Shown here one piece after another: positions 1-64,000 of a stretch of 64,000 nucleotides of DNA. The translations under genes and the position numbers were made by a program. Position 1 is the first letter of the stretch. The number at the start of each line of letters is the position of its first letter. Under the pieces are notes generated by a model. The model searched no databases. It had not been told where the DNA came from and saw only the letters and a list, made by a program, of their open reading frames with translations. This stretch comes from Eledone cirrhosa (Eukaryota): NCBI GenBank assembly GCA_964016885.1, contig OZ024745.1:76632001-76696000 (forward strand), given 5' to 3'.

Positions 1-240
1 AATTTACACGTACTCGTTCAGCGGATGGCCATTGCAGACTTGTGGAGTTATGTTGAACAGTTGCTTTTACAGGTAGGAAGGGTCTGTTATCAATAGAGAC
101 CATTATAAAGATCGTCTCACCGCCTTCCTTTCGCCAAGAAGGGCAGATAGATTCATTTCTATTGTCCATGGCAAAAGCGGTTGTGTGGAAGATAAGATTG
201 AAAAAGCTGAAAACAGACACTTTCTTCTTCAGCCAAGCTC
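1..240 (+). pseudogene. Degenerate 3' end of Tx1/L1-like ORF2
   Basis: Visibly similar to 58430-58680 (GACTTGTGGAGTTATGTTGAACAG vs GACCTGTGGGGCTATGTAGAACGA; ATGGCAAAAGCGGTTGTGTGG vs ATGGCGAAAGAAGTTGTATGG). Confidence 0.7.
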
Positions 241-636
241 TCACAAACATTTGCATGTTTCACTTGAAATTGAGATATGAGGATGATGTGCTGCTTTCCA
301 GGAAATTCGATGATATTTAATATTTAGACTTGAATTCTCCATTTGCTTATCCGTTTGAATTTTCATATCCCATAATACTTTTTCATTGTTGTTTTCAAAA
401 ACATATTCTAGTTTATGGTCACACTCCATCTTTGTGTGTTCAAAGAAAGATTTAGATTCTACATAGTTGCTCAAACGTTTAAAAATAGATAAGTAATTGC
501 TCACATAAATTTCTTGAAAAAGAAAGAGCATGTTAAAAATGACTGGATGATCACAGATGGATCGCCTTTGATCATTGATCTGATGGATTAGGTCAGATCT
601 AAACACCAATAAAAACGATGATCTTTTCGTTTCCAC
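241..636 (-). pseudogene. R4/Dong-like RLE endonuclease remnant
   Basis: VFENNNEKVLWDMKIQTDKQME resembles the segment preceding the RPD motif of RLE LINEs. Confidence 0.5.
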
Positions 637-741
637 TCACTAGGTTATACTCGTGAAGGAGCACATAGTAATGTGTAGACATTTTATCATAGCAGTCTTA
701 GTTTACTTTGTGGTAAAATTTAAATATAACAGCTTCTGTAG

Positions 742-822
<81 letters not shown>

Positions 823-999
823 CCACCACTACTACTACTACTGAAATATTTCACATTATTTTATAGTTCCATTAATGAACTGTTGAACTGTGCTTGCAAC
901 TTCCTAACTCACCGTATTTTTCTGGTCCAGTCATAACAGGTACAAATGATAACAGGTACAAATGATAACAGGTACAAATCTAAAGGTCTAGTCAGGATG

Positions 1000-1370
1000 G
1001 CGTATCTGCAAATTCATCATTAGTTCAGTATAAATGTTCTCCTTTTCACTAACCTTTAGTATTATATTTACATATACTGGGCAGCTAATTTCCACTAGTG
1101 TCTATGCCTTCTTTTCGCTGACCCATGTCACTATGTCTGGTCTGTTATGTTTGCATTTTATTGGGGTTTTGGCTAAAATACGCGACCAGTACTCGTTTAT
1201 ATGTATGCATATGCCCTCCAAATTACTGTAACATTTTAAACGTTTATTCTCAGGACTATTCTTTCTACGGATTGCATTGTATAGTGTTTTGGTCATTACA
1301 TCATGCGTCAGAGGTATGTATGTCTGTATGTACGGATCGATGTGTGTATGACAGTAAATATCAGTCATGC
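1000..1370 (-). pseudogene. R4/Dong-like RLE fragment related to the element at 8322-12331
   Basis: EYWSRILAKTPIKCKHNRPDIVTW matches EYWWNVPVKTPIKCRHNRPDIIW at 8663-9019. Confidence 0.8.
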
Positions 1371-1752
1371 TGAAGTGTGAAGCATCGAAGAAACTTTCCT
1401 TACTATGTTTTACTCGTTACTCTTTTCCCTGTATTGTATATATGTCTAAACAGAAGTCTCTAGAATGTTAGAGATGTTGAAAGTATCGATTTCCTATCAC
1501 GCACTGTACATATATCATATTTTCTTCTTTTTTCGTTTTTTTTTTCTTAATTGCTTTGTTTGCTGATATGTTTATTTGTGTCTCTTCTTCTTCTTCTTCT
1601 TCTTCTTCTTCTTCTTCTTCTTCTTCTTCTTCTTCTTCTTCTTCTTCTGTGCACTGAGTCTGTTGACATGTGTGTTGACATGTGTGTTGGTGTGCGTGTG
1701 CGTTTAGGTGGATGTTTATGCGTATGCAAGTATGAGCTAATGAATCAATGCG

Positions 1753-1853
<101 letters not shown>

Positions 1854-1999
1854 AAACAAAGAAAGAAAGAAAGTGTGGACCAGGTGGACCCTAACGCACC
1901 AGAGTAAAGTACTCGATACTTAGAGTAGTAGTGTGGGTAATAGCTGTCGAAACGGCCGGAGCTCAGCCGTCGAGGTCCTGACTCTTTTCCTATATATAT

Positions 2000-2105
<106 letters not shown>

Positions 2106-2179
2106 TACTGTCTAGATGTAAGTTTATTTAAAACTATCTTTTCTTCTACTCTCTTCAAGGTTCTAATAAACATATATAC

Positions 2180-2800
2180 TCTTCACCCACCTATTCCTGA
2201 GAGGGTCATGGGAGCAGCGTCTTCAGACACTCCTTCCAGCGGGTCATGTCAGAAGCAACTATCTCCAACGGATTCGGCTGGATACCCAAGTGAGACCAGC
2301 CTAGCTCATGAATGTTATCCAACCATCTTGTTTAGGGTCTCCCTCTCAGTCTCCTATGGTTGCCCGTAAATTCTCTCCACCGATTCTTTCCTGAGACATT
2401 CTAACCTCATGCTCATTGTCGCGGCGCTGTGATCTTTTAATTCGGAGAAGTAGCGGCTCTACCTGGAGTAACTCTTTGATCTCCGAGATACGCACTCTAT
2501 CGAGTAACGTTACTCCGGAACCCCTCGGATGAATCCCATTTTATCCGCTTGTATTTCCGATTGTATTCTTTCGGTCATTACCCAAGATTCATGACCATAG
2601 GGAAGTGTTGGCACGAATACCGAACTGAAGATAGCGAGTTTGGCTTTTACACCTATCTCCCTTCTGATTACTGAACACTGAAGCTGGTGCATTACTGCAC
2701 CAGCTCCTGCAATTCTTGCACTTGATTCAGCCTCTTCTATCATTCGAGGACACGACCCCAAGATACTTGAACTTCCCTACCTGCTTCAAAGGAATTCCAT
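2180..2800 (-). pseudogene. RTE-clade LINE 3' fragment
   Basis: KAKLAIFSSVFVPTLPYGHESWVMTERIQSEIQA is typical of the post-RT region of RTE/Expander-like elements. Confidence 0.7.
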
Positions 2801-2857
2801 TCCAGCACTGATTTTCATTCTACAATTAATATATACCTTTGTTTTAGTGAAATCCCA

Positions 2858-2968
2858 TGGTTTGGTGGCTAGAGAGTTGGATTCACAATAGTGAGGTTGC
2901 GAGTTCGATTCTCTGACCGGGCGATGCGTTGTGTCGTTGAGCAAGGCACTTTATTTCACGTTGCTCCT
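2858..2968 (+). mobile_element. tRNA-derived SINE 5' part
   Basis: A-box-like TGGTTTGGTGG, B-box GAGTTCGATTC, then TGTGTCGTTGAGCAAGGCACTT; a related minus-strand copy lies at ~43640-43760. Confidence 0.65.
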
Positions 2969-4431
2969 TCTGCCAGGTCTTGCGACCGGTAGATAGGATC
3001 ATCAATGGACAACATTACTTCCTTGGTCTGATTTGACGAGGTCCACCCCACTCGGGAAGCGAATGAGGTCTCGGATCTTGTCGATTGATCAGAGCGATAT
3101 ATATTGAGAATTTATTTAAATTTTGTCTCCGTCCATTTTTAACTAAGAATATTCTATGTATAGATTTAATTTTTTTCTCAAAAAGCGTATTCATTCATAT
3201 TTAGTTAGAGTGACTTATATGAAATCTATATTCAAATATTCAACATCCGTTTAAATCAACAATCTAAGAAATGAATGGAAAGTTAGGCTTAACATTTGAA
3301 TATTTTTCATTAATAATATTTGGAAACTGTACACAATTTTCATGAAAGCTATTACTTTAAAAAGATGGAAACCATATATTAAATTAAGTAAACAACAGGG
3401 GGAAATGTCATTGAAAACACGCAAAACATGCAAAACACGCATACCAACATGTGTTGTTATAATGTGCCTCATTTTTTTGCCCCTATGACAAATATAAAAT
3501 TCATTATTATTGGATATCAGTCCTTGCTGTTTGATTTTTTTAATGTCAATTTTTTTTGTTAACTTATGTTATTAATATGTTAACTTATTTTATTAATATG
3601 TTATTTTATTATGTTATTTTATGTTTATTTTATTGTTATTCTAAGAAATCGGAGCGAAACTGATTTGTCATTCATATATCTTCCTTGTGTAGGCGAAGAA
3701 ATTTCTTATTTGTTATTTTTTTCTGTTTTTTTTTTCGGTTTTACTTGCTGCAGAATTTCTTTTAAAATATGGTTATAGAGGTGACAGAAAGAAATGATTC
3801 TCAAATGGTAAGAGCAAACTTATTTCGGAGAATAGTTGTAGAAAATAGAAATATTTTATGCATGGATAATGTTTTTCAAAAACTATCGTTTTTTCAATCG
3901 CACTATACCTTTTTAATAAGGTCCACTTTTCCAAGGAGGGTATGTGTGTATGTGATATAGCAAGCGTGTGTGTATGAGTGTGTGTGAGCGTACTATATAT
4001 TGGTAGAAATATTGTGTGTTACAAATAGATAATACGGTACTGATTTTACCATCTTTGCCTGGCATAAAAGAGTAGCCATAATCAAGCGGTTTTAAGACAA
4101 ATCAAGACAAACTCGTTATCTTCCGGTAATTATCTTATCAATACACGAAAGGAATTTTATTTCACGGGGAGATTTTCGAAATATAATGACCATGTTTGTC
4201 GACATAAGTTACTAATTAATTAGCAAATTGTTATAGATAACTACAATAGCATTTCAATAAATCGAAACGATCGTAGAAATGAATAAATGATTTGAACTCC
4301 ATCAAGACTTTCCACCTGAATCGTATATATATATATGTGTGTGTGTGGGGGAAGGGGTCTGTATATATATGTATATATATGTATATATATGTATATATAT
4401 GTATATATATACATATATACAGTATATATGA

Positions 4432-4521
<90 letters not shown>

Positions 4522-4883
4522 AACGCAAAAAATGAAACGAAATTTCATTTCTCACTCTTAGTACGGCTGTTACTTAAATATAAGTATGTATACGGTTTAA
4601 TTCAGGATGCTTGTTTACAAACACACCGAGCATTATAATAAATGTTCGGTGAATCCATACGTACATATATATATGTGTGCATGTATGTATATATATATAT
4701 ATACATACTACTGTACGTCTGTATACATATATGTATGTACGTATACATACTTATATATATATGGTTTGTATTGAGTACCTTTCTTACTGTGGTTACCCCC
4801 GATTGAACCCGGAATAACATATATATATATATATATATATAAGCATCCAGCCTCTACAATTTTCGGCAAAGGTAGGCGAGTGC

Positions 4884-4929
4884 TAGGCTCTGATGAACCC
4901 CAACAGTGTGAAACAGATCTGTCAGCTTA
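4884..4929 (+). ncRNA. Type I hammerhead ribozyme motif
   Basis: TAGGCT-CTGATGA-ACCCCAACAGTGT-GAAA-CAGATCTG-TC-AGCTTA: helix I pairs, palindromic helix III, GUC site, one mismatch in helix II. Confidence 0.8.
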
Positions 4930-5050
4930 TCTCCATTCCTTTGCTGAAAAAGTAAGTGACATAGTCACTACTTTAAAATAATAGCGCAAGGTCTTCAAAA
5001 TGTTTTTAATTAAACATACAGTATATTGCCAAATATACTATACATACATT

Positions 5051-5213
<163 letters not shown>

Positions 5214-5558
5214 ACATACGTAAACGTCGAATTTTAGATCATATCGCATAATGTCTCATAAGGTAATCGGTGCTATAACTATATGTATATGAGAATTAAA
5301 CAGCAGTTATTCTACCCAAAAGAAATATCGAATATTTACCACAAGTTTGCTTGCGGTACATCTAGAAGTTGCTGAGTCTATTCACCTCGTCTGGTACTAG
5401 TGAACTAGAAGCAATCTCTTTCGTATATATTATATGTATGTATGTATGCATATCTGACATATTTCAAATCTCTTCTACGTCACATACACACACAAATACA
5501 CACACACAAAACACGCAACGTACACAACAAACACACACATATATATATATATATATAT

Positions 5559-5968
5559 ACAATATTAAATAAATGGAAAACTATATTTATAAAACCATAT
5601 TTATTTCATTATATATATTTCGGGGATATCATATTAACAATATGCTATGCCTTCATCAGACAAAATACAATATAAACAGTTTTATAGATAAATATATTCG
5701 ACATACCGTAATAAACATCAACTTCATTTGAAGAGGTTTACTCTAGCAGTATGTCGAATATATTTATCTATAAAACTGTTTATATTGTATTTTGTCTGAT
5801 ATTGTTAATATGATATCCCCGAAATATATATAATGAAATAAATATGGTTTTATAAATATAGTTTTCCATTTATTTAATATTGTAAATATACTCCAAATAT
5901 TTGTCGAGTGCTTTTATATCAATTATAAATATTTACTAGTTGTAACCCAACAATTTTAAATATAACTT

Positions 5969-5971
<3 letters not shown>
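5559..5971. mobile_element. Non-coding inverted-repeat element between (TA)n tracts (arms 5559-5706 / 5749-5883)
   Basis: Arms are near-exact reverse complements; the same family occurs at 45135-45545 and 46839-47070. Confidence 0.85.
5602..5667 (-). ncRNA. Type I hammerhead ribozyme motif
   Basis: rc: TATTTTGT-CTGATGA-long helix II-GAAA-TATATA-TA-ATGAAATA; the plus-arm copy has lost part of the core. Confidence 0.75.
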
Positions 5972-6023
<52 letters not shown>

Positions 6024-6659
6024 TGTTCGTACGCAGACATAGGATCTCTTATTTACCAATGAAATAGCTTCCTGAATAGAAGCAAAAGTGTTATGGCGAT
6101 GATGGCGACTATCATGGTCTTATACTAATAATGGAGATGGTACTGAGGTTACAGGTGATGTCTGACATAGTAGGTGGTGTTTAAAGTGGACATAAGAATG
6201 ATGATAAGGTGGATGAGAAGGAGTTGGTGATTGTAGTGGAGAGGAAGGATAATGATGGAGGATGGTGTTGGAAAAGGCGAGGATGGTGATGATGATGATG
6301 ATGATGCAGAGGGGGAGCGGGAAGGAGAAGGAAAAAGGAAAAGGCGGGTTGGGGGAGGAGAAGAGGACTAATATGATGATGATTAAGTGATGATTAAGAG
6401 TAGGAGTCAGATTTGAATAAATAGAAGTAGAATAGAGGAATATGCAGAGATCACAGATGTAATTTTCATTAACCTTTGTATATTTTCTGGCAAGAATTAC
6501 CAAAGGTATTCTGTTAATTTTCCAAAATTTAATAGGAGAGTAATTATCCTCATTTCCATTAATATTCGCTTCCTATTTATTGTTTACTATTATCATCACT
6601 GTTACCACTAACAACTTAAAATTATCAGAATATATTATTATTATTATTATTATTATCAT

Positions 6660-6872
6660 TGGTGGGTTGGCAGCAGCGTCGGACAAAACGCTTTTCAGTA
6701 TTTAGTTACATTCCTTTACGTTCTGAGTTCAAATCCCGCCGATGTTAGCTTTGCCTTTCATCCTTACAGGGTCGATAAAATAAAGTACCAGTAATGCACT
6801 GGGGTAGATTTAATCGACTTTCCCCTTCCTCAAAATTGCTGGCCTTGTGCCTAAAGTAGAAATAATTATTAT
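6660..6872 (+). mobile_element. Abundant tRNA-derived SINE (octopus-type)
   Basis: B-box GAGTTCAAATCC, conserved GGGTCGATAAAATAAAGTACCAG body, (ATT)n tail; many copies in this window. Confidence 0.8.
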
Positions 6873-6877
6873 TATGA

Positions 6878-7100
6878 GTGGGTACCTGAGTCGTCCCTCA
6901 GTGGTTCGCTCCCACATATTGAGGAATTTATTTTGTTAGATTTTATATATTTTATATTTTTATATAATTTTATATATGTTCATTGTTAATTGTTTTGTTA
7001 TTGTGTAATTTTACTCGATTTAATTGTAAACACCCACTGTCCCTGTTTTTGTATTGTCCCTTACATATGGGTCCTAGTGGCCAATAAAGAAATCATTATT
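6878..7100 (+). mobile_element. 3' UTR fragment of a Tx1/L1-like LINE
   Basis: Resembles 58900-59059 (..TGTATTGTCCC..GTGGCCAATAAAGAAAT vs ..TGTATTTGTCCC..GTGGCAAATAAATAGAAAT). Confidence 0.55.
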
Positions 7101-7820
7101 ATTATTATTAGTCATTGTTATTTTTTGTTGTGTGTTGTTATTGTTTGTTATTCTACTATTGCCATTGCTAATCATTATTGTTATTATAATTGTAGGCTCG
7201 AAGCTTAGAACCTAAGTATTTCTATCGTTTGTATAAAGTTCTGTTATACTATCTACTTCCCCTCAATTAAGTAGAAATATTTCACATCAGTTTGCTGATA
7301 TTTTGAAATATATGATCATGCTCTAAAGAAAAGTGAAAAAGATTTGAAATGGAAAAATGCATAAAATGGTAAATCACCCATAGCAGATATCTAAAATTTT
7401 GAAGTGGGTAAGATATTTCACAATCATCATTCCCTATTCTATGTGTATCTCATTGTCATTGAATCATTTCAGAGAGTTCATATTGTTTATGCAGTCCTTT
7501 CTCTTTCTGTCTTTCTCCCCACCTTCTCCCTCTGCCCCATTCTTTTGCTTTCCGTATCAGTCTCTTCTCTGGCTGTATCAAATAATGGGAAACAACAAGA
7601 GGTTCAATCGAGAGGGTGAAGATTTTTTAGGAGAAATAATATATATATATATATATATATGATTAAAAGTTTAACAAGGTTCATTGAATTAATCAATGAA
7701 TAAAGTTTCACAATAGATTAGAAGCACTCTACAAGAAGGTTTTCTATTAATATTTTGAAGTAATATATATATATATATATATTTAATTACATAATAATTA
7801 CATAATAAACATCACAATAT

Positions 7821-7880
7821 AATTATTTAATTACCGAAGGTTTCGAGAAACATCTAGCTCGTTCGTCAGACAAAACAATT
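7821..7880 (-). ncRNA. Type I hammerhead ribozyme motif inside a small foldback (7781-7920)
   Basis: rc: AATTGTTTTGT-CTGACGA-AC-GAG..CTC-GAAA-CCTTCGG-TA-ATTAAATAATT. Confidence 0.65.
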
Positions 7881-8321
7881 ATGAAATAATTATATTGTGT
7901 TGATTATTATGTAATTAAATACTTCTGTACTATACATAGAACACTCTTCTTTCCTTTACATTTTCTACGGAAATACTTAATACACACACGCGTGTATGTG
8001 AGTGTGTGTGTATGTTTGTGCATGTTTGTTTGAAGTCACATGAAAGGATAACCACCTGCAACAGCACTCAACAAAGTGTTTAGAACTAGTTGTGGACTAA
8101 AAAAACACACGGTGGTACATAAAGATTGTATCCCACAGGGTGTTCCCACCGGTCCTGTGGGAAGCACAACTCTCTTCTGTCACCTGTCTCGTAAATCATG
8201 CAGATCTACAGCTGGCCTACAAAGTCATCTACAAAGTCATGGACACAGATGGGATGATAACGAAGACTCAATAAGAGACGGCAATCATCTGTGAAGACGC
8301 TGCAATCCTCAAGTATGTATG

Positions 8322-11300
8322 TTCTTCTGGTTTTATAATTTCACAAAGTTTTACCAAGAGAGAGAGAGTCGGTTTCTAACATAGACACAAGACTCTCTCA
8401 TTGGAATTTACACAACATCAACTAGGTAGATATGTATGTATGTATGCATGTGTAGATATGGATGTTATTGTATGTGTGGATGTGTATGTTTTGAGTTGTA
8501 TGTGTGCATGTGTATATGTGTATATATCTGTATATGTGTAAATGCAGTTATTAGATGCAACATTTTTGGAATGTTATACATATTTTTACTGTTCCATTAA
8601 TGGATTGTACTTGTAGTTTCCTAACTAGTTGTGTTCTTTCTGTTCCTGTGAAGCCTAGCTTCTCAAGATTTGAGGCAGTTACTAACATACCCCAGTGCCC
8701 CAATAATCACAGGTATAAATCTGAAGGTGTAATCAGGGTGGAATATCTGAAGATTTTTCATCAGTTCTGCATAAATTTTCTCCTTTTCACTAATCTTTGA
8801 TATTATATTGGCATCTGCTGGGCAGCTAATTTCCACTACTGTGCATGCTTTCTTCTCCCTGTCCCATATAATATCTGGTCTGTTATGCCTGCATTTTATT
8901 GGGGTTTTTACTGGAACATTCCACCAGTACTCTTTCATATTATGTACATGGATGTCTTCCACATTGCTGTAGCTTTTAATGTGTTTATTATCGGGGCTAT
9001 CTTTTTTTAAGAACTGCATTGTACAGTATTTTGGCCACTACATCATGCCTCATAGGTAGATAGTACCGCGATGACATCTTTGGACAGCTGCTAATGACAT
9101 GGGTGATATCCTCGATGTTAGTTCTGCAGAGTCTGCACTTGTAATCACATCTAGGTGTTTTGCCTGCATCCCTATCTCTTTTGTGAATCAGGTATTTCGG
9201 GCTAATCTCCTGTTCCTGGATTGCAAAAGCGTATCCTTCAAAGTGGGAGCCAATATAGCGGTTGTTGGTCCAAGATAGACTAATTTCCTTATCTATATTA
9301 CTCTCACTCTGGGGCTTCCTGGCAACATACCCATGCATGATTTTTTGCTGATAGGCATGCAGTTTTTCATCCATGGATTCACTGCGATACTGCTGAGCAA
9401 CATCCCTGGGTGTGAGCTTTTGATTATCACACAGGGAATATCTCTCGAGGAGTCCCTTCCCAACTCTCATGATATTATCTGTTTCATGCAGATAGACTTG
9501 CTCGAGAAACGGGCTCCTACGCTTAGAGGTTCGTAGATGTTGTCGGAGAGATATGATGCGACATTCAAATGTTGTCTGGATTGATGTTAGGCCTCCGCCT
9601 CCCTGCTTACGTTTCAAGTAAAGGCGGTCTATGTCACTGTTTATGTTGTTCAGTATTTTTCGAATTCCAACATCAACTGATCGGATTTCGTCTATCGTCC
9701 AATTGAGTATTCCAAACGTTGGTGTTAGGACAGGCACAGCAAACACTGTTTTGTTTTGCGCAGAGAGTTCCGATGACCAGATCTTTCTTAATCGGGTGTA
9801 GTATTCCCTGGTTACGCGTTCTTTATTACAGATACCATTATAGGATATGTTCTCATCTATCCCCAGGTATCTGTAGCAGTCCTCATAAAATATCGGTGAA
9901 ACAGTTAGGCCATTGATGACAATGTTGCTAGATTGGGTTGTTGTTTTTCCCCGCTTTACAGTCATGTATGAGCATTTATCTTGGCCAAACTCCATTCCTA
10001 TATCCTTTGAGAATGTTGTAACCAGGTCAAGATTTTTCTTCATCCCATCCATGTTCTTGGCATAGAGTTTCAGATCGTCCACAAAGAAATTATGGGTTAG
10101 GTTCGTATTTCTGTCCTCCTGTGAGCCAATGATGTATCCCTCACATTTCTTGAGCAGAAAGGACAAGGGGTTTAATGACAAGATGAATAATATCACAGAG
10201 AGACTGTCCCCCTGAAATATATCCCTGCAATATTTTATTTTATCAGTGAAAATAGAGTCCTCCCTCTCTGTCTTTAACCTTAGGATAGTAGCCCAAGAAG
10301 AAGACAGTCTCTCTATGGCTCTGACAATAATGTCTGGGACTTTAGCAAGTTGGAGGGCCTCTATCATCCAAGAGTGGGGAACAGAATCGAAAGCTTTCCT
10401 GCAGTCCAGCCAGACTGTAGTCATATTTCTCCTAAGTTATCGCACCTCCGACATCGCAGTTTTGTCGATTAGGAGTTGTTCAGCACATCCCCAAACCCCT
10501 TTCTTTCCAGCTGCTTGTTCATCTGTGATGATGTTATTATTTTCACAGTGATCTTGGAGGAATAGGTTCAGGCAGGCTGTATACATCTTATACATCAGGT
10601 TCTGGCATGCAATGGGTCGGTAGTTTTTGCCAAGTGGGTGTCTTTGTTCTTGGGGACCAGTAATGTTTGTGCTAATGTCAACCATTCTGGTATAAGTGTA
10701 TCTCCCTTAAGAACTTGTTGGTAGAGGTCAGTAAGATACCTCCAATAGAATATCAGTTTTTTGTACCAGTAGCCAACAATCATGTCTCTTCTTGGTGTTT
10801 TCTTATCTTGGAATTTTCCTATCACAGTCTCAAGGGTACCCTCACTTATTTCGTATGTTTTTGTTGTAGTGTAGGAGCAATAGTTATTTTGATTTCTCTT
10901 AGCCACACTGCATCTTGGTTGAAATTCTTCTTTTCACCCCATATTTTTCTCCAAAAAGAATCTATGTCTTTCTGGGATGGGGCTCAGTGATACTTATTAT
11001 TTTGTTCTTCATATCTCTATAGACTGATGTTTGGTTTCGTCTGAATCTTTTATTAAGCACTTTTCTCTCATCTACCTTCTTCAGGTATCGGCGTTTTCGC
11101 TAACAGCTCTCAATTCTTATTTGGCGGTGATCAGCTTATATTGAAGAGTTCTGGTTCTACTGTTACCAAACATCGTCTCTGTTTTATTTTTCACTCTTTG
11201 TTGGTGAGGAGTGAGGTTTCTTTGTGTTTGTTTGCATTGTCACATATCCTATGTTTTTTCGTAGGTCAGCAATCTTTTTTTCTATTTTAGATATATATGA

Positions 11301-12331
11301 TGGTATTTTTGGTGGTGTTTTGTTCTTGTTAATATCTCTGCTATCACCAAGATAATGCTTCACTGTCGTTGCTAAGGCATATAAACAGGCGTTGATTTGC
11401 CAAAATGTTGGGGTTTTTATCCGTCGTAAATATTCATCCCCTATTTCGTCAATAACACGTAATATTTCATTATTTGGTTTTTTATTCACCATTGTCGTTT
11501 TAACACGTTCAGCAAGAGAGATATTTATGCATGAGTTAATTTCTCTCTGGAAGATTTCGTTGAGGGAAATTTTCAATTGTTTATACTTTTGATTATCATT
11601 ATCGATAGTATTTTCCACAACAGTCGAGGTAGACTCGGATGGTACACGTGGTGTCAAATTTCTTCGATTATTATTATTATCGATAGTATTTTCCACGGCA
11701 TTCGAGATAGACTTAGATGGTACAGGAGGTGTCAAGACGCTGTTCGACCTGGCTGCTAGGAAGTCTAGTAGCATGGCAACCTGTAGCACGTATTGTTGAT
11801 AACATGTTTGTTGTGGGGGACTTACAATTAATAATATTTATCTTATTTTTACGTTCAACAAACGTCGCTTGTTGGCGTAATTGTTTCGCTGTGAAATAAT
11901 TTAGCTCTGGGTGCATTTCGTCCCAGTGTAGCTTCATTCTATTCATATAGCCAATGGTGGGACTGTTTTTTGCCATTTTATAACAATTAAATAAATCATT
12001 ATTAAGTTCGTAACTCCAAGAGAAATGCGATTTATAATTTCGGTTTCTTCTGTAGCTACAACTGAATAAAGTTTGATAACCTTCCTTAATTTTTTTGTTG
12101 ATGTTGTGTTCAGCCATGCTGTTTGTAGCAAATCCTTGTAAAATGAATTATGTATTTAGTCGGATATCTCTACGAATTCGAATAAAAGGAGTCTTCAGAA
12201 GTGATAGTTAGAAGAATAACCAGTTATTCAACCTGGCTGTAGTTGTGGCATTACTGTCGGAGATAGTATTCATCTTAAATTTAATAAATAGTCTCCCGTG
12301 CCAAAATATACGACTGATCGCGTTGACTGTC
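8322..12331 (-). mobile_element. Near full-length R4/Dong-like non-LTR retrotransposon, copy A (frameshifted)
   Basis: ORF pieces at 11713-12117, 11184-11789, 10595-10906, 10437-10685, 8997-10424 and 8663-9019: YRPIAC, KAFDSVPH, FQGDSLS, FVDDLK, CRLC..H..C, RHD, HNRPD..VEISCP; bounded by (TATG)n. Confidence 0.92.
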
Positions 12332-12367
12332 TATGTATGTATGTATGTATGTATGTATGTATGTATG

Positions 12368-15300
12368 CTTTGTATGTATCTCTTTCTCTTAATTTCGAGT
12401 ATATTTTTTTGACCGGCCACCTTCCTGGTGGCAAGGTTGTAAAAGAAAAGAAATTGTCATCCCTTGAATCGCAAGAATGTTTTGCAAATTTTGAAGGTGC
12501 CAGCTATCGCAGTCATTTGTAGACTATGAATTAGGGAGCTGCGCTTTTTGTCGGCAAATCCAAGTTCAGTCATACTTTGGTCTAAGCGGGTTGGTATATA
12601 ACTCGTAGCTCCAATAATGATGGGTATGAAGCTAAAGGTGTATCTTGGATACTGGATTTGTAAACTCCTCATCAATGGTCCGTAGATGTGCTCCTTCTCC
12701 TGTATTTTTCTGACAACGTTTACATCAAGTGGGCAGCTGATCTCCACAACAGAACACGTTTTCAATGTGTGGTCCCAGACAACAATATCAGGCCGGTTGT
12801 GTTTTAATTTGGTGGCAGTTTTTATTTTCAGGTTCCACCAGTATTCCTTAGTGCCACCTGTCTCAATATATTCCTCCTCGTTTGTTGTTAATTTTGTATT
12901 CCGAAGTGCGTTCCAGATGGTTCTAGCTATCCCATCGTGTCTCATGGGGAAGTAGTAGCGAGATGACATTCTTTCGCAGCTGGCAACAATGTGGCTAACA
13001 TCTTCGATCTTTGTTTTACATAGCCTACATTTATTGTCAGCTGCTGTCCCTCCTCTTTTGTGCAGCAGATATTTGGTAGGGAGTTCTTGTTCCTGTATTG
13101 CATAGAGATATCCCTCAAGGTGTGATGTCATAAACTTGTCGGAACTCCATGCCAGGCTTTTTGAGTGGTTTATCCCCTCTATGGTCTGTATTTTACGCCT
13201 CAAGTATCCATGCACAACTTTTTCTGTAAATTGGTCAATTTTTTTATCTTGTTTGAACATTGAATAGGATCTTCCAATTTCTCTGGGTGAGAGATTTATA
13301 TCAGGCTTTATTCCATAGCTCTCCTCCAGATCAGTCGCTATTCTAATGATATTTTTTTTTCATGCTCATAAACCTGGGCAAGATGGTTCTTCTGTTGAAG
13401 GTGTTGCTTCAGTGTTACTATCCGGGTCTCATATGTTGTTAATATTGATTTTAGACCCCGGCCACCTTCCTTTCGTGAGAAGTATAGCCTATCCACATCA
13501 CCATTGATGTTAAAGTTCCCAGTAACACTGAGAAGTTTTCGAGTTCTAACATCCATCTCACTTAGTTCTTGCAATGACCAGTTCAGCAGGCCAAATGTTG
13601 GCGTTAGAATTGGCACAGCATAAGTATTGTGGGTAATGTATTTGTTCTATGCTGACAGTTCTGATGACCATATTTTCTTTACTCTTCTGAGGTATTCAGT
13701 TCTGGTTCTCTCTTTATTTATGGGTCCATCATATCTGACATTCTCATCCTGTCCAAGATATCTGTAGTTGTCACCTGACTGCAGAGGTTGTATTGTCAGG
13801 CCGTTCATCTCTAGATTTCTAGAGGAGGGCACAGCTCTTCCACGTTTTACTGCCAAATATGCACACTTGGACTCACCAAATTTCATTTTGATGTCGGTTG
13901 AAAATTGTGTAATGAGCTCCAATTGTTTCTTGATGTCATTGATATTTGGCCCATACAACTTCAGGTCATCAACAAAGAAAAGATGGGAGATACTTCTGGG
14001 CCCACTTCTTTGTCCACCTTGTTTCCTGAGTAGGTAAGATAGTGGATTCAGTGAGAGAACGAAGAGTAGCACTGACAAGCTATCACCCTGAAAGATGCCC
14101 TTCTGGTAATGTATCTTATCAGTCTTAACTTGCTCCTTCTCACCTCTAAGGATCAAATTGGTGTACCAGTTCTTGGTCAGGCGTTCAACAGCAGCTACCA
14201 ATGGTTTTGGGACTTTAGCTAACTGTAAAGCCTTAATAATCCACCCATGAGGTACACTATCAAATGCTTTTTGATAGTCCAGCCACACCACAGTCATGTT
14301 TCTGCGATTCTTTGTTGTTTTTTCCTGAATCATTTTGTTGGTTAGTAGGTGATCTATGCAACCCAACACCTCCCTATTTCCACCAGCTTGCTCAGGTGTT
14401 ATGATGTTGTTGGTAGCACAGTGATCCTGTAAGAACAGGTTAAGGCACCCAGTATATAATTTATACATGATGTTTTGGCAGGCTATTGGGCGGTAATTTT
14501 TAGCAAGGGTGGTTTGGCTATTTTGGGGAATGAGGAGAGTAGTGGCAGTTGATAACCATCTGGGCAGTTCTTGTGTGCCTTTAATGGTTTCTGTAAACAG
14601 CCGTATGAGATCTTGCTGATAGAAAGTGAAATTCCTCAACCAGTATCCTGTAATGAGGTCTGGGCCTGGCGATTTCCTATTCGACATTTTCTGTAGAGCT
14701 GTTTCCAGTATTGACCCATCTATGTCATATTGTTTTATCTGGCAGTAGTCCTGTTCCAGTCTTTTAGCCAATTAGCTTGTCTGTTGAATCCGTCATCCGT
14801 TTCCCATACAGATCTCCAGTAGCTCTCAACCTGTTCTTTTGAAGGGGTGTCGTTTACAGGGATTGAGCTTTTGCCACCGAAGCTGCGATAAACTGATTTA
14901 GGATCTCTGGCAAACAATCTATTTAGCACTTGTCGTTTATGTGCTGTTGACTTATATTTTAATATTTCTGTTGTAGCTGTGAGTTGTTGTTTCAACTGGT
15001 GTAATTTGGAGTTCAAAGTTTTAAATTTTGTATCTCCAAATTGTCTCTCTAACTTTTTCTTTAGGTCTTCCTGGTGTCGTGTGAAGTTGCTCTCTATGTT
15101 GCATTTCATAACGATTACGATGTGTGAGATACTTCGTCTCAGGGACACAATTTTGGTTTTTAAATTTCGCATCCACGCTGGTTCAGGCTTTCTGTTTGTA
15201 TCTTGATTGCGTGGTTTTAGATGTGTGTTATATGATAGCAATGTGACAGCTGAAACATATAACAAAACATTAAGCGTTTCAAATGTCGTTTCTACACCTT

Positions 15301-16568
15301 TAGATCGTATAGCCTTCAGATAATTGCCAGCTATTTCGTTCACCGCTTCCAATTCCACTTTAGTGGGTTCTTTACTGATTCTGGTGTTGTATGGTCTGTC
15401 ACATTAAGGCTGTGTATCTCTTGAAACATATCGTTCCATATCACTTGTAGGGTGTCCACAAGTTTTTGGTGCTCTGTTTGTTCAGTAGAGTCATGAATTT
15501 CAGCCTCGTTGTTGATGTGGTGACAATTACTACTAGAGCTGACCTTTCTCGCTGTTCTTCAGTGGAAGTGGGATGGATTTCAGCAAAATTGTTGGTGAGC
15601 TGTTCACTGTTAGATTTAGCTGGCCTTTCTCTTTGTCTGTCAGTGGAGGTGGGGTGGTTGACTACAAGGGCTGTATTTGTAGTATCACTCAATTTCGTTA
15701 GATGTATCAATTTACATCTAATGATACGTTTTGCCTGTTCATTTAAATGCTTTGGAGAAAAGTCTAATTCTGGGTGTTTGGAGTTCCATAAAGTTTTTAG
15801 CCTTTGCATAAAACCGAACTTTTGGGGTTCAGATTGTTTGTATGCTTCATATAATACTTTGTTAAGCTCGTAGCTCCATTGTATACAACGGTTGTAGTTG
15901 CGATTTGGTCGAAGGAGACTTGTACTTTTTGCCATGATGAGTTCGTCTATTCACTAATATTTCGTATTTATTTTTCAAAATAGTCGATGATCTTCTTTAA
16001 GAGTTTCGACAAAGTTCTGTCAGAATCAAATTTAAAGTTATTCACAGCTTGGGTAATATTTCTTTTCAGTTAGTTTTTAATTCTACAACTGTGTTTTAAA
16101 CGTTGTTCTTGAATCGTTTGAATCGAGAACAAAAAGAACCGTTACTTTGTATATTCCTTTATGAATGTAATATAATATAACAACGCTGTATTTATATGTT
16201 AAAGTTTATGTATCATTCACATAAATAGGTGTTCTACAACTTATTCACAACATATTCACAGTTCAAACACTTATGTTTTTGTTTCTGAATCGAAACCGTT
16301 ACTTGTATATTTCTTTATAAATGTAATATAACAACGTTGCATTTATATGTTAAAGTATATATATCGTTCATATATCATAAGTGTATGTATCGTTCATATA
16401 AATAGGTGTTTTACAACACACTTACAGTTCAAACACTTATGTAGAATTATTGTATGTAATCTTACCGCGTAATGTAGCTCAACTTTTTCCAATATATGGT
16501 ATGTTGCCTTCATGTAAGCCGTAATTACACACGTCCGATTATCGGACACTGACCACAACGGTCGCCAT

Positions 16569-16570
<2 letters not shown>
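12368..16570 (-). mobile_element. Near full-length R4/Dong-like non-LTR retrotransposon, copy B (different subfamily)
   Basis: ORF pieces 15441-15935, 14735-15358, 13647-14771 (RT), 13338-13616, 12457-13260 (CCHC + RLE); (TATG)n at both ends. Confidence 0.92.
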
Positions 16571-16600
<30 letters not shown>

Positions 16601-16633
16601 TGTATGTATGTATGTATGTATGTATGTATGTAT

Positions 16634-17262
16634 GTATGTATGTATGTATGTATGTCAGGTCACCAGTTGGTGCTACTGGTAACATGTATCCCAGTACAAC
16701 CTGTCTCATGGTCGGGTCGTTGGCGACTAAACTGGCAACCCCACCAAGGTTTCTTGGTGAGGAGGGTGACTTTGGACATCCTGCAGGGCTAAAAACAAAA
16801 CCTGTCAAAGGGCAAAGGAGCTCTTAAGAGTCAATGGCCATCCAAAATCACCGGGAGAGATGACCCCTTAGCCTTTGTCAAGGCAGAATTCTAGGAGAAG
16901 GAAAACTCTGATATAACACCTGCAACCCTGATGGTATCCAATGATGTTGACTTGTTCTTCTTTTTGGTAAATATCATCTTGGTTAAGAGAGTGGGACTGG
17001 CTTTGTGCAGTGCCTTTGCTCACTATAAAAGCTTCTCGGCACAGGCATTGCTTTATATCTGGAGATCTCTCTGCACTTGTCGTCACATGGTACCATGGGC
17101 CCAACACTATGTGTCAATAATTGTCACAAGTGTAGTCTTTGTGCCAGAGTTTTCAAGTCGCTGGCTGGACTAAAAAGTCACACTCGTTCAGCGCATCAGT
17201 AGGGGTTCTCCTACATGGATATAAAGTAGTGGCCGTACTCGAAAACGAGTTGGCAGCCACCA
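16634..17262 (+). mobile_element. Non-autonomous RTE-derived element
   Basis: 3' part encodes KCSLCARVFKSLAGLKSHTRSAH (RTE-like terminal C2H2); no RT; 5'-truncated copies at 32378-32783 and 47076-47345. Confidence 0.65.
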
Positions 17263-17662
17263 TGTATGTATGTATGTATGTATGTATGTATGTATGTATG
17301 TATGCATTATGTATGGATGCAAATATATGAATTACATTTATAGCTTCTGCAGAAAATATTTGCGGAATTCTATATAAATATCGGAATTCTATATAAATAT
17401 CGGAAAAAATGAAACGAAATTTCATTTCCCACTCTTAGTATGGCCGTTACTTAAATATAAGTATGTATACGTACATACATATATGTATACAGACGTACAG
17501 TAGTATGTGTATATATATACATACATGCACACATATATATATGTACGTATGGATTCACCAAACATTTATTATAATGCTCGGTGTGTTTGTAAACAAACAT
17601 CCCGTATTAAGCCGTAGTGTCTAGCAACCACCGTTGCTCGTTTGTTCAACACTGACAGAGGA

Positions 17663-17705
17663 ACGCTGTACTAGTTTCAAGCTTGTTAGCTATCGTCAGC
17701 AACGT
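17663..17705 (-). ncRNA. Type I hammerhead ribozyme motif (424-bp unit)
   Basis: rc: ACGTTG-CTGACGA-TAGCTAACAAGCTT-GAAA-CTAG-TA-CAGCGT. Confidence 0.82.
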
Positions 17706-18282
17706 ATACCTTCCTGCCAGATAGTTGAACGTCCGAAAGTATATACTTTCCTTATGCATATTAACGGCTGAGTAGCCCAATTTGCATATCGAGTGAGTTA
17801 ATCGGCACCGAAAACGATAAACGGAAAAAATGAAACGAAATTTCATTTCCCACTCTTGTTACTTAAATATAGGTATGTATACGTACATACATATATGTAT
17901 ACAGACGTACAGTAGTATGTATATATACATACATGCACACATATATATATGTACGTAACATGGGCTTAATACGGGGTGTTTGTTTACAAACACACCGAGC
18001 ATTATAATAAATGTTTGGTGAATCCATACGTACATATATATATGTGTGTATGAATATATATATACATACTACTGTACGTCTGTATACATATATGTATGTA
18101 CGTATACATACTTATATTTAAGTAACAGCTGTACTAAGTTGGGAAATGAAATTTCGTTTCATTTTTTCCGTTTATCGTTTTCGGTGCACCCGGCCGATTA
18201 ACCCACTCGATATGCAAATTGGGCTACTCAGCCGTTAATATACATAAGGTTATATACGTTCAACAATCTGGCAGGAAGGTAT

Positions 18283-18325
18283 ACGTTGCTGACGATAGCT
18301 AACAAGCTTGAAACTAGTACAGCGT
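18283..18325 (+). ncRNA. Type I hammerhead ribozyme motif (424-bp unit)
   Basis: ACGTTG-CTGACGA-TAGCTAACAAGCTT-GAAA-CTAG-TA-CAGCGT. Confidence 0.82.
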
Positions 18326-19004
18326 TCCTTTGTCAGTGTTGAACAAACGAGCAACGGTGGTTGCTAGACACTACGGCTTAATACGGGATGTTTGTTTACA
18401 AACACACCGAGCATTATAATAAATGTTTGGTGAATCCATACGTACATATATATATGTGTGCATGTATGTATATATATATACATACTACTGTACGTCTGTA
18501 TACATATATGTATGTACGTAAACATACTTATATATATAAATATCCTACTACGAAGATTGAAATAATTGGGGTTTTCTATTTCTATACAAGCTACCAATAG
18601 CAACCAAATGTACTATTAGCTGAGGAGGCACAGGTTTCCAAAGTTATGATTATGTATTACCCTTTGAGCTGTGATAAAGCAAACTTATAATCAAGACCTT
18701 CCAGCCATGATCTCTACATCTATTTTCAGACAATATATAATAAAACGTGCTCTTACTTATTTTTATGGCAAAGTATTATTTGATAAAAAAATTGACGGCT
18801 ATTTTCTGTCTGGTCACACAAACACGTAAAGGCTACTCCATTTACAATATAATACAACAGTTGTAAATAGCATTAATCGTCTTTTAAAGACCAAGACATT
18901 GAAAGGAAATTGCACGATTATCGACAATTTTCAGTCATATCGAAGTGACAGAAATATTAGAACTATTATCTAATATTAGAAATATTATCTAAATGCTTAG
19001 CAGT

Positions 19005-19215
19005 GGCAGTGGATTGGCAGTATCGGCAGAGCGTCGGACAGCATGCTTTATGGCATTGGATTACGCCCTTTACAATCTGAATTCATATCCCGCCGAGGTT
19101 AGTTTTGCCTTTCATCGTTATAGGGTCGATAAAATAAAGTTTTACACTGGGGTCGATTTAATTGACTTTCCTCTCCCCCAAAATTGTTGGCTGTGTGCCT
19201 AAATCAGAAACCAAT
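19005..19215 (+). mobile_element. SINE copy (family of 6660-6872)
   Basis: Shares TTTGCCTTTCATC..GGGTCGATAAAATAAAGT..CAAAATTG. Confidence 0.75.
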
Positions 19216-19663
19216 ATTCAATTGTTTAGACTGGTTTACAGTTCAAATACCAACAGAGTCCTTTATTGTTTCGGTATCGATAAGTAGTACAATCGATTTC
19301 ATTAATTCCTAATTATCTAAATGTATGGTATTGTGATAGAATTACACACCGTTATTATTATCATTGAGAAAAAGATGGAGTAGCAGAAAGAGAGCAGGAG
19401 GAAATACTTTGTGATAGATACTTTGAGTAAAAACCCCAGGATAGTGATACAGGAAAAATCTCGTACACCGTAGTACACCGTAGCAGTTATATATATATAT
19501 ATGGAGGAGGTTATAGTTCACTTGAAGCATTGTGTAATGAGGTATAAACGTTTGAATATGTATAATAAAGCCAAAACAATGCAGGTATGGACATAGAATA
19601 AAGAATGCAAATGCAAAAGATATTGTTGACAATTAGACTTTTACCTTAGATTTATTTTAATGT

Positions 19664-19698
19664 CCTTAATTTTCGAGATAATATCTCTTCTTCAGAGG
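19664..19698 (-). ncRNA. Minimal hammerhead in PLE pLTR
   Basis: rc: CCT-CTGAAGA-A-GAGAT-ATT-ATCTC-GAAA-AT-TA-AGG. Confidence 0.7.
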
Positions 19699-21331
19699 GA
19701 AATAAAGGTCTCAAACCAGCATTCTAAACAGCTTGCCAAGTCATACTGACAGGAAATGGTATAGAGTATCTGTTCTATCTCTAATGTCAAAGAGTTAAAA
19801 TTAGGTGGATAAAGAGTAGTCTCCCTTTAAAAGGGATTTTTTTATTTTTTTTTTTATATACATGCCTGTTTAAGTGTGTGGGAGAATGCATGAAGGTGTA
19901 AGTATGTGAGTGTGTGTGTGTGAGTGTGAAAAGATAAGTCTATTCGTAAATGTGGGGGATAGGTGTTATCTAGTGTTAGAACTGGTTTTGTGTGTGTATG
20001 TGTGAGAGAGAAGAAGTAGAGGTGTAAGCGTGTGTGTATGTGTGTGCGTGCGTGCGTGTGTGTGTGGGGTATGTGTAAATATGGGACTAGAAGCTCTATC
20101 AGGTTATAAATTGGGTGTTGAGTTCTAGTCTATTATTGATTGGTGGTTGTGTTTTATCTATAATTAGTGCTTCCTTAATTCTAAGATTGCCGAGGTTTCT
20201 TTCCTTAGTTTCTATCCTAACTGTTATGGTTTTGTCGGTGTTTTTGCATTTAACTAGGTGTTTCTTAAATGAGGAAGCGTTAGTATTGAGGTGTTCTTTT
20301 ATTCTTATGTGGAGTGGTCTGGTGGTGCTACCTACGTAGAAGTTGTTGCATTTGTCACACTCTAGTCTGTATACGACGTAAGCCAGATGGTCTGTGTCGT
20401 TGATGGGGCAGTTGGCTAGTCTGCAGCAGTTGTCATGTCTGGTGGAGTGTCTTTTGGTTAGCTGTCCGCGTAGAGAAGGACCTGAGTGGGCCAGTTGGAT
20501 ATCTAGTCCCTCTCGTCTGATAGCTCTGCGGATGGCTGTTGTTGTTTCTTCACTGAAGTGTGGGAGCTTCAGGAAGCAAGTGTTAGTGCCTCGGATGTAG
20601 TGTCCTCTGTTCTTTCTGGCACGGTTGTGGTGGATGTCGTGTATCCGTTCAGTTTGAGTACTTCCAGGAAATGTGTGGTGTGTGTGTCTCGGTCTCTAGC
20701 GTCGGTGCATTTGTTCCGGATACGTGCCAATTCGTTCCTTATGTATCCGAACTTGGCACCGAGTGGGAAGGCCGATCTGAAATGTACAAACAAGTCTCTG
20801 CTGGCGGCTTTTTTATAGAAGCAGGTGTGGATGTTGCCTTCCTCTGTTACCCTGAGTTGGAAGTCCAGTAGGGATAGGGAACCGCGGTCATCGGGGTGTT
20901 CCATGCTGAACTTTATACTGTCGTCCATGCTGGAGAATGTTGTGTATATTTTCTCTGCCTCCTCACGGGATGATGTAAGGATGAGTATGTCATCTACATA
21001 TCGGGTGAAGAAGGCATGGGAATGGCAGGTGTTGAGGGCTCGGCATTCTAGCTGGTTCATGTAGGTGATGGCCAGCAGGCCCGATAGGCTGGATCCCATG
21101 GGTAATCCTGTTGTCTGTCTGCATGTGTGGTGGTGGAAGGTGAAGTACGTGTTGTCTACTGTGAAGGACAAAAGCTGGTGTATGTCCGTCGGGTGGAGGC
21201 CGTAGCAGTGGATGTCCTCTGCGACCACGCAGTCCGTCAATAAATCGACAGCTGGATGAGCGGGGACTGTAGTGTAGAGGGAGACAACGTCGAGGCTTAG
21301 GCGTATTTATTTAGTTTGAGACCTTTATTTC

Positions 21332-21366
21332 CCTCTGAAGAAGAGATATTATCTCGAAAATTAAGG
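21332..21366 (+). ncRNA. Minimal hammerhead in inverted PLE pLTR
   Basis: Same motif as 19664-19698 on the opposite strand. Confidence 0.7.
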
Positions 21367-21480
21367 ACATTTAAATAAATCTAAGGTAAAAGACTAATTG
21401 TCAACAATATCTTTTGCATTTGCATTCTTTATTCTATGTCCATACCTGCATTGTTTTGGCTTTATTATACATATTCAAAC

Positions 21481-21570
<90 letters not shown>

Positions 21571-21948
21571 CATTATATATATATATTATCTTACGGGGTC
21601 GATAAAATAAAGTACCAGTAATGCACTGGGTAATTGCTGGCCTTGTGCCTAAAGTAGAAACAATTATATATATATATAATACATTATATATATATATTTA
21701 TTTTACGGGGTCGATAAAATAAAGTACCAGTAATGCACTGGGTAATTGCTGGCCTTGTGCCTAAAGTAGAAACAATTATATATATATATACATATATATA
21801 TATATAAAGAATTAGTATATCTAGTAACATATGACGAAAGGCTTCTCCGTACGTTTCTTCGGAAACTATGTTTATTCCCTTTCAGAAACTAATTAGTTGG
21901 AGTGAAATTTTAGTAAGTAAGTTAATTTTATAATTTTCTTATTTTACG

Positions 21949-21992
<44 letters not shown>

Positions 21993-21997
<5 letters not shown>

Positions 21998-22695
21998 AAG
22001 GCGGAAAGGGAGTCAATCACGTGATACAGCGGTCAAGAAACAGAGCTAAGCCCCTTATAACCCTGAAAAAAAATACCACGAAGGCGGAGGGGGTATTTAT
22101 ATCAAAGCCGTAGAAGAGGTGGTTTGAGGAGGCGAGAAGTATGAGTAATGGTAGCTATCCAGCAGTTACTACACTTCAAAGGTTACTCGACCAAAGGGAG
22201 TTATAAACAATATATAGAGAAACACACAGATACATGCGGAGACATACATATACATGAATATATCCACATACATCCTTGAGTTAGTGGTACCAACCTCAAC
22301 CGATGTTGCTCTATGAATAACTGAGACAAACCAATCCGAATGGATTAGATTGATTCAGTATCAGAGCTATATAATACATTATGAAGAGAGAAGAAACATT
22401 AGATATAATTAGTAATAAGATATATCATACCAAAACTGCTTCTTTAATCCCCGACTACGTAGTTTCGTGGCATATTATGCAAAAACACTACATCATAGAG
22501 ATATAGAGTTTTTGTGAGGTCTGCCGACTTATCAAGAGGATACCTCATTAAGGGTTTCAAAACACGTCTGTGATGCACGAGATAAAATCTCGAAAGGCGG
22601 AGAGGGAGTCAATCACGTGATACAGCGGTCAAGAAACAGAGCTAAGCCCCTTATAACCCTGAAAAAGAATACCACAGAGGCGGAGGGGGTATATA
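21993..22695. repeat. Element with ~105-bp direct repeats (21993-22100, 22590-22695) between (TA)n tracts
   Basis: TCGAAAGGCGG..AACCCTGAAAAA..GGCGGAGGGGGTAT occurs twice. Confidence 0.75.
22447..22502 (-). ncRNA. Atypical hammerhead-like motif (core AUGAUGUA)
   Basis: rc: ATCTCT-ATGATGTA-GTG..CAC-GAAA-CTACGTAG-TC-GGGGAT. Confidence 0.5.
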
Positions 22696-22709
22696 TATAT
22701 ATATATATA

Positions 22710-23596
22710 CGAAGTGTGTCAGAAAAGTTCCAGGACTGATGTCACAAAAGATTTATTTCAAACCCAAATTTCATACTAAGAGTTTTCTCCTTCAAAGTAA
22801 TCCCCCTGGAGTATGTAACTGTAATCTTAGCTGTCTCCAGCGATCAAATTTTTTTCTTCATATTTTTATATACATGTCCTCTGTTTCAGGTCGTCAAGCA
22901 ATGAACACAGAGCAACGAACAAACTTGAAGTTTCTGGTGCGGTTGGGAAAAACTCCGTCAGAAGCACTGGGATTGCTGCAGTAAGTGTATGGAGATGACA
23001 CGATGTCACGCTCACGTGTTTTTGAGTGGTGCAAGATGACCCCAGGAGCGGAAGGCCCTCAACAACCAGAACTGAGGTCAACGTTAAGCGCGTCGGGCAG
23101 ATGGTGCGTAGCGATCGTCGGCTGACTGTTCGACTGATGGCAAATAAGCTGGGCATGAATCGGGACAGCGTCTGGAAGATTCTCACTGAAGATTTGGACA
23201 TGCGGAAAGTCTGCGCGAAGATGGTGCCAAAACTGCTGAACGATGACCAGAAGGGTCGACGCATGCAAGTGTGCCAGGACATCTCCGAGCGTCTTGAAAC
23301 CGAACAAGACTTGCTAGGGACAGTCATCACCGGTGATGAGTCTTGGATCTTCGAGTATGACCCGGAAACCAAACGTTTTGAAGACGTGGACGACATCAAA
23401 AAGGCCGTGAAGACGGAACTGCGGAGGATCCCGGAAGAATCCTTCCAGGAGTGCATGCAAGTGTGGCAAAAAAGGATGTCAAAGTGCATTAGACTCCAGG
23501 GGGATTACTTTGAAGGAGAAAACTATTTAGTGTGAAGTTTGGGTTTGAAATAAATCTTTTGTGACATCAGTCCTGGAAATTTTCTGACACACCGCG
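22710..23596 (+). mobile_element. Internally deleted mariner transposon
   Basis: ~65-bp TIRs, TA on both sides; RSGRPST, MVPKLL and ITGDESWIFEYDPETK joined directly to C-terminal RFEDVDDIK..CIRLQGDYFE. Confidence 0.92.
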
Positions 23597-23749
23597 TATA
23601 TGTATTTCTATCGTTTGTATAAAGTTCTGTTATACTATCTACTTCCCCTCAATTAAGAAGAAATATTTCACATCAGTTTGCTGATATTTTGAAATATATG
23701 ATCATGCTCTAAAGAAAAGTGAAATAAATCGAAGGACTTATAGTAAAAT

Positions 23750-25736
23750 AGTTAGTTATGAACATTCCAATAACTTAAATAAAAGACCTAGATACAAAAA
23801 TATGATTTGGTACAACGCTCCTTTTTCTCTATCTATTACTAGTAATATTCCTAAACTATTTTTTAGGGCCTTAGATAAATGCTTCCCTCCCTCGCATATC
23901 TATAGTAAGATCTTTAACAAACATACAATCAAATTCTCTTATTCAACCACTTCCAACATCTCTAACATTATCTCTAAACATAATAATAAAATATTAAATA
24001 ATAACTTATATCCATCCAACACTGAGCGTCATAATAATAGCAATAGTAAACCCGATGTCAATGTTAACTCTAGGCTAGATTCAGTAAATTTAAATACGAC
24101 GTCAAACGTAACTTTGTCGATGTTCATAACACCAATCTAAATCAGGAAACTGTAGTACCTATCGTAAATAACTTCTCCAATCCAATTCCTTCTATAATTA
24201 ATACTAGGTCACTTGTTAATAACTCTGTTAATTTCTCTAATCGTAATTGTAATTTCTTGTTAGAACTAAATGTCCTCTTAATAACCAATGTCTTGATAAA
24301 AATTTAGTGTATGAATGTAAGGTTATAACTGGTACTAATTCTTTTACCTATTTTGTTTCCACTTCCACTTCCTTTAAAGCAAGATTTTATAATCACAATT
24401 CGTCTTTTAAATACCAACTTAAAAGAACTAACACGGCACTCTCAGAACTCATATGGTCCTTAAAAGACAAAAATATTAACTACAACATCTCTTGGAGGAA
24501 GGTTTGCAACGCCTCTCCTTACCGGAATTCTTCCCTATCCAGAACATATAATCTCTGCCTAGCCGAGAAATTTACCATTATATCTAATTTTAATTCTATA
24601 ATAAATAGACGTACGGATTTATTTTCGCTCTGCTTGCATAAATCCCATAGAACTTTCCATAAAGTATACAGCTAATATCTCAATACCTAATTAGTTTAAA
24701 ATCTTCTTTTCTCAAAGTCTTTTATATCTTTTACAAATATACCCATCGTTCTACCTTATTTCAGTATATTATATTATACAATTTACTCATTCTATGTCGT
24801 TAGCGGTCCCCTATTTTTCTTCTTTTTTATACCTTTTTTCCTTTCTTCCTTTCTTCTTTTTTAATTTCTAATCTTTAATCTTTAACTTTTACTTCTCAAT
24901 TACTTCTTAATTCATATTATTACTCACTATAGCATTTTCCTTATATTCTTGGCCATACAAACTATATTTTTAATATATACTAATATTACCATTAGTAAAT
25001 TTTGTAAACATATATATTTTTTTTACGTTATATTTTTTCTTCCTTAAATTTCTACTTTCTTCTCTCCCTCCGTGCTCGTATTAAACCTATTATTTACTTT
25101 TTCATATTACAATACATAAAAACAAAATTAAACCCTAACTAATTCCTCTAAGTTCATAATTCATTTAATCTCTCCTTCATTCACCTTATATCCTTAATAT
25201 TTTTATTTTAATAATACATATTAATAAATTCCTTTTCGCACATATTATTAAACACTTCAATATATAAACCTTAAATAAATACTATTCTTAATTCCTTTTT
25301 CTTTAATCATAAACCTCATTAACTTTTAATTTCAAAATCTTTTTAAATTATGTATTATCTTACAACGTTTTTTTAATTTTCTCTGTGAGACAGTGTTTCT
25401 CAGTATTAAAGGCTATACCTCTCTCTCTCTCACTCATTTCTCTTCCTCTCTCATCCTTCCTTCTTATACTCCTCCCCCGCAATCCTTTATTTTCTTTCTT
25501 CATCTTCCTTATCTTTTCCTTCCCTCCTCCTCCTCCTTTTTTCCCAAATCTCATATATCCATCTTACTTTATTTTTCATATGTTGATTTAACACTTCACT
25601 GATCGCAAGTGTTTTTTAAGCTTCATATCATGTCACCCTATTTTATCTGATGAGAATACAAATATCCCATGGTGATATTTGTTTTTGAAATGCGCATAAT
25701 AAAATACATGGAAATATTTTAACCATCTTTTGATCT

Positions 25737-25740
<4 letters not shown>
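23750..25740 (+). mobile_element. Penelope-like element 3' portion (post-RT, GIY-YIG, long AT-rich UTR, HHR)
   Basis: IWYNAPFS..KIFNKHTIKFSYST (23802-24140); VYECKV..FKARFYNH..LCLAEK (24307-24675); partial second copy at 34075-34505. Confidence 0.85.
25639..25706 (+). ncRNA. Type I hammerhead ribozyme in PLE terminal repeat
   Basis: TATTTTAT-CTGATGA-13-bp helix II-GAAA-TGCGCA-TA-ATAAAATA: perfect helix I, palindromic helix III. Confidence 0.88.
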
Positions 25741-25812
<72 letters not shown>

Positions 25813-25845
25813 AAGAAATTAAAAGATGGTTAAAAAAGTTCCATA

Positions 25846-25915
25846 TATTTTATGATGCGCATTTCGAAAACAACATCATCCTGGGACAAAAATTGTGTTC
25901 TCATCAGATAAAATA
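25846..25915 (-). ncRNA. Type I hammerhead ribozyme, diverged sister of 25639-25706
   Basis: rc: TATTTTAT-CTGATGA-GAACAC..GTTTTC-GAAA-TGCGCA-TC-ATAAAATA. Confidence 0.85.
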
Positions 25916-26089
25916 AGGTAACATGATATGAAGCCTAAAAACACTTGTGAACAACACTTGTGCTACTTATCTGATATATGCATAGTTTTATTGTTCTACA
26001 ATATTACTCACCTCCTACATATATATATATATATAGGTATAGGCCCGTCAAATACATGCGTACTTTTGGTTGTTTGACTGATATACACG

Positions 26090-26127
26090 CCTTCAGATGA
26101 GAGCCCAACAATGTTTGAAAATCGATT

Positions 26128-26132
<5 letters not shown>
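26090..26132 (+). ncRNA. Degenerate hammerhead (core CAGAUGA)
   Basis: CCTT-CAGATGA-GAGC..GTTT-GAAA-ATCGAT-TA-AAGG. Confidence 0.55.
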
Positions 26133-26575
<443 letters not shown>

Positions 26576-26636
26576 ATATGTATAGCCTTAGCCGGATGGC
26601 TGAAACAGGTAAAAGAGTTTATATATATATATATAT

Positions 26637-27160
26637 TTCACCGTATTTTTCGACTAAAGAAATTTTAGTCTGATAATGAGGTTTAGAACTCTCAGATACA
26701 TGGGTAAAGATGAGTATTGACGTACATGGGAGTCGAACCCAGATCTTTGGTTATCCAGACCACTGTGCTGCCATTTACACCAACACATCACCCATCTCCT
26801 TCCATTCAAATTAGAAGCTACATTCTTAGCGAGTGAATACGGTGAAAGCTATTCTATTTTCTAATTTCAAACCTGCTCACTGTTTCAAAACATACTTACT
26901 TGTCATTTATACTCGCTAAGAATGTAGCTTCTAATTTGAATGGAAGGAGATGGGTGATGTGTTGGTGTAAATGGTAGCACAGTGGTCTGGATAACCAAAG
27001 ATGTGGGTTCGACTCCCATGTACGTTAATACTCATCATTTTCCATGTATCTGAGAGTTCTAAACCCCATTATCAGACTAAAATGTCTTTTGTCGAAAAAT
27101 ACGGTGAAAACTATTCTATTTTCTAATTTCAAACCTGCTCACTGTTTCAAAACATACTTA
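26637..27160. mobile_element. Inverted-repeat element with internal tRNA-like cloverleaf
   Basis: Arms ~26637-26837 / ~26905-27108; a 60-bp tail is duplicated at 26839-26899 and 27100-27160; (TA)n on both sides. Confidence 0.85.
26956..27027 (+). tRNA. tRNA-like sequence (probably repeat-derived; second copy 26718-26789, minus)
   Basis: Acceptor GATGTGT/GTACGTT, D arm GTGT/GCAC, anticodon arm TGGT-CTGGATA-ACCA, T arm GTGGG-TTCGACT-CCCAT; A and B boxes present. Confidence 0.6.
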
Positions 27161-27195
27161 CATATATATATATGTATATATATATATATATGTGT

Positions 27196-27231
<36 letters not shown>

Positions 27232-27420
27232 ATAGGGAGTAAAAGACGATTATTAGGAGAAAAATATATTTTTTCCTTTTATTTATTTTTTTTCTGGGTT
27301 AGAAAATGTTTAAAACAAAATATTTTACTTTGTGTGAAGTGTTAAGGCATTAGTTAATTTATTTGTTAATTAACAATTGCATTTATTTATTTATTTATTT
27401 ATATATTTAATAATTGTCTA

Positions 27421-27452
27421 TTACCGGTTTCAGCATATTATGCATTATCAAA
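27421..27452 (-). ncRNA. Hammerhead core variant U3-A8, helix I degenerate
   Basis: rc: TTGATAA-TGCATAATATGCT-GAAA-CCGG-TA. Confidence 0.5.
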
Positions 27453-28454
27453 GGGGGGAATTTGTATTGGTGTAAAATGTTGATGTTGAACATACTGTTA
27501 TAGCACTAATTATGTTGGGTTCAAAACTTTTTGAAGACTCCTTCTATATAGGACAATATTTAAAAATTACGATAACATGGTTAGAATGGAGCGCAAACAC
27601 ACTTCCATACACATGTATTAGTCACAACAATAGAGGAGTTTAATTTGTGCTCGGCTGTGTGAAAGCCTAGGGAAATAGATATTGACATGTAGGTCATGAA
27701 TTTGAATTGCACTTATGGGTTTTATATATCTTTAAGCAAGAGTAAAAATTAGATTTGCCGTTCCATACTTTGTCTTTGTAGAAAATAATTTAAACATTTC
27801 GCGTGTTAAAACAGAGTGGTATTTAAGTCAGAAAGTAAGACTTAGTGATATCTAAAGGATTAGAAATAGATATTGACATGTAGGCATAACTAATCCTCTA
27901 ATTGACATCTACTAATGGATAATGTTAAACATCGTAACCATTTACAACTATTTTAAATGCCAATGTCTTTTTTTATTTTTATTTTATCGAATTCATGATG
28001 TTAGAGAGAAGTAGGATGAAGACAAGAGGAAAACCGAAGAGTATGACGAGGTAGAAGAAGGAAGAGGAGAGGGTAATGAAGAGAATATAAAGAAGAATAA
28101 CTCTTTGTTTAATAGTTAGTTTTATTTACTCTTTTAAGATAAAATAACGCATACAAACCTACTCTCTTTTCAATACAAATTTAGTAACTTTAAGCAAGGA
28201 TTATAAATCCAGAAATGTGATTTCCATAAAAAATAGAAATAGATCTTAGACAAATCCAAATAGTGTTCTCAGTGTTCATAATATCCTTTCGGTAGTTAGT
28301 TGCTAGCACAAAAATAAATACAAGATGAAATGTTTGCTTTTCCGCATGTATGACAACAATATTTTTTAGCTAGAGCCGTCATTAAATGTCAACGTTCATT
28401 TCCCAAGATTAAAAAGAAAGGAAATAGATGCCAGTCATTAGACCATTAGATAAA

Positions 28455-28516
<62 letters not shown>

Positions 28517-29111
28517 CACACACACACACACTCACTCATCTCCACCCACACATATACATACACACAAATAGTAAGAAAGTGTGTAACAAAAGTAGGCGTG
28601 AGGTATTGAAAAAAAAAAGTAAACCACTCGTGAATATTTGACACTTTTACTATATTGATGTTAGGTTGTGTATATTCAATTATATACACATTAGCAAACA
28701 ATCATAATCTCTTTCTTCTCTTTTTCCTAACAGGATATTATCGTCTGGATATTTGAATTTTTTTCATACAAGTATAGGATAGACGGTAGGGTTTCGTGTC
28801 AACAATTGTTCTAGGGAATTATATTTCCTTTTTTAAATATAACAAAATGTTCTTGCATATGTACTTTCCGGGCAGTTGTTGGCAATGCTGGAGATAGGAA
28901 CTTCTACGCAATCATTCAACTTACAAGAATTCGCCGCTAGCTAAATCTTCACAAATCACGAAACAAATGAAACTTTGGGTAATGTAATCCAAAGTATACT
29001 GTATCTAAATAAAAGACTGGATAGTCACCGCTAGAATGCATTGGATCATACATCTACTAGGTTCAGTGATAGTCTCTTTAACTCATTGAGTGTTTGGAAC
29101 ACACTCTAGAT

Positions 29112-29435
29112 CAGAGGTTCTCAAACTTTTTGGGCCACCGCCCACTCACGCCAACGAAATACCCTCAACGCCCCCAACCCTATTTCCAGAGAGACCTGCC
29201 AACACGCAATTTGTAAATAATATATTATGAATAAAATCGTTAATTTATATATAATAAATAATATAATATATACTATGTATAAATAAATATATATATTTTA
29301 ATTTTACTATATTTATATATAATATGTATCATTTGATATCTAATATACTATTATATCATCTCTACCACCCCTGGACCTTCTCAACCCCCCCCCCCCTCCT
29401 GCGGAGGGGGGTAGCACCCACTTTAAAAACCTTTT
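29112..29435. mobile_element. hAT (Charlie-like) MITE
   Basis: Begins CAGAGGTTCTCAAACT, degenerate right TIR, 8-bp TSD CTCTAGAT (29104-29111) / CTCCAGAT (29436-29443). Confidence 0.7.
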
Positions 29436-29803
29436 CTCCAGATGATCGATTTTTTGATTGCCGACAAGTGGGCCGCTGTACAACTTACGCTTGATTGAAA
29501 TTCAGTCACATCGTCAATGACGTGGGTGTTGTAGGATTGGTTAATAGAGACGGATCTATCGCAATGGCAGAAGGAAGAATCAAAGATGGGGAAGCTAAAT
29601 TCAAGAGTAGGATGAAAAGAACAGACAAAGCAGAGGCAAGTACCAAGCTGTTCGGGAGAGGGGGGAGAAAGGGAGAGGCATCGGAGAGAGAGATAGAGAG
29701 AAGGGGAGATAGGGGGAGAGAATGAGGAATATAGATAGATAGAGGGAGAAAGCAAGTGAGAGAAGTGAGGGAGAAAGAAAGGAAGAGAACGATAGAGAGA
29801 GAG

Positions 29804-29843
<40 letters not shown>

Positions 29844-29850
29844 AGGAAGG

Positions 29851-29912
<62 letters not shown>

Positions 29913-29963
29913 TGAGAGAAAGAGAGAAAGAGAGAGGGTGAGAGAGCGAGAGAAAGAGAGAGA

Positions 29964-30014
<51 letters not shown>

Positions 30015-30505
30015 GGAGATAGGGGGAGAAAATGAGGAATATAGATAGATAGAGGGAGAAAGCAAGTGAGAGAAGTGAGGGAGAAAGAAAGGAAGAGAAC
30101 GATAGAGAGAGAGAGAGAGAGATGTAGTGCCGATACAGTTATATATAAAAAGACCGTACAGCGCTGGAGTTGATTCTCGATATTGGCAAACAATTTCGAC
30201 CGCAACGAAGTTGATGAACAAGCTGGCAAAGTTGAACCTCATTCTAGTCCCGGTAACTCACTGGTAGTTCTTCGTGATAAAAGGGAACTAATCAAGAGTG
30301 AGGATAGAGTTAATAGGTTGTAGGGTAATGTAGCTGTTGAGCAAGTGTTATAGAGTACGGAGAATGTGCTTGTGGGAGTTGGTGGTATTAAAGAAGCTGA
30401 TATCTAAAGTACAGACAGTGGCGACAAAAATGGCCAGTGGAGGTGCAGTGCGTAGTTAGTATCGTACATATTGAAGGGGTTGTCAGCCAACAACGGTTTC
30501 TCTCG

Positions 30506-30611
<106 letters not shown>

Positions 30612-30904
30612 GTGAGGTTTTTTTTTACAAAAAAAAGCCTTCGTGAGCCTCCTTTTTTCAAGTAAAAAGAAATTCAAACACTCATATATGAAAAAAACAA
30701 CCTGTGACAACCCCCCCCCCCCCTCTCTTATTTGAAGAACTATTGTAACGCGAACTGGCGCGGAATTTATTATAATTATTGACAAACCAATCAAATTACT
30801 TCTCGAAAAACCTGGCATTTCGAGCCACTTTTTCCATATAAAACAAGTAACATTCAGAGACCAACCAGATGTGAGAAAAACCACAGACCCTCCATCTCAA
30901 CTCA

Positions 30905-30942
30905 CCTTTTGAAAAGCAGAAGAACTGCGAAACCGGTAAAGG
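30905..30942 (+). ncRNA. Type I hammerhead, U3-A8 core variant
   Basis: CCTT-TTGAAAA-GCAG-AAGAA-CTGC-GAAA-CCGG-TA-AAGG; all helices pair. Confidence 0.75.
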
Positions 30943-31011
30943 AACCAAATAAATATATATATTTTTAAAAAAAATAAGACTTCAGTTGCATTTTCGATTT
31001 CATCTCTTTTT

Positions 31012-31078
<67 letters not shown>

Positions 31079-31256
31079 TAAAAGGAAAAGAAAATGCCGA
31101 CAAATTTTTCCCAGTGAAAAATAGTTTAATTAGGAATAAGTAAAAATTAGTAATAAGTATTGGTTAGTATCCAGTTTTTGTTTTAAGTTTTTACCGGTTG
31201 CACATTTCTAATACTTTTCAAAAATAATTTTGAGATAGAGAGCCCGTGATGTTTGC

Positions 31257-31301
<45 letters not shown>

Positions 31302-31307
<6 letters not shown>

Positions 31308-31709
31308 AAAGAATAGAGGTGTAACACACAAGTTATTATATATTGGTAAACGGAATAGAAAATGCTGACAAATTGTTCACAGTTGAAAAATGGTTTAATT
31401 AGGAATAAAAGAGTATTAGTGATTGTATGGGTTAGTATTCAGTTGGGGTTTTAAGTTTTTAAGTTTTTACCGGTTGCGCATTTCTAAATGCTTTTCAAAA
31501 ATAATTTTGAGATAGAGTGTCCGTGTTGTTTGCTCTGATCTGATTAGTTTTGGGAATTCTACCTGTTTTTATGTTAAAAATGTGGCTCCAGCGTTACTTT
31601 GGTGTTGCAAAAATTCTTGTGGTCAAAACAATTTTGATTGGTCGGTAGAGGTCATGTGAATAAAAAATTGGTTTTGCGCCAAGATTGAGAAATGACTCTT
31701 TCACAACAA

Positions 31710-31805
<96 letters not shown>

Positions 31806-32024
31806 TAGTAGTAAGGTGTTCGATGTTGTGATAATGTTTAGCATTTAGAAATGCGCAACCGGTAAAAACTTAAAAACTTAAAACCCCAACTGAATACTAA
31901 CCCATACAATCACTAATACTCTTTTATTCCTAATTAAACCATTTTTCAACTGTGAACAATTGGTCAGCATTTTCTATTCCGTTTACCAATATATAATAAC
32001 TTGTGTGTTACACCTCTATTCTTT

Positions 32025-32030
<6 letters not shown>
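31302..32030. mobile_element. Inverted-repeat element (arms 31302-31491 / 31840-32030) between (TA)n; related copy 31076-31260
   Basis: Near-identical reverse-complement arms; HHR-like motif at 31466-31501 (minus). Confidence 0.85.
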
Positions 32031-32082
<52 letters not shown>

Positions 32083-32377
32083 GAATTTCGTTTCTGAATT
32101 TGTTTAGCAAGATTCTTTATCTGAAATCGTGTGTTGAAACCGATATTGTTATACTTTGGGAGGGTCATGTTGCCAATAAGAAACACACGCACCAGTAGCT
32201 TTCACTTCAATTTATTATAATAAATTTATAATAAATTTATAAATTTATAAATTTCTGGTTGGTTGGTTGGTTCCACAACCAGATAGTTGTTTATATATTG
32301 TTTATATATTGTTTATATATATGTAGAAGTTATATTTAAATTGTTGGGATACGATATGAACGATATATATATATACG

Positions 32378-32783
32378 TGAGATGACCCCTTAGCCTTTGT
32401 CAAGGCAGAATTTTAGGAGAAGGAAAACTCTGATATAACACCTGCAACCCTGATGGTATCCAATGATGTTGACTTGTTCTTCTTTTTGGTAAATATCATC
32501 TTCGTTAAGAGAGTGGGACTGGCTTTGTGCAATTCCTTTGCTCACTATAAAAGCTTCACGGCACAAGCATTGCTTTATATCTGGAGATCTCTCTGCACTT
32601 GTAATCACATGGTACCATGGGCCCAGCACTATGTGTCAATAATTGTCACAAGTGTAGTGTTTGTACCAGTGTTTTCAAGTCGCTGGCTGGACTAAAAAGT
32701 CACACTCATTCAGCGCATCGGTAGGGGTTCTCCTACATGGATATAAAGTAGTGGCCGTACTCGAAAACGAGTTGGCAGCCACC
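32378..32783 (+). mobile_element. Copy of the RTE-derived non-autonomous element
   Basis: Nearly identical to 16857-17262. Confidence 0.85.
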
Positions 32784-32891
32784 ATATATATATATACATA
32801 GTTTAATAAATGAACAGAGAACAAAAAACAGAGTGGCAGTACAAATGATATTGTTTTTAGTTTCACGCTTGAGAGTGGGGTGGGTGGGGGA

Positions 32892-32921
32892 CGACGTTTC
32901 GCGCATAAGCCCTTCATCAGG
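32892..32921 (-). ncRNA. Minimal hammerhead core, helix I degenerate
   Basis: rc: CTGATGA-AGGGCTTATGCGC-GAAA-CG-TC, at the end of a PLE-UTR-like low-complexity segment. Confidence 0.55.
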
Positions 32922-33537
32922 AGAACAGTGGGTAGGAAGAGAATGCCGAGGGTGTGTGGGTGAGTGAGGGAAAGACATTTAAGAAAAAGGGGGGGGGGGA
33001 GAAAAGGGAGGAAAAACAATTTTTTTAGAGAGTAAAGGAAATTTTTTAAAAGTACAAATAAAAATAAAGATAAAAATAAAATAAACAAGGGGTGAAAGGG
33101 TGTGAGGCGTGTAGGGGTGGTTGTGGGTGGAGGGGGCTGGAGAGTGGAGAGGGAGGCAGGGGGGGTCCGAGCGGGGAGGGCTGAAGGTGGTGTTTGTGTA
33201 TGGGTGTAGGTGTACGTGTGTGTGTGTATGTGAATGTGAGAGTTGGGGGAAGAACGAGGTTCCATGTTCAGGTAAAAGGGAAACCGGTGTGTACATGGGT
33301 GGGGTGTAAGTCGGTGTGTGGATGGAGAGGGGTGGGAAAGGGGGACGTGTGGAGGTCGGAGGCTGAGTGTGTGTATGTGGGGATACGCACGTATGTGTTT
33401 GTGTTTATATGTGGATGTAGGTGACCTGGTTCGAAAATAATGTAAGTGTTTGTTCGTGTGTATGTTCCTAAGATATTTCCATGGAGTGTGAGACAAGGTT
33501 TTGGAGATTTCGCGTGTCGTAGAATGGATAGCTGGAA

Positions 33538-33624
<87 letters not shown>

Positions 33625-33708
33625 CAGATACACACATACACATATATATAGTTCGGATCTAGCTATCCGAAACGGCCGGAGCTCAGCCGTTGGGGTCCTG
33701 ACTCATTT

Positions 33709-33786
<78 letters not shown>

Positions 33787-33871
33787 AGGTGAGTTTTATT
33801 GTAGCACAATAAAGCAATGCAAATATCGGATAAGAAGCACTCAACAATTTATAGGACTGGAGTATAAATAA

Positions 33872-34075
33872 TTGTTTCTTATATAGACACAAGGCCAGCA
33901 ATTTTGGGGGAGGGGAAAGTCGATTAAATCGACTCCAGTGCGTGACTGGTACTTTATTTTATCGACCCCGTAAGGATGAAAGTCAAAGTTAACCTCGGCG
34001 GGATTTGAACTCAGATCATAAAGGACCGTAACTCTATGCGTCAAAGCATGGCGTCCGGCCCTCTACCGATACTGC
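33872..34075 (-). mobile_element. SINE copy (family of 6660-6872)
   Basis: Reverse complement of the SINE body: GTACTTTATTTTATCGACCCC..GGATTTGAACTCAG. Confidence 0.8.
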
Positions 34076-34915
34076 CTTTTTCTCTATCTATTACTAGTAA
34101 TATTCCTAAACTATTCTTTAGGGCCTTAGATAAATACTTCCCTCCCTCGCATATCTATAGTAAGATCTTTAACAAACATACAATCAAATTCTCTTATTCC
34201 ACCACTTCCAACATCTCTAACATTATCTCTAAACACAATAATAAAATATTAAATAATAAATTATATCCATCCAACATTGAGCGTCATAATAATAGCAATA
34301 GTAATCCCGACGTCAATATTAACTCTAGGCTAGATTCAGTAAATTTAAATACGACGTAAAACGTAACTTCGTTGAATGTTCATAACATCAATCTAAATCA
34401 GGTAACTATAGTTCCTATCGTAAATAACTTCTCCAATCCAATTCCTTCTATAAATAATACTAGGTCACTTGTTAATAACTCTGTTAATTTCTCTAATCGT
34501 AATTGATACCAATATATGGAATTAAAACGTAATAATTTAATAAATATTAAGTGCTATTGGTTCTTCAGAAAGTCTAAAATGTATAAACCACTTACAAACT
34601 AATCAAATTAGAAAGAGTAACATTTCTTATGAAGGAGATGTTTCTATATTACACTGTCACCTTCAGAACTAAAGAGAAATATAAACACTGTATAATAAAG
34701 CTGTTATGTAGTGACTGAAATTATTTTCATTCTTCCGATACGTACGAAAGACAACTCTAGAACAGTTTCTACCTACCTGGATGATTGAGGTGGAATTTGA
34801 AGACAGAATGTCCATTATGTAGTCCGGCACATTACACTACTTGCCACAATCCCATGATTTTTTAGAAAATATTTATTGAATTGCTGCAATATTACGAACG
34901 GTTTGAATCGATTGT

Positions 34916-35110
34916 CAGACCTGTCAACTCTCCCCATCCGACGAGGAGATCTCCCCGCTTTGGCTCATTTCTCCCCACTTCCCGTTTTTTGTGAAAATGG
35001 GTATAGTTTTCATAGAGTAAAATCTCCCTATTTTGCCACATTTCTCCCCATTTTCTGGCACCTTTTTTCATGGTACTCCCCATTTGGGTTTTTAGAGGTT
35101 GGCATGTCTG
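34916..35110. mobile_element. Short MITE (second copy ~60008-60178)
   Basis: TIR CAGACCTGTCAAC / GTTGGCATGTCTG; shared internal GTGAAAATGGGTATAG. Confidence 0.6.
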
Positions 35111-36980
35111 TATTGTAGCGTCCCAAGACAGAGGCTGGAAGTCGAAGTTGACCTCAGCAGAGTTCGAACACAAAACACAAAGAGAAATAAGTGAACTATT
35201 GTGAGCTATTTCGTCTGCAACTCCACTATTCTTGTTATTATATCGGCAATTTGTAATAAATAACTACTAACAAAGAAAATATTTTTAGAAAATCATTGGA
35301 AAGTTATTAACTGATTTTTATCTCTCCTAATTTACGGTAAATAGAAATTGACACAGTGTTCTTCGTCAGACAATTCAAAACAAATTGATAATGTCTACTC
35401 TGGGAATTCATTGTGCCTATCATATTGTAAATACTGAATACGATAGATATTGAGGGAAAATATCACTAAAGTTGTCCATATTATAGAATTTCATTGCATT
35501 AATGACAAACGCATGTACATCAACTGACATTCGTCAATATATGTGTTCATACCTAAATTATTTACTTACCATTGATGAGATCGCATAGTCTCACTCTCGC
35601 CCTTTGTTCTTCCCTCTGTGTCCCTTTCAATGATTTTGATACCTTTTCACCCCCCCCCCCCCTCTCTCTCTCTTCCTCCACCTGTTGCCTTACAACCTTC
35701 CCACCATGCCAGTCTCTCACTACTGCAACTCGACCGTTGGACTCTTCGGTTGATCTAGTGTTGTCACGTATAAATTCGAGGGCAATCGCTAGAACTAATT
35801 TCTCTTTTCCCTGGGGTACGCTATCAACATTTTTGTTTGCCGTGTTATCTTTGCGTGGGTAGTTGGATTTTATCTCTGTTCTATGGGATGGTTGACCATT
35901 ATTATTATTGCTATCTATATCAATAACCACGCAACTCTTCACCTCTATATATCTGTATCTATCTCTCCCATCTATTTCTACGTAACATGTACATAAATTG
36001 TAGCGCATATACAAATAGATGTGTTTTTTGTATTTTGGGGGGAAAATATAATAATTGGTGGGGACGGGGCTTGTGTGTCTGTATGTATTTATGCACGTAT
36101 GTGCCACCTCTGTGACGAGCGAACTCTGTCTACTTAGATAACATCTTTAAAGTCCGTTCCAAGATAACTCGTATCCCTTATCGAATCTCTATTGAATACC
36201 ATCACCAACCCTAAACCAGATACATGGTCTGAATGTTTACAATAGACTCGACTCTGCTATAGTCATCCATTGGCCAGGCGGTAATGTTAAGCTGGGTGTG
36301 GATCAAATCTACCAACCAAGTAAGCCACAGTGTTATTTGAACTCAGCGATTTGTTCAAAACTGTAAACTTTCCTTTAATCCAACACACTGAACTGGTGGT
36401 ACATTATTCTACCGGCCTTGAAAGGAGGAAAAGCAAAGTTCATCTCGACAAGATTTGAACTCAGAGAAGAGAAAGCCTAAACAAATACGGCAGTGTGTTT
36501 TTTCATGCACTCTAACGACTTTACCAATTCGCCACATACCCTACAATTTAAAAAGGAGTAGGAACGGAGAATGAAGAGGTAAAACATTCATAGAAATAAA
36601 ATCATTTTTATAATCTATGAGAACCGGAGTGGCCACAAACAAATATTCACATAAATATTTGAAACTTGTTTTTATTACCTCGATCATGAATGAGATAATA
36701 CATACGTTTCGCTATTTGAAAAGACATTTGGAAATGATGCAATGACGGCCTCGAAGATGACAAACCACTTTGAAATGATGCATTCAAATAAATAAAACAA
36801 ATATTTTCAATCTTCAATAAGTCTGAATTAATGGTTTGGAAAACATCCAACCTTAATGTTTTTACTTGTTTCATTCGCTCATATTCAAAGAGGAAATGAA
36901 GTTTCTTACAATATATCCATTAATCTAATAAAAAACAAAAACATTTCACACACACACACACACGCACACACGCACACACG

Positions 36981-37016
<36 letters not shown>

Positions 37017-37981
37017 CCCACTGTGAGTAACAATATAGCAAAATTATTTAAAAAAACGATAATTACAGTTAAGAAGATCATAGCTTGAGTTGAAGTCAGA
37101 ATACAGATGTTACTTCTTTCAGCAAGAATTTAGAAAAATTAATAGAAAAGAAATTGAAGAGAGAGAAAATGGCAAGAGAGTGGTAAAGGGGGTAATATAT
37201 AAAAAAAAAACAAGGGACAAGTGATAGTGTGATGTGGTGTAGGAACAGATTTTTAAAGCATTAAGTGGAGAGAAAATAAGACACACACACAAACACTTAG
37301 AGATATCAACGATCGCTACAACCTTGCTATAGGAGGCTATATCAATCTATGCAAGTCATCAAATCAGATCTATTAGGTCCTTGCCAAAATATGTCTAGAC
37401 ATAGCAAATGAAAGAAACAACGTCTAGACATTCCCGTTTAATTAAATTCATCAATGATATATTGTAAGTGTTGTAGAAAAAGGCTCAATTCTTAGTAGAC
37501 CTTGTATAGTTATTCATTTCTTAACCTTTAAACGTGATTAATCTCTAAACATTGTTGGGCTGTTACATAAACTAGACGAATTAGACTCAGATTACAGTTA
37601 CGCACTACATTAATTAAATCAGATATAGTTGTTTTGTGTTGTCTATTTGGATGGGAATTTTTGGTTGAAATGTTTCAACGTTTTGACATCTTCGTTGTCT
37701 CTTATGTGTAGTGCTTACAAATGTGGTAGAGAGAAATTTGACGAAGATTTATTTATTCTATTTCATATCTATCTTGGTAGGAAATAGTATCGCTGGTTAT
37801 AGATTTCCAACGAATTATCACTAGCCCATTGCATTTCTGATGGCGAGAGATATACGAGACTGCCTTCGTAACGTGGTGTAGAACACATATCAAAAGGCTG
37901 TAAAAGAACTGACTAACCGTTCTTTATATTCTTCAAGTTATATATTCAAAAATGATACACACACACACACACACACACATA

Positions 37982-38016
<35 letters not shown>

Positions 38017-38339
38017 TCACGCACACACGCGCGCACGCATACACGAACGCACAAACAGGCATGCACATACAAAGGTAAATACACACATACACGTTCTTGT
38101 TTATTGTGTATCACTACAATTTCACGATCAGAATTACTATCTTTCTCTTCGTTTCTCTTTTATTTATACTCTAGAGTTTAACAATTGCCACCGACGAATG
38201 TGAGAAAGTTCTCCAGGAAAGTTAACCCGGAATCTTAAAAACAACTTTCTACCAACTTACTGGATCTACAAAGCAAAATTGTAAAATTGTAATATTATAA
38301 AATTAAATTGTTTCCCCTTTTCATATATATATAACGGCG

Positions 38340-39240
38340 ATGAATTAGTTTTGCGAGGTTTTTGATATGAAATCGTGTGTCGAAACAAATATTGATACCA
38401 AAGTGTCATGTTTGTGGACGCTACCCTTGGAGGGAAATTAGCTAACCAGTGTAGAAAGGCTCTGAGAAAGACCCACTTAAAAATTAAGGTGGTAGAAAAG
38501 CCAGGAACCACCGTAAAATCCCTGATCAGCAAAACCTACCCTTTTAAGAAAACCCACTGTACTAACAGGAAATGTATTATATGTAAAGTAAACCTCCGGA
38601 TAAACTGTAAAACTAGAAACGTAGTCTGTAGCATAAGATGTACAGAGGGTACTTGCAGAAACATGACAACAACATACATAGGCGAGACAGCTCGTAGCAT
38701 AGGTGAAAGGATAGACCAACACCGGGGGGAACTAAAAGGACGAAAAAACGGTTCAGTACTATACGAACATAACATGCCAGACATCAACACGACGGTAACA
38801 TAGACAACATAGAAATTAGAATAATATCTAAACATAGAAATGACCCAGCTGATAGGCAAATCAGAGAGGCAGCGAAATAGAACTTAGAAGGCCAAGGCTA
38901 AACAGAAAAAATGAATGGAATAACAACAACACCCAAACAAACAACACTGACCTAAGAGAAGTATAAATAAATAAATAAATACATACACAAGCACAATAAC
39001 AACAAACACATATAAACACACTAGTAAACTAAGATAGAATACAATAACCAATACACAGTCACCCAAACACGAACACACATCAAACAAAACACTATACACA
39101 CACGCAAACGCATGCGCAGAGAAGACAAAAAATAAATAAATAAATAAATAAATAAACAGACTAAATAAAGATGGCGGGAGGAAACATAATAGCACCACTG
39201 ACGATGTTGCAGATGTGCAACGAAAGAACTTTGTTAGACT
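38340..39240 (+). mobile_element. Penelope-like 3' fragment (GIY-YIG) with a partial HHR
   Basis: NVVCSIRC..TYIGETARSIGERIDQH (38408-38803); CTGACGA-T-GTTGCA-GATG-TGCAAC-GAAA at 39198-39225. Confidence 0.8.
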
Positions 39241-39542
39241 ATATATATGTGTTTGTGTCTATATTGTATCTGTATTTTTGACCGTTGGTCAGTCAATGCT
39301 AACATTGAGGACCGAATAAATTAAATTAACCAATATAAAAGACACAGAAGCGAAAACCAACCAAACAGTAAGTGTGTTCTGTTATTAATTCTGGCAATAT
39401 TACACAAATATGACCCTCCCCAAGTATAACAATATATATATATATATATATATATGAAAAAGGGAAACAATTTAATTTATATATATATATATATATATTA
39501 TGAAAATAAAACAAAGAAGCCTTCAATACATCAAAAGTCTTT

Positions 39543-39587
39543 ATTAGCCAACAATGTTTCGTCCTATTAAGGACTCATCAGGGCAAT
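39543..39587 (-). ncRNA. Type I hammerhead ribozyme (left arm of IR 39497-39601 / 39707-39811)
   Basis: Exact reverse complement of 39721-39765. Confidence 0.88.
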
Positions 39588-39720
39588 CAAAACCACAAGA
39601 AGTACTATCGGCCAATACAAGCCGAAAACTCCGAAGAATATCGAGTGTACATACACTAAAGTATTGGAAGATTATGGGTAAAAATATATAATAAATAATA
39701 AATAATTTCTTGTGGTTTTG

Positions 39721-39765
39721 ATTGCCCTGATGAGTCCTTAATAGGACGAAACATTGTTGGCTAAT
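39721..39765 (+). ncRNA. Type I hammerhead ribozyme
   Basis: ATTGCC-CTGATGA-GTCC-TTAATA-GGAC-GAAA-CATTG-TT-GGCTAAT: canonical core and helix II. Confidence 0.88.
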
Positions 39766-39918
39766 AAAGACTTTTGATGTATTGAAGGCTTCTTTGTTTT
39801 ATTTTCATAATTCTTCGGCTCTGTTTAATTACATTGAGCTATACCTTTTACTGTCATTTCTATAATATGAAGAGGGTGTTTAACTCCAACACGCTCCAGT
39901 ATTTTAATCCTTATATAT

Positions 39919-39976
<58 letters not shown>

Positions 39977-39988
39977 GTCTGTGTGTGT

Positions 39989-40095
39989 GTTTAATATAGA
40001 AATGGCTTTTACAGGACTAGAACTGTTTCATTCAGAAGATGATTTCTTCTGAATTAAACGGTTCTAGTCCTGTAGATGCAATTTCTATATTAAAC
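39989..40095. repeat. Spacer-less foldback palindrome
   Basis: ..ACAGGACTAGAACTGTTTCATTCAGAAGA / TCTTCTGAATTAAACGGTTCTAGTCCTGT.. Confidence 0.8.
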
Positions 40096-40286
40096 TTTAT
40101 ATTTACACTCTACTAATGTATCGAGTATCTTACTAACTGAGGTTACGAAAGAGCTTCGACAATCAACAGATAAACAACCATCCGGTTATTAAACAAACTC
40201 ACTGTGTTTCTATTGGCAGCATGACCCTCCCAAAATATAACAATATCTGTTTCAACACACATTTTCAGAAATCTTGCAAAACAAAT

Positions 40287-40339
<53 letters not shown>

Positions 40340-40440
40340 TATTGAAGTTTCCGTTGGAATTGAAAAAAGTCATAGGAGTGAAGAGTGCTCTATGTAAGTA
40401 CCAGAGCAAAATTTAATGTATAATAAACAATACAATATAA

Positions 40441-40516
40441 TTACCTCATTACCAGAGGTTTCCCGAATAAGACGAATACGAAAGAAACGTCCTCATTCGT
40501 TCGTCGGACAAGGCAA
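40441..40516 (-). ncRNA. Hammerhead with long helix II, core CCGACGA
   Basis: rc: TTGCCTTGT-CCGACGA-helix II-GAAA-CCTCTGG-TA-ATGAGGTAA. Confidence 0.65.
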
Positions 40517-41011
40517 TATAAAACATAGTGAAATATTTGGAAAGTCTCCTCAAGAAATGCAAAAAAAAAAATATATATATATATATATAAATAAAGGTAA
40601 TGCAATAGACATATAAAATATGAAAAAAAATATAAGGAAATATAGTTAGGTGTGTGTATATGTATGTATATACACTCACAAATGTACATATGTATGTACA
40701 AATGCGTGTGTATGGTGAAAATGTGTGCGTAAGTACGTATATGAGGGCAAGTATATTTGTATATATGTAACCACAAATACGGATATAATCTAGTTGACAC
40801 GAATCCAGAAGCAGGTATTAGATACACATGAGTATGAAAGCACGCGTATAAACACGCACACACGCGCGATCATTTATATGCGGAAGATAAAGGGGGAAGG
40901 GAGTGTAATAGTTAAAAGAAAGTGTCATTCTCGATATATGTATAAAAATTAAACAATATGTGAGAAAGAAAAAATATTTAAATGAAAGAGAAAGTAGTCA
41001 ATTAACACTAG

Positions 41012-41150
41012 AGAAAAGAAAAGAAAAGAAAAGAAAAGAAAAGAAAAGAAAAGAAAAGAAAAGAAAAGAAAAGAAAAGAAAAGAAAAGAAAAGAAAAGAA
41101 AAGAAAAGAAAAGAAAAGAAAAGAAAAGAAAAGAAAAGAAAAGAAAAGAA
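41012..41150 (+). repeat. (GAAAA)n microsatellite
   Basis: Perfect pentamer array. Confidence 0.95.
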
Positions 41151-41606
41151 GATACACGCGTACATACACATATATCTATAAAAAACATATATCTATAAGA
41201 AAATATATATATACACGCAATACGTACAGACAAAAGCGTATGCATGCGTACATACTTACACAGGATGCACGTATACATATACATACATATCGTCCCATGT
41301 ATATCTAATATATCTAATATATATATATTTGTATTTGTTTATATATATACATATATCCATGATCTCCAGCGATAGCTGATGAAGGAAAATTATCCTCCGT
41401 TCGTACTTTCCTCTTATTTATTCACGAACCTAAGTATCGTCTTCCTGTTTTCCTTCGGTTGCAACGTTTTTCGAAATATTTACTTCTGCGTTCACAGATT
41501 GATTTTTTTTAGTTTCATAAGATCCTGTTAAGAGTGAAAGCAGCGATTCTTTGCTTAAACTTTAATCTGTTATTTTAATATATATATATATATATTTTAT
41601 AGTGGA

Positions 41607-41663
<57 letters not shown>

Positions 41664-42463
41664 CGTGGAAGCGAAGAGGCAGTACAAAATGTTATTAGTT
41701 TCATGTGGCAATTTCTGTCTGTTTGTTTTTTTGTGAACCTAAAACTAAAAAACTCATGGCTCATGTCCATTTGCTTTCTTACGTATATTTCATTTTAATC
41801 AAAGGGATCCCCGGGAGCTCAAACCCCCGCTGAAAATTTTTTCCCTTCGATTTATATGAAATTTAATAGCAAATTTCAATAATATTAAGACACCCTAATA
41901 GGAGTTTAACCCCTATAGTGAAAATTTTGGCCAATAAATGGAACAAGATTTCACGAACTTCTCCTATGGTTTTGGAGATAGACCCTCATAACCATATATA
42001 TTCTGAAACTATATTGCCCAGGGAACTTGGATAAGTATATTTCATTTTAATCAAAGGGTTCCCCGGGGGCACAAAACCCCCGCTGAAAACCACCGCTTAA
42101 TTTTTTCCTTTCAATTTATATGAAATTTAAACCATAGGTAAATGACAAGATATGATGCCTATTCACAAAATTTCAGCAAATTTCAATAATATTAAGACAC
42201 GCTAATGGGGGCTCTATTTGTTTTCCTTGCCGCTCTGTTTTTTAAATATGTTAATTATTTTCAACTGAACCAGATCAATTATGATATATAGTCATCTGAT
42301 CCAGAAATATTATATGGAGTAGCGAAACAATTGTAAACGGACATTATTATTATTAATATTATTATTATTATTCTCTACATTCCTTACATCAAACTAAAAT
42401 ATGTTGACAATCTTTTAATAATGCCTTCCTTGTGAAATTTGTGGTCTTGTTTTGCTTAACTAA

Positions 42464-42537
<74 letters not shown>

Positions 42538-42619
42538 CTTACAAATGTATCGTTCTATATATAGTATTGATGGAAGTTTTTGTATCTGCAAATTGAAATT
42601 AGTTCAGATTTGACGTTGA

Positions 42620-43450
42620 ATATATTATGGGCACTAAAGGGGTTTGCTGGCTTTTCTCAAATACAACATGAGCAGAATGTTGACGCTAGGTTGTCCGGCT
42701 TTACCCTATCTAATATGCTCCAGGCGATGAAGTGAGATTTGTAAGAATTCTTGAGGTTCCATATATAGTGACAATGCCGGGTAGTTAAATTTTGCTTGAT
42801 ATTTCTGACGTAACGAATGCTGGGTGTCGAAAATTTAACTTGTTTGAAGTTAAGCCTATATAGTGATTATTTAGTGATTCTATGGTTATTTTTGCCGATT
42901 ATATTCGTCTGCTAGTATCTACTGTTAAGGTGGCAATCGCGTAGGAGTTTCTAGGTGTAAGATATTATATTGAATTTTACATTGTGTGTATAGAGCTTTT
43001 ACGATAAATGTTTGCGATGGTTTAATGGAATTTGCTGATAGTTTTGGTTGAAAGTTCAGGAGATTCCATCAAATGATTTTTTGTTTTCTATTCTTAGTTT
43101 TAAATTCATGGCAATTTGATATGTATTTCATATTTCTTTACAGCCATTGATCTTCAAGGTATTTTTCTTGAAACGTGATTCGTTGTGCAATAGTTAGAAA
43201 GTCTAAGTGATATGATATTTGGGGAGGTTTCGATTACGGAGATTGGTTTGCTGGGTAGAGTATTGTATTATCTCGTTGCATTTTGATAGTGTGTATTTGG
43301 ATTTGTTTAAATCTAGGAAGATTACTGTTTTAAGATTGATGTTCGCTGTAATGATCATGCTTAATATTTGGGTAGGGTGATAAAGTTTATTTTTATTTAT
43401 CAGTGATGGAAATGGATTTTAGAAGATAGGAGTACGCCAAGAACCGTGAA
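42620..43450 (-). pseudogene. Highly degenerate Penelope-like remnant
   Basis: rc reads ..KNRKQKII.. and ..YIGLTSN..WSILDRVKP.. in the same order as 23802-24675. Confidence 0.55.
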
Positions 43451-43780
43451 TCAGATTGGAATTAATTCTATAAAACTAATAAAAATGTTTTAATTTGCAT
43501 TTGTAACTCTTTTTCAGGAACAACAAAACAGGAACCCTCCGGTCAAGGTGTTTTGTGGAAGACCAGCAGTCACCCCTCTCCAGGCTACCGATGTTCTCTA
43601 AGAGCCAATACAGGTTAGCATCAGAGACGTCACAGCTTATTTCCTCAGCTGGGAGAACTGGAGCAACGTGAGACACAAGTTATACAGACACAAGGCATTG
43701 TCCGGTCTTTGAATCGAATACACAACCTCACGATTGTGAATCCAACTATATAACCACTATATACACGTGGACAGTATATA

Positions 43781-43840
<60 letters not shown>

Positions 43841-43865
43841 AATCATCTTTTTAAATCATGGCCTG

Positions 43866-43915
<50 letters not shown>

Positions 43916-43940
43916 TGTAATAAACAACACAAGGCAATTA

Positions 43941-44001
43941 TTTCATTTACCAGTGGTTTCTTAAAAGCAAAAGAATTTAGCTTTCAATCATCAGAATGAA
44001 A
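43941..44001 (-). ncRNA. Type I hammerhead ribozyme (left outer arm ~43910-44160)
   Basis: rc: TTTCATT-CTGATGA-TTGAAAGC..GCTTTTAA-GAAA-CCACTGG-TA-AATGAAA. Confidence 0.85.
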
Positions 44002-44727
44002 AAATCCTGGTGGATTTATTGACGTTGGATTTTAAAAACAAAAATATAATCTATATGAAAGTGAGGCTGGAAAAGGAAGAAGGAAAGGAAAAATAAAATA
44101 AAAACACACATGCAAACACACACACATACACACAATTATATACATACACATATATATATACATACATACATACACACAAACATATACACACACACACACA
44201 TATATATGTGTATATATATACATACACATACATATACACATACATACACACATAAATATCAACATATCCATACATACACATACATATATACAACCACACA
44301 CATATATATATATATATATACACATACACATACATATACATACACATATACATACACATACATACATACACACAATCATACGTATATACACACGTACATA
44401 CATACACATACATACACACATATATACACGCATGCATACGCATGCACAAAAATAGAAATATATACACACACCTCTATATACTCACACACAAATAAATATA
44501 AGAAAAAATATATAATAATAAAAACATAAAAATGAATATAAAGACTATTAAAATGTTGACAGCGATACAGGCAACAAATAATTGAACAAACACACGCATG
44601 TACACATACATACGTAAAAATAAATACATACACACTCTCACACATAAATATACATATACAAATACATAAACACATACATACGCATACACAAATACATACA
44701 CACACACACACACACATATACACATAT

Positions 44728-44777
<50 letters not shown>

Positions 44778-44848
44778 GTATGTGTATGTATATATGTGTG
44801 TGTAGGTATATATGTGTATGTGAGTATGTATGTATGTGTATATATGTG

Positions 44849-44916
<68 letters not shown>

Positions 44917-45264
44917 CATACTTAACCATACAAATATACACATACATATACATACATATCACAAATACGTACATACAAATACAAAGACACATATATATGT
45001 GTGTAAAACTCATTCTTAGATAATTCATATGAACCTTATTTAACTCTAAGATATATATATATATATATTATGGAATACTGTTGGCTTTTGCTACAATGTT
45101 TTCTATACCTTTCATTTATATATATATATATATGCAAAAGTTTTATTTAAAATTGTTGGGTTACAACAAGTAAATATTTTATAACTGATATAAAGCACTC
45201 GACAAGTTTTTGGAGTAGATATACGATATTAAACAAATGGAAACTATATTTATAAAACCATATT

Positions 45265-45330
45265 TATTTCATTATACATATTTCAGGGTTACCATATTAA
45301 AAATATGGCATGCCTTCGTCAGATAAAATA
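45265..45330 (-). ncRNA. Type I hammerhead ribozyme (5602 family)
   Basis: Inverted partner of 45439-45504. Confidence 0.8.
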
Positions 45331-45438
45331 CAATATATAAACAGTTTTATAAATAATTTTGACGTACCATAAATATAAGCGACCATTAAGGTAGGAAGCT
45401 GGTTTGGTAAAATTATTTATAAAACTGTTTATATATTG

Positions 45439-45504
45439 TATTTTATCTGACGAAGGCATGCCAGATTTTTAATATGGTATCCCTGAAATATGTATAATGA
45501 AATA
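45439..45504 (+). ncRNA. Type I hammerhead ribozyme (5602 family)
   Basis: TATTTTAT-CTGACGA-AGGCATGCCA..TGGTATCCCT-GAAA-TATGTA-TA-ATGAAATA; a degenerate copy (CTGATTA) lies at ~46881-46945, minus. Confidence 0.82.
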
Positions 45505-45560
45505 AATATGGTTTTATAAATATAGTTTCCATTTGTTTAATATCGTATATATATATATAC

Positions 45561-45599
<39 letters not shown>

Positions 45600-45609
<10 letters not shown>

Positions 45610-46161
45610 CACATATATACACATACATACATACTCACATACACATATATACCTACACACACATATATACATACACATACGTATGCAAACGTACACACAC
45701 ACACACACACACATATATACATATATAACTCAATATATATATATATATATGAGAAAGAACATAATTATTATATATATATATATAAAAATAAATATTGTAT
45801 ATATAAAAAAAAAATATAGTATATATAAAAAAAAAAATAAAAAAAAAAAATAAATAAAAAAAAAAAAATAAAAAAAAAAATAAAAAAATAAAAAAATGAA
45901 AATAAAAAGTTGGGAATACGACAAATAATGAATAAAAAATATATATTTAGAAAAGGGTATAAATGCTTATAGCAGATTTAGAGCACTCAACAATTTCCTG
46001 GAGCAAAAGATCAATGAAAATAATCATTAAATCACTATATGTAATGATGCATATACATACACCCTTATACATATATACATATACACACACATATACACAT
46101 ATATATACATACACACACACACAAAAACACAACCACAGAAATACACACACATACAATTACG

Positions 46162-46195
<34 letters not shown>

Positions 46196-46651
46196 TAGGA
46201 AAAAGTCTGACCCCACGGCAGGGCTCAACCCTTTTCTGAGGCTATTATATATACACACAAAACCATTATATAAAAAAAATGTATGTATATATATGTGTAT
46301 ATGTGTGTGTATATGTGTATATGTGTGTATATGTATATATGTATATATGTGTGTATATGTGTGTGTATATGTATATATGTATAAGGGTGTATGTATATGC
46401 ATCATTACATATAGTGATTTAATGATTATTTTCATTGATCTTTTGCTCCAGGAAATTGTTGAGTGCTCTAAATCTGCTATAAGCATTTATACCCTTTTCT
46501 AAATATATATTTTTTATTTATTATTTGTCGTATTCCCAACTTTTTATTTTCATTTTTATTTTTATTTTTATTTTTATTTTTATATATACTATATTTTTTT
46601 TTATATATACAATATTTATTTTTTATATATATATATAATAATTATGTTCTT

Positions 46652-46691
<40 letters not shown>

Positions 46692-46802
46692 AGTTATATA
46701 TGTATATGTGTGTGTGTGTGTGTGTATGTACGTTTGCATACGTATGTGTATGTATATATGTGTGTGTAGGTATATATATCTGTATGTGAGTATGTATGTG
46801 TA

Positions 46803-46830
<28 letters not shown>
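45600..46830. repeat. Large inverted repeat (~500-bp arms, ~45600-46112 / ~46340-46830)
   Basis: Unique core 45900-46070 mirrored at 46378-46555. Confidence 0.85.
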
Positions 46831-46841
<11 letters not shown>

Positions 46842-47075
46842 GATATTAACAAATGGAAACTATATTTATAAACCCATATTTATTTTATTATACATATTTC
46901 AAGGACACCACGTTAAATTATGGTGTGCTTTAATCAGACAAAATACAATATAGATCAGTTTTATAAATAAATATTGACATACCCTTAAAAAATGCAACCA
47001 TTTCTGTTCGAAGCTCTCGGATAGTCCGAGAGCTTCCAACAGTAATGGTTGCATTTTGTAAGGGTATGTTATAAA

Positions 47076-47345
47076 AAGAGAGTGGGACTGGCTTTGTGCA
47101 GTGCCTTTGCTCACTATAAAAGCTTCACGGCACAGGCATTGCTTTATATCTGGAGATCTCTCTGCACTTGTCGTCACATGGTACCATGGGCCCAGCACTA
47201 TGTGTCAATAATTGTCACAAGTGTAGTGTTTGTACCAGAGTTTCAAGTCGCTGGCTGGACTAAAAAGCCACTCTCGTTCAGCGCATCGGTAGGGTTTCTC
47301 CTACATAAAGTAGTCGCCGTACTCGAAAACGAGTTGGCAGCCACC
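47076..47345 (+). mobile_element. Truncated copy of the RTE-derived element
   Basis: Matches 16985-17262. Confidence 0.85.
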
Positions 47346-47504
47346 ATATATATGTGTATGTATATAATTGTGTGTGTGTGTGTGTGTGTTTGCATGTGTG
47401 TTTCTATTTTATTTTTCCTTTCCTTCTTCCTTTTCCAGCCTCACTTTCATATAGATTGCATTTTTGTTTTCTAAAATCCAACGTCAATAAATACACCATG
47501 ATTT

Positions 47505-47565
47505 TTTCATTCTGATGATTTAAAGCTAAATTTTTTTGCTTTTAAGAAACCACTGGTAAATGAAA
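47505..47565 (+). ncRNA. Type I hammerhead ribozyme (right outer arm ~47346-47596)
   Basis: TTTCATT-CTGATGA-TTTAAAGC..GCTTTTAA-GAAA-CCACTGG-TA-AATGAAA. Confidence 0.85.
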
Positions 47566-47924
47566 TAATTGCCTTATGTTGTTTATTACATAACTATTAA
47601 GCTCTGTTACCTACATAGAGCACTCTTTTTTCCTGGACTTTTTCGATGGAATTACTTCATTCATTTACACACACATATATATATATAAACAGTGAGTGTG
47701 TGTGTGTGTAGCGAAATTTGTTCACGCACTGGTCCCTGAATGACATCTAGCTGCCATTTCTATTCTATTTAGGTTGACGTAAGTGGTCTGGATTGGCTGC
47801 GCAGCTCGAGGTGCAAGCGAGATAACTTCTTCCTTCCCCCATTCGACTCTGGTTCCTCGAAGGAGAAGCATCACTTCGAGCTGCTCAAGCATATATATAT
47901 ATATATTTATATATATATATATAC

Positions 47925-49473
47925 AAGTATGTACACGTACATACATATACGTATACAGACGTACAGTAGTATGTATATATATATATATATATACATACAT
48001 GCACACATATATATATGACAAAGGAACGCTGTACTAGTTTCAAGCTTATTAGCTATCGTCAGCAACGTATACCCTCCTGCCAGATTGTTGAACGTGTATA
48101 CTTACGCATATTAACGGCTGAGTAGCCCAATTTTCATATCGAGTGGGTTAATCGGCCGGTTGCACCGAAAACGATAAACGGAAAAAATGAAACAAAATTT
48201 CATTTCCCACTCTTAGTATGGCTGTTGCTTAAATATAAGTATGTACACGTACATACATATATGTATACAGACGTACAGTAGTATGTATATATATATATAC
48301 ATACATGCACACATATATATATATATGTACGTATGGATTCACCGAACATTTATTATAATGCTCGGTGTGTCAGTGTTGAACAAACGAGCAACGATGGTTG
48401 CTGGACACTACGGCTTAATACGGGATGTTTGTTTACAAACACACCAAGCATTATAATAAATGTTCGGTGAATCCATACGTACATATATATATATGTGTGC
48501 ATGTATGTATATATATACACATACTACTGTACGTCTGTATACATATATGTATGTACATGTACATACTTGTATTTAAGTAACAGCCGTACTAAGAGTGGCA
48601 AATGAAATTTTGTTTCATTTTTTCCGTTTATCGTTTTCCGTGCACCCGGCCGATTAACCCACACGATATGCAAATTGGGCTACTCAGCCGTCAATATGCG
48701 TAAGGTAAGTATATACGTTCAACAATCTGGCAGTAGGGTATACGTTGCTGACGATAGATAATAAGCTTGAAACTAGAACAGCGTTCCTTTGTCAGTGTTG
48801 AACAAACGAACAACGATGGTCGCTGGACACTACGGCTTAATACGGGATGTTTGTTTACAAACACACCGAGCATTATAATAAATGTTCGGTGAATCCATAC
48901 GTACATATATATATATGTGTGCATGTATGTATATATATATATACATACTACTGTACGTCTGTATACATATATGTATGTACGAGTACATACATGTATTTAA
49001 GCAACAGCCGTACTAAAAGTGGGAAATGAAATTTTGTTTCATCTTTTCCGTTTATCGTTTTCGGTACACCCGGCCGATTAACCCACTCGATATGCAAATT
49101 GGGCTACTCAGCCGTTAATATGCATAAGGTAAGTATATACGTTCAACAATCTGGCAGGAGGGTATACGTTGCTGACGATAGCTAATAAGCTTGAAACTAG
49201 TACAGCGTTCCTTTGTCAGTGTTGAACAAACGAGCAACGATGGTTGCTGGACACTACGGCTTAATACGGGATGTTTGTTTACAAACACACCGAGCATTAT
49301 AATAAATGTTCGGTGAATCCATACGTACATATATATATATGTGTGTGCATGTATGTATATATATACACATACTACTGTACGTCTGTATACATATATGTAT
49401 GTACATGTACATACTTGTATTTAAGTAACAGCCGTACTAAGAGTGGCAAATGAAATTTTGTTTCATTTTTTCC

Positions 49474-49478
<5 letters not shown>
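47925..49478. repeat. Tandem array of ~424-bp HHR units (plus, 48369-49478, ~2.6 units) preceded by an inverted block (47925-48368)
   Basis: Unit starts GTCAGTGTTGAAC at 48369, 48791 and 49215; HHRs at 48026-48068 (-), 48742-48784 (+, site mutated to GAA) and 49166-49208 (+). Confidence 0.92.
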
Positions 49479-49559
<81 letters not shown>

Positions 49560-51899
49560 GGTAAGAGAGAGAGAGAGTGAAAGAGAGAAAGGGGAAGGAG
49601 GAAGAGAGGTAGATAGATAGATATTGTTTTATGAGTTCACTTATTAGTAACTATGAAAAGCAGATATTTCTGAAATGTCACCCGTAATGGACTAAAATGT
49701 ATATTTCTTATCAACTACATGTAACTGGAGTAGTACCAATAGAACGAGCTGTTTGAACTCGAATTTACACATTCCTTCTTTTCAAATATACGGATTTTCC
49801 TTTCCTTCATTTAAAAAAAAATCATTTTAGCTTTCATTGTTTGTATTTCTATTTTACCCCGTTCTCTTTGAAACTTGCCATATTCTAGTTTAGAAGCGTT
49901 CATGAGTTAGTAATATGAATCCATTTCCATATTTGTTTTATTGATATATTATATTTTGTCTATTTCCTTTCTTAAATATTTATGAAATAAAAATGTCCGA
50001 ATATATATATTTCTCAGTTAAAGTCAAGTATATTTCAATATCAATTATGTAATGGAAATTGCGGATATTAAAAGCTAGTTTGATTGAAATTAACTGTTAA
50101 AAGATGGTGGAGATTTTTGGAACGCAATCCATTTCATGATAACCAAATATTTCTTATTTTTATTTTTGCTGTTTCATTGTTGTTGTTGTTGTTCCTTTGG
50201 CAAGGAGAAAGGAAAATACTCTTTACTTTTTGAATGACTTCATTTTATCCCTCTATAGATGCCCAAATATTTATAATAGTTAACAGTGAAGATTATAAGT
50301 GTATTTCGCTGGGTATAGTATATTGTGAAAAACAAAAACGGATATTAAGAACATACGATGTATTTGTTGGTCAGCAGCAATACGAGACGTACCGGAAATT
50401 GGAGTTACTTCATTCAACTGTATATCTATGTTCAATAATCAGTATTTATCACTGCGCCCAACATCTCTACTTAAATAATTTTGTTTTCCTTTTAGGTTCT
50501 TCTTGCTTCCTTTCAATCCAGACAATATTCATTACCTGTATAGAGTATGCGTATGAATGTGTGTAGATATTTATATTGTAAATATGAGGGGATGTAAAGA
50601 TTGTATGAAACGATAGACGGAAGGGTAAAGGTAAAATTGTTGCTGCTTGACTGACCGCCTGCATGCTGGGAGATAGTTGATTGGTGGGTTTGTAGGGTTA
50701 GGTAAAAACAGAATCAATATAACTATATATTCGGTCTACCGGTTTATTCATAATTACGCGCACACACACACACATATATATATATATAATATACAAACAT
50801 ACAAACACGTACATACACATAAATATACATACATAAATACTAACATACTTATAAACAACGAAAACGAAAGTGTGTGTTTAATACATAAATGACTAAGATG
50901 ATGTAATTGGCAGAGACACTAGATCGCTAGACTAAATATCTTACTGTGTTTTATCCATCTAAATTTTGTGTTCAAACCCTACCGGATCTGATTTCGCTTT
51001 TCATTTTTCTGGGTGTCAAAAACATACGTACCACAAATGAATTGAGATCGAAAGTAACCATGAAATGTATTGTATCTAGTTAAATATGAAATACGGCTCC
51101 ATTGGGTGTACACACTTAACATTCTGCCACACAATCGGAGAATATCTCAGATAGGAGAGTTGGCTTCAGTAAGTTACTTAGAAGCTATTTTGTTGTATAA
51201 AATTGTATCAATATGATGTAAAACAAGTATCAATATGATGGCTTTATCTACAGAAGTATATCTTACACATGTATTCTTTTTGCGGTGAAAGGATCGGGGT
51301 ATTCTGTAATGTTTCAAGAACACTTCCACGCCATCAAAAATGATTCCCGGTAGGTAAGAGAATTTGGAAATTGTGTGTTTCAAAAATACATCGTTTGATT
51401 TCCTGTTGCGAAGAGCATTATGCCTGTGTTACAGGGGCGGTGGAAGCATTTCTGAATTGGGCTGGGTGGGGGTTCAAAATTTGGACAATTTAGTTGTAGT
51501 GATTAGTTTAGCTCTCTGCACTTTAAAATGGCCAGAAAACTTCGATATGAGATAAACATAACATGTACATATATTGTAGCGCATATCCAAATAGATGTGT
51601 GTTTTGGTAATTTGGGGAGAAAATATAATTAATGGAGAGAGACATACCCACCCCCGTTCCACCGCCACTGTATATATATATAATTTTAAAAAGATTATGT
51701 GCAGTGACCTTTCCTAAGGGGTTAATATATCGAGCTTCTTCGCATTTGTATATATATATATATATATATATTTACATACATTTATTATTGCTATTGGTGA
51801 GCTTTGTTACTCTAAAGTTTCATCTGCGCACTCACAAATGAATATTTAAACTCTACATCGGTATTGAGTATTCATTCTTATGTCCGTCAGTAATTCACG

Positions 51900-52226
51900 T
51901 ACTCTCAGGTCTTGAATAATCGTCCCCACCCCCGCTTATTAATTTGTCTGATAACCCCCCCCCCCCCTCTCCCGGTTTTTATTCCACCCCACCCGCTTAT
52001 TATATTTTGTTAATCTATCTCCGGCGAAATTTTATTGTAAGTGATTCATATTGATACAGCAGCTGGAGAATTTAATAATAATTTTATTTTACATTAAAAA
52101 AACATTATATACGACAAAGGAAGAACATTACAAGAAATCCAATATCTATGAACGTATCCTATACAATTACTGATTTCCCAATCCCCCATTATTGTCACCC
52201 TTCCTATTATTTGGGACCCGAGAGTG
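51900..52226. mobile_element. Probable MITE
   Basis: Imperfect TIR TACTCTCAGGTCTTGAATAAT / ATTATTTGGGACCCGAGAGTG. Confidence 0.5.
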
Positions 52227-52227
52227 C

Positions 52228-53368
52228 CACCAAACTCTTCTCCTCTCTATGTCTATCACACAAAACTCTCTTTTAATCCCTCTCTCTATATCTACTAAAA
52301 CCAAATTCTACCCTTCTCTAAATCTACCACGACACCACCTCTCTTATCCCACTCTCTATATCTAAGACTAATACACTCTCTATAAATATCTACACTTATC
52401 TCTCCAAATCCCCCTCTGTATATCAATCATTCCTAATCTCTCACACTCTCTAATTCTGCTACACGAAACTCCCCCATTATCCCTCTCTGTATATCTACTA
52501 TCACCAAATTATTCCCCTTTCTATATCAATTAGCACCAAAATCTCCCCCTCTCTATATCTACTCCACGGAACTCTCTTCCAATACCACTCGCTATATCAA
52601 TAGACATCAATCTCTCCCCCTCTCTATATGTAATATACAACACACACTCCTAATCCCCCTCTCTATATCTACCATACTATCCCTCTCTCTATATCTACCA
52701 TACAACTCTCTCTTTCATTCCCTCTCATTCTATCCATCCGTACCAAACTCTCCCCCTCTCTATATCGATCAACACCAATCTATCAATCCTCACTCTATTC
52801 ATTACCACCAAACTCTCCCACTCTCTACATCAACCATACAACACTCTCTTCCACCCCCTCTATATCAGTTAACCCCAAATTCTCCCCCTCTCTATATCTA
52901 CTACATGGAACTCTCTTCCAACCCATCTTTCTATATCAATTAGCACCAAACTCCCCCGTCTGTATATCTACTACAAGAAACTCCCTTCCAATATCCTTCT
53001 CTATATCAATTACCACCAAACTCTCCCCCTCTCTATAACTACTATGCGGAACTCCCTTCCATCCCCCTCTATATATATATTAACGTCAAACTCTCCCCCC
53101 TCTGTATATCTACTACACGGAACTCTCTTCAAATTCCTCTCTCTATATAAATAGACATCAATCTCTCCCCTAGCTATATCTAATATACAACACTCTCTTC
53201 CAACCTTCCTCCCTATATCAATTACCACCAAACTCTCCCCTCTCTATATCTATTATACGTAACTCTTTGCCAATCCTCCTCTCTATATCAATAAGCATCA
53301 ATCTCTTTTCATCTCTATATCTAATACACAACACACTCTCCTAACCCCCTCACTATATCAATTACCAC
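52228..53368 (+). repeat. Degenerate CT-rich satellite (CTCTATATC..ACCAAACTCTCCC units), resumes at 59060-59680
   Basis: Recurring ~30-35 bp units on both sides of the LINE. Confidence 0.85.
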
Positions 53369-53569
53369 TTGATATAGACGTGAATTACTTCGCTCCGGAC
53401 TTTTACGGATTATTGTAAAAAAAACTGTCAGTTCATTGCTCAATTTAATAGCATTGTTTAGTTTAACCCTTTGCCTGGGCCTTCAGACATTGAGTCAACT
53501 AATTATCGCCCCTTTCTGGGGCGAAATTTTCATTTTCATCTCAAAACTGTGTAGACTTGGTAGTCAGCA

Positions 53570-55368
53570 ATGGATGCCATTTCCACCTCGCACACTGTCG
53601 TGAGTGCCACGCCCACTAAGAAAAGTGGTGGAGGGAAGGTAGGAGTACAAAGCTTGCAGCCTTCTCCCCTCGCATTATCGAAAGACGTTGAAAATATTGA
53701 AACCACGAAACCAAACCCGGTAAATAATACCAGCACCAACAACAAGAACAATGACAATAACACCACAACCAACAACTGCAACAATAGCAACACCAAGGAA
53801 AACATGAACAATATTACCAACAGTGACAACAACAGCAGCAACAAAAAAGACAACAACACCAAAACAACATTCGCACAGACTGTAAAAAAAAACGAACTAT
53901 ACACGCCAATAGACATAACAAATGCTAAACAACTATTACAAGACGCAAAACAATTCGTGACTTTTGGCGAAAACGGTGCTTTTAGCATCAATTTTCCACA
54001 GGAATTACGTAGAGAGACTGTCCTGAAAACTGTGGTTTTCAGGACAATATCGAACGAAACAAGAAAACCAGCTCAATTATCACAAAATGAAATTGAGCTG
54101 GTTCTAAAAGATGCAATGAAGGACATAACCTTCATACAACCAGTCAACAGTACAAAAGTACTCGGTATCACACATTATGTCCCCCCGCTTCACCTTTTTC
54201 CCCACATACAGGGGAAAAAAGACACAAAGAATAAAAATAATGAGTATCACACCAAATGTAAATATTTGGTGGATACTATGTGGAATCATTGACTTTGATG
54301 AAGACAAGATAATTTCAATAGGAAAGTCCTCCGGAGGTGTATTTGGTGGGACCAGCGTAGAAGTTCTGGTGCAAATGAGCCTAGAACGAATAGCGAATAT
54401 CCCACAACGCGTGCCTCTGGACGCGCTAACTTATATAAACATTTCAGTGGAGGGAAGGCGGTCGTCATGTTACCACTGCTTAAGCAGGGGTCACCTGAGG
54501 GCTGCCTGTCCTCAATTAACGAGTAAAAAAAAGGCTCTTCTGCCAACCCCGAACACAACAACACAACCACCACCACCACCACCACCACCACCACCACCAC
54601 CACCACCACCACAACAACAACAACAACAACAACAACAACCACAACAACACGGAAAAATAACAACACAAAACGCTGTTCCACCTAACACCTCCCCACCTAA
54701 AACAAATACAAAAGCAACCACAACAAAACCCCAAAATATACCCCTCCCTAACAACACGGAAGAGGACTCCGTATCAACGTCACCCAGTGACGAGGGAGAA
54801 CCCTTTCAACAGGTGAAAAGGAAAAAAAAGGCACCACATTAACAAAAATGCCACAAACACACAACCACCAGCACAAACAGACCAAACATCACAAACAAAA
54901 AAACCCATCCCTCCCCAAAACATAACACATACTACAAAACGCAAACACGCACAAGAACAACAAACAAAAACAAACACAACACAAAAACTCTATACATACA
55001 TTAACAAGAACAATAAAACTTTGCTGAAAGCAATAGAAAATAACCCTTCGGTGGAAACCGAAGGGATCACTTTCACCTACGCAGCGAACAAACCGCACCT
55101 AATGATTTTTAGGGTCCCAACGGAAACCTATGTAACTTTGAAAAAGAACCATCCAATGCATGTGGAGACCAACTGCACCAAACCACTTAACCACGTCCTA
55201 TTGAGATGTTTCCCCACCCCCACACCAGACACCCACACCCCACCAAACACAATAATCCCACCACACACTGATGTCCTCACCCCACCACAAACCACCACCC
55301 CACCAAACAACCCTTCCAACGCCCCCATGGAAATTGTGCAGCCTGGTCCCCAGGAGACGAAGAGGTAA
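53570..55368 (+). pseudogene. LINE ORF1 (gag-like, CCHC knuckle), frameshifted
   Basis: CYHCLSRGHLRAAC in 54177-54842; N/T/P/Q-rich linkers. Confidence 0.8.
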
Positions 55369-55410
55369 GTAATTTCCTTTCCTCTTCCTTTTTAACTCTT
55401 CAGCACCAAC

Positions 55411-58400
55411 ATGGCCAATATAAGAGTTGGATGTGTGAATGCACGCGGCTTGGGGATGTCCTGGAAACAGGGCAAACTCTTAAATGACCTTAGGTCGCAC
55501 AGAGTGGATGTAATGGTTATTTGCCAGTCCAGGATCAGCAGCGAGCGCCAACTGGCCCCCATCTTCGACCACTTTGAGATCTACGCATCTCTCTGTCAGC
55601 CGAGAGGTGGGGTGGAGTTGTCGTTCTGCTGCGAAAATACCTGGGTTTTGCCACACAGAAGGTACACCTGGACCCGGAGGGTCGACTGGTGGTTTTAGAC
55701 GTCGGCAGTGGTGAAGGTGGAGCTTTCAGGCTGGTGGCAGCGTATGCCCCATCTGGGACACCGCGACCGGACTTCTTCCGACGCCTGGAGAATTTCCTGG
55801 GAACGTCTCGCTCCTTCCTTTTAGTGGGGGACTGGAATGGTATCCTGCATGCACGTTGGGACTATGTAGGGGCATGTCCCGATAGAGGGGGTGTAACAGC
55901 CTCAAACGATTAATCGGCCGATTTGATCTGGCCGATAGATATCGACTAGATTTTCCGACTGTGCCACTGTGGACGTGGACTAATCGCAGCGGAACATCTA
56001 GGTCGTACCTAGATAGGTTCCTAGTTAGAAATAAGGATAGGGACATATTAAGCTGTCCACGAATGTTCATGGTTGACTATTCGGATCACAAGTTGGTGAC
56101 CGGAGTGGTCAACCTTGATAGAACTCATAGACAGGGACCCGGTTACTGGAAGCTAAACTTGTCTTTACCGACAAACAAAGCTTACAGTAAGCGGATTAGC
56201 ACACTAGTTAAGCAGCGTTTGACGCGGGCAATTGTCAACAGCAGGTGGTGGGGCTCTCTCAAGAGAGAAATTAGAATAGAATCGACAGGTTTTAGTCGGG
56301 AATTAGCATCAGATAGGAATAGAACTGAAAGGGAATTAACAAATAGAGTAGAAGAGGCGATTAGGAGTGGCAACGTGGCCGGCGTGCTGGCGTCAAGAAC
56401 GGCCCTAGACCAGTTCTTTGATGCGAAGCACGAGGGCTGCGTTGTCAGGAGTAAAATACGTGCTCTGGGTAACGAGGGAGACAAAGCTGTTAGCTGGGCC
56501 CGAGTGACAGAGGCAAAAAGTGGAAACAAGTCCACGATTCGGTCTTTGAAGGACCAGGATGGACGCGTGATCCTTGAACCTGAGCGGATGAGCGCGGCTT
56601 TTCAACGGCGCTTTGCACGACTGTTCGGGAGGGGCGGCGGGCCGGGTGGGGCCATGGATTTCTGTCCATACCTCGACGGTATGGCGCGGCTCTCGGACGG
56701 GGAGGCGAAGTCCTGCGAGAGGCCGATTTCAGCCGCTGAAATAGGGGAAGCGCTGAGCCAATGCGGCAAACGCAAATCTCCGGGTCTCGATGGTCTACCA
56801 TACGAACTTTATGTAGCGATGCCGGGCTTGTTCTCCGGTCTCATCTAGGCGGTCTACTGCAACTGGCAACAAAACGGGAGAATTCCCAGTTCTGTGACCA
56901 AGGCCGTAGTCACGCTGGTGAGGAAGGACGAGAACAAGGGGGATGACATAGATAACTTCAGGCCCATTTTGGCAAAAGTGTTAGCGAAGAGGTTGGCGCT
57001 TGTCGTCGGGAACCTGGTGGGAGAAGCGCAGACATGCGCAATCCCGTCCAGGTCCATACACGACAACCTCCACCTCATGCGATACACCGTAGAGAGGGTA
57101 GAGAACGAACCCGGCTTTGGTGGGGCCCTGATCGACTTGGATCAATCTAAGGCGTTCGATAGGGTTGACCATCGGTACCTGGATGCGGTGCTCGCGGCGG
57201 CAGACTTCGGACCCGTTTTCAGGGGCTGGATTGCTGCAATGCACAGCAGCAACATCTGCTCTGGGTCAAGGTGAACGGCTACCTCTCGGAGCCGTTCCAA
57301 ATCACGCGATCCATCCGACAGGGATGCCCTCTCTCCTCCCTCCTGTATGTGCTGGCTCTCGAGCCACTACTGCGGAAGCTGGAGCTGTTGCAGGGCATCC
57401 CCTTGGAACCGGGATTGCGGAAAGCGGTGTCGGCCTACGCCGATGACGTGACAGTAATGGTGTCGTGCGCCTCGGAAATCGGGCAGATCGGCACCTTACT
57501 GGAGGAATATGAAAGGTTCACAGGAGGCAAGCTGAACCGGGACAAGTCCGTCGGTTTGCAACTCGGGACGTGGAGGGGCAAAACGATGCCCTCCGACGGC
57601 ATCGTCGGACGCTGGACGGAGGGACCGGTGAAGCTGCTCGGGGTCTGGTTCGGACCGGACCTCCAGGTGGAGAAAAACTGGGACGAGGTAACGGGCAAGG
57701 TGTTTGCACTCGCCCAGAAGTGGGCCGAGTGCAAACTATCCCTGAAAGGTCAAGCGGAGGTGGCAAACGCTTATATAGTGTCCGTCATCTACTACCGCTT
57801 GACCGTCGTGCCTTGCCCAGAGAAAACACTCGCCAAAATGGAGCGCGCGCTCTTCTGATTTCTTTGGAAGAAGCGTGCTCCTTTGGTGAGAAGATCCATC
57901 TGCTGTCAACACCCTTCATACAGAGGGCTGGGTATGCCGTGGCTGACGATGCGTAGACACGCATTAAGGCTACGGCACCTCCAGGTATTCCTCATCGGTC
58001 AGCCGGTGTGGGCCCTGTTTGTGAGGCGAGCCTTTCCGAGACTCGTCTCACTCACCGAGCTGCAATCCTGGGTCAAGCAAAGACCGAGAAAAGTGGGCGA
58101 CTGGCACATTGAATGTGCCCAGGCGCTCACGGCCCTCTGGCAAGCGGATCCGGCAATCAGAGGAGACTCAACCTCAACATTCTATAGAGGGTTGGTGCGC
58201 AGTAAGTACGACGACGCTCTCGGAGAGGCTCTGGGCATGGAGGAAGATGAGCTGGCCAGTCTGTTCGGTAGGACGTTTGGCCCGGGACCGATGGACAACT
58301 TCCAAAAGTCCCTGGCTTGGCAATGTTACCGAGGAGCTCTACCCGTTCGGGACAAGCTCTACAGACACGGGCGCCCGGGTAGGGACCCCTCGAAGAAGAT

Positions 58401-58818
58401 CTATCCAAGATGCGTGCGTGACGAGGAAACCGTCGCACACGCATTCGTACACTGCCCGGGCGTTGCTGACCTGTGGGGCTATGTAGAACGACTACTGTCG
58501 CGGGTGGGACCAATCCGGTTGACCACCGAGAACATTGTCACGATCAAACCGCCTCCCCCTTTCAAAAACGAAGGAGAGGCGGTTTTCCTCTGTGTGATAG
58601 CCATGGCGAAAGAAGTTGTATGGTGGACAAGGTTGAAAGGGCTGAGGTCAGACACCTTTCTCTCCGGCCAACAACTGGTCTTTTTTTTCAAGTACCACTT
58701 TAGAAGAAGGATCAGAATGGAGAGAGAGGTGCTCTACTCCAGCAAGTTTTATGAAAGGTGGGTGAAAGTAGCGAGAATGGCCCGAGTGAATGGGCCTTCT
58801 CTCTATATCAGCCTGTAG
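55411..58818 (+). pseudogene. LINE ORF2 (APE + RT + C-terminal zinc motif), with frameshifts and stops
   Basis: VNARGL, VGDWN, SYLDRFL, SDH, KSPGLDGLP, DQSKAFDRVDH, RQGCPLS, AYADD, RCVRDEETVAHAFVHC. Confidence 0.92.
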
Positions 58819-60942
58819 GTGAGAGAGGAGAAGAATGAGAAGAGGAAGGAAGCACCCGCTCTTTGTGCTCCTGAAGAGGAGGGTTGCACATTTTTTCGGG
58901 GATGTGTGCGACCCATGTCAACGCCCCTCCCTATTGAGGACATCAATTGTTAAATTTAATTTGTTATATGTTTTTTATACGTCTTTTTAAATGTATGTAA
59001 ACTCCCACCTTTGTATTTGTCCCAATCTTTGATGCCCTGGTGGCAAATAAATAGAAATGTATATAAATTACCACAAATTTACTTCCCTCTCTATATCTAC
59101 CATACAACACTCTTTCTCTCATTCCCTCTCATCCTCTCTATTACTACCAAACTCCCCCTCTCTATATCTACCATACAACACACTCTCTCTCTCTTTCCCT
59201 CTCATTCTATCCACCACTACCAAACTCTCCCTCTCTCTATATCTATCAATACCTATCTCTATCCATCCTCTGACTCTATTCACTACCACCAAAATCTCTC
59301 CCTCTCCATATCTACTACACCGCACTCTCTTCCATTCCCCCTCTATATATCAATTGACGCCAAACTCTCCCCATCTTTATATCTACTACATGGAACTCTC
59401 TTCAAATTCCTCCCTCTATATCAATAAACATCAATCTCTCCCCCTCTCTATAGCTAATATACAACACAATCTTCCAACCTTCCTCTCTATATCAATTACC
59501 ACCAAACTCCCCCTTTCTCTATATCTATCTCTCCCATCTGTCGCTACATAACTTGTATATAATTTGTAGCTTATATACAAATAGATGTGTTTTGGTATTT
59601 GGGGGAGAAATATATAATTATCTTTTCTAATACCACTCTCTATATGAATAGACATCAATCTCTCCCCCTCTCTATATAATTGCGGGTGAAAACCTTAGAG
59701 TTGTTGATGAGTGACTTCTATGTGTTATAGAATGTTCTCCTTACATGTACCGCAATGTTATATAGACCGTTTGCATGAGGCTTGTGGAAAATACTTTTCA
59801 ACCATTCGTTTGGCTGTCTTCGACTGGCAAGAGGTGAAGTATATTTCCTTTACAAGTTAATCAGTATAGAACTAACGAAACTGTAACCAATTATCCAGCA
59901 TATACGTTCGAAATATGATGGGAGTAAATGTAAATGTGGGAAACTTTGATTAGGCAAAGATTAAATTATCTGTTTGTAATCGGTTGCAGTGAAGTAATAT
60001 TCAGATTCAGACCTGTCAGCCTTCCCCGCCAGACGGTGATATCTCACACCCATTTTGGGGTGGGTGAGAGATTTGGCCTCTGTGAAAATGGGTATAGCTT
60101 TCATTATGTAAACTCTCCCCATTTGGAGCACGTTTTTATGGTATTCCACATTTGGGATTTTAGAGGTTGGCAGGTGTGAGATTTAGGGATAAGAAAGAGT
60201 TCTTGTTTGTTGAATTGTCGATAAAAAATATATACAAGATATGAGAGCTAATTATTGTATAAAGTTGGTGTTGGTAAGCTTTTTAGTCCCGATGCAAGAG
60301 TTTTATTCCTTATACAAACGGGGTCGCTAAGGAGGCCAGAATGAGTTAAATACATCGAACTCAAGGAGAATTTGAGGAAATGCAAGAAGTAATCGTTAAA
60401 TAGTTGTTGGTGACAAGCAGAGTCCATGAGCGGCAAAGACAACAGATACTTTTAGAGTAACCTGTAATATTTATGACCAAAGCCTATCTGAGAATTATGG
60501 TTATTGAAAATAGTGAATTCTATGTAAAAGCCAGATGCTATTATTTGCAAAGGCGTTGCGTATGAAAGAAGAATAAATTTGAAGTACCTTTCTTGTATAC
60601 TGAAGAGATTCATTAGAAATAAGTGGACATTTAATCAAACGTAACTCAAATAAAGATTATAGTGTAACTATATTGAATGTAAAGGGAAAATAGATCTCCA
60701 AATAGTGGAGCGTTTGTGTTTTCAGATTTTCAATATGGCTTGTCATATGCCAATTCTTGAAGAAACTCAAAAATTCATAGTGGCGTGCTGACTGATAGAA
60801 TATTTACGATAATATTGCCCCCACGCTCTCTGTCTCCGTCCTTCTCTTTCTTTTCTCTCTCTCGCTTTCATTCTCTTTATAAAAAGAGAGAGGGAGAAAG
60901 AGTGAGAGGGGGAGAGAGACGCGCGTGTGTGTGTTTGTGTGC

Positions 60943-60997
<55 letters not shown>

Positions 60998-62329
60998 CGT
61001 GTATGTGTACTGTGCCGTTTGTTTTGTTATTTTTGTTGTTTACCTTTTACACATATGTGTGTGTGTGTGTGTATGTATATATACTTTACTGATGCATTTA
61101 TATCATTTCATATGAATTTGCTTTCAACTTTGCTTCCGTGTGTCTGTGTTTGGGTGAGTATGCTTCACATTCTGCATGAATGGAGATTATCAAATCATTC
61201 CGGAACGGCGATTCAATGGTTGAAACTCATTCTGAAACACAAAAATGGTAGACAGTAGCTATCTCAGGAAAAGAATCCATAACACTGCGTTGCTCTTCTA
61301 TAGATTATACTACTTTACACCCCCTCCTCATCGTCCACACATGAGTTTCATCACATTTTAAAATATAACGATGCTTCTACTCTAACAAACATGGAACTAT
61401 ACACCATCTATTAAGAAGAGATGCGAATTACGTATACATAATACGATTGTAGTAACCATTTAACTTTAAGAACTACTTATCAACTCTCTGGAGAGGAATG
61501 AAATGATAATTGTATCTTCTCTTTAGTCTAACAAATATATATACACACACAAGCATATAATCATAACAGTGCATATACACACAAACACACAGGTTCACAG
61601 AAGGATATTGCAGCAGAAGAAAGAGATGCACATACAATTTTAATATTGCGATGGTTTGACATTTCTGGCCGATTAAACAAAATAAATAACTCTCATTGTT
61701 AAACAAATAATTCATAGTTAATTTCATGTAAGGGAAGTAATTTCATCTAAGGGTAGTAATTCCGTGTTTTATTTCCGTGTGCGGTCTTGTCCGCGGGGTG
61801 CAGCCCCATTACCGCCGTGCCCTAGGCCCAGAGCCCATCACCCTCCCTCTTCCCCTCCCTACTCTTCTGTGACGCTAGGGCCCTTGCCTTTCTCTTCCTT
61901 CTCCATTCTTTATTTTTTTCTTATTTTACATTCCATTCTTTCTTCTAAATCTATTTTTTTTCCTTTTCTATTAAAATGTTTTTACTATTTAGTAAATTAG
62001 TTTTAAATTTGACTCTTCCCTTTTTTATTATTCATCATCTATTTAGTTTTCTACCATTAGGCTATTGATATCTAACGCCGGCACAATCAATTGTGAGGGA
62101 GGGCAATCATTGTTTAATTAGGTCCATGATAGGTACTTATTTTACCGATCGCTGCTGGAGGAAAAGTTTACATAAGCAGATTTTGAACTGAGGGCTTTAA
62201 AACAGACCTAACAAAATACTAGAAGACATTACAGGCACCCTTTTGTACAATTAAAATATTGATTTAATTTGTATACTTTAGTGGCCAGTTTTTGTTTATT
62301 TCGAAGTCAACAAATTGAATCAATGATTT

Positions 62330-62720
62330 CTAATTTAAGCACAAGGCCAGCAAGATTGTGCAAAGTTGATTAAATCAACCTCAGTACTTGACTGGTACTT
62401 TTATATAATCAACCTCTGAAGGATGAAAGGCAAAGTTGACCACGGTGGGATTTGAACTTATACCACAAAAGCATTTCATTTGACGCTCTACCATTTTAGC
62501 CAAACCAACACCCTCCCCAGAAGCAATAATAATGATTTCTACTATAGGCACAAGGCCAGCAATTTTTTTTTGGGGGGGGGAGGGGAAAGTAGATTAAATT
62601 AATCCCAGTGCATTACTGTTGCTTTATTTTATCGACCTCGACAGGATTTGAACTCTGAACGCAAAGGTTGTTAACTCTATGTTGCAAAGCATGTTTTCCG
62701 ACGTTCAACCGTTACAATAC
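62330..62720 (-). mobile_element. Two tandem SINE copies (family of 6660-6872)
   Basis: GCACAAGGCCAGCAA..GGATTTGAACT occurs twice. Confidence 0.75.
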
Positions 62721-64000
62721 GTTTTATATGAAATAAACAACGTTACTGTTGATTTTTCAGTGAAAAATATATAGCTAATTAAATTTACTTCAAAGTTTTA
62801 ATATACGTATTTATATAACATTGAAAGATGGAAAGGGAATATCGATTCCTGGCGAGATTAGAACTGCTATCAGTAAATGACTGAATTAGATAATATTAAA
62901 AGACACTTGAGCTAGCTCTGTTTCTTCTGATTTGTGAATTTCCGATCTCTTCTTTTTAATGTGTGAATTTACACCAATCAGTTATTTGATGTGTGAATTT
63001 ACACCAATTAGTTATTTAAAACGTGTAAATTACCCAAAGAGATTATTGAAAGTAGAATTAAATTATGTTGAAACAATTTTATATGGACAACCCGTTATAT
63101 TCCTGTTAATCTTGATCTGTAGATTTCCTTCATGGGAATTCTATAATTTTAAACAATATGTTTACAGCTGTAAGCTTTTAACATCGCTATGTTCTTTAAT
63201 TCGCAAATAACATTATAGCATCTAATTAAATGTGAAGTACAGAAAACAGATTTTAGATCTTACATCTATCCAACAGTTTTCTGAGAAGAACTATACTTCC
63301 AACACCAGTTAGCAATATGCAGTTGAAATGCTTTTGCTTATTTTATTGTATAGTTAGAAGAACAGAGGCGTTAACTATAGCCGATTCCATCTCTAACAAT
63401 GTTGAGGTGGATATAGTTGGTATTTCACCTGAACGTCTGTAGGACGATGCCAGAATGGTAAATGTGGCCTCGACATCTATTCCAATGGGCTTCAGTGATG
63501 AGAAGGACGGGCTGAGTAAAGGTTTGTGAAGTGAAAATAGAATAAGTAAAGCAATGGAAGGAGAGTGGAGGACGTTGGGTGGACTCGAGTTGGGATGATA
63601 CAAGTAGCTCAGAGGAGCAAAAACTGTTGTAGTTATGGGAGATGAGAGAGTAAAAGAGAAAGAAATTAGTATGGAAGGAGTGGGAATGTGTGTGAGTGAG
63701 TGAGTGAGTGAGTGAGTGAGTGAGAGAGTACAAATCATATCGGTAGGTTAGGGAGAACAGTTCGTTTGGCACGTGAATGTTTACTTAACACGAAGCCTAA
63801 TTTCACAACAACCCTAAATACATATAAACATGACTCTGCATTTGCAGCACTAAACTAGTTTATATCACTGATAAAGTATCCTAGATGTTGAGGTGCTACT
63901 TTGGAAATATTAATGCGTGGCCATCAATAAAGGTCATCAGTTTTGTAAAGTTTGGTATCTTAGAATTTGGGAAAGTTTAAGTTGCGTGTTATTTCATGAA

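Follow-up and report, generated by a model that had tools for sequence, protein, structure and literature searches.

A tRNA-bearing tandem repeat family of Eledone cirrhosa: a probable ribozyme-free Penelope-like passenger and candidate user of host tRNA splicing

The element at positions 26637-27160 of the window (the whole 64,000-nucleotide stretch of Eledone cirrhosa DNA analysed here) belongs to a non-coding tandem repeat family without an ORF, whose monomers (260-nt consensus, units of 260-271 nt arranged head-to-tail) carry an internal tRNA mimic. The family is very probably a ribozyme-free passenger of Penelope-like elements (PLEs), and copying by a PLE reverse transcriptase/endonuclease is likely. 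We propose, with confidence that is about evenly balanced, that TSEN and RtcB process the tRNA mimic into monomer circles, replacing the hammerhead ribozyme. The fuller model is offered tentatively. It would make the family a class of ribozyme-free retroelement that hijacks host tRNA splicing, with a tandem pair acting as a pre-tRNA in which the element is the intron, and with the break-off points of truncated copies recording tRNA processing.

The window copy consists of an inverted arm (26637-26834) fused to 1.25 direct units (26836-27161), with (TA)n on both sides. Its direct terminal repeat of 64 nt (26836-26899 and 27098-27161) gives a period of 262 nt, and the inverted arm, which spans monomer positions 76-274, forms a 204-nt inverted repeat of 95% identity. 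ARAGORN and Rfam both found a cloverleaf in each arm, at 26956-27027 on the plus strand (44.7 bits) and at 26718-26789 on the minus strand (37.3 bits), and both exceed the Rfam gathering score. The plus strand is the probable sense strand because the inverted 5' ends are variable and the 3' ends are joined to TA. The features of the copy are as follows.

26620-26636, no strand: left-flank (TA)n target run, from the sequence
26637-26834, minus: 5'-truncated inverted arm, monomer positions 76-274, from repeat comparison
26718-26789, minus: tRNA-like cloverleaf of the inverted arm; self-complementary tRNA positions 32-35 (CTGG) at 26758-26755
26836-27097, plus (probable sense strand): one full monomer, 262 nt here and 260 nt in the consensus
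26836-26899, plus: terminal direct repeat copy 1, part of the partial tandem
26939-26955, plus: leader strand of a 17-19-bp stalk that extends the acceptor stem, predicted pairing
26956-27027, plus: tRNA-like cloverleaf of the direct unit (ARAGORN, Rfam)
26987-26990, plus: self-complementary tRNA positions 32-35, CTGG; predicted central helix of a bulge-helix-bulge
26991-26993, plus: tRNA positions 36-38, predicted 3-nt bulge with a predicted TSEN cut at 26992/26993, from the swapped-dimer geometry and the cut positions discussed in PMC3978253 and PMC4090602
27008-27014, plus: T loop, with A58 at 27012; directly 3' of this loop comes the zone in which the family is mainly 5'-truncated
27030-27045, plus: trailer strand of the stalk with a T run (T4 here, T5 in the consensus)
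27046-27102, plus: two small hairpins, the motif of the initial annotation; the fold is kept in the family, the hammerhead-like words are not
27098-27161, plus: second copy of the terminal direct repeat, forming the 3' tail up to the TA run
27162-27227, no strand: right-flank (TA)n target run

The initial annotation, made from the letters of the window, had described this layout of inverted arm, partial tandem tail and (TA)n flanks and had placed a full cloverleaf inside the unit, and both descriptions held. Its comparison with hammerhead families was fair, as the window also holds several hammerhead-type repeat families and a PLE fragment with RT and GIY-YIG (20099-21306, minus strand). Among these repeats are an inverted Hammerhead_1 pair of another family at 39543-39765 (29.1 bits, below the cut-off, among the Rfam matches listed) and a 424-nt tandem family with a hammerhead-like core (48368-49479 and 17371-18536). 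A neighbouring inverted element (26127-26576) is centred on a long TA run. To the right of our element, 27228-27493 (minus strand) belongs to a GIY-YIG PLE family, of which it is the 3' terminus (79-90% to 13 of 30 GIY-YIG loci). It stops in the same TA run and is a separate insertion at the same microsatellite.

Exact motif searches of the animal's own 3.0-Gb genome gave at least 3,909 matches for the trailer and 1,546 across the anticodon arm, with none for the reversed controls; a genome DNA search returned 3,042 first-look candidates, 40 of which were scored. The 3' ends of the family lie mostly in the AT-rich spacer and are joined to (TA)n in most loci, while the 5' ends are variable and frequently abut an inverted arm. 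Penelope-type marks described in PMC8557442 are present, namely the partial tandem with terminal direct repeat and tail, the inverted 5'-truncated neighbour copy and the microsatellite bias. We distinguished subfamilies 1a-1e and an older family, around 75% identical, with the same layout. Sampled loci contained 114 inverted arm pairs, 104 of them with both arms from the same subfamily, and two same-strand tRNAs one unit apart were seen in 7 of 60 sampled loci. At one locus (L127, G000:C1:131.459-131.466 Mb) some 26 units, 82-90% identical to the copy in the window, make up a satellite-like array whose 5' end carries an inverted arm. At another (L181:590-950) both arms carry the downstream 1c marker and the loops read CTGG and CGCG, which may reflect recombination between subfamilies.

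No sequence match that would identify an autonomous partner was found in 30 of the 10,597 candidate GIY-YIG loci or in the PLE of the window. The GIY-YIG elements of this genome do also end at TA runs, with such a run at most 750 nt downstream in 17 of 30 loci. Rare variants common to one insertion were few, 33 in 14,110 nt, 10-fold over the control, a value that fits circular and linear templates alike. Two contig runs from a single sample, their kind not recorded, repeated variants of the family such as T>C at base 33, which has no bearing on expression.

The downstream hairpins had been read as a closed multi-hairpin with hammerhead-like CUGA and GAAA words, and speculatively as a divergent ribozyme. 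The fold itself stands: it is predicted in the minus copy at -10 kcal/mol, and both hairpins are predicted in all four subfamily consensuses folded. The words fare differently as a family feature, since they are private mutations of the window copy. Among 276 copies the GTAT-CTGA closing occurs in 3, CTGAGAG in 4 and GTC-GAAA in 9, compared with TAGT(C/T)AAA in 194; CCGA stands in place of CTGA in subfamilies 1b and 1d, and GATA in place of GAAA in 1b. An Rfam scan of a four-unit array at E<=10 returned the tRNA and one weak mascRNA match (14.7 bits, cut-off 42.5) and no ribozyme. Word counts and Rfam scan together rule out a divergent hammerhead on either strand. A divergent self-cleaving ribozyme in the downstream fold has in its favour that the two hairpins are predicted in every consensus, yet with core-like words in only 3-9 of 276 copies, their replacement in subfamily 1b and no ribozyme among the Rfam matches it is extremely improbable. 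The two hairpins appear, as predicted folds, to be kept in the family without a catalytic signature. Of the traits of non-LTR retrozymes, the family has the short tandem monomers, in arrays of up to about 26 units, and lacks the hammerhead in each unit.

The cloverleaf covaries among relatives. Covariation analysis gave 89.5% paired with two-sided changes at 12 of 24 pairs, against 29-51% for slid controls, in an alignment of 18 hand-picked copies from three families that includes the 15:48, 32:35 and 33:34 pairs and in which kinship inflates the value. The tertiary landmarks of a tRNA are present, as judged by the 15:48 covariation and the Rfam scores, and the A- and B-box-like D and T loops are intact. 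The D arm is nearly identical to that of host tRNA-Gln and the remainder of the mimic is unlike it; a comparison with phage tRNAs gave no match for the mimic. Decoding is unlikely because base 33 is variable (T, G and C in 110, 40 and 32 of 182 copies) and a T occupies position 37 in 171 of the 182. ARAGORN labels the mimic tRNA-Ser(GGA), and a working tRNA of this kind is ruled out by the variable base 33 and T37, where a functional gene would have U33, a purine at 37 and a stable anticodon.

Leader and trailer are predicted to form a helix of 17-19 bp that prolongs the acceptor stem, and such a helix would hinder RNase P and RNase Z. The stalk and the loop together argue against maturation into a working tRNA. 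A T5 run follows 10 nt 3' of the tRNA in all four consensuses. T runs terminate Pol III transcripts, and the copies were primed 80-150 nt beyond this one, which argues against a plain Pol III transcript. The initial annotation had suggested that the tRNA could act as a Pol III promoter or as an RNase P/Z signal replacing self-cleavage; the T5 run and the stalk make both roles a poor fit. Its broader idea of a PLE-style element that lacks a hammerhead and has a tRNA inside agrees with our data, and the tRNA is probably a processing signal in place of self-cleavage.

What the initial annotation overlooked is that the anticodon loop is self-complementary. Across 182 copies, positions 32-35 read CTGG in 97, CGCG in 29, CCGG in 27, TGCG in 5 and TTGG in 4, and 167 of the 182 are self-complementary. 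CTGG, CGCG and CCGG together account for 153 copies; each of these main words is tied to its own subfamily markers, and a self-complementary 32-35 is found in every master lineage identified (CUGG, CCGG and CGCG). CCAG, the non-pairing mirror product of CpG decay, occurs only twice in family 1 against 97 CTGG, so that CTGG alone of the two has expanded. In the older family the 32 loops include 10 CCGG (the master), 8 CCAG and 3 CTGG, a roughly symmetric outcome of neutral CpG decay, and the anticodon stem has changed in compensation. The 34 copies of subfamily 1c, a small sample, contain the C>T decay words TGCG (5) and CGTG (2) and no G>A words. The idea of a self-pairing loop was framed before any CCGG copy had been examined, and the families may share a common CCGG ancestor. 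The closest host tRNA found, tRNA-Gln, is not self-complementary at 32-35. Host tRNA-Thr(AGT), with CUAG, is, and a chance palindrome is therefore possible; the palindrome is backed by a single two-sided change, that to CGCG.

A 1.7-kb element carries, in all 20 of the loci checked, a third cloverleaf that differs in its body, has a stalk of its own and reads CCGG in 25 of 33 loops, some loci being counted twice. The matches of this cloverleaf to phage tRNAs, 77-86% among the matches listed, are uninformative. The host element (L033, L035-L043 and L077-L096, e.g. L037), which we take to be possibly Helitron-like, has around 100 copies, 95% identical, which combine a terminal hairpin with an internal inverted repeat of 175 bp, and its tRNA mimic is perhaps a captured monomer of a lost family. 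A genome pattern search for other T stems gave 58 matches, mostly tRNA-Tyr genes and the known families, and established no independent family. Intron-containing tRNA-Tyr genes and tRNA-Gln genes form large tandem clusters at G000:C1:49.29-49.38 Mb and C1:168.21-168.28 Mb; some Gln-type copies have a CTA (amber) anticodon and other changes and are probably pseudogenes. A metagenome scan, whose pattern fixed CCGG and is thus no test of the palindrome, gave 59 loci, mostly long-arm tRNAs of prokaryote type and none in tandem. Seven of these (L366, L370, L377, L378, L382, L386 and L402) are a dispersed repeat of 150-210 nt in AT-rich DNA with short inverted ends and a stalked tRNA mimic, not in tandem, the pattern-fixed loop being CCGG-ATA (CCGG-AAA in one).

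The palindrome suggests the following model. If a locus with at least two same-strand tRNAs were transcribed by read-through, the 5' half of the tRNA in unit n would pair with the 3' half in unit n+1, so that a whole monomer would become an intron at 37/38. This intron would be closed by a 4-bp helix (32-35 with 35'-32') flanked by two 3-nt bulges; TSEN would cut both bulges, leaving a 5'-OH and a cyclic phosphate, the ends used by hammerhead retrozymes, and RtcB would seal the monomer to a circle. A PLE would then start target-primed reverse transcription at TA nicks, with priming in the AT-rich spacer, and the synthesis would roll round the circle and generate partial tandems and inverted arms. 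The window copy, with a single sense tRNA, has no swapped fold in cis and is probably a dead product.

In prediction, the swapped dimer is an exact canonical bulge-helix-bulge at 37/38 with C32 paired to the third-last intron base, and the intron-containing tRNA-Tyr of the host has the same C32:G(-3) geometry. This is the motif and position treated as canonical in PMC3978253, PMC4090602 and PMC10485636. Relative to two cloverleaves, the swap is favoured by 3.0-3.7 kcal/mol for CGCG and CCGG and disfavoured by 1.2 kcal/mol for CUGG and by around 2 kcal/mol for non-pairing controls; central-pair probabilities in the free dimer are 0.011 for CUGG and 0.877 for CGCG. Against the swap, local hairpins would form first. 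The CUGG helix consists of C-G, U-G, G-U and G-C pairs. In the fly reporter experiments described in 10.1101/497545, animal tRNA splicing required the proximal C-G pair, the second and third helix pairs of the native tRNA-Tyr reporter were weak G-U pairs, and circle yield fell when the helix was too strong. The commonest word therefore fits the splicing rules, with C-G in the proximal place, G-U native at 2 and 3 and an over-strong helix being harmful. The ends that TSEN leaves (10.1101/497545) are of the same kind as those of retrozyme monomers. Permuted substrates have been formed in vitro by tandem pre-tRNA repeats, as presented in PMC3978253, and retrozyme monomers are circularised by RtcB in vitro according to PMC7229834. 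A circle is not required for such a life cycle, since hammerhead-free PLEs and tandem non-autonomous PLEs without any tRNA are described in PMC8557442.

We also examined where 5'-truncated arms break off. Among arms anchored 3' of the tRNA (n=101, a few loci looking duplicated), 71 start at positions 53-70, only 8 of them at 53-60, with the peak at 63-64, where a short palindrome gives microhomology. The methylated base m1A58 blocks reverse transcription, and the starts at 53-70 fit a block near A58 followed by trimming. There was no misincorporation signature for m1A58 or m3C32, as A58 differs in 7 and C32 in 10 of 182 copies, like their neighbours, and no subfamily with a changed A58 appeared among these copies. 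Of the arms that pass the T loop (n=143), 16 start at 33-36, a hazard of 0.030 against 0.003 per nt (10-fold, p=5e-9); about half of these junctions show microhomology, and a single locus contributes two of them. A further 37 start between -10 and +9 of the tRNA, 7-fold over background, and 62 extend to over 110 nt upstream of the T loop. No arm examined starts exactly at +1 and there is no sharp peak at 38. The 33-36 peak is compatible with pairing of the loop or modification of C32, and not with a linear RNA starting at 38; because a circle has no 5' end, it is neither a proof of TSEN nor a disproof. Since 71 of 101 arms stop at 53-70 and 37 of 143 close to the start of the tRNA, the templates are also shaped by modification of the kind found in tRNAs or by Pol III starts.

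The starts near the tRNA head bear on the condition that the initial annotation had named as refuting it, that other copies begin at the tRNA 5' end like an ordinary SINE. This was seen in part, for the 37 arms, which do not share one start base, and not for the 62 that extend well upstream. The arms that start near +1 leave some room for a Pol III reading, in which the family is a PLE-mobilised SINE whose tRNA is an internal Pol III promoter, with read-through of T runs, PLE template jumps and a loop that is an inherited accident. Intact box-like D and T loops and the existence of ribozyme-less tandem non-autonomous PLEs (PMC8557442) agree with it, but the T5 in every consensus, the arms reaching far upstream of the supposed start, the covarying anticodon stem and the kept palindrome, which it leaves unexplained, make it unlikely. 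By the usual marks of a SINE, too, the elements do not start at the tRNA head and do contain an internal Pol III terminator. A further reading, that RNase P and RNase Z cut multimers at the tRNA ends, as for mascRNA, to give linear monomers or a protected tRNA, with the mimic mainly a stabiliser, draws on the same hot spot near +1, on the T-arm stops, which suggest an RNA handled as tRNA, and on the weak mascRNA match. It is quite improbable given the absence of starts exactly at +1, the many upstream starts and the paired leader and trailer, and it leaves the palindrome without a role.

The 33-36 stops would also fit a palindromic loop that acts as a kissing or dimerisation signal, feeding two-armed insertions and template jumps without any TSEN cut. 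The loop-word evidence from the 182 copies and the older family is shared by this explanation, and insertions with two head-to-head arms are frequent, both arms belonging to a single subfamily in 104 of 114 pairs. Four base pairs are weak for a kissing complex, above all for CUGG, however; the helix lies precisely over 32-35 and leaves three bases free, as TSEN requires, and a full tRNA body would not be needed. We regard this reading as decidedly unlikely.

If the TSEN/RtcB model is true, animal TSEN would have in this family a natural substrate that is not a tRNA, and a retroelement would obtain its replication intermediate from the essential tRNA-splicing pathway and not from its own ribozyme. 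This would link retrozymes, tricRNAs and permuted tRNA genes, exemplify in nature the tandem-repeat route suggested for permuted tRNAs, offer a four-base switch for testing circle and tandem formation by PLE passengers, and suggest a ribozyme-free design for circular RNA expression. Among the papers searched, which included few subscription journals and few older SINE papers, there was no account of a tRNA-bearing PLE passenger or of TSEN processing of a repeat.

tRNA-derived SINEs have a tRNA-related region with A and B boxes and move by non-autonomous retroposition, features that the family shares. In contrast to them, its tRNA is internal to a circularly permuted tandem unit and followed by T5, and its ends are of PLE type, not LINE type. 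The animal non-LTR retrozymes, as described in PMC7229834 and bioRxiv 10.64898/2026.07.22.740005, are likewise small non-coding tandem monomers, linked to PLEs and with RtcB-type circularisation proposed; our family has a tRNA mimic where they have a hammerhead, and the word tRNA is absent from the main text of the retrozyme preprint (bioRxiv 10.64898/2026.07.22.740005). With Penelope-like elements such as MRC1, in the description of PMC8557442, it shares 5' truncation, partial tandems, an adjacent inverted 5'-truncated copy, a one-sided tail and microsatellite targets, whereas it lacks an ORF, and neither the 30 GIY-YIG loci tested nor the PLE of the window matched it in sequence. The predicted fold resembles intron-containing pre-tRNAs and the tricRNAs derived from them in the 37/38 intron, the proximal C-G pair, the tRNA body as a ruler and the use of TSEN and RtcB, as these are set out in 10.1101/497545, PMC10485636 and PMC4090602. 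It differs in that the predicted intron is a whole repeat unit, formed only when two units pair, and in that the ligated circle would itself hold a full cloverleaf. Circularly permuted tRNA genes, as treated in PMC3978253, resemble the prediction in the pairing of one copy's 3' half with the next copy's 5' half and in the circular intermediate; they yield working tRNAs, whereas the product of our family would be a mobile template.

What the first reader, a model, noticed from the sequence alone, without database searches (positions are those of the whole stretch)
48369..49478. Candidate retrozyme: tandem ~424-nt highly structured non-coding monomers with one hammerhead per unit
Seen: head-to-tail units (spacing 422 and 424 bp) with HHR ACGTTG-CTGACGA-TAGCTAATAAGCTT-GAAA-CTAG-TA-CAGCGT and no credible ORF. 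The rest of the unit is a chain of hairpins (TGTTTGT/ACAAACA, CACCGAGCAT/ATGTTCGGTG, AAATGAAA/TTTCATTT, TA-centred palindromes). Established: metazoan non-LTR retrozymes are tandem monomers of a few hundred nt with type I HHRs that yield circular RNAs and are thought to use PLE machinery. Inference: this is such a family, possibly undescribed in this lineage, with an atypical U-U at the base of helix II. The 48742 copy has GAA at the cleavage site, so this particular array may be partly dead.
Basis: partly seen in the sequence, partly recalled or inferred. Interest (0 to 1): 0.9.

Follow-up and report, generated by a model that had tools for sequence, protein, structure and literature searches.

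The report
Ribozyme repeat with Penelope-type insertion footprints
This is one aged copy of a very abundant 424-base non-coding repeat that carries a predicted self-cutting RNA motif and whose insertions show the end pattern of Penelope-like jumping genes, and it likely spreads when their enzyme copies a likely circular RNA of the repeat several times round.

Summary
Observation confirmed, but the element is larger than reported. It spans about 47921-49478: an inverted arm joined head-to-head to the 2.6-unit direct arm, with (TA)n on both sides. It belongs to a family with 23,085 exact hammerhead matches genome-wide (with sister A2), arrays of up to 54 units, and a more distant sister family B. 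Hammerhead helices I and II covary across the families. The U·U at the base of helix II is family-wide and has a published, active precedent (axolotl HHR_Amex2). Insertions carry the Penelope-like (PLE) signature: 93 of 107 arms end at two fixed sites about 56 nt apart, nearly always in (TA)n, and inverted pairs use one site per arm (27 of 29). No PLE reading frame lies upstream of any of 48 non-inverted arms, and no partner was found among five PLE families. 5' ends show no excess at the cleavage site, and one family-B insertion has 18 identical units over both arms. That fits rolling-circle reverse transcription of a circle, but an uncleaved multimeric RNA is not excluded. Cleavage and circles are untested. 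Verdict: a new non-LTR retrozyme family, useful as a test case for how animal retrozymes move.

The parts
47891..47920 (.). (TA)n target tract at the 3' end of the inverted arm
   Evidence: Sequence
47921..48370 (-). Inverted arm: unit positions u83-424, then u1-16, a deletion of about u17-128, then u129-218; ends at the first fixed 3' site. u1 = first base after the cleavage site
48026..48068 (-). Hammerhead of the inverted arm, intact core, GUA triplet
48368..48778 (+). Direct arm unit U1 (u12-424); 3-nt overlap with the inverted arm at the head-to-head junction
48742..48784 (+). Hammerhead with GAA at the cleavage triplet and a broken helix II pair; predicted inactive
   Evidence: family has U16.1 in 234 of 240
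48779..49202 (+). Complete 424-nt monomer U2, cleavage site to cleavage site; the two family 3' end sites fall near 48999 (u~221) and 49055 (u277)
49166..49208 (+). Type I hammerhead, family-typical form (U·U at helix II base, palindromic helix III, GUA); helix I extends into a long stem about 49141-49227
49203..49478 (+). Unit U3 (u1-277), ends at the second fixed 3' site; 1 difference from U1 in 263 nt
49479..49510 (.). (TA)n target tract at the 3' end of the direct arm
17401..18536 (.). Second insertion of the family: head-to-head arms of about 1.3 units each, hammerheads at 17699 (-) and 18289 (+), ends near u272 and u~212-221
4519..4759 (.). Third, short head-to-head insertion without hammerhead; ends at u277 and u~212-221

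Best explanation
This is an aged insertion of an abundant non-coding tandem repeat with one predicted type I hammerhead ribozyme per 424-nt unit, whose copies end at two fixed internal sites inside (TA)n tracts, and which is likely copied in trans by a Penelope-like (PLE) reverse transcriptase-endonuclease from a likely circular RNA monomer. Shown: unit, hammerhead anatomy and covariation, copy number, arrays, two fixed 3' ends, one end per arm in head-to-head insertions, (TA)n targets, evenly spread 5' ends, no coding body upstream. Inferred steps: (1) arrays are transcribed as multimers; (2) pairs of hammerheads cut them through the palindromic helix III, and a host ligase closes monomers into circles; (3) a PLE protein cuts both strands of a (TA)n tract and primes one cDNA at u~221 and the other at u277; (4) each cDNA runs round the template until it stops at random, and the two are joined head-to-head; (5) the inserted units then age and are reshuffled at DNA level, which accounts for the damaged 48742 hammerhead, the deletion in the inverted arm and U1 being almost equal to U3.
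For: Copy number: 23,085 exact matches to the 34-nt A/A2 hammerhead pattern, control 0; 7 family-A insertions in 79 unselected 10-kb stretches, about 27,000 genome-wide (95% interval 11,000-55,000). Pure head-to-tail arrays of 17-54 units. Hammerhead helices across 14 A/A2/B sequences: 95.9% of cells paired, 9 of 21 pairs with two-sided change, slid controls 34-50%. 3' ends: 93 of 107 A arms at two sites (48 and 45), 90 of 93 followed by (TA)n; of 38 inverted pairs (A, A2, B), 27 use one site each, 2 use the first twice, 0 the second twice, 9 have an unclassified end (27 of 29, p = 1.6e-6). This matches two RT start sites and cleavage of both strands of AT-rich DNA shown for an Anolis PLE (PMC11167929) and the 'tail' on one inverted pLTR (PMC3846280). 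Autonomous PLEs in this genome show the same two-end, (TA)n pattern. No run-off at the cleavage site: 1 of 116 5' ends within 10 nt (5.5 expected), and only 12 true starts at u1 among 18 genome-wide pattern matches, about what even truncation gives (my hand estimate). One template for both arms: a B insertion has 18 of 18 full units identical, 6 on one arm and 12 on the other; an A insertion of 2.35 + 7.5 units has 5 variable columns among 7 full units; the window element shares a rare variant (u215 G, roughly 4% elsewhere) in 4 of 5 passes on both arms. An RNA run holds the unit in 29 of 29 bins.
Against: No cleavage, circle or monomer-length RNA was observed; only contigs were available. An uncleaved multimeric transcript from a homogeneous array predicts the same ends and the same lack of run-off, and for the Anolis PLE uncleaved RNA is the main substrate. 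Other young arrays have mosaic or periodic shared variants, and 3 of 15 multi-unit arms are period-2, so DNA-level amplification certainly adds to array length. Perfect identity of 18 units could be partly an assembly effect (not checked). The partner PLE was not identified: no similarity (best E 0.11) to the 3' regions of five PLE families. Rough contig depth of the unit in the RNA run is low relative to two other repeats, though the tool says contig depth is not a level. Covariation rests on few independent lineages (essentially A versus B), and the shuffle control for number of covarying pairs was not significant (59 of 500).
Confidence: 0.58

Rival explanations
1. Same family and same PLE machinery, but the template is an uncleaved linear multimer transcribed from arrays. 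The hammerhead is weak or irrelevant to movement, and long arrays grow mainly by unequal crossing-over after insertion.
For: Uncleaved RNA is the dominant substrate for the Anolis PLE and hammerhead mutants insert normally (PMC11167929). 8 of 9 Xenopus retrozyme dimers did not cleave in vitro, and that preprint favours local amplification (10.64898/2026.07.22.740005). Periodic and mosaic variants in arrays. U·U weakens helix II. Mild cluster of 5' ends at u39-58 (14 of 116, corrected p about 0.025, not fully independent) could mark a transcript start.
Against: Both arms of one B insertion are long (about 7 and 13 units) and identical, which needs either two separate expansions or a template at least 6 kb long and perfectly uniform. 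The catalytic core and helices are kept by compensatory change across families only 63-66% alike.
Confidence: 0.3
2. The unit is the terminal repeat (pLTR) of an autonomous PLE not yet found, and these are its truncated ends, as earlier agents concluded for similar candidates in other genomes.
For: Architecture is that of PLE insertions. Retrozymes are proposed to derive from pLTRs. My PLE survey covered five families only and the genome holds many more (tens of thousands of candidates).
Against: Upstream of the unit lies more unit, up to 54 times. 0 of 48 non-inverted arms have a PLE frame within 1.2 kb upstream (6 queries). 33 non-inverted A arms share no common upstream junction, apart from two duplicated arrays. 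5' ends are spread over the whole unit. The hammerhead has the long helix I and loop 2 of canonical retrozyme hammerheads, not the minimal PLE form.
Confidence: 0.08
3. It is a satellite or palindromic repeat spread by DNA-level processes or by a LINE, and the hammerhead is a chance or dead relic.
For: Old arrays behave as satellites with higher-order repeats. No Rfam hammerhead hit for family A.
Against: Two fixed 3' ends used one per arm, (TA)n targeting, no poly(A) tail, random 5' ends; conserved core and covarying helices; HH9 match of family B.
Confidence: 0.04

Closest known systems
Metazoan non-LTR retrozymes (Cervera and de la Peña 2020, PMC7229834): coral, mussel, axolotl Rtz_353 with HHR_Amex2
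   Same: Tandem non-coding units of a few hundred nt, low GC, one canonical type I hammerhead per unit with short palindromic helix III, dimers to long arrays, thousands of copies, coexisting PLEs. U·U at the base of helix II as in HHR_Amex2.
   Different: Different sequence. Units of 424-474 nt are at or above the 150-450 bp range given there. Here the insertions show two fixed internal 3' ends, head-to-head arms and (TA)n targets, which the parts of that paper I read do not describe. Circles and cleavage are shown there and untested here.
Endonuclease-bearing Penelope-like elements: Poseidon of Anolis (PMC11167929), Adineta Penelope (PMC3846280), Naiad/Chlamys and their non-autonomous forms such as MRC1 (PMC8557442)
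   Same: Two RT start sites giving a 'tail' on one arm, inverted 5'-truncated arm, partial tandems, microsatellite targets, ends downstream of the hammerhead rather than at it.
   Different: No reading frame. Tail about 56-70 nt rather than 30-40. Ends lie 221 and 277 nt after the cleavage site. No sequence link to any of five PLE families tested.
Xenopus retrozymes as pLTR derivatives (bioRxiv 10.64898/2026.07.22.740005)
   Same: Monomers, dimers and long arrays; proposed non-autonomous partners of PLEs.
   Different: There 24 of 57 families match known elements, nearly all PLE ends; here no pLTR match was found. That study sampled vertebrates, three insects and one coral, and explains arrays by local amplification, whereas some arrays here look ready-made at insertion.

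Membership tests
Non-LTR retrozyme | Short head-to-tail tandem units of a few hundred bp, low GC, dimers to long arrays | tested here: met
   424-nt unit; arrays of 17-54 units
Non-LTR retrozyme | One type I hammerhead per unit with conserved core and three helices | tested here: met
   Core conserved in 240 ungapped copies; covariation; sister B matches HH9 below gathering score; family A has no Rfam hit
Non-LTR retrozyme | No protein-coding capacity, no LTR organisation | tested here: met
   Longest ATG frames 60 and 71 aa; only low-complexity stop-to-stop frames of 101 aa; no internal domain between units. PBS/PPT not searched specifically
Non-LTR retrozyme | Highly self-paired monomer | tested here: met
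   z = -5.7 linear and circular, 66% paired; A2 z = -7.4; B z = -12.4
Non-LTR retrozyme | Dispersed high copy number with signs of retrotransposition; coexisting autonomous PLEs | tested here: met
   young PLE families with long open frames
Non-LTR retrozyme | Transcribed | tested here: inconclusive
   Run X4 is RNA (spliced GAPDH) and holds the unit in 29 of 29 bins; contigs give no strand, level or ends, and read-through from host transcripts would give the same
Non-LTR retrozyme | Self-cleavage in vitro and accumulation of linear and circular monomers | not testable with these tools
   Needs bench work or raw total-RNA reads
Non-LTR retrozyme | Target-site duplications larger than 4 bp when present | tested here: inconclusive
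   Both ends lie in (TA)n, which hides any duplication
Autonomous PLE (unit as pLTR) | RT plus GIY-YIG frame attached upstream of the repeat at a fixed junction | tested here: not met
   0 of 48 non-inverted arms; no shared upstream junction among 33; sample-based, six protein queries
PLE-mobilised element | Two alternative 3' ends (tail), one per arm of head-to-head insertions, AT-rich targets | tested here: met
   93 of 107 arms; 27 of 29 classified pairs; 90 of 93 in (TA)n
PLE-mobilised element | Sequence shared with the pLTR of an identified partner | tested here: not met
   No match to five families, best E 0.11; other families not surveyed

The most novel reading that the evidence does not exclude
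These families are a genomic record of rolling-circle reverse transcription: a PLE enzyme primes on both strands of one (TA)n cut, starts at two fixed sites in a circular 424-474-nt ribozyme RNA, and goes round it up to 13 or more times per arm, so that multi-kilobase satellite arrays are born in a single insertion. The families have no recognisable PLE sequence, so they would be independent circular-RNA parasites that mimic the two-site start signal by structure.
Probability: 0.45. Interest if true: 0.75.

Novelty: new member of a known kind. Interest (0 to 1): 0.5.

Why it matters
How animal retrozymes move is open: the 2020 paper proposes tandem cDNA from circles by a LINE or PLE enzyme, and the 2026 preprint proposes pLTR origin followed by local amplification. 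This family gives sequence evidence that the enzyme is of PLE type, names the two start sites, and offers young insertions, intact PLE frames and a canonical sister ribozyme in one genome. That makes the circle-versus-linear question directly testable with an existing in vitro PLE assay. The three families together cover roughly 0.8% of the unselected sample, and family A is invisible to Rfam hammerhead models.

Tried and rejected
The look-up of sequencing runs: no RNA holder listed; I later showed one listed run to be RNA. The kind of runs X5 and X6 was not settled. A DNA search with the A2 unit returned nothing because common words are skipped. Partner search: Neptune-like N1 and N2, Poseidon-like P1 and families H1 and H2 (clade names are my reading of motifs, not a tree) share no sequence with the units. 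Co-mobilisation with N1: two junctions at the same AT-rich site of the N1 terminal repeat (A in L326, B in L061) first looked like template switches; in L326 the N1 copy is more diverged (82-90%) than the A copy (94.5%) and the end combination breaks the one-per-arm rule, so I read it as a later nested insertion. A narrow junction pattern found nothing and is uninformative. Dimer-circle idea for U1=U3 with a dead internal hammerhead: no other copy shares U1's private changes (best 96%), the inverted arm is as far from U1 and U2 as they are from each other, and the same holds at C1:49.58 Mb; later DNA exchange is simpler, though I leave the dimer circle about 20%. A splice-donor-like motif before the hammerhead is not kept in A2 or B, so no intron is claimed. 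No complete sense-strand Pol III A or B box; the promoter is unknown. My first structure string was misregistered in helix I and was replaced. Rfam microRNA hits on the TA hairpins are composition effects. Repbase and Dfam could not be searched, so the repeat may already have a library name. Supplements of the 2026 preprint were not seen.

Full report
Observation. The tandem repeat is there as described: 48368-49479, period 424, 2.6 copies, spacings 422 and 424. I number the unit from the first base after the cleavage site (u1 = 48779). The hammerhead at 49166-49208 has helix I of 6 bp extended by a long interrupted stem, the core CUGACGA, a U·U followed by 4 bp of helix II, GAA, a 2-bp helix III inside the palindrome ACUAGU, and GUA. 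The copy at 48742 has GAA and a broken helix II pair. The monomer folds far better than shuffles (z = -5.7; -3.9 without the TA hairpins) and codes for nothing credible.

The family. The window lies in a 3.0-Gb genome. An exact 34-nt hammerhead pattern matches 23,085 times with a control of 0; this counts family A and its 474-nt sister A2 (about 82% alike). In 79 unselected 10-kb stretches I found 7 A, 2 A2 and 3 B insertions, about 27,000 A insertions genome-wide (11,000-55,000). Pure arrays of 44, 46, 50, 54 and 17 units exist. A distant sister, B (about 469 nt, 63-66% alike), has a canonical G-C at the base of helix II; a relaxed pattern matches 9,494 times and all 100 listed matches are of B type. 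Contigs from two other organisms hold the hammerhead region with A2-type flanks.

Is the hammerhead real? In 240 ungapped copies (of 245 found; some loci overlap) the two U's are present in 238 and 240, and U16.1 in 234. Across 14 A, A2 and B sequences the helices are 95.9% paired, 9 of 21 pairs change on both sides, and slid controls give 34-50%. The contrasts are few, mainly A versus B, and the shuffle control for number of covarying pairs is not significant (59 of 500). Rfam does not detect family A but scores B against HH9 at E 1.2e-7, below the gathering score. The U·U has a precedent: axolotl HHR_Amex2 cleaves 22% in an hour as a monomer and much more as a dimer (PMC7229834, parts 2-4 of 6 and passages read). 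Palindromic helix III and dimeric folding are described in PMC4209133 (part 1 of 4 read).

How it inserts. Of 107 A arms not cut by a locus edge, 48 end at u196-224 (40 called at u221, where the alignment runs into TA) and 45 at u264-279 (36 at u277); 14 end elsewhere. 90 of the 93 run into (TA)n. A2 (16 of 18) and B (12 of 12) end at the equivalent two sites. Of 38 head-to-head pairs, 27 use one site per arm, 2 use the first site twice, none the second twice, and 9 have an unclassified end (p = 1.6e-6 for 27 of 29). This is the PLE tail signature: the Anolis PLE protein cuts both strands of AT-rich DNA and starts at two internal sites (PMC11167929, parts 1-2 of 4 read), and the tail sits on one of the inverted pLTRs (PMC3846280, passages; PMC8557442, passages and section 15). 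Coding PLE families in this genome also end at two sites in (TA)n. Most of my loci were chosen by similarity to, or presence of, the hammerhead junction; the 10 A arms from unselected stretches show the same ends in 9 cases.

Is it only a pLTR? Earlier AI notes on other genomes reduced similar candidates to truncated PLE ends (leads, not tested). Here, none of 48 non-inverted arms has a PLE frame within 1.2 kb upstream (six queries), 33 non-inverted A arms share no upstream junction except two duplicated arrays, and the units do not resemble the 3' regions of five PLE families (best E 0.11). The survey of PLE families is incomplete, so the partner is unknown and descent from a pLTR, as proposed for Xenopus (10.64898/2026.07.22.740005, parts 1-3 of 5 read, supplements not seen), is not excluded.

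What is the template? A linear RNA cut by the ribozyme would make cDNA run off at u1. It does not: 1 of 116 5' ends lies within 10 nt of the site (5.5 expected), and genome-wide only 18 copies of u1-25 lack the normal two preceding bases, 12 of them true starts. By hand, the pattern catches about 45% of random flanks, giving about 27 starts among some 15,000 exact copies, close to the roughly 30 expected from one stop per 500 nt. So the template is a circle or an uncleaved multimer. For a circle: a B insertion has about 7 units on one arm and 13 on the other, proper ends, (TA)n flanks, and 18 of 18 full units identical; an A insertion of 2.35 + 7.5 units has 5 variable columns in 7 full units; units in one arm differ by 2.75% on average (59 pairs) against 6.2% between insertions (8,165 pairs, subfamily differences included; cross-arm 4.3% in 87 pairs, inflated by neighbours of other subfamilies). 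Against: other young arrays show mosaic or periodic shared variants, 3 of 15 multi-unit arms are period-2, old arrays have higher-order repeats, and uncleaved RNA is the main substrate of the Anolis PLE.

This copy. U1, U2 and the inverted arm differ from each other by 3.0-4.8%, while U1 and U3 differ at 1 of 263 sites. Four of the five passes through u215, on both arms, share a G seen in 4 of 194 pattern matches elsewhere (about half of those are antisense readings of a palindrome, so roughly 4%). No other copy shares U1's private changes (best 96% among 40 scored of 1,802 candidates). The simplest history is one template, about 2% of ageing per unit, then a recent local exchange. The damaged 48742 hammerhead is therefore probably decay, and two intact-looking hammerheads remain.

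Expression. Run X4 is RNA: it shows spliced GAPDH at depth 18,400 over introns at 6-10, whereas X1 is DNA. X4 holds the unit in 29 of 29 bins. Contigs give no strand, ends or level. The summed depth relative to X1 is far lower than for two other repeats in the control stretch, which is unreliable and would be expected if the library selected poly(A) RNA (library type not on record). Circles are neither shown nor excluded.

Verdict. A new family (with two sisters) of a known kind, the metazoan non-LTR retrozymes; I put membership at about 0.9 and the full circle-template mechanism at 0.58. Seven paper searches listed no description of it, but the library is partial and repeat databases were not searchable. 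Its value lies less in the ribozyme than in the insertion footprints, which point to PLE machinery and make the rolling-circle hypothesis testable.

Noticed in passing
L279:2110-11365 (G000:C1:30.83 Mb); L277-L278; L281-L282: Sister family B (466-469 nt, canonical hammerhead) forms single head-to-head insertions of up to about 31 units between (TA)n tracts; one has 18 identical full units over both arms.
   Followed up: yes
L077:2900-8880; L317; L318: Sister family A2 (466-502 nt, same U·U hammerhead) in very young arrays; its flanks appear in contigs of two other organisms.
   Followed up: partly
L063:3971-7563; L033; L062-L065: Young Neptune-like PLE family with a 927-aa open frame that has no Pfam hit, a hammerhead with the U3-A8 core variant, and two 3' ends about 165 nt apart.
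   Followed up: partly
L326:2083-2250; L061:6436-7410: Family A and family B copies each joined to the same AT-rich site in the terminal repeat of that Neptune-like family; possibly a preferred cut site.
   Followed up: partly
window 39520-39800: Short head-to-head palindromic insertion with a hammerhead-like motif on each strand (39581 -, 39727 +); a different family, also seen in L036.
   Followed up: no
window 38396-39433: 3' end of a PLE (GIY-YIG-like frame, minimal hammerhead near 39197, end in (TA)n), related to the family of L118-L137.
   Followed up: partly
window 20099-21306 (-); 23685-25740 (+): Two more PLE remnants: RT plus GIY-YIG (Pfam hits) and a Neptune-like endonuclease end; both belong to young, abundant families.
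   Followed up: partly
window 4890 (+), 32920 (-); L101, L105, L115, L142, L150, L154, L156: Further hammerhead-like motifs of other families, several with a palindromic (AU)n helix III.
   Followed up: no
window 26718-26789 (-) and 26956-27027 (+): Two nearly identical tRNA-like sequences in inverted orientation; possibly a tRNA-derived repeat with an inverted insertion.
   Followed up: no
window 52514-59527: A non-LTR element of L1/Tx1 type (by recalled motifs: zinc knuckle, endonuclease, RT; 53564-58818) sits between two stretches of a 70-71-bp tandem repeat, suggesting targeting of that repeat.
   Followed up: no
window 8663-12147 and 12457-15950 (-): Two broken non-LTR elements with RT and restriction-like endonuclease motifs (R2/NeSL-like, recalled).
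   Followed up: no
window 23026-23535 (+): Mariner/Tc1-like transposase remnant (recalled motifs).
   Followed up: no
L066 and L072 (G000:C28:43.97 and 44.44 Mb): Two long family-A arrays share their 5' start and 600 bp of flank at 99.5%, in opposite orientation: a segmental duplication.
   Followed up: partly
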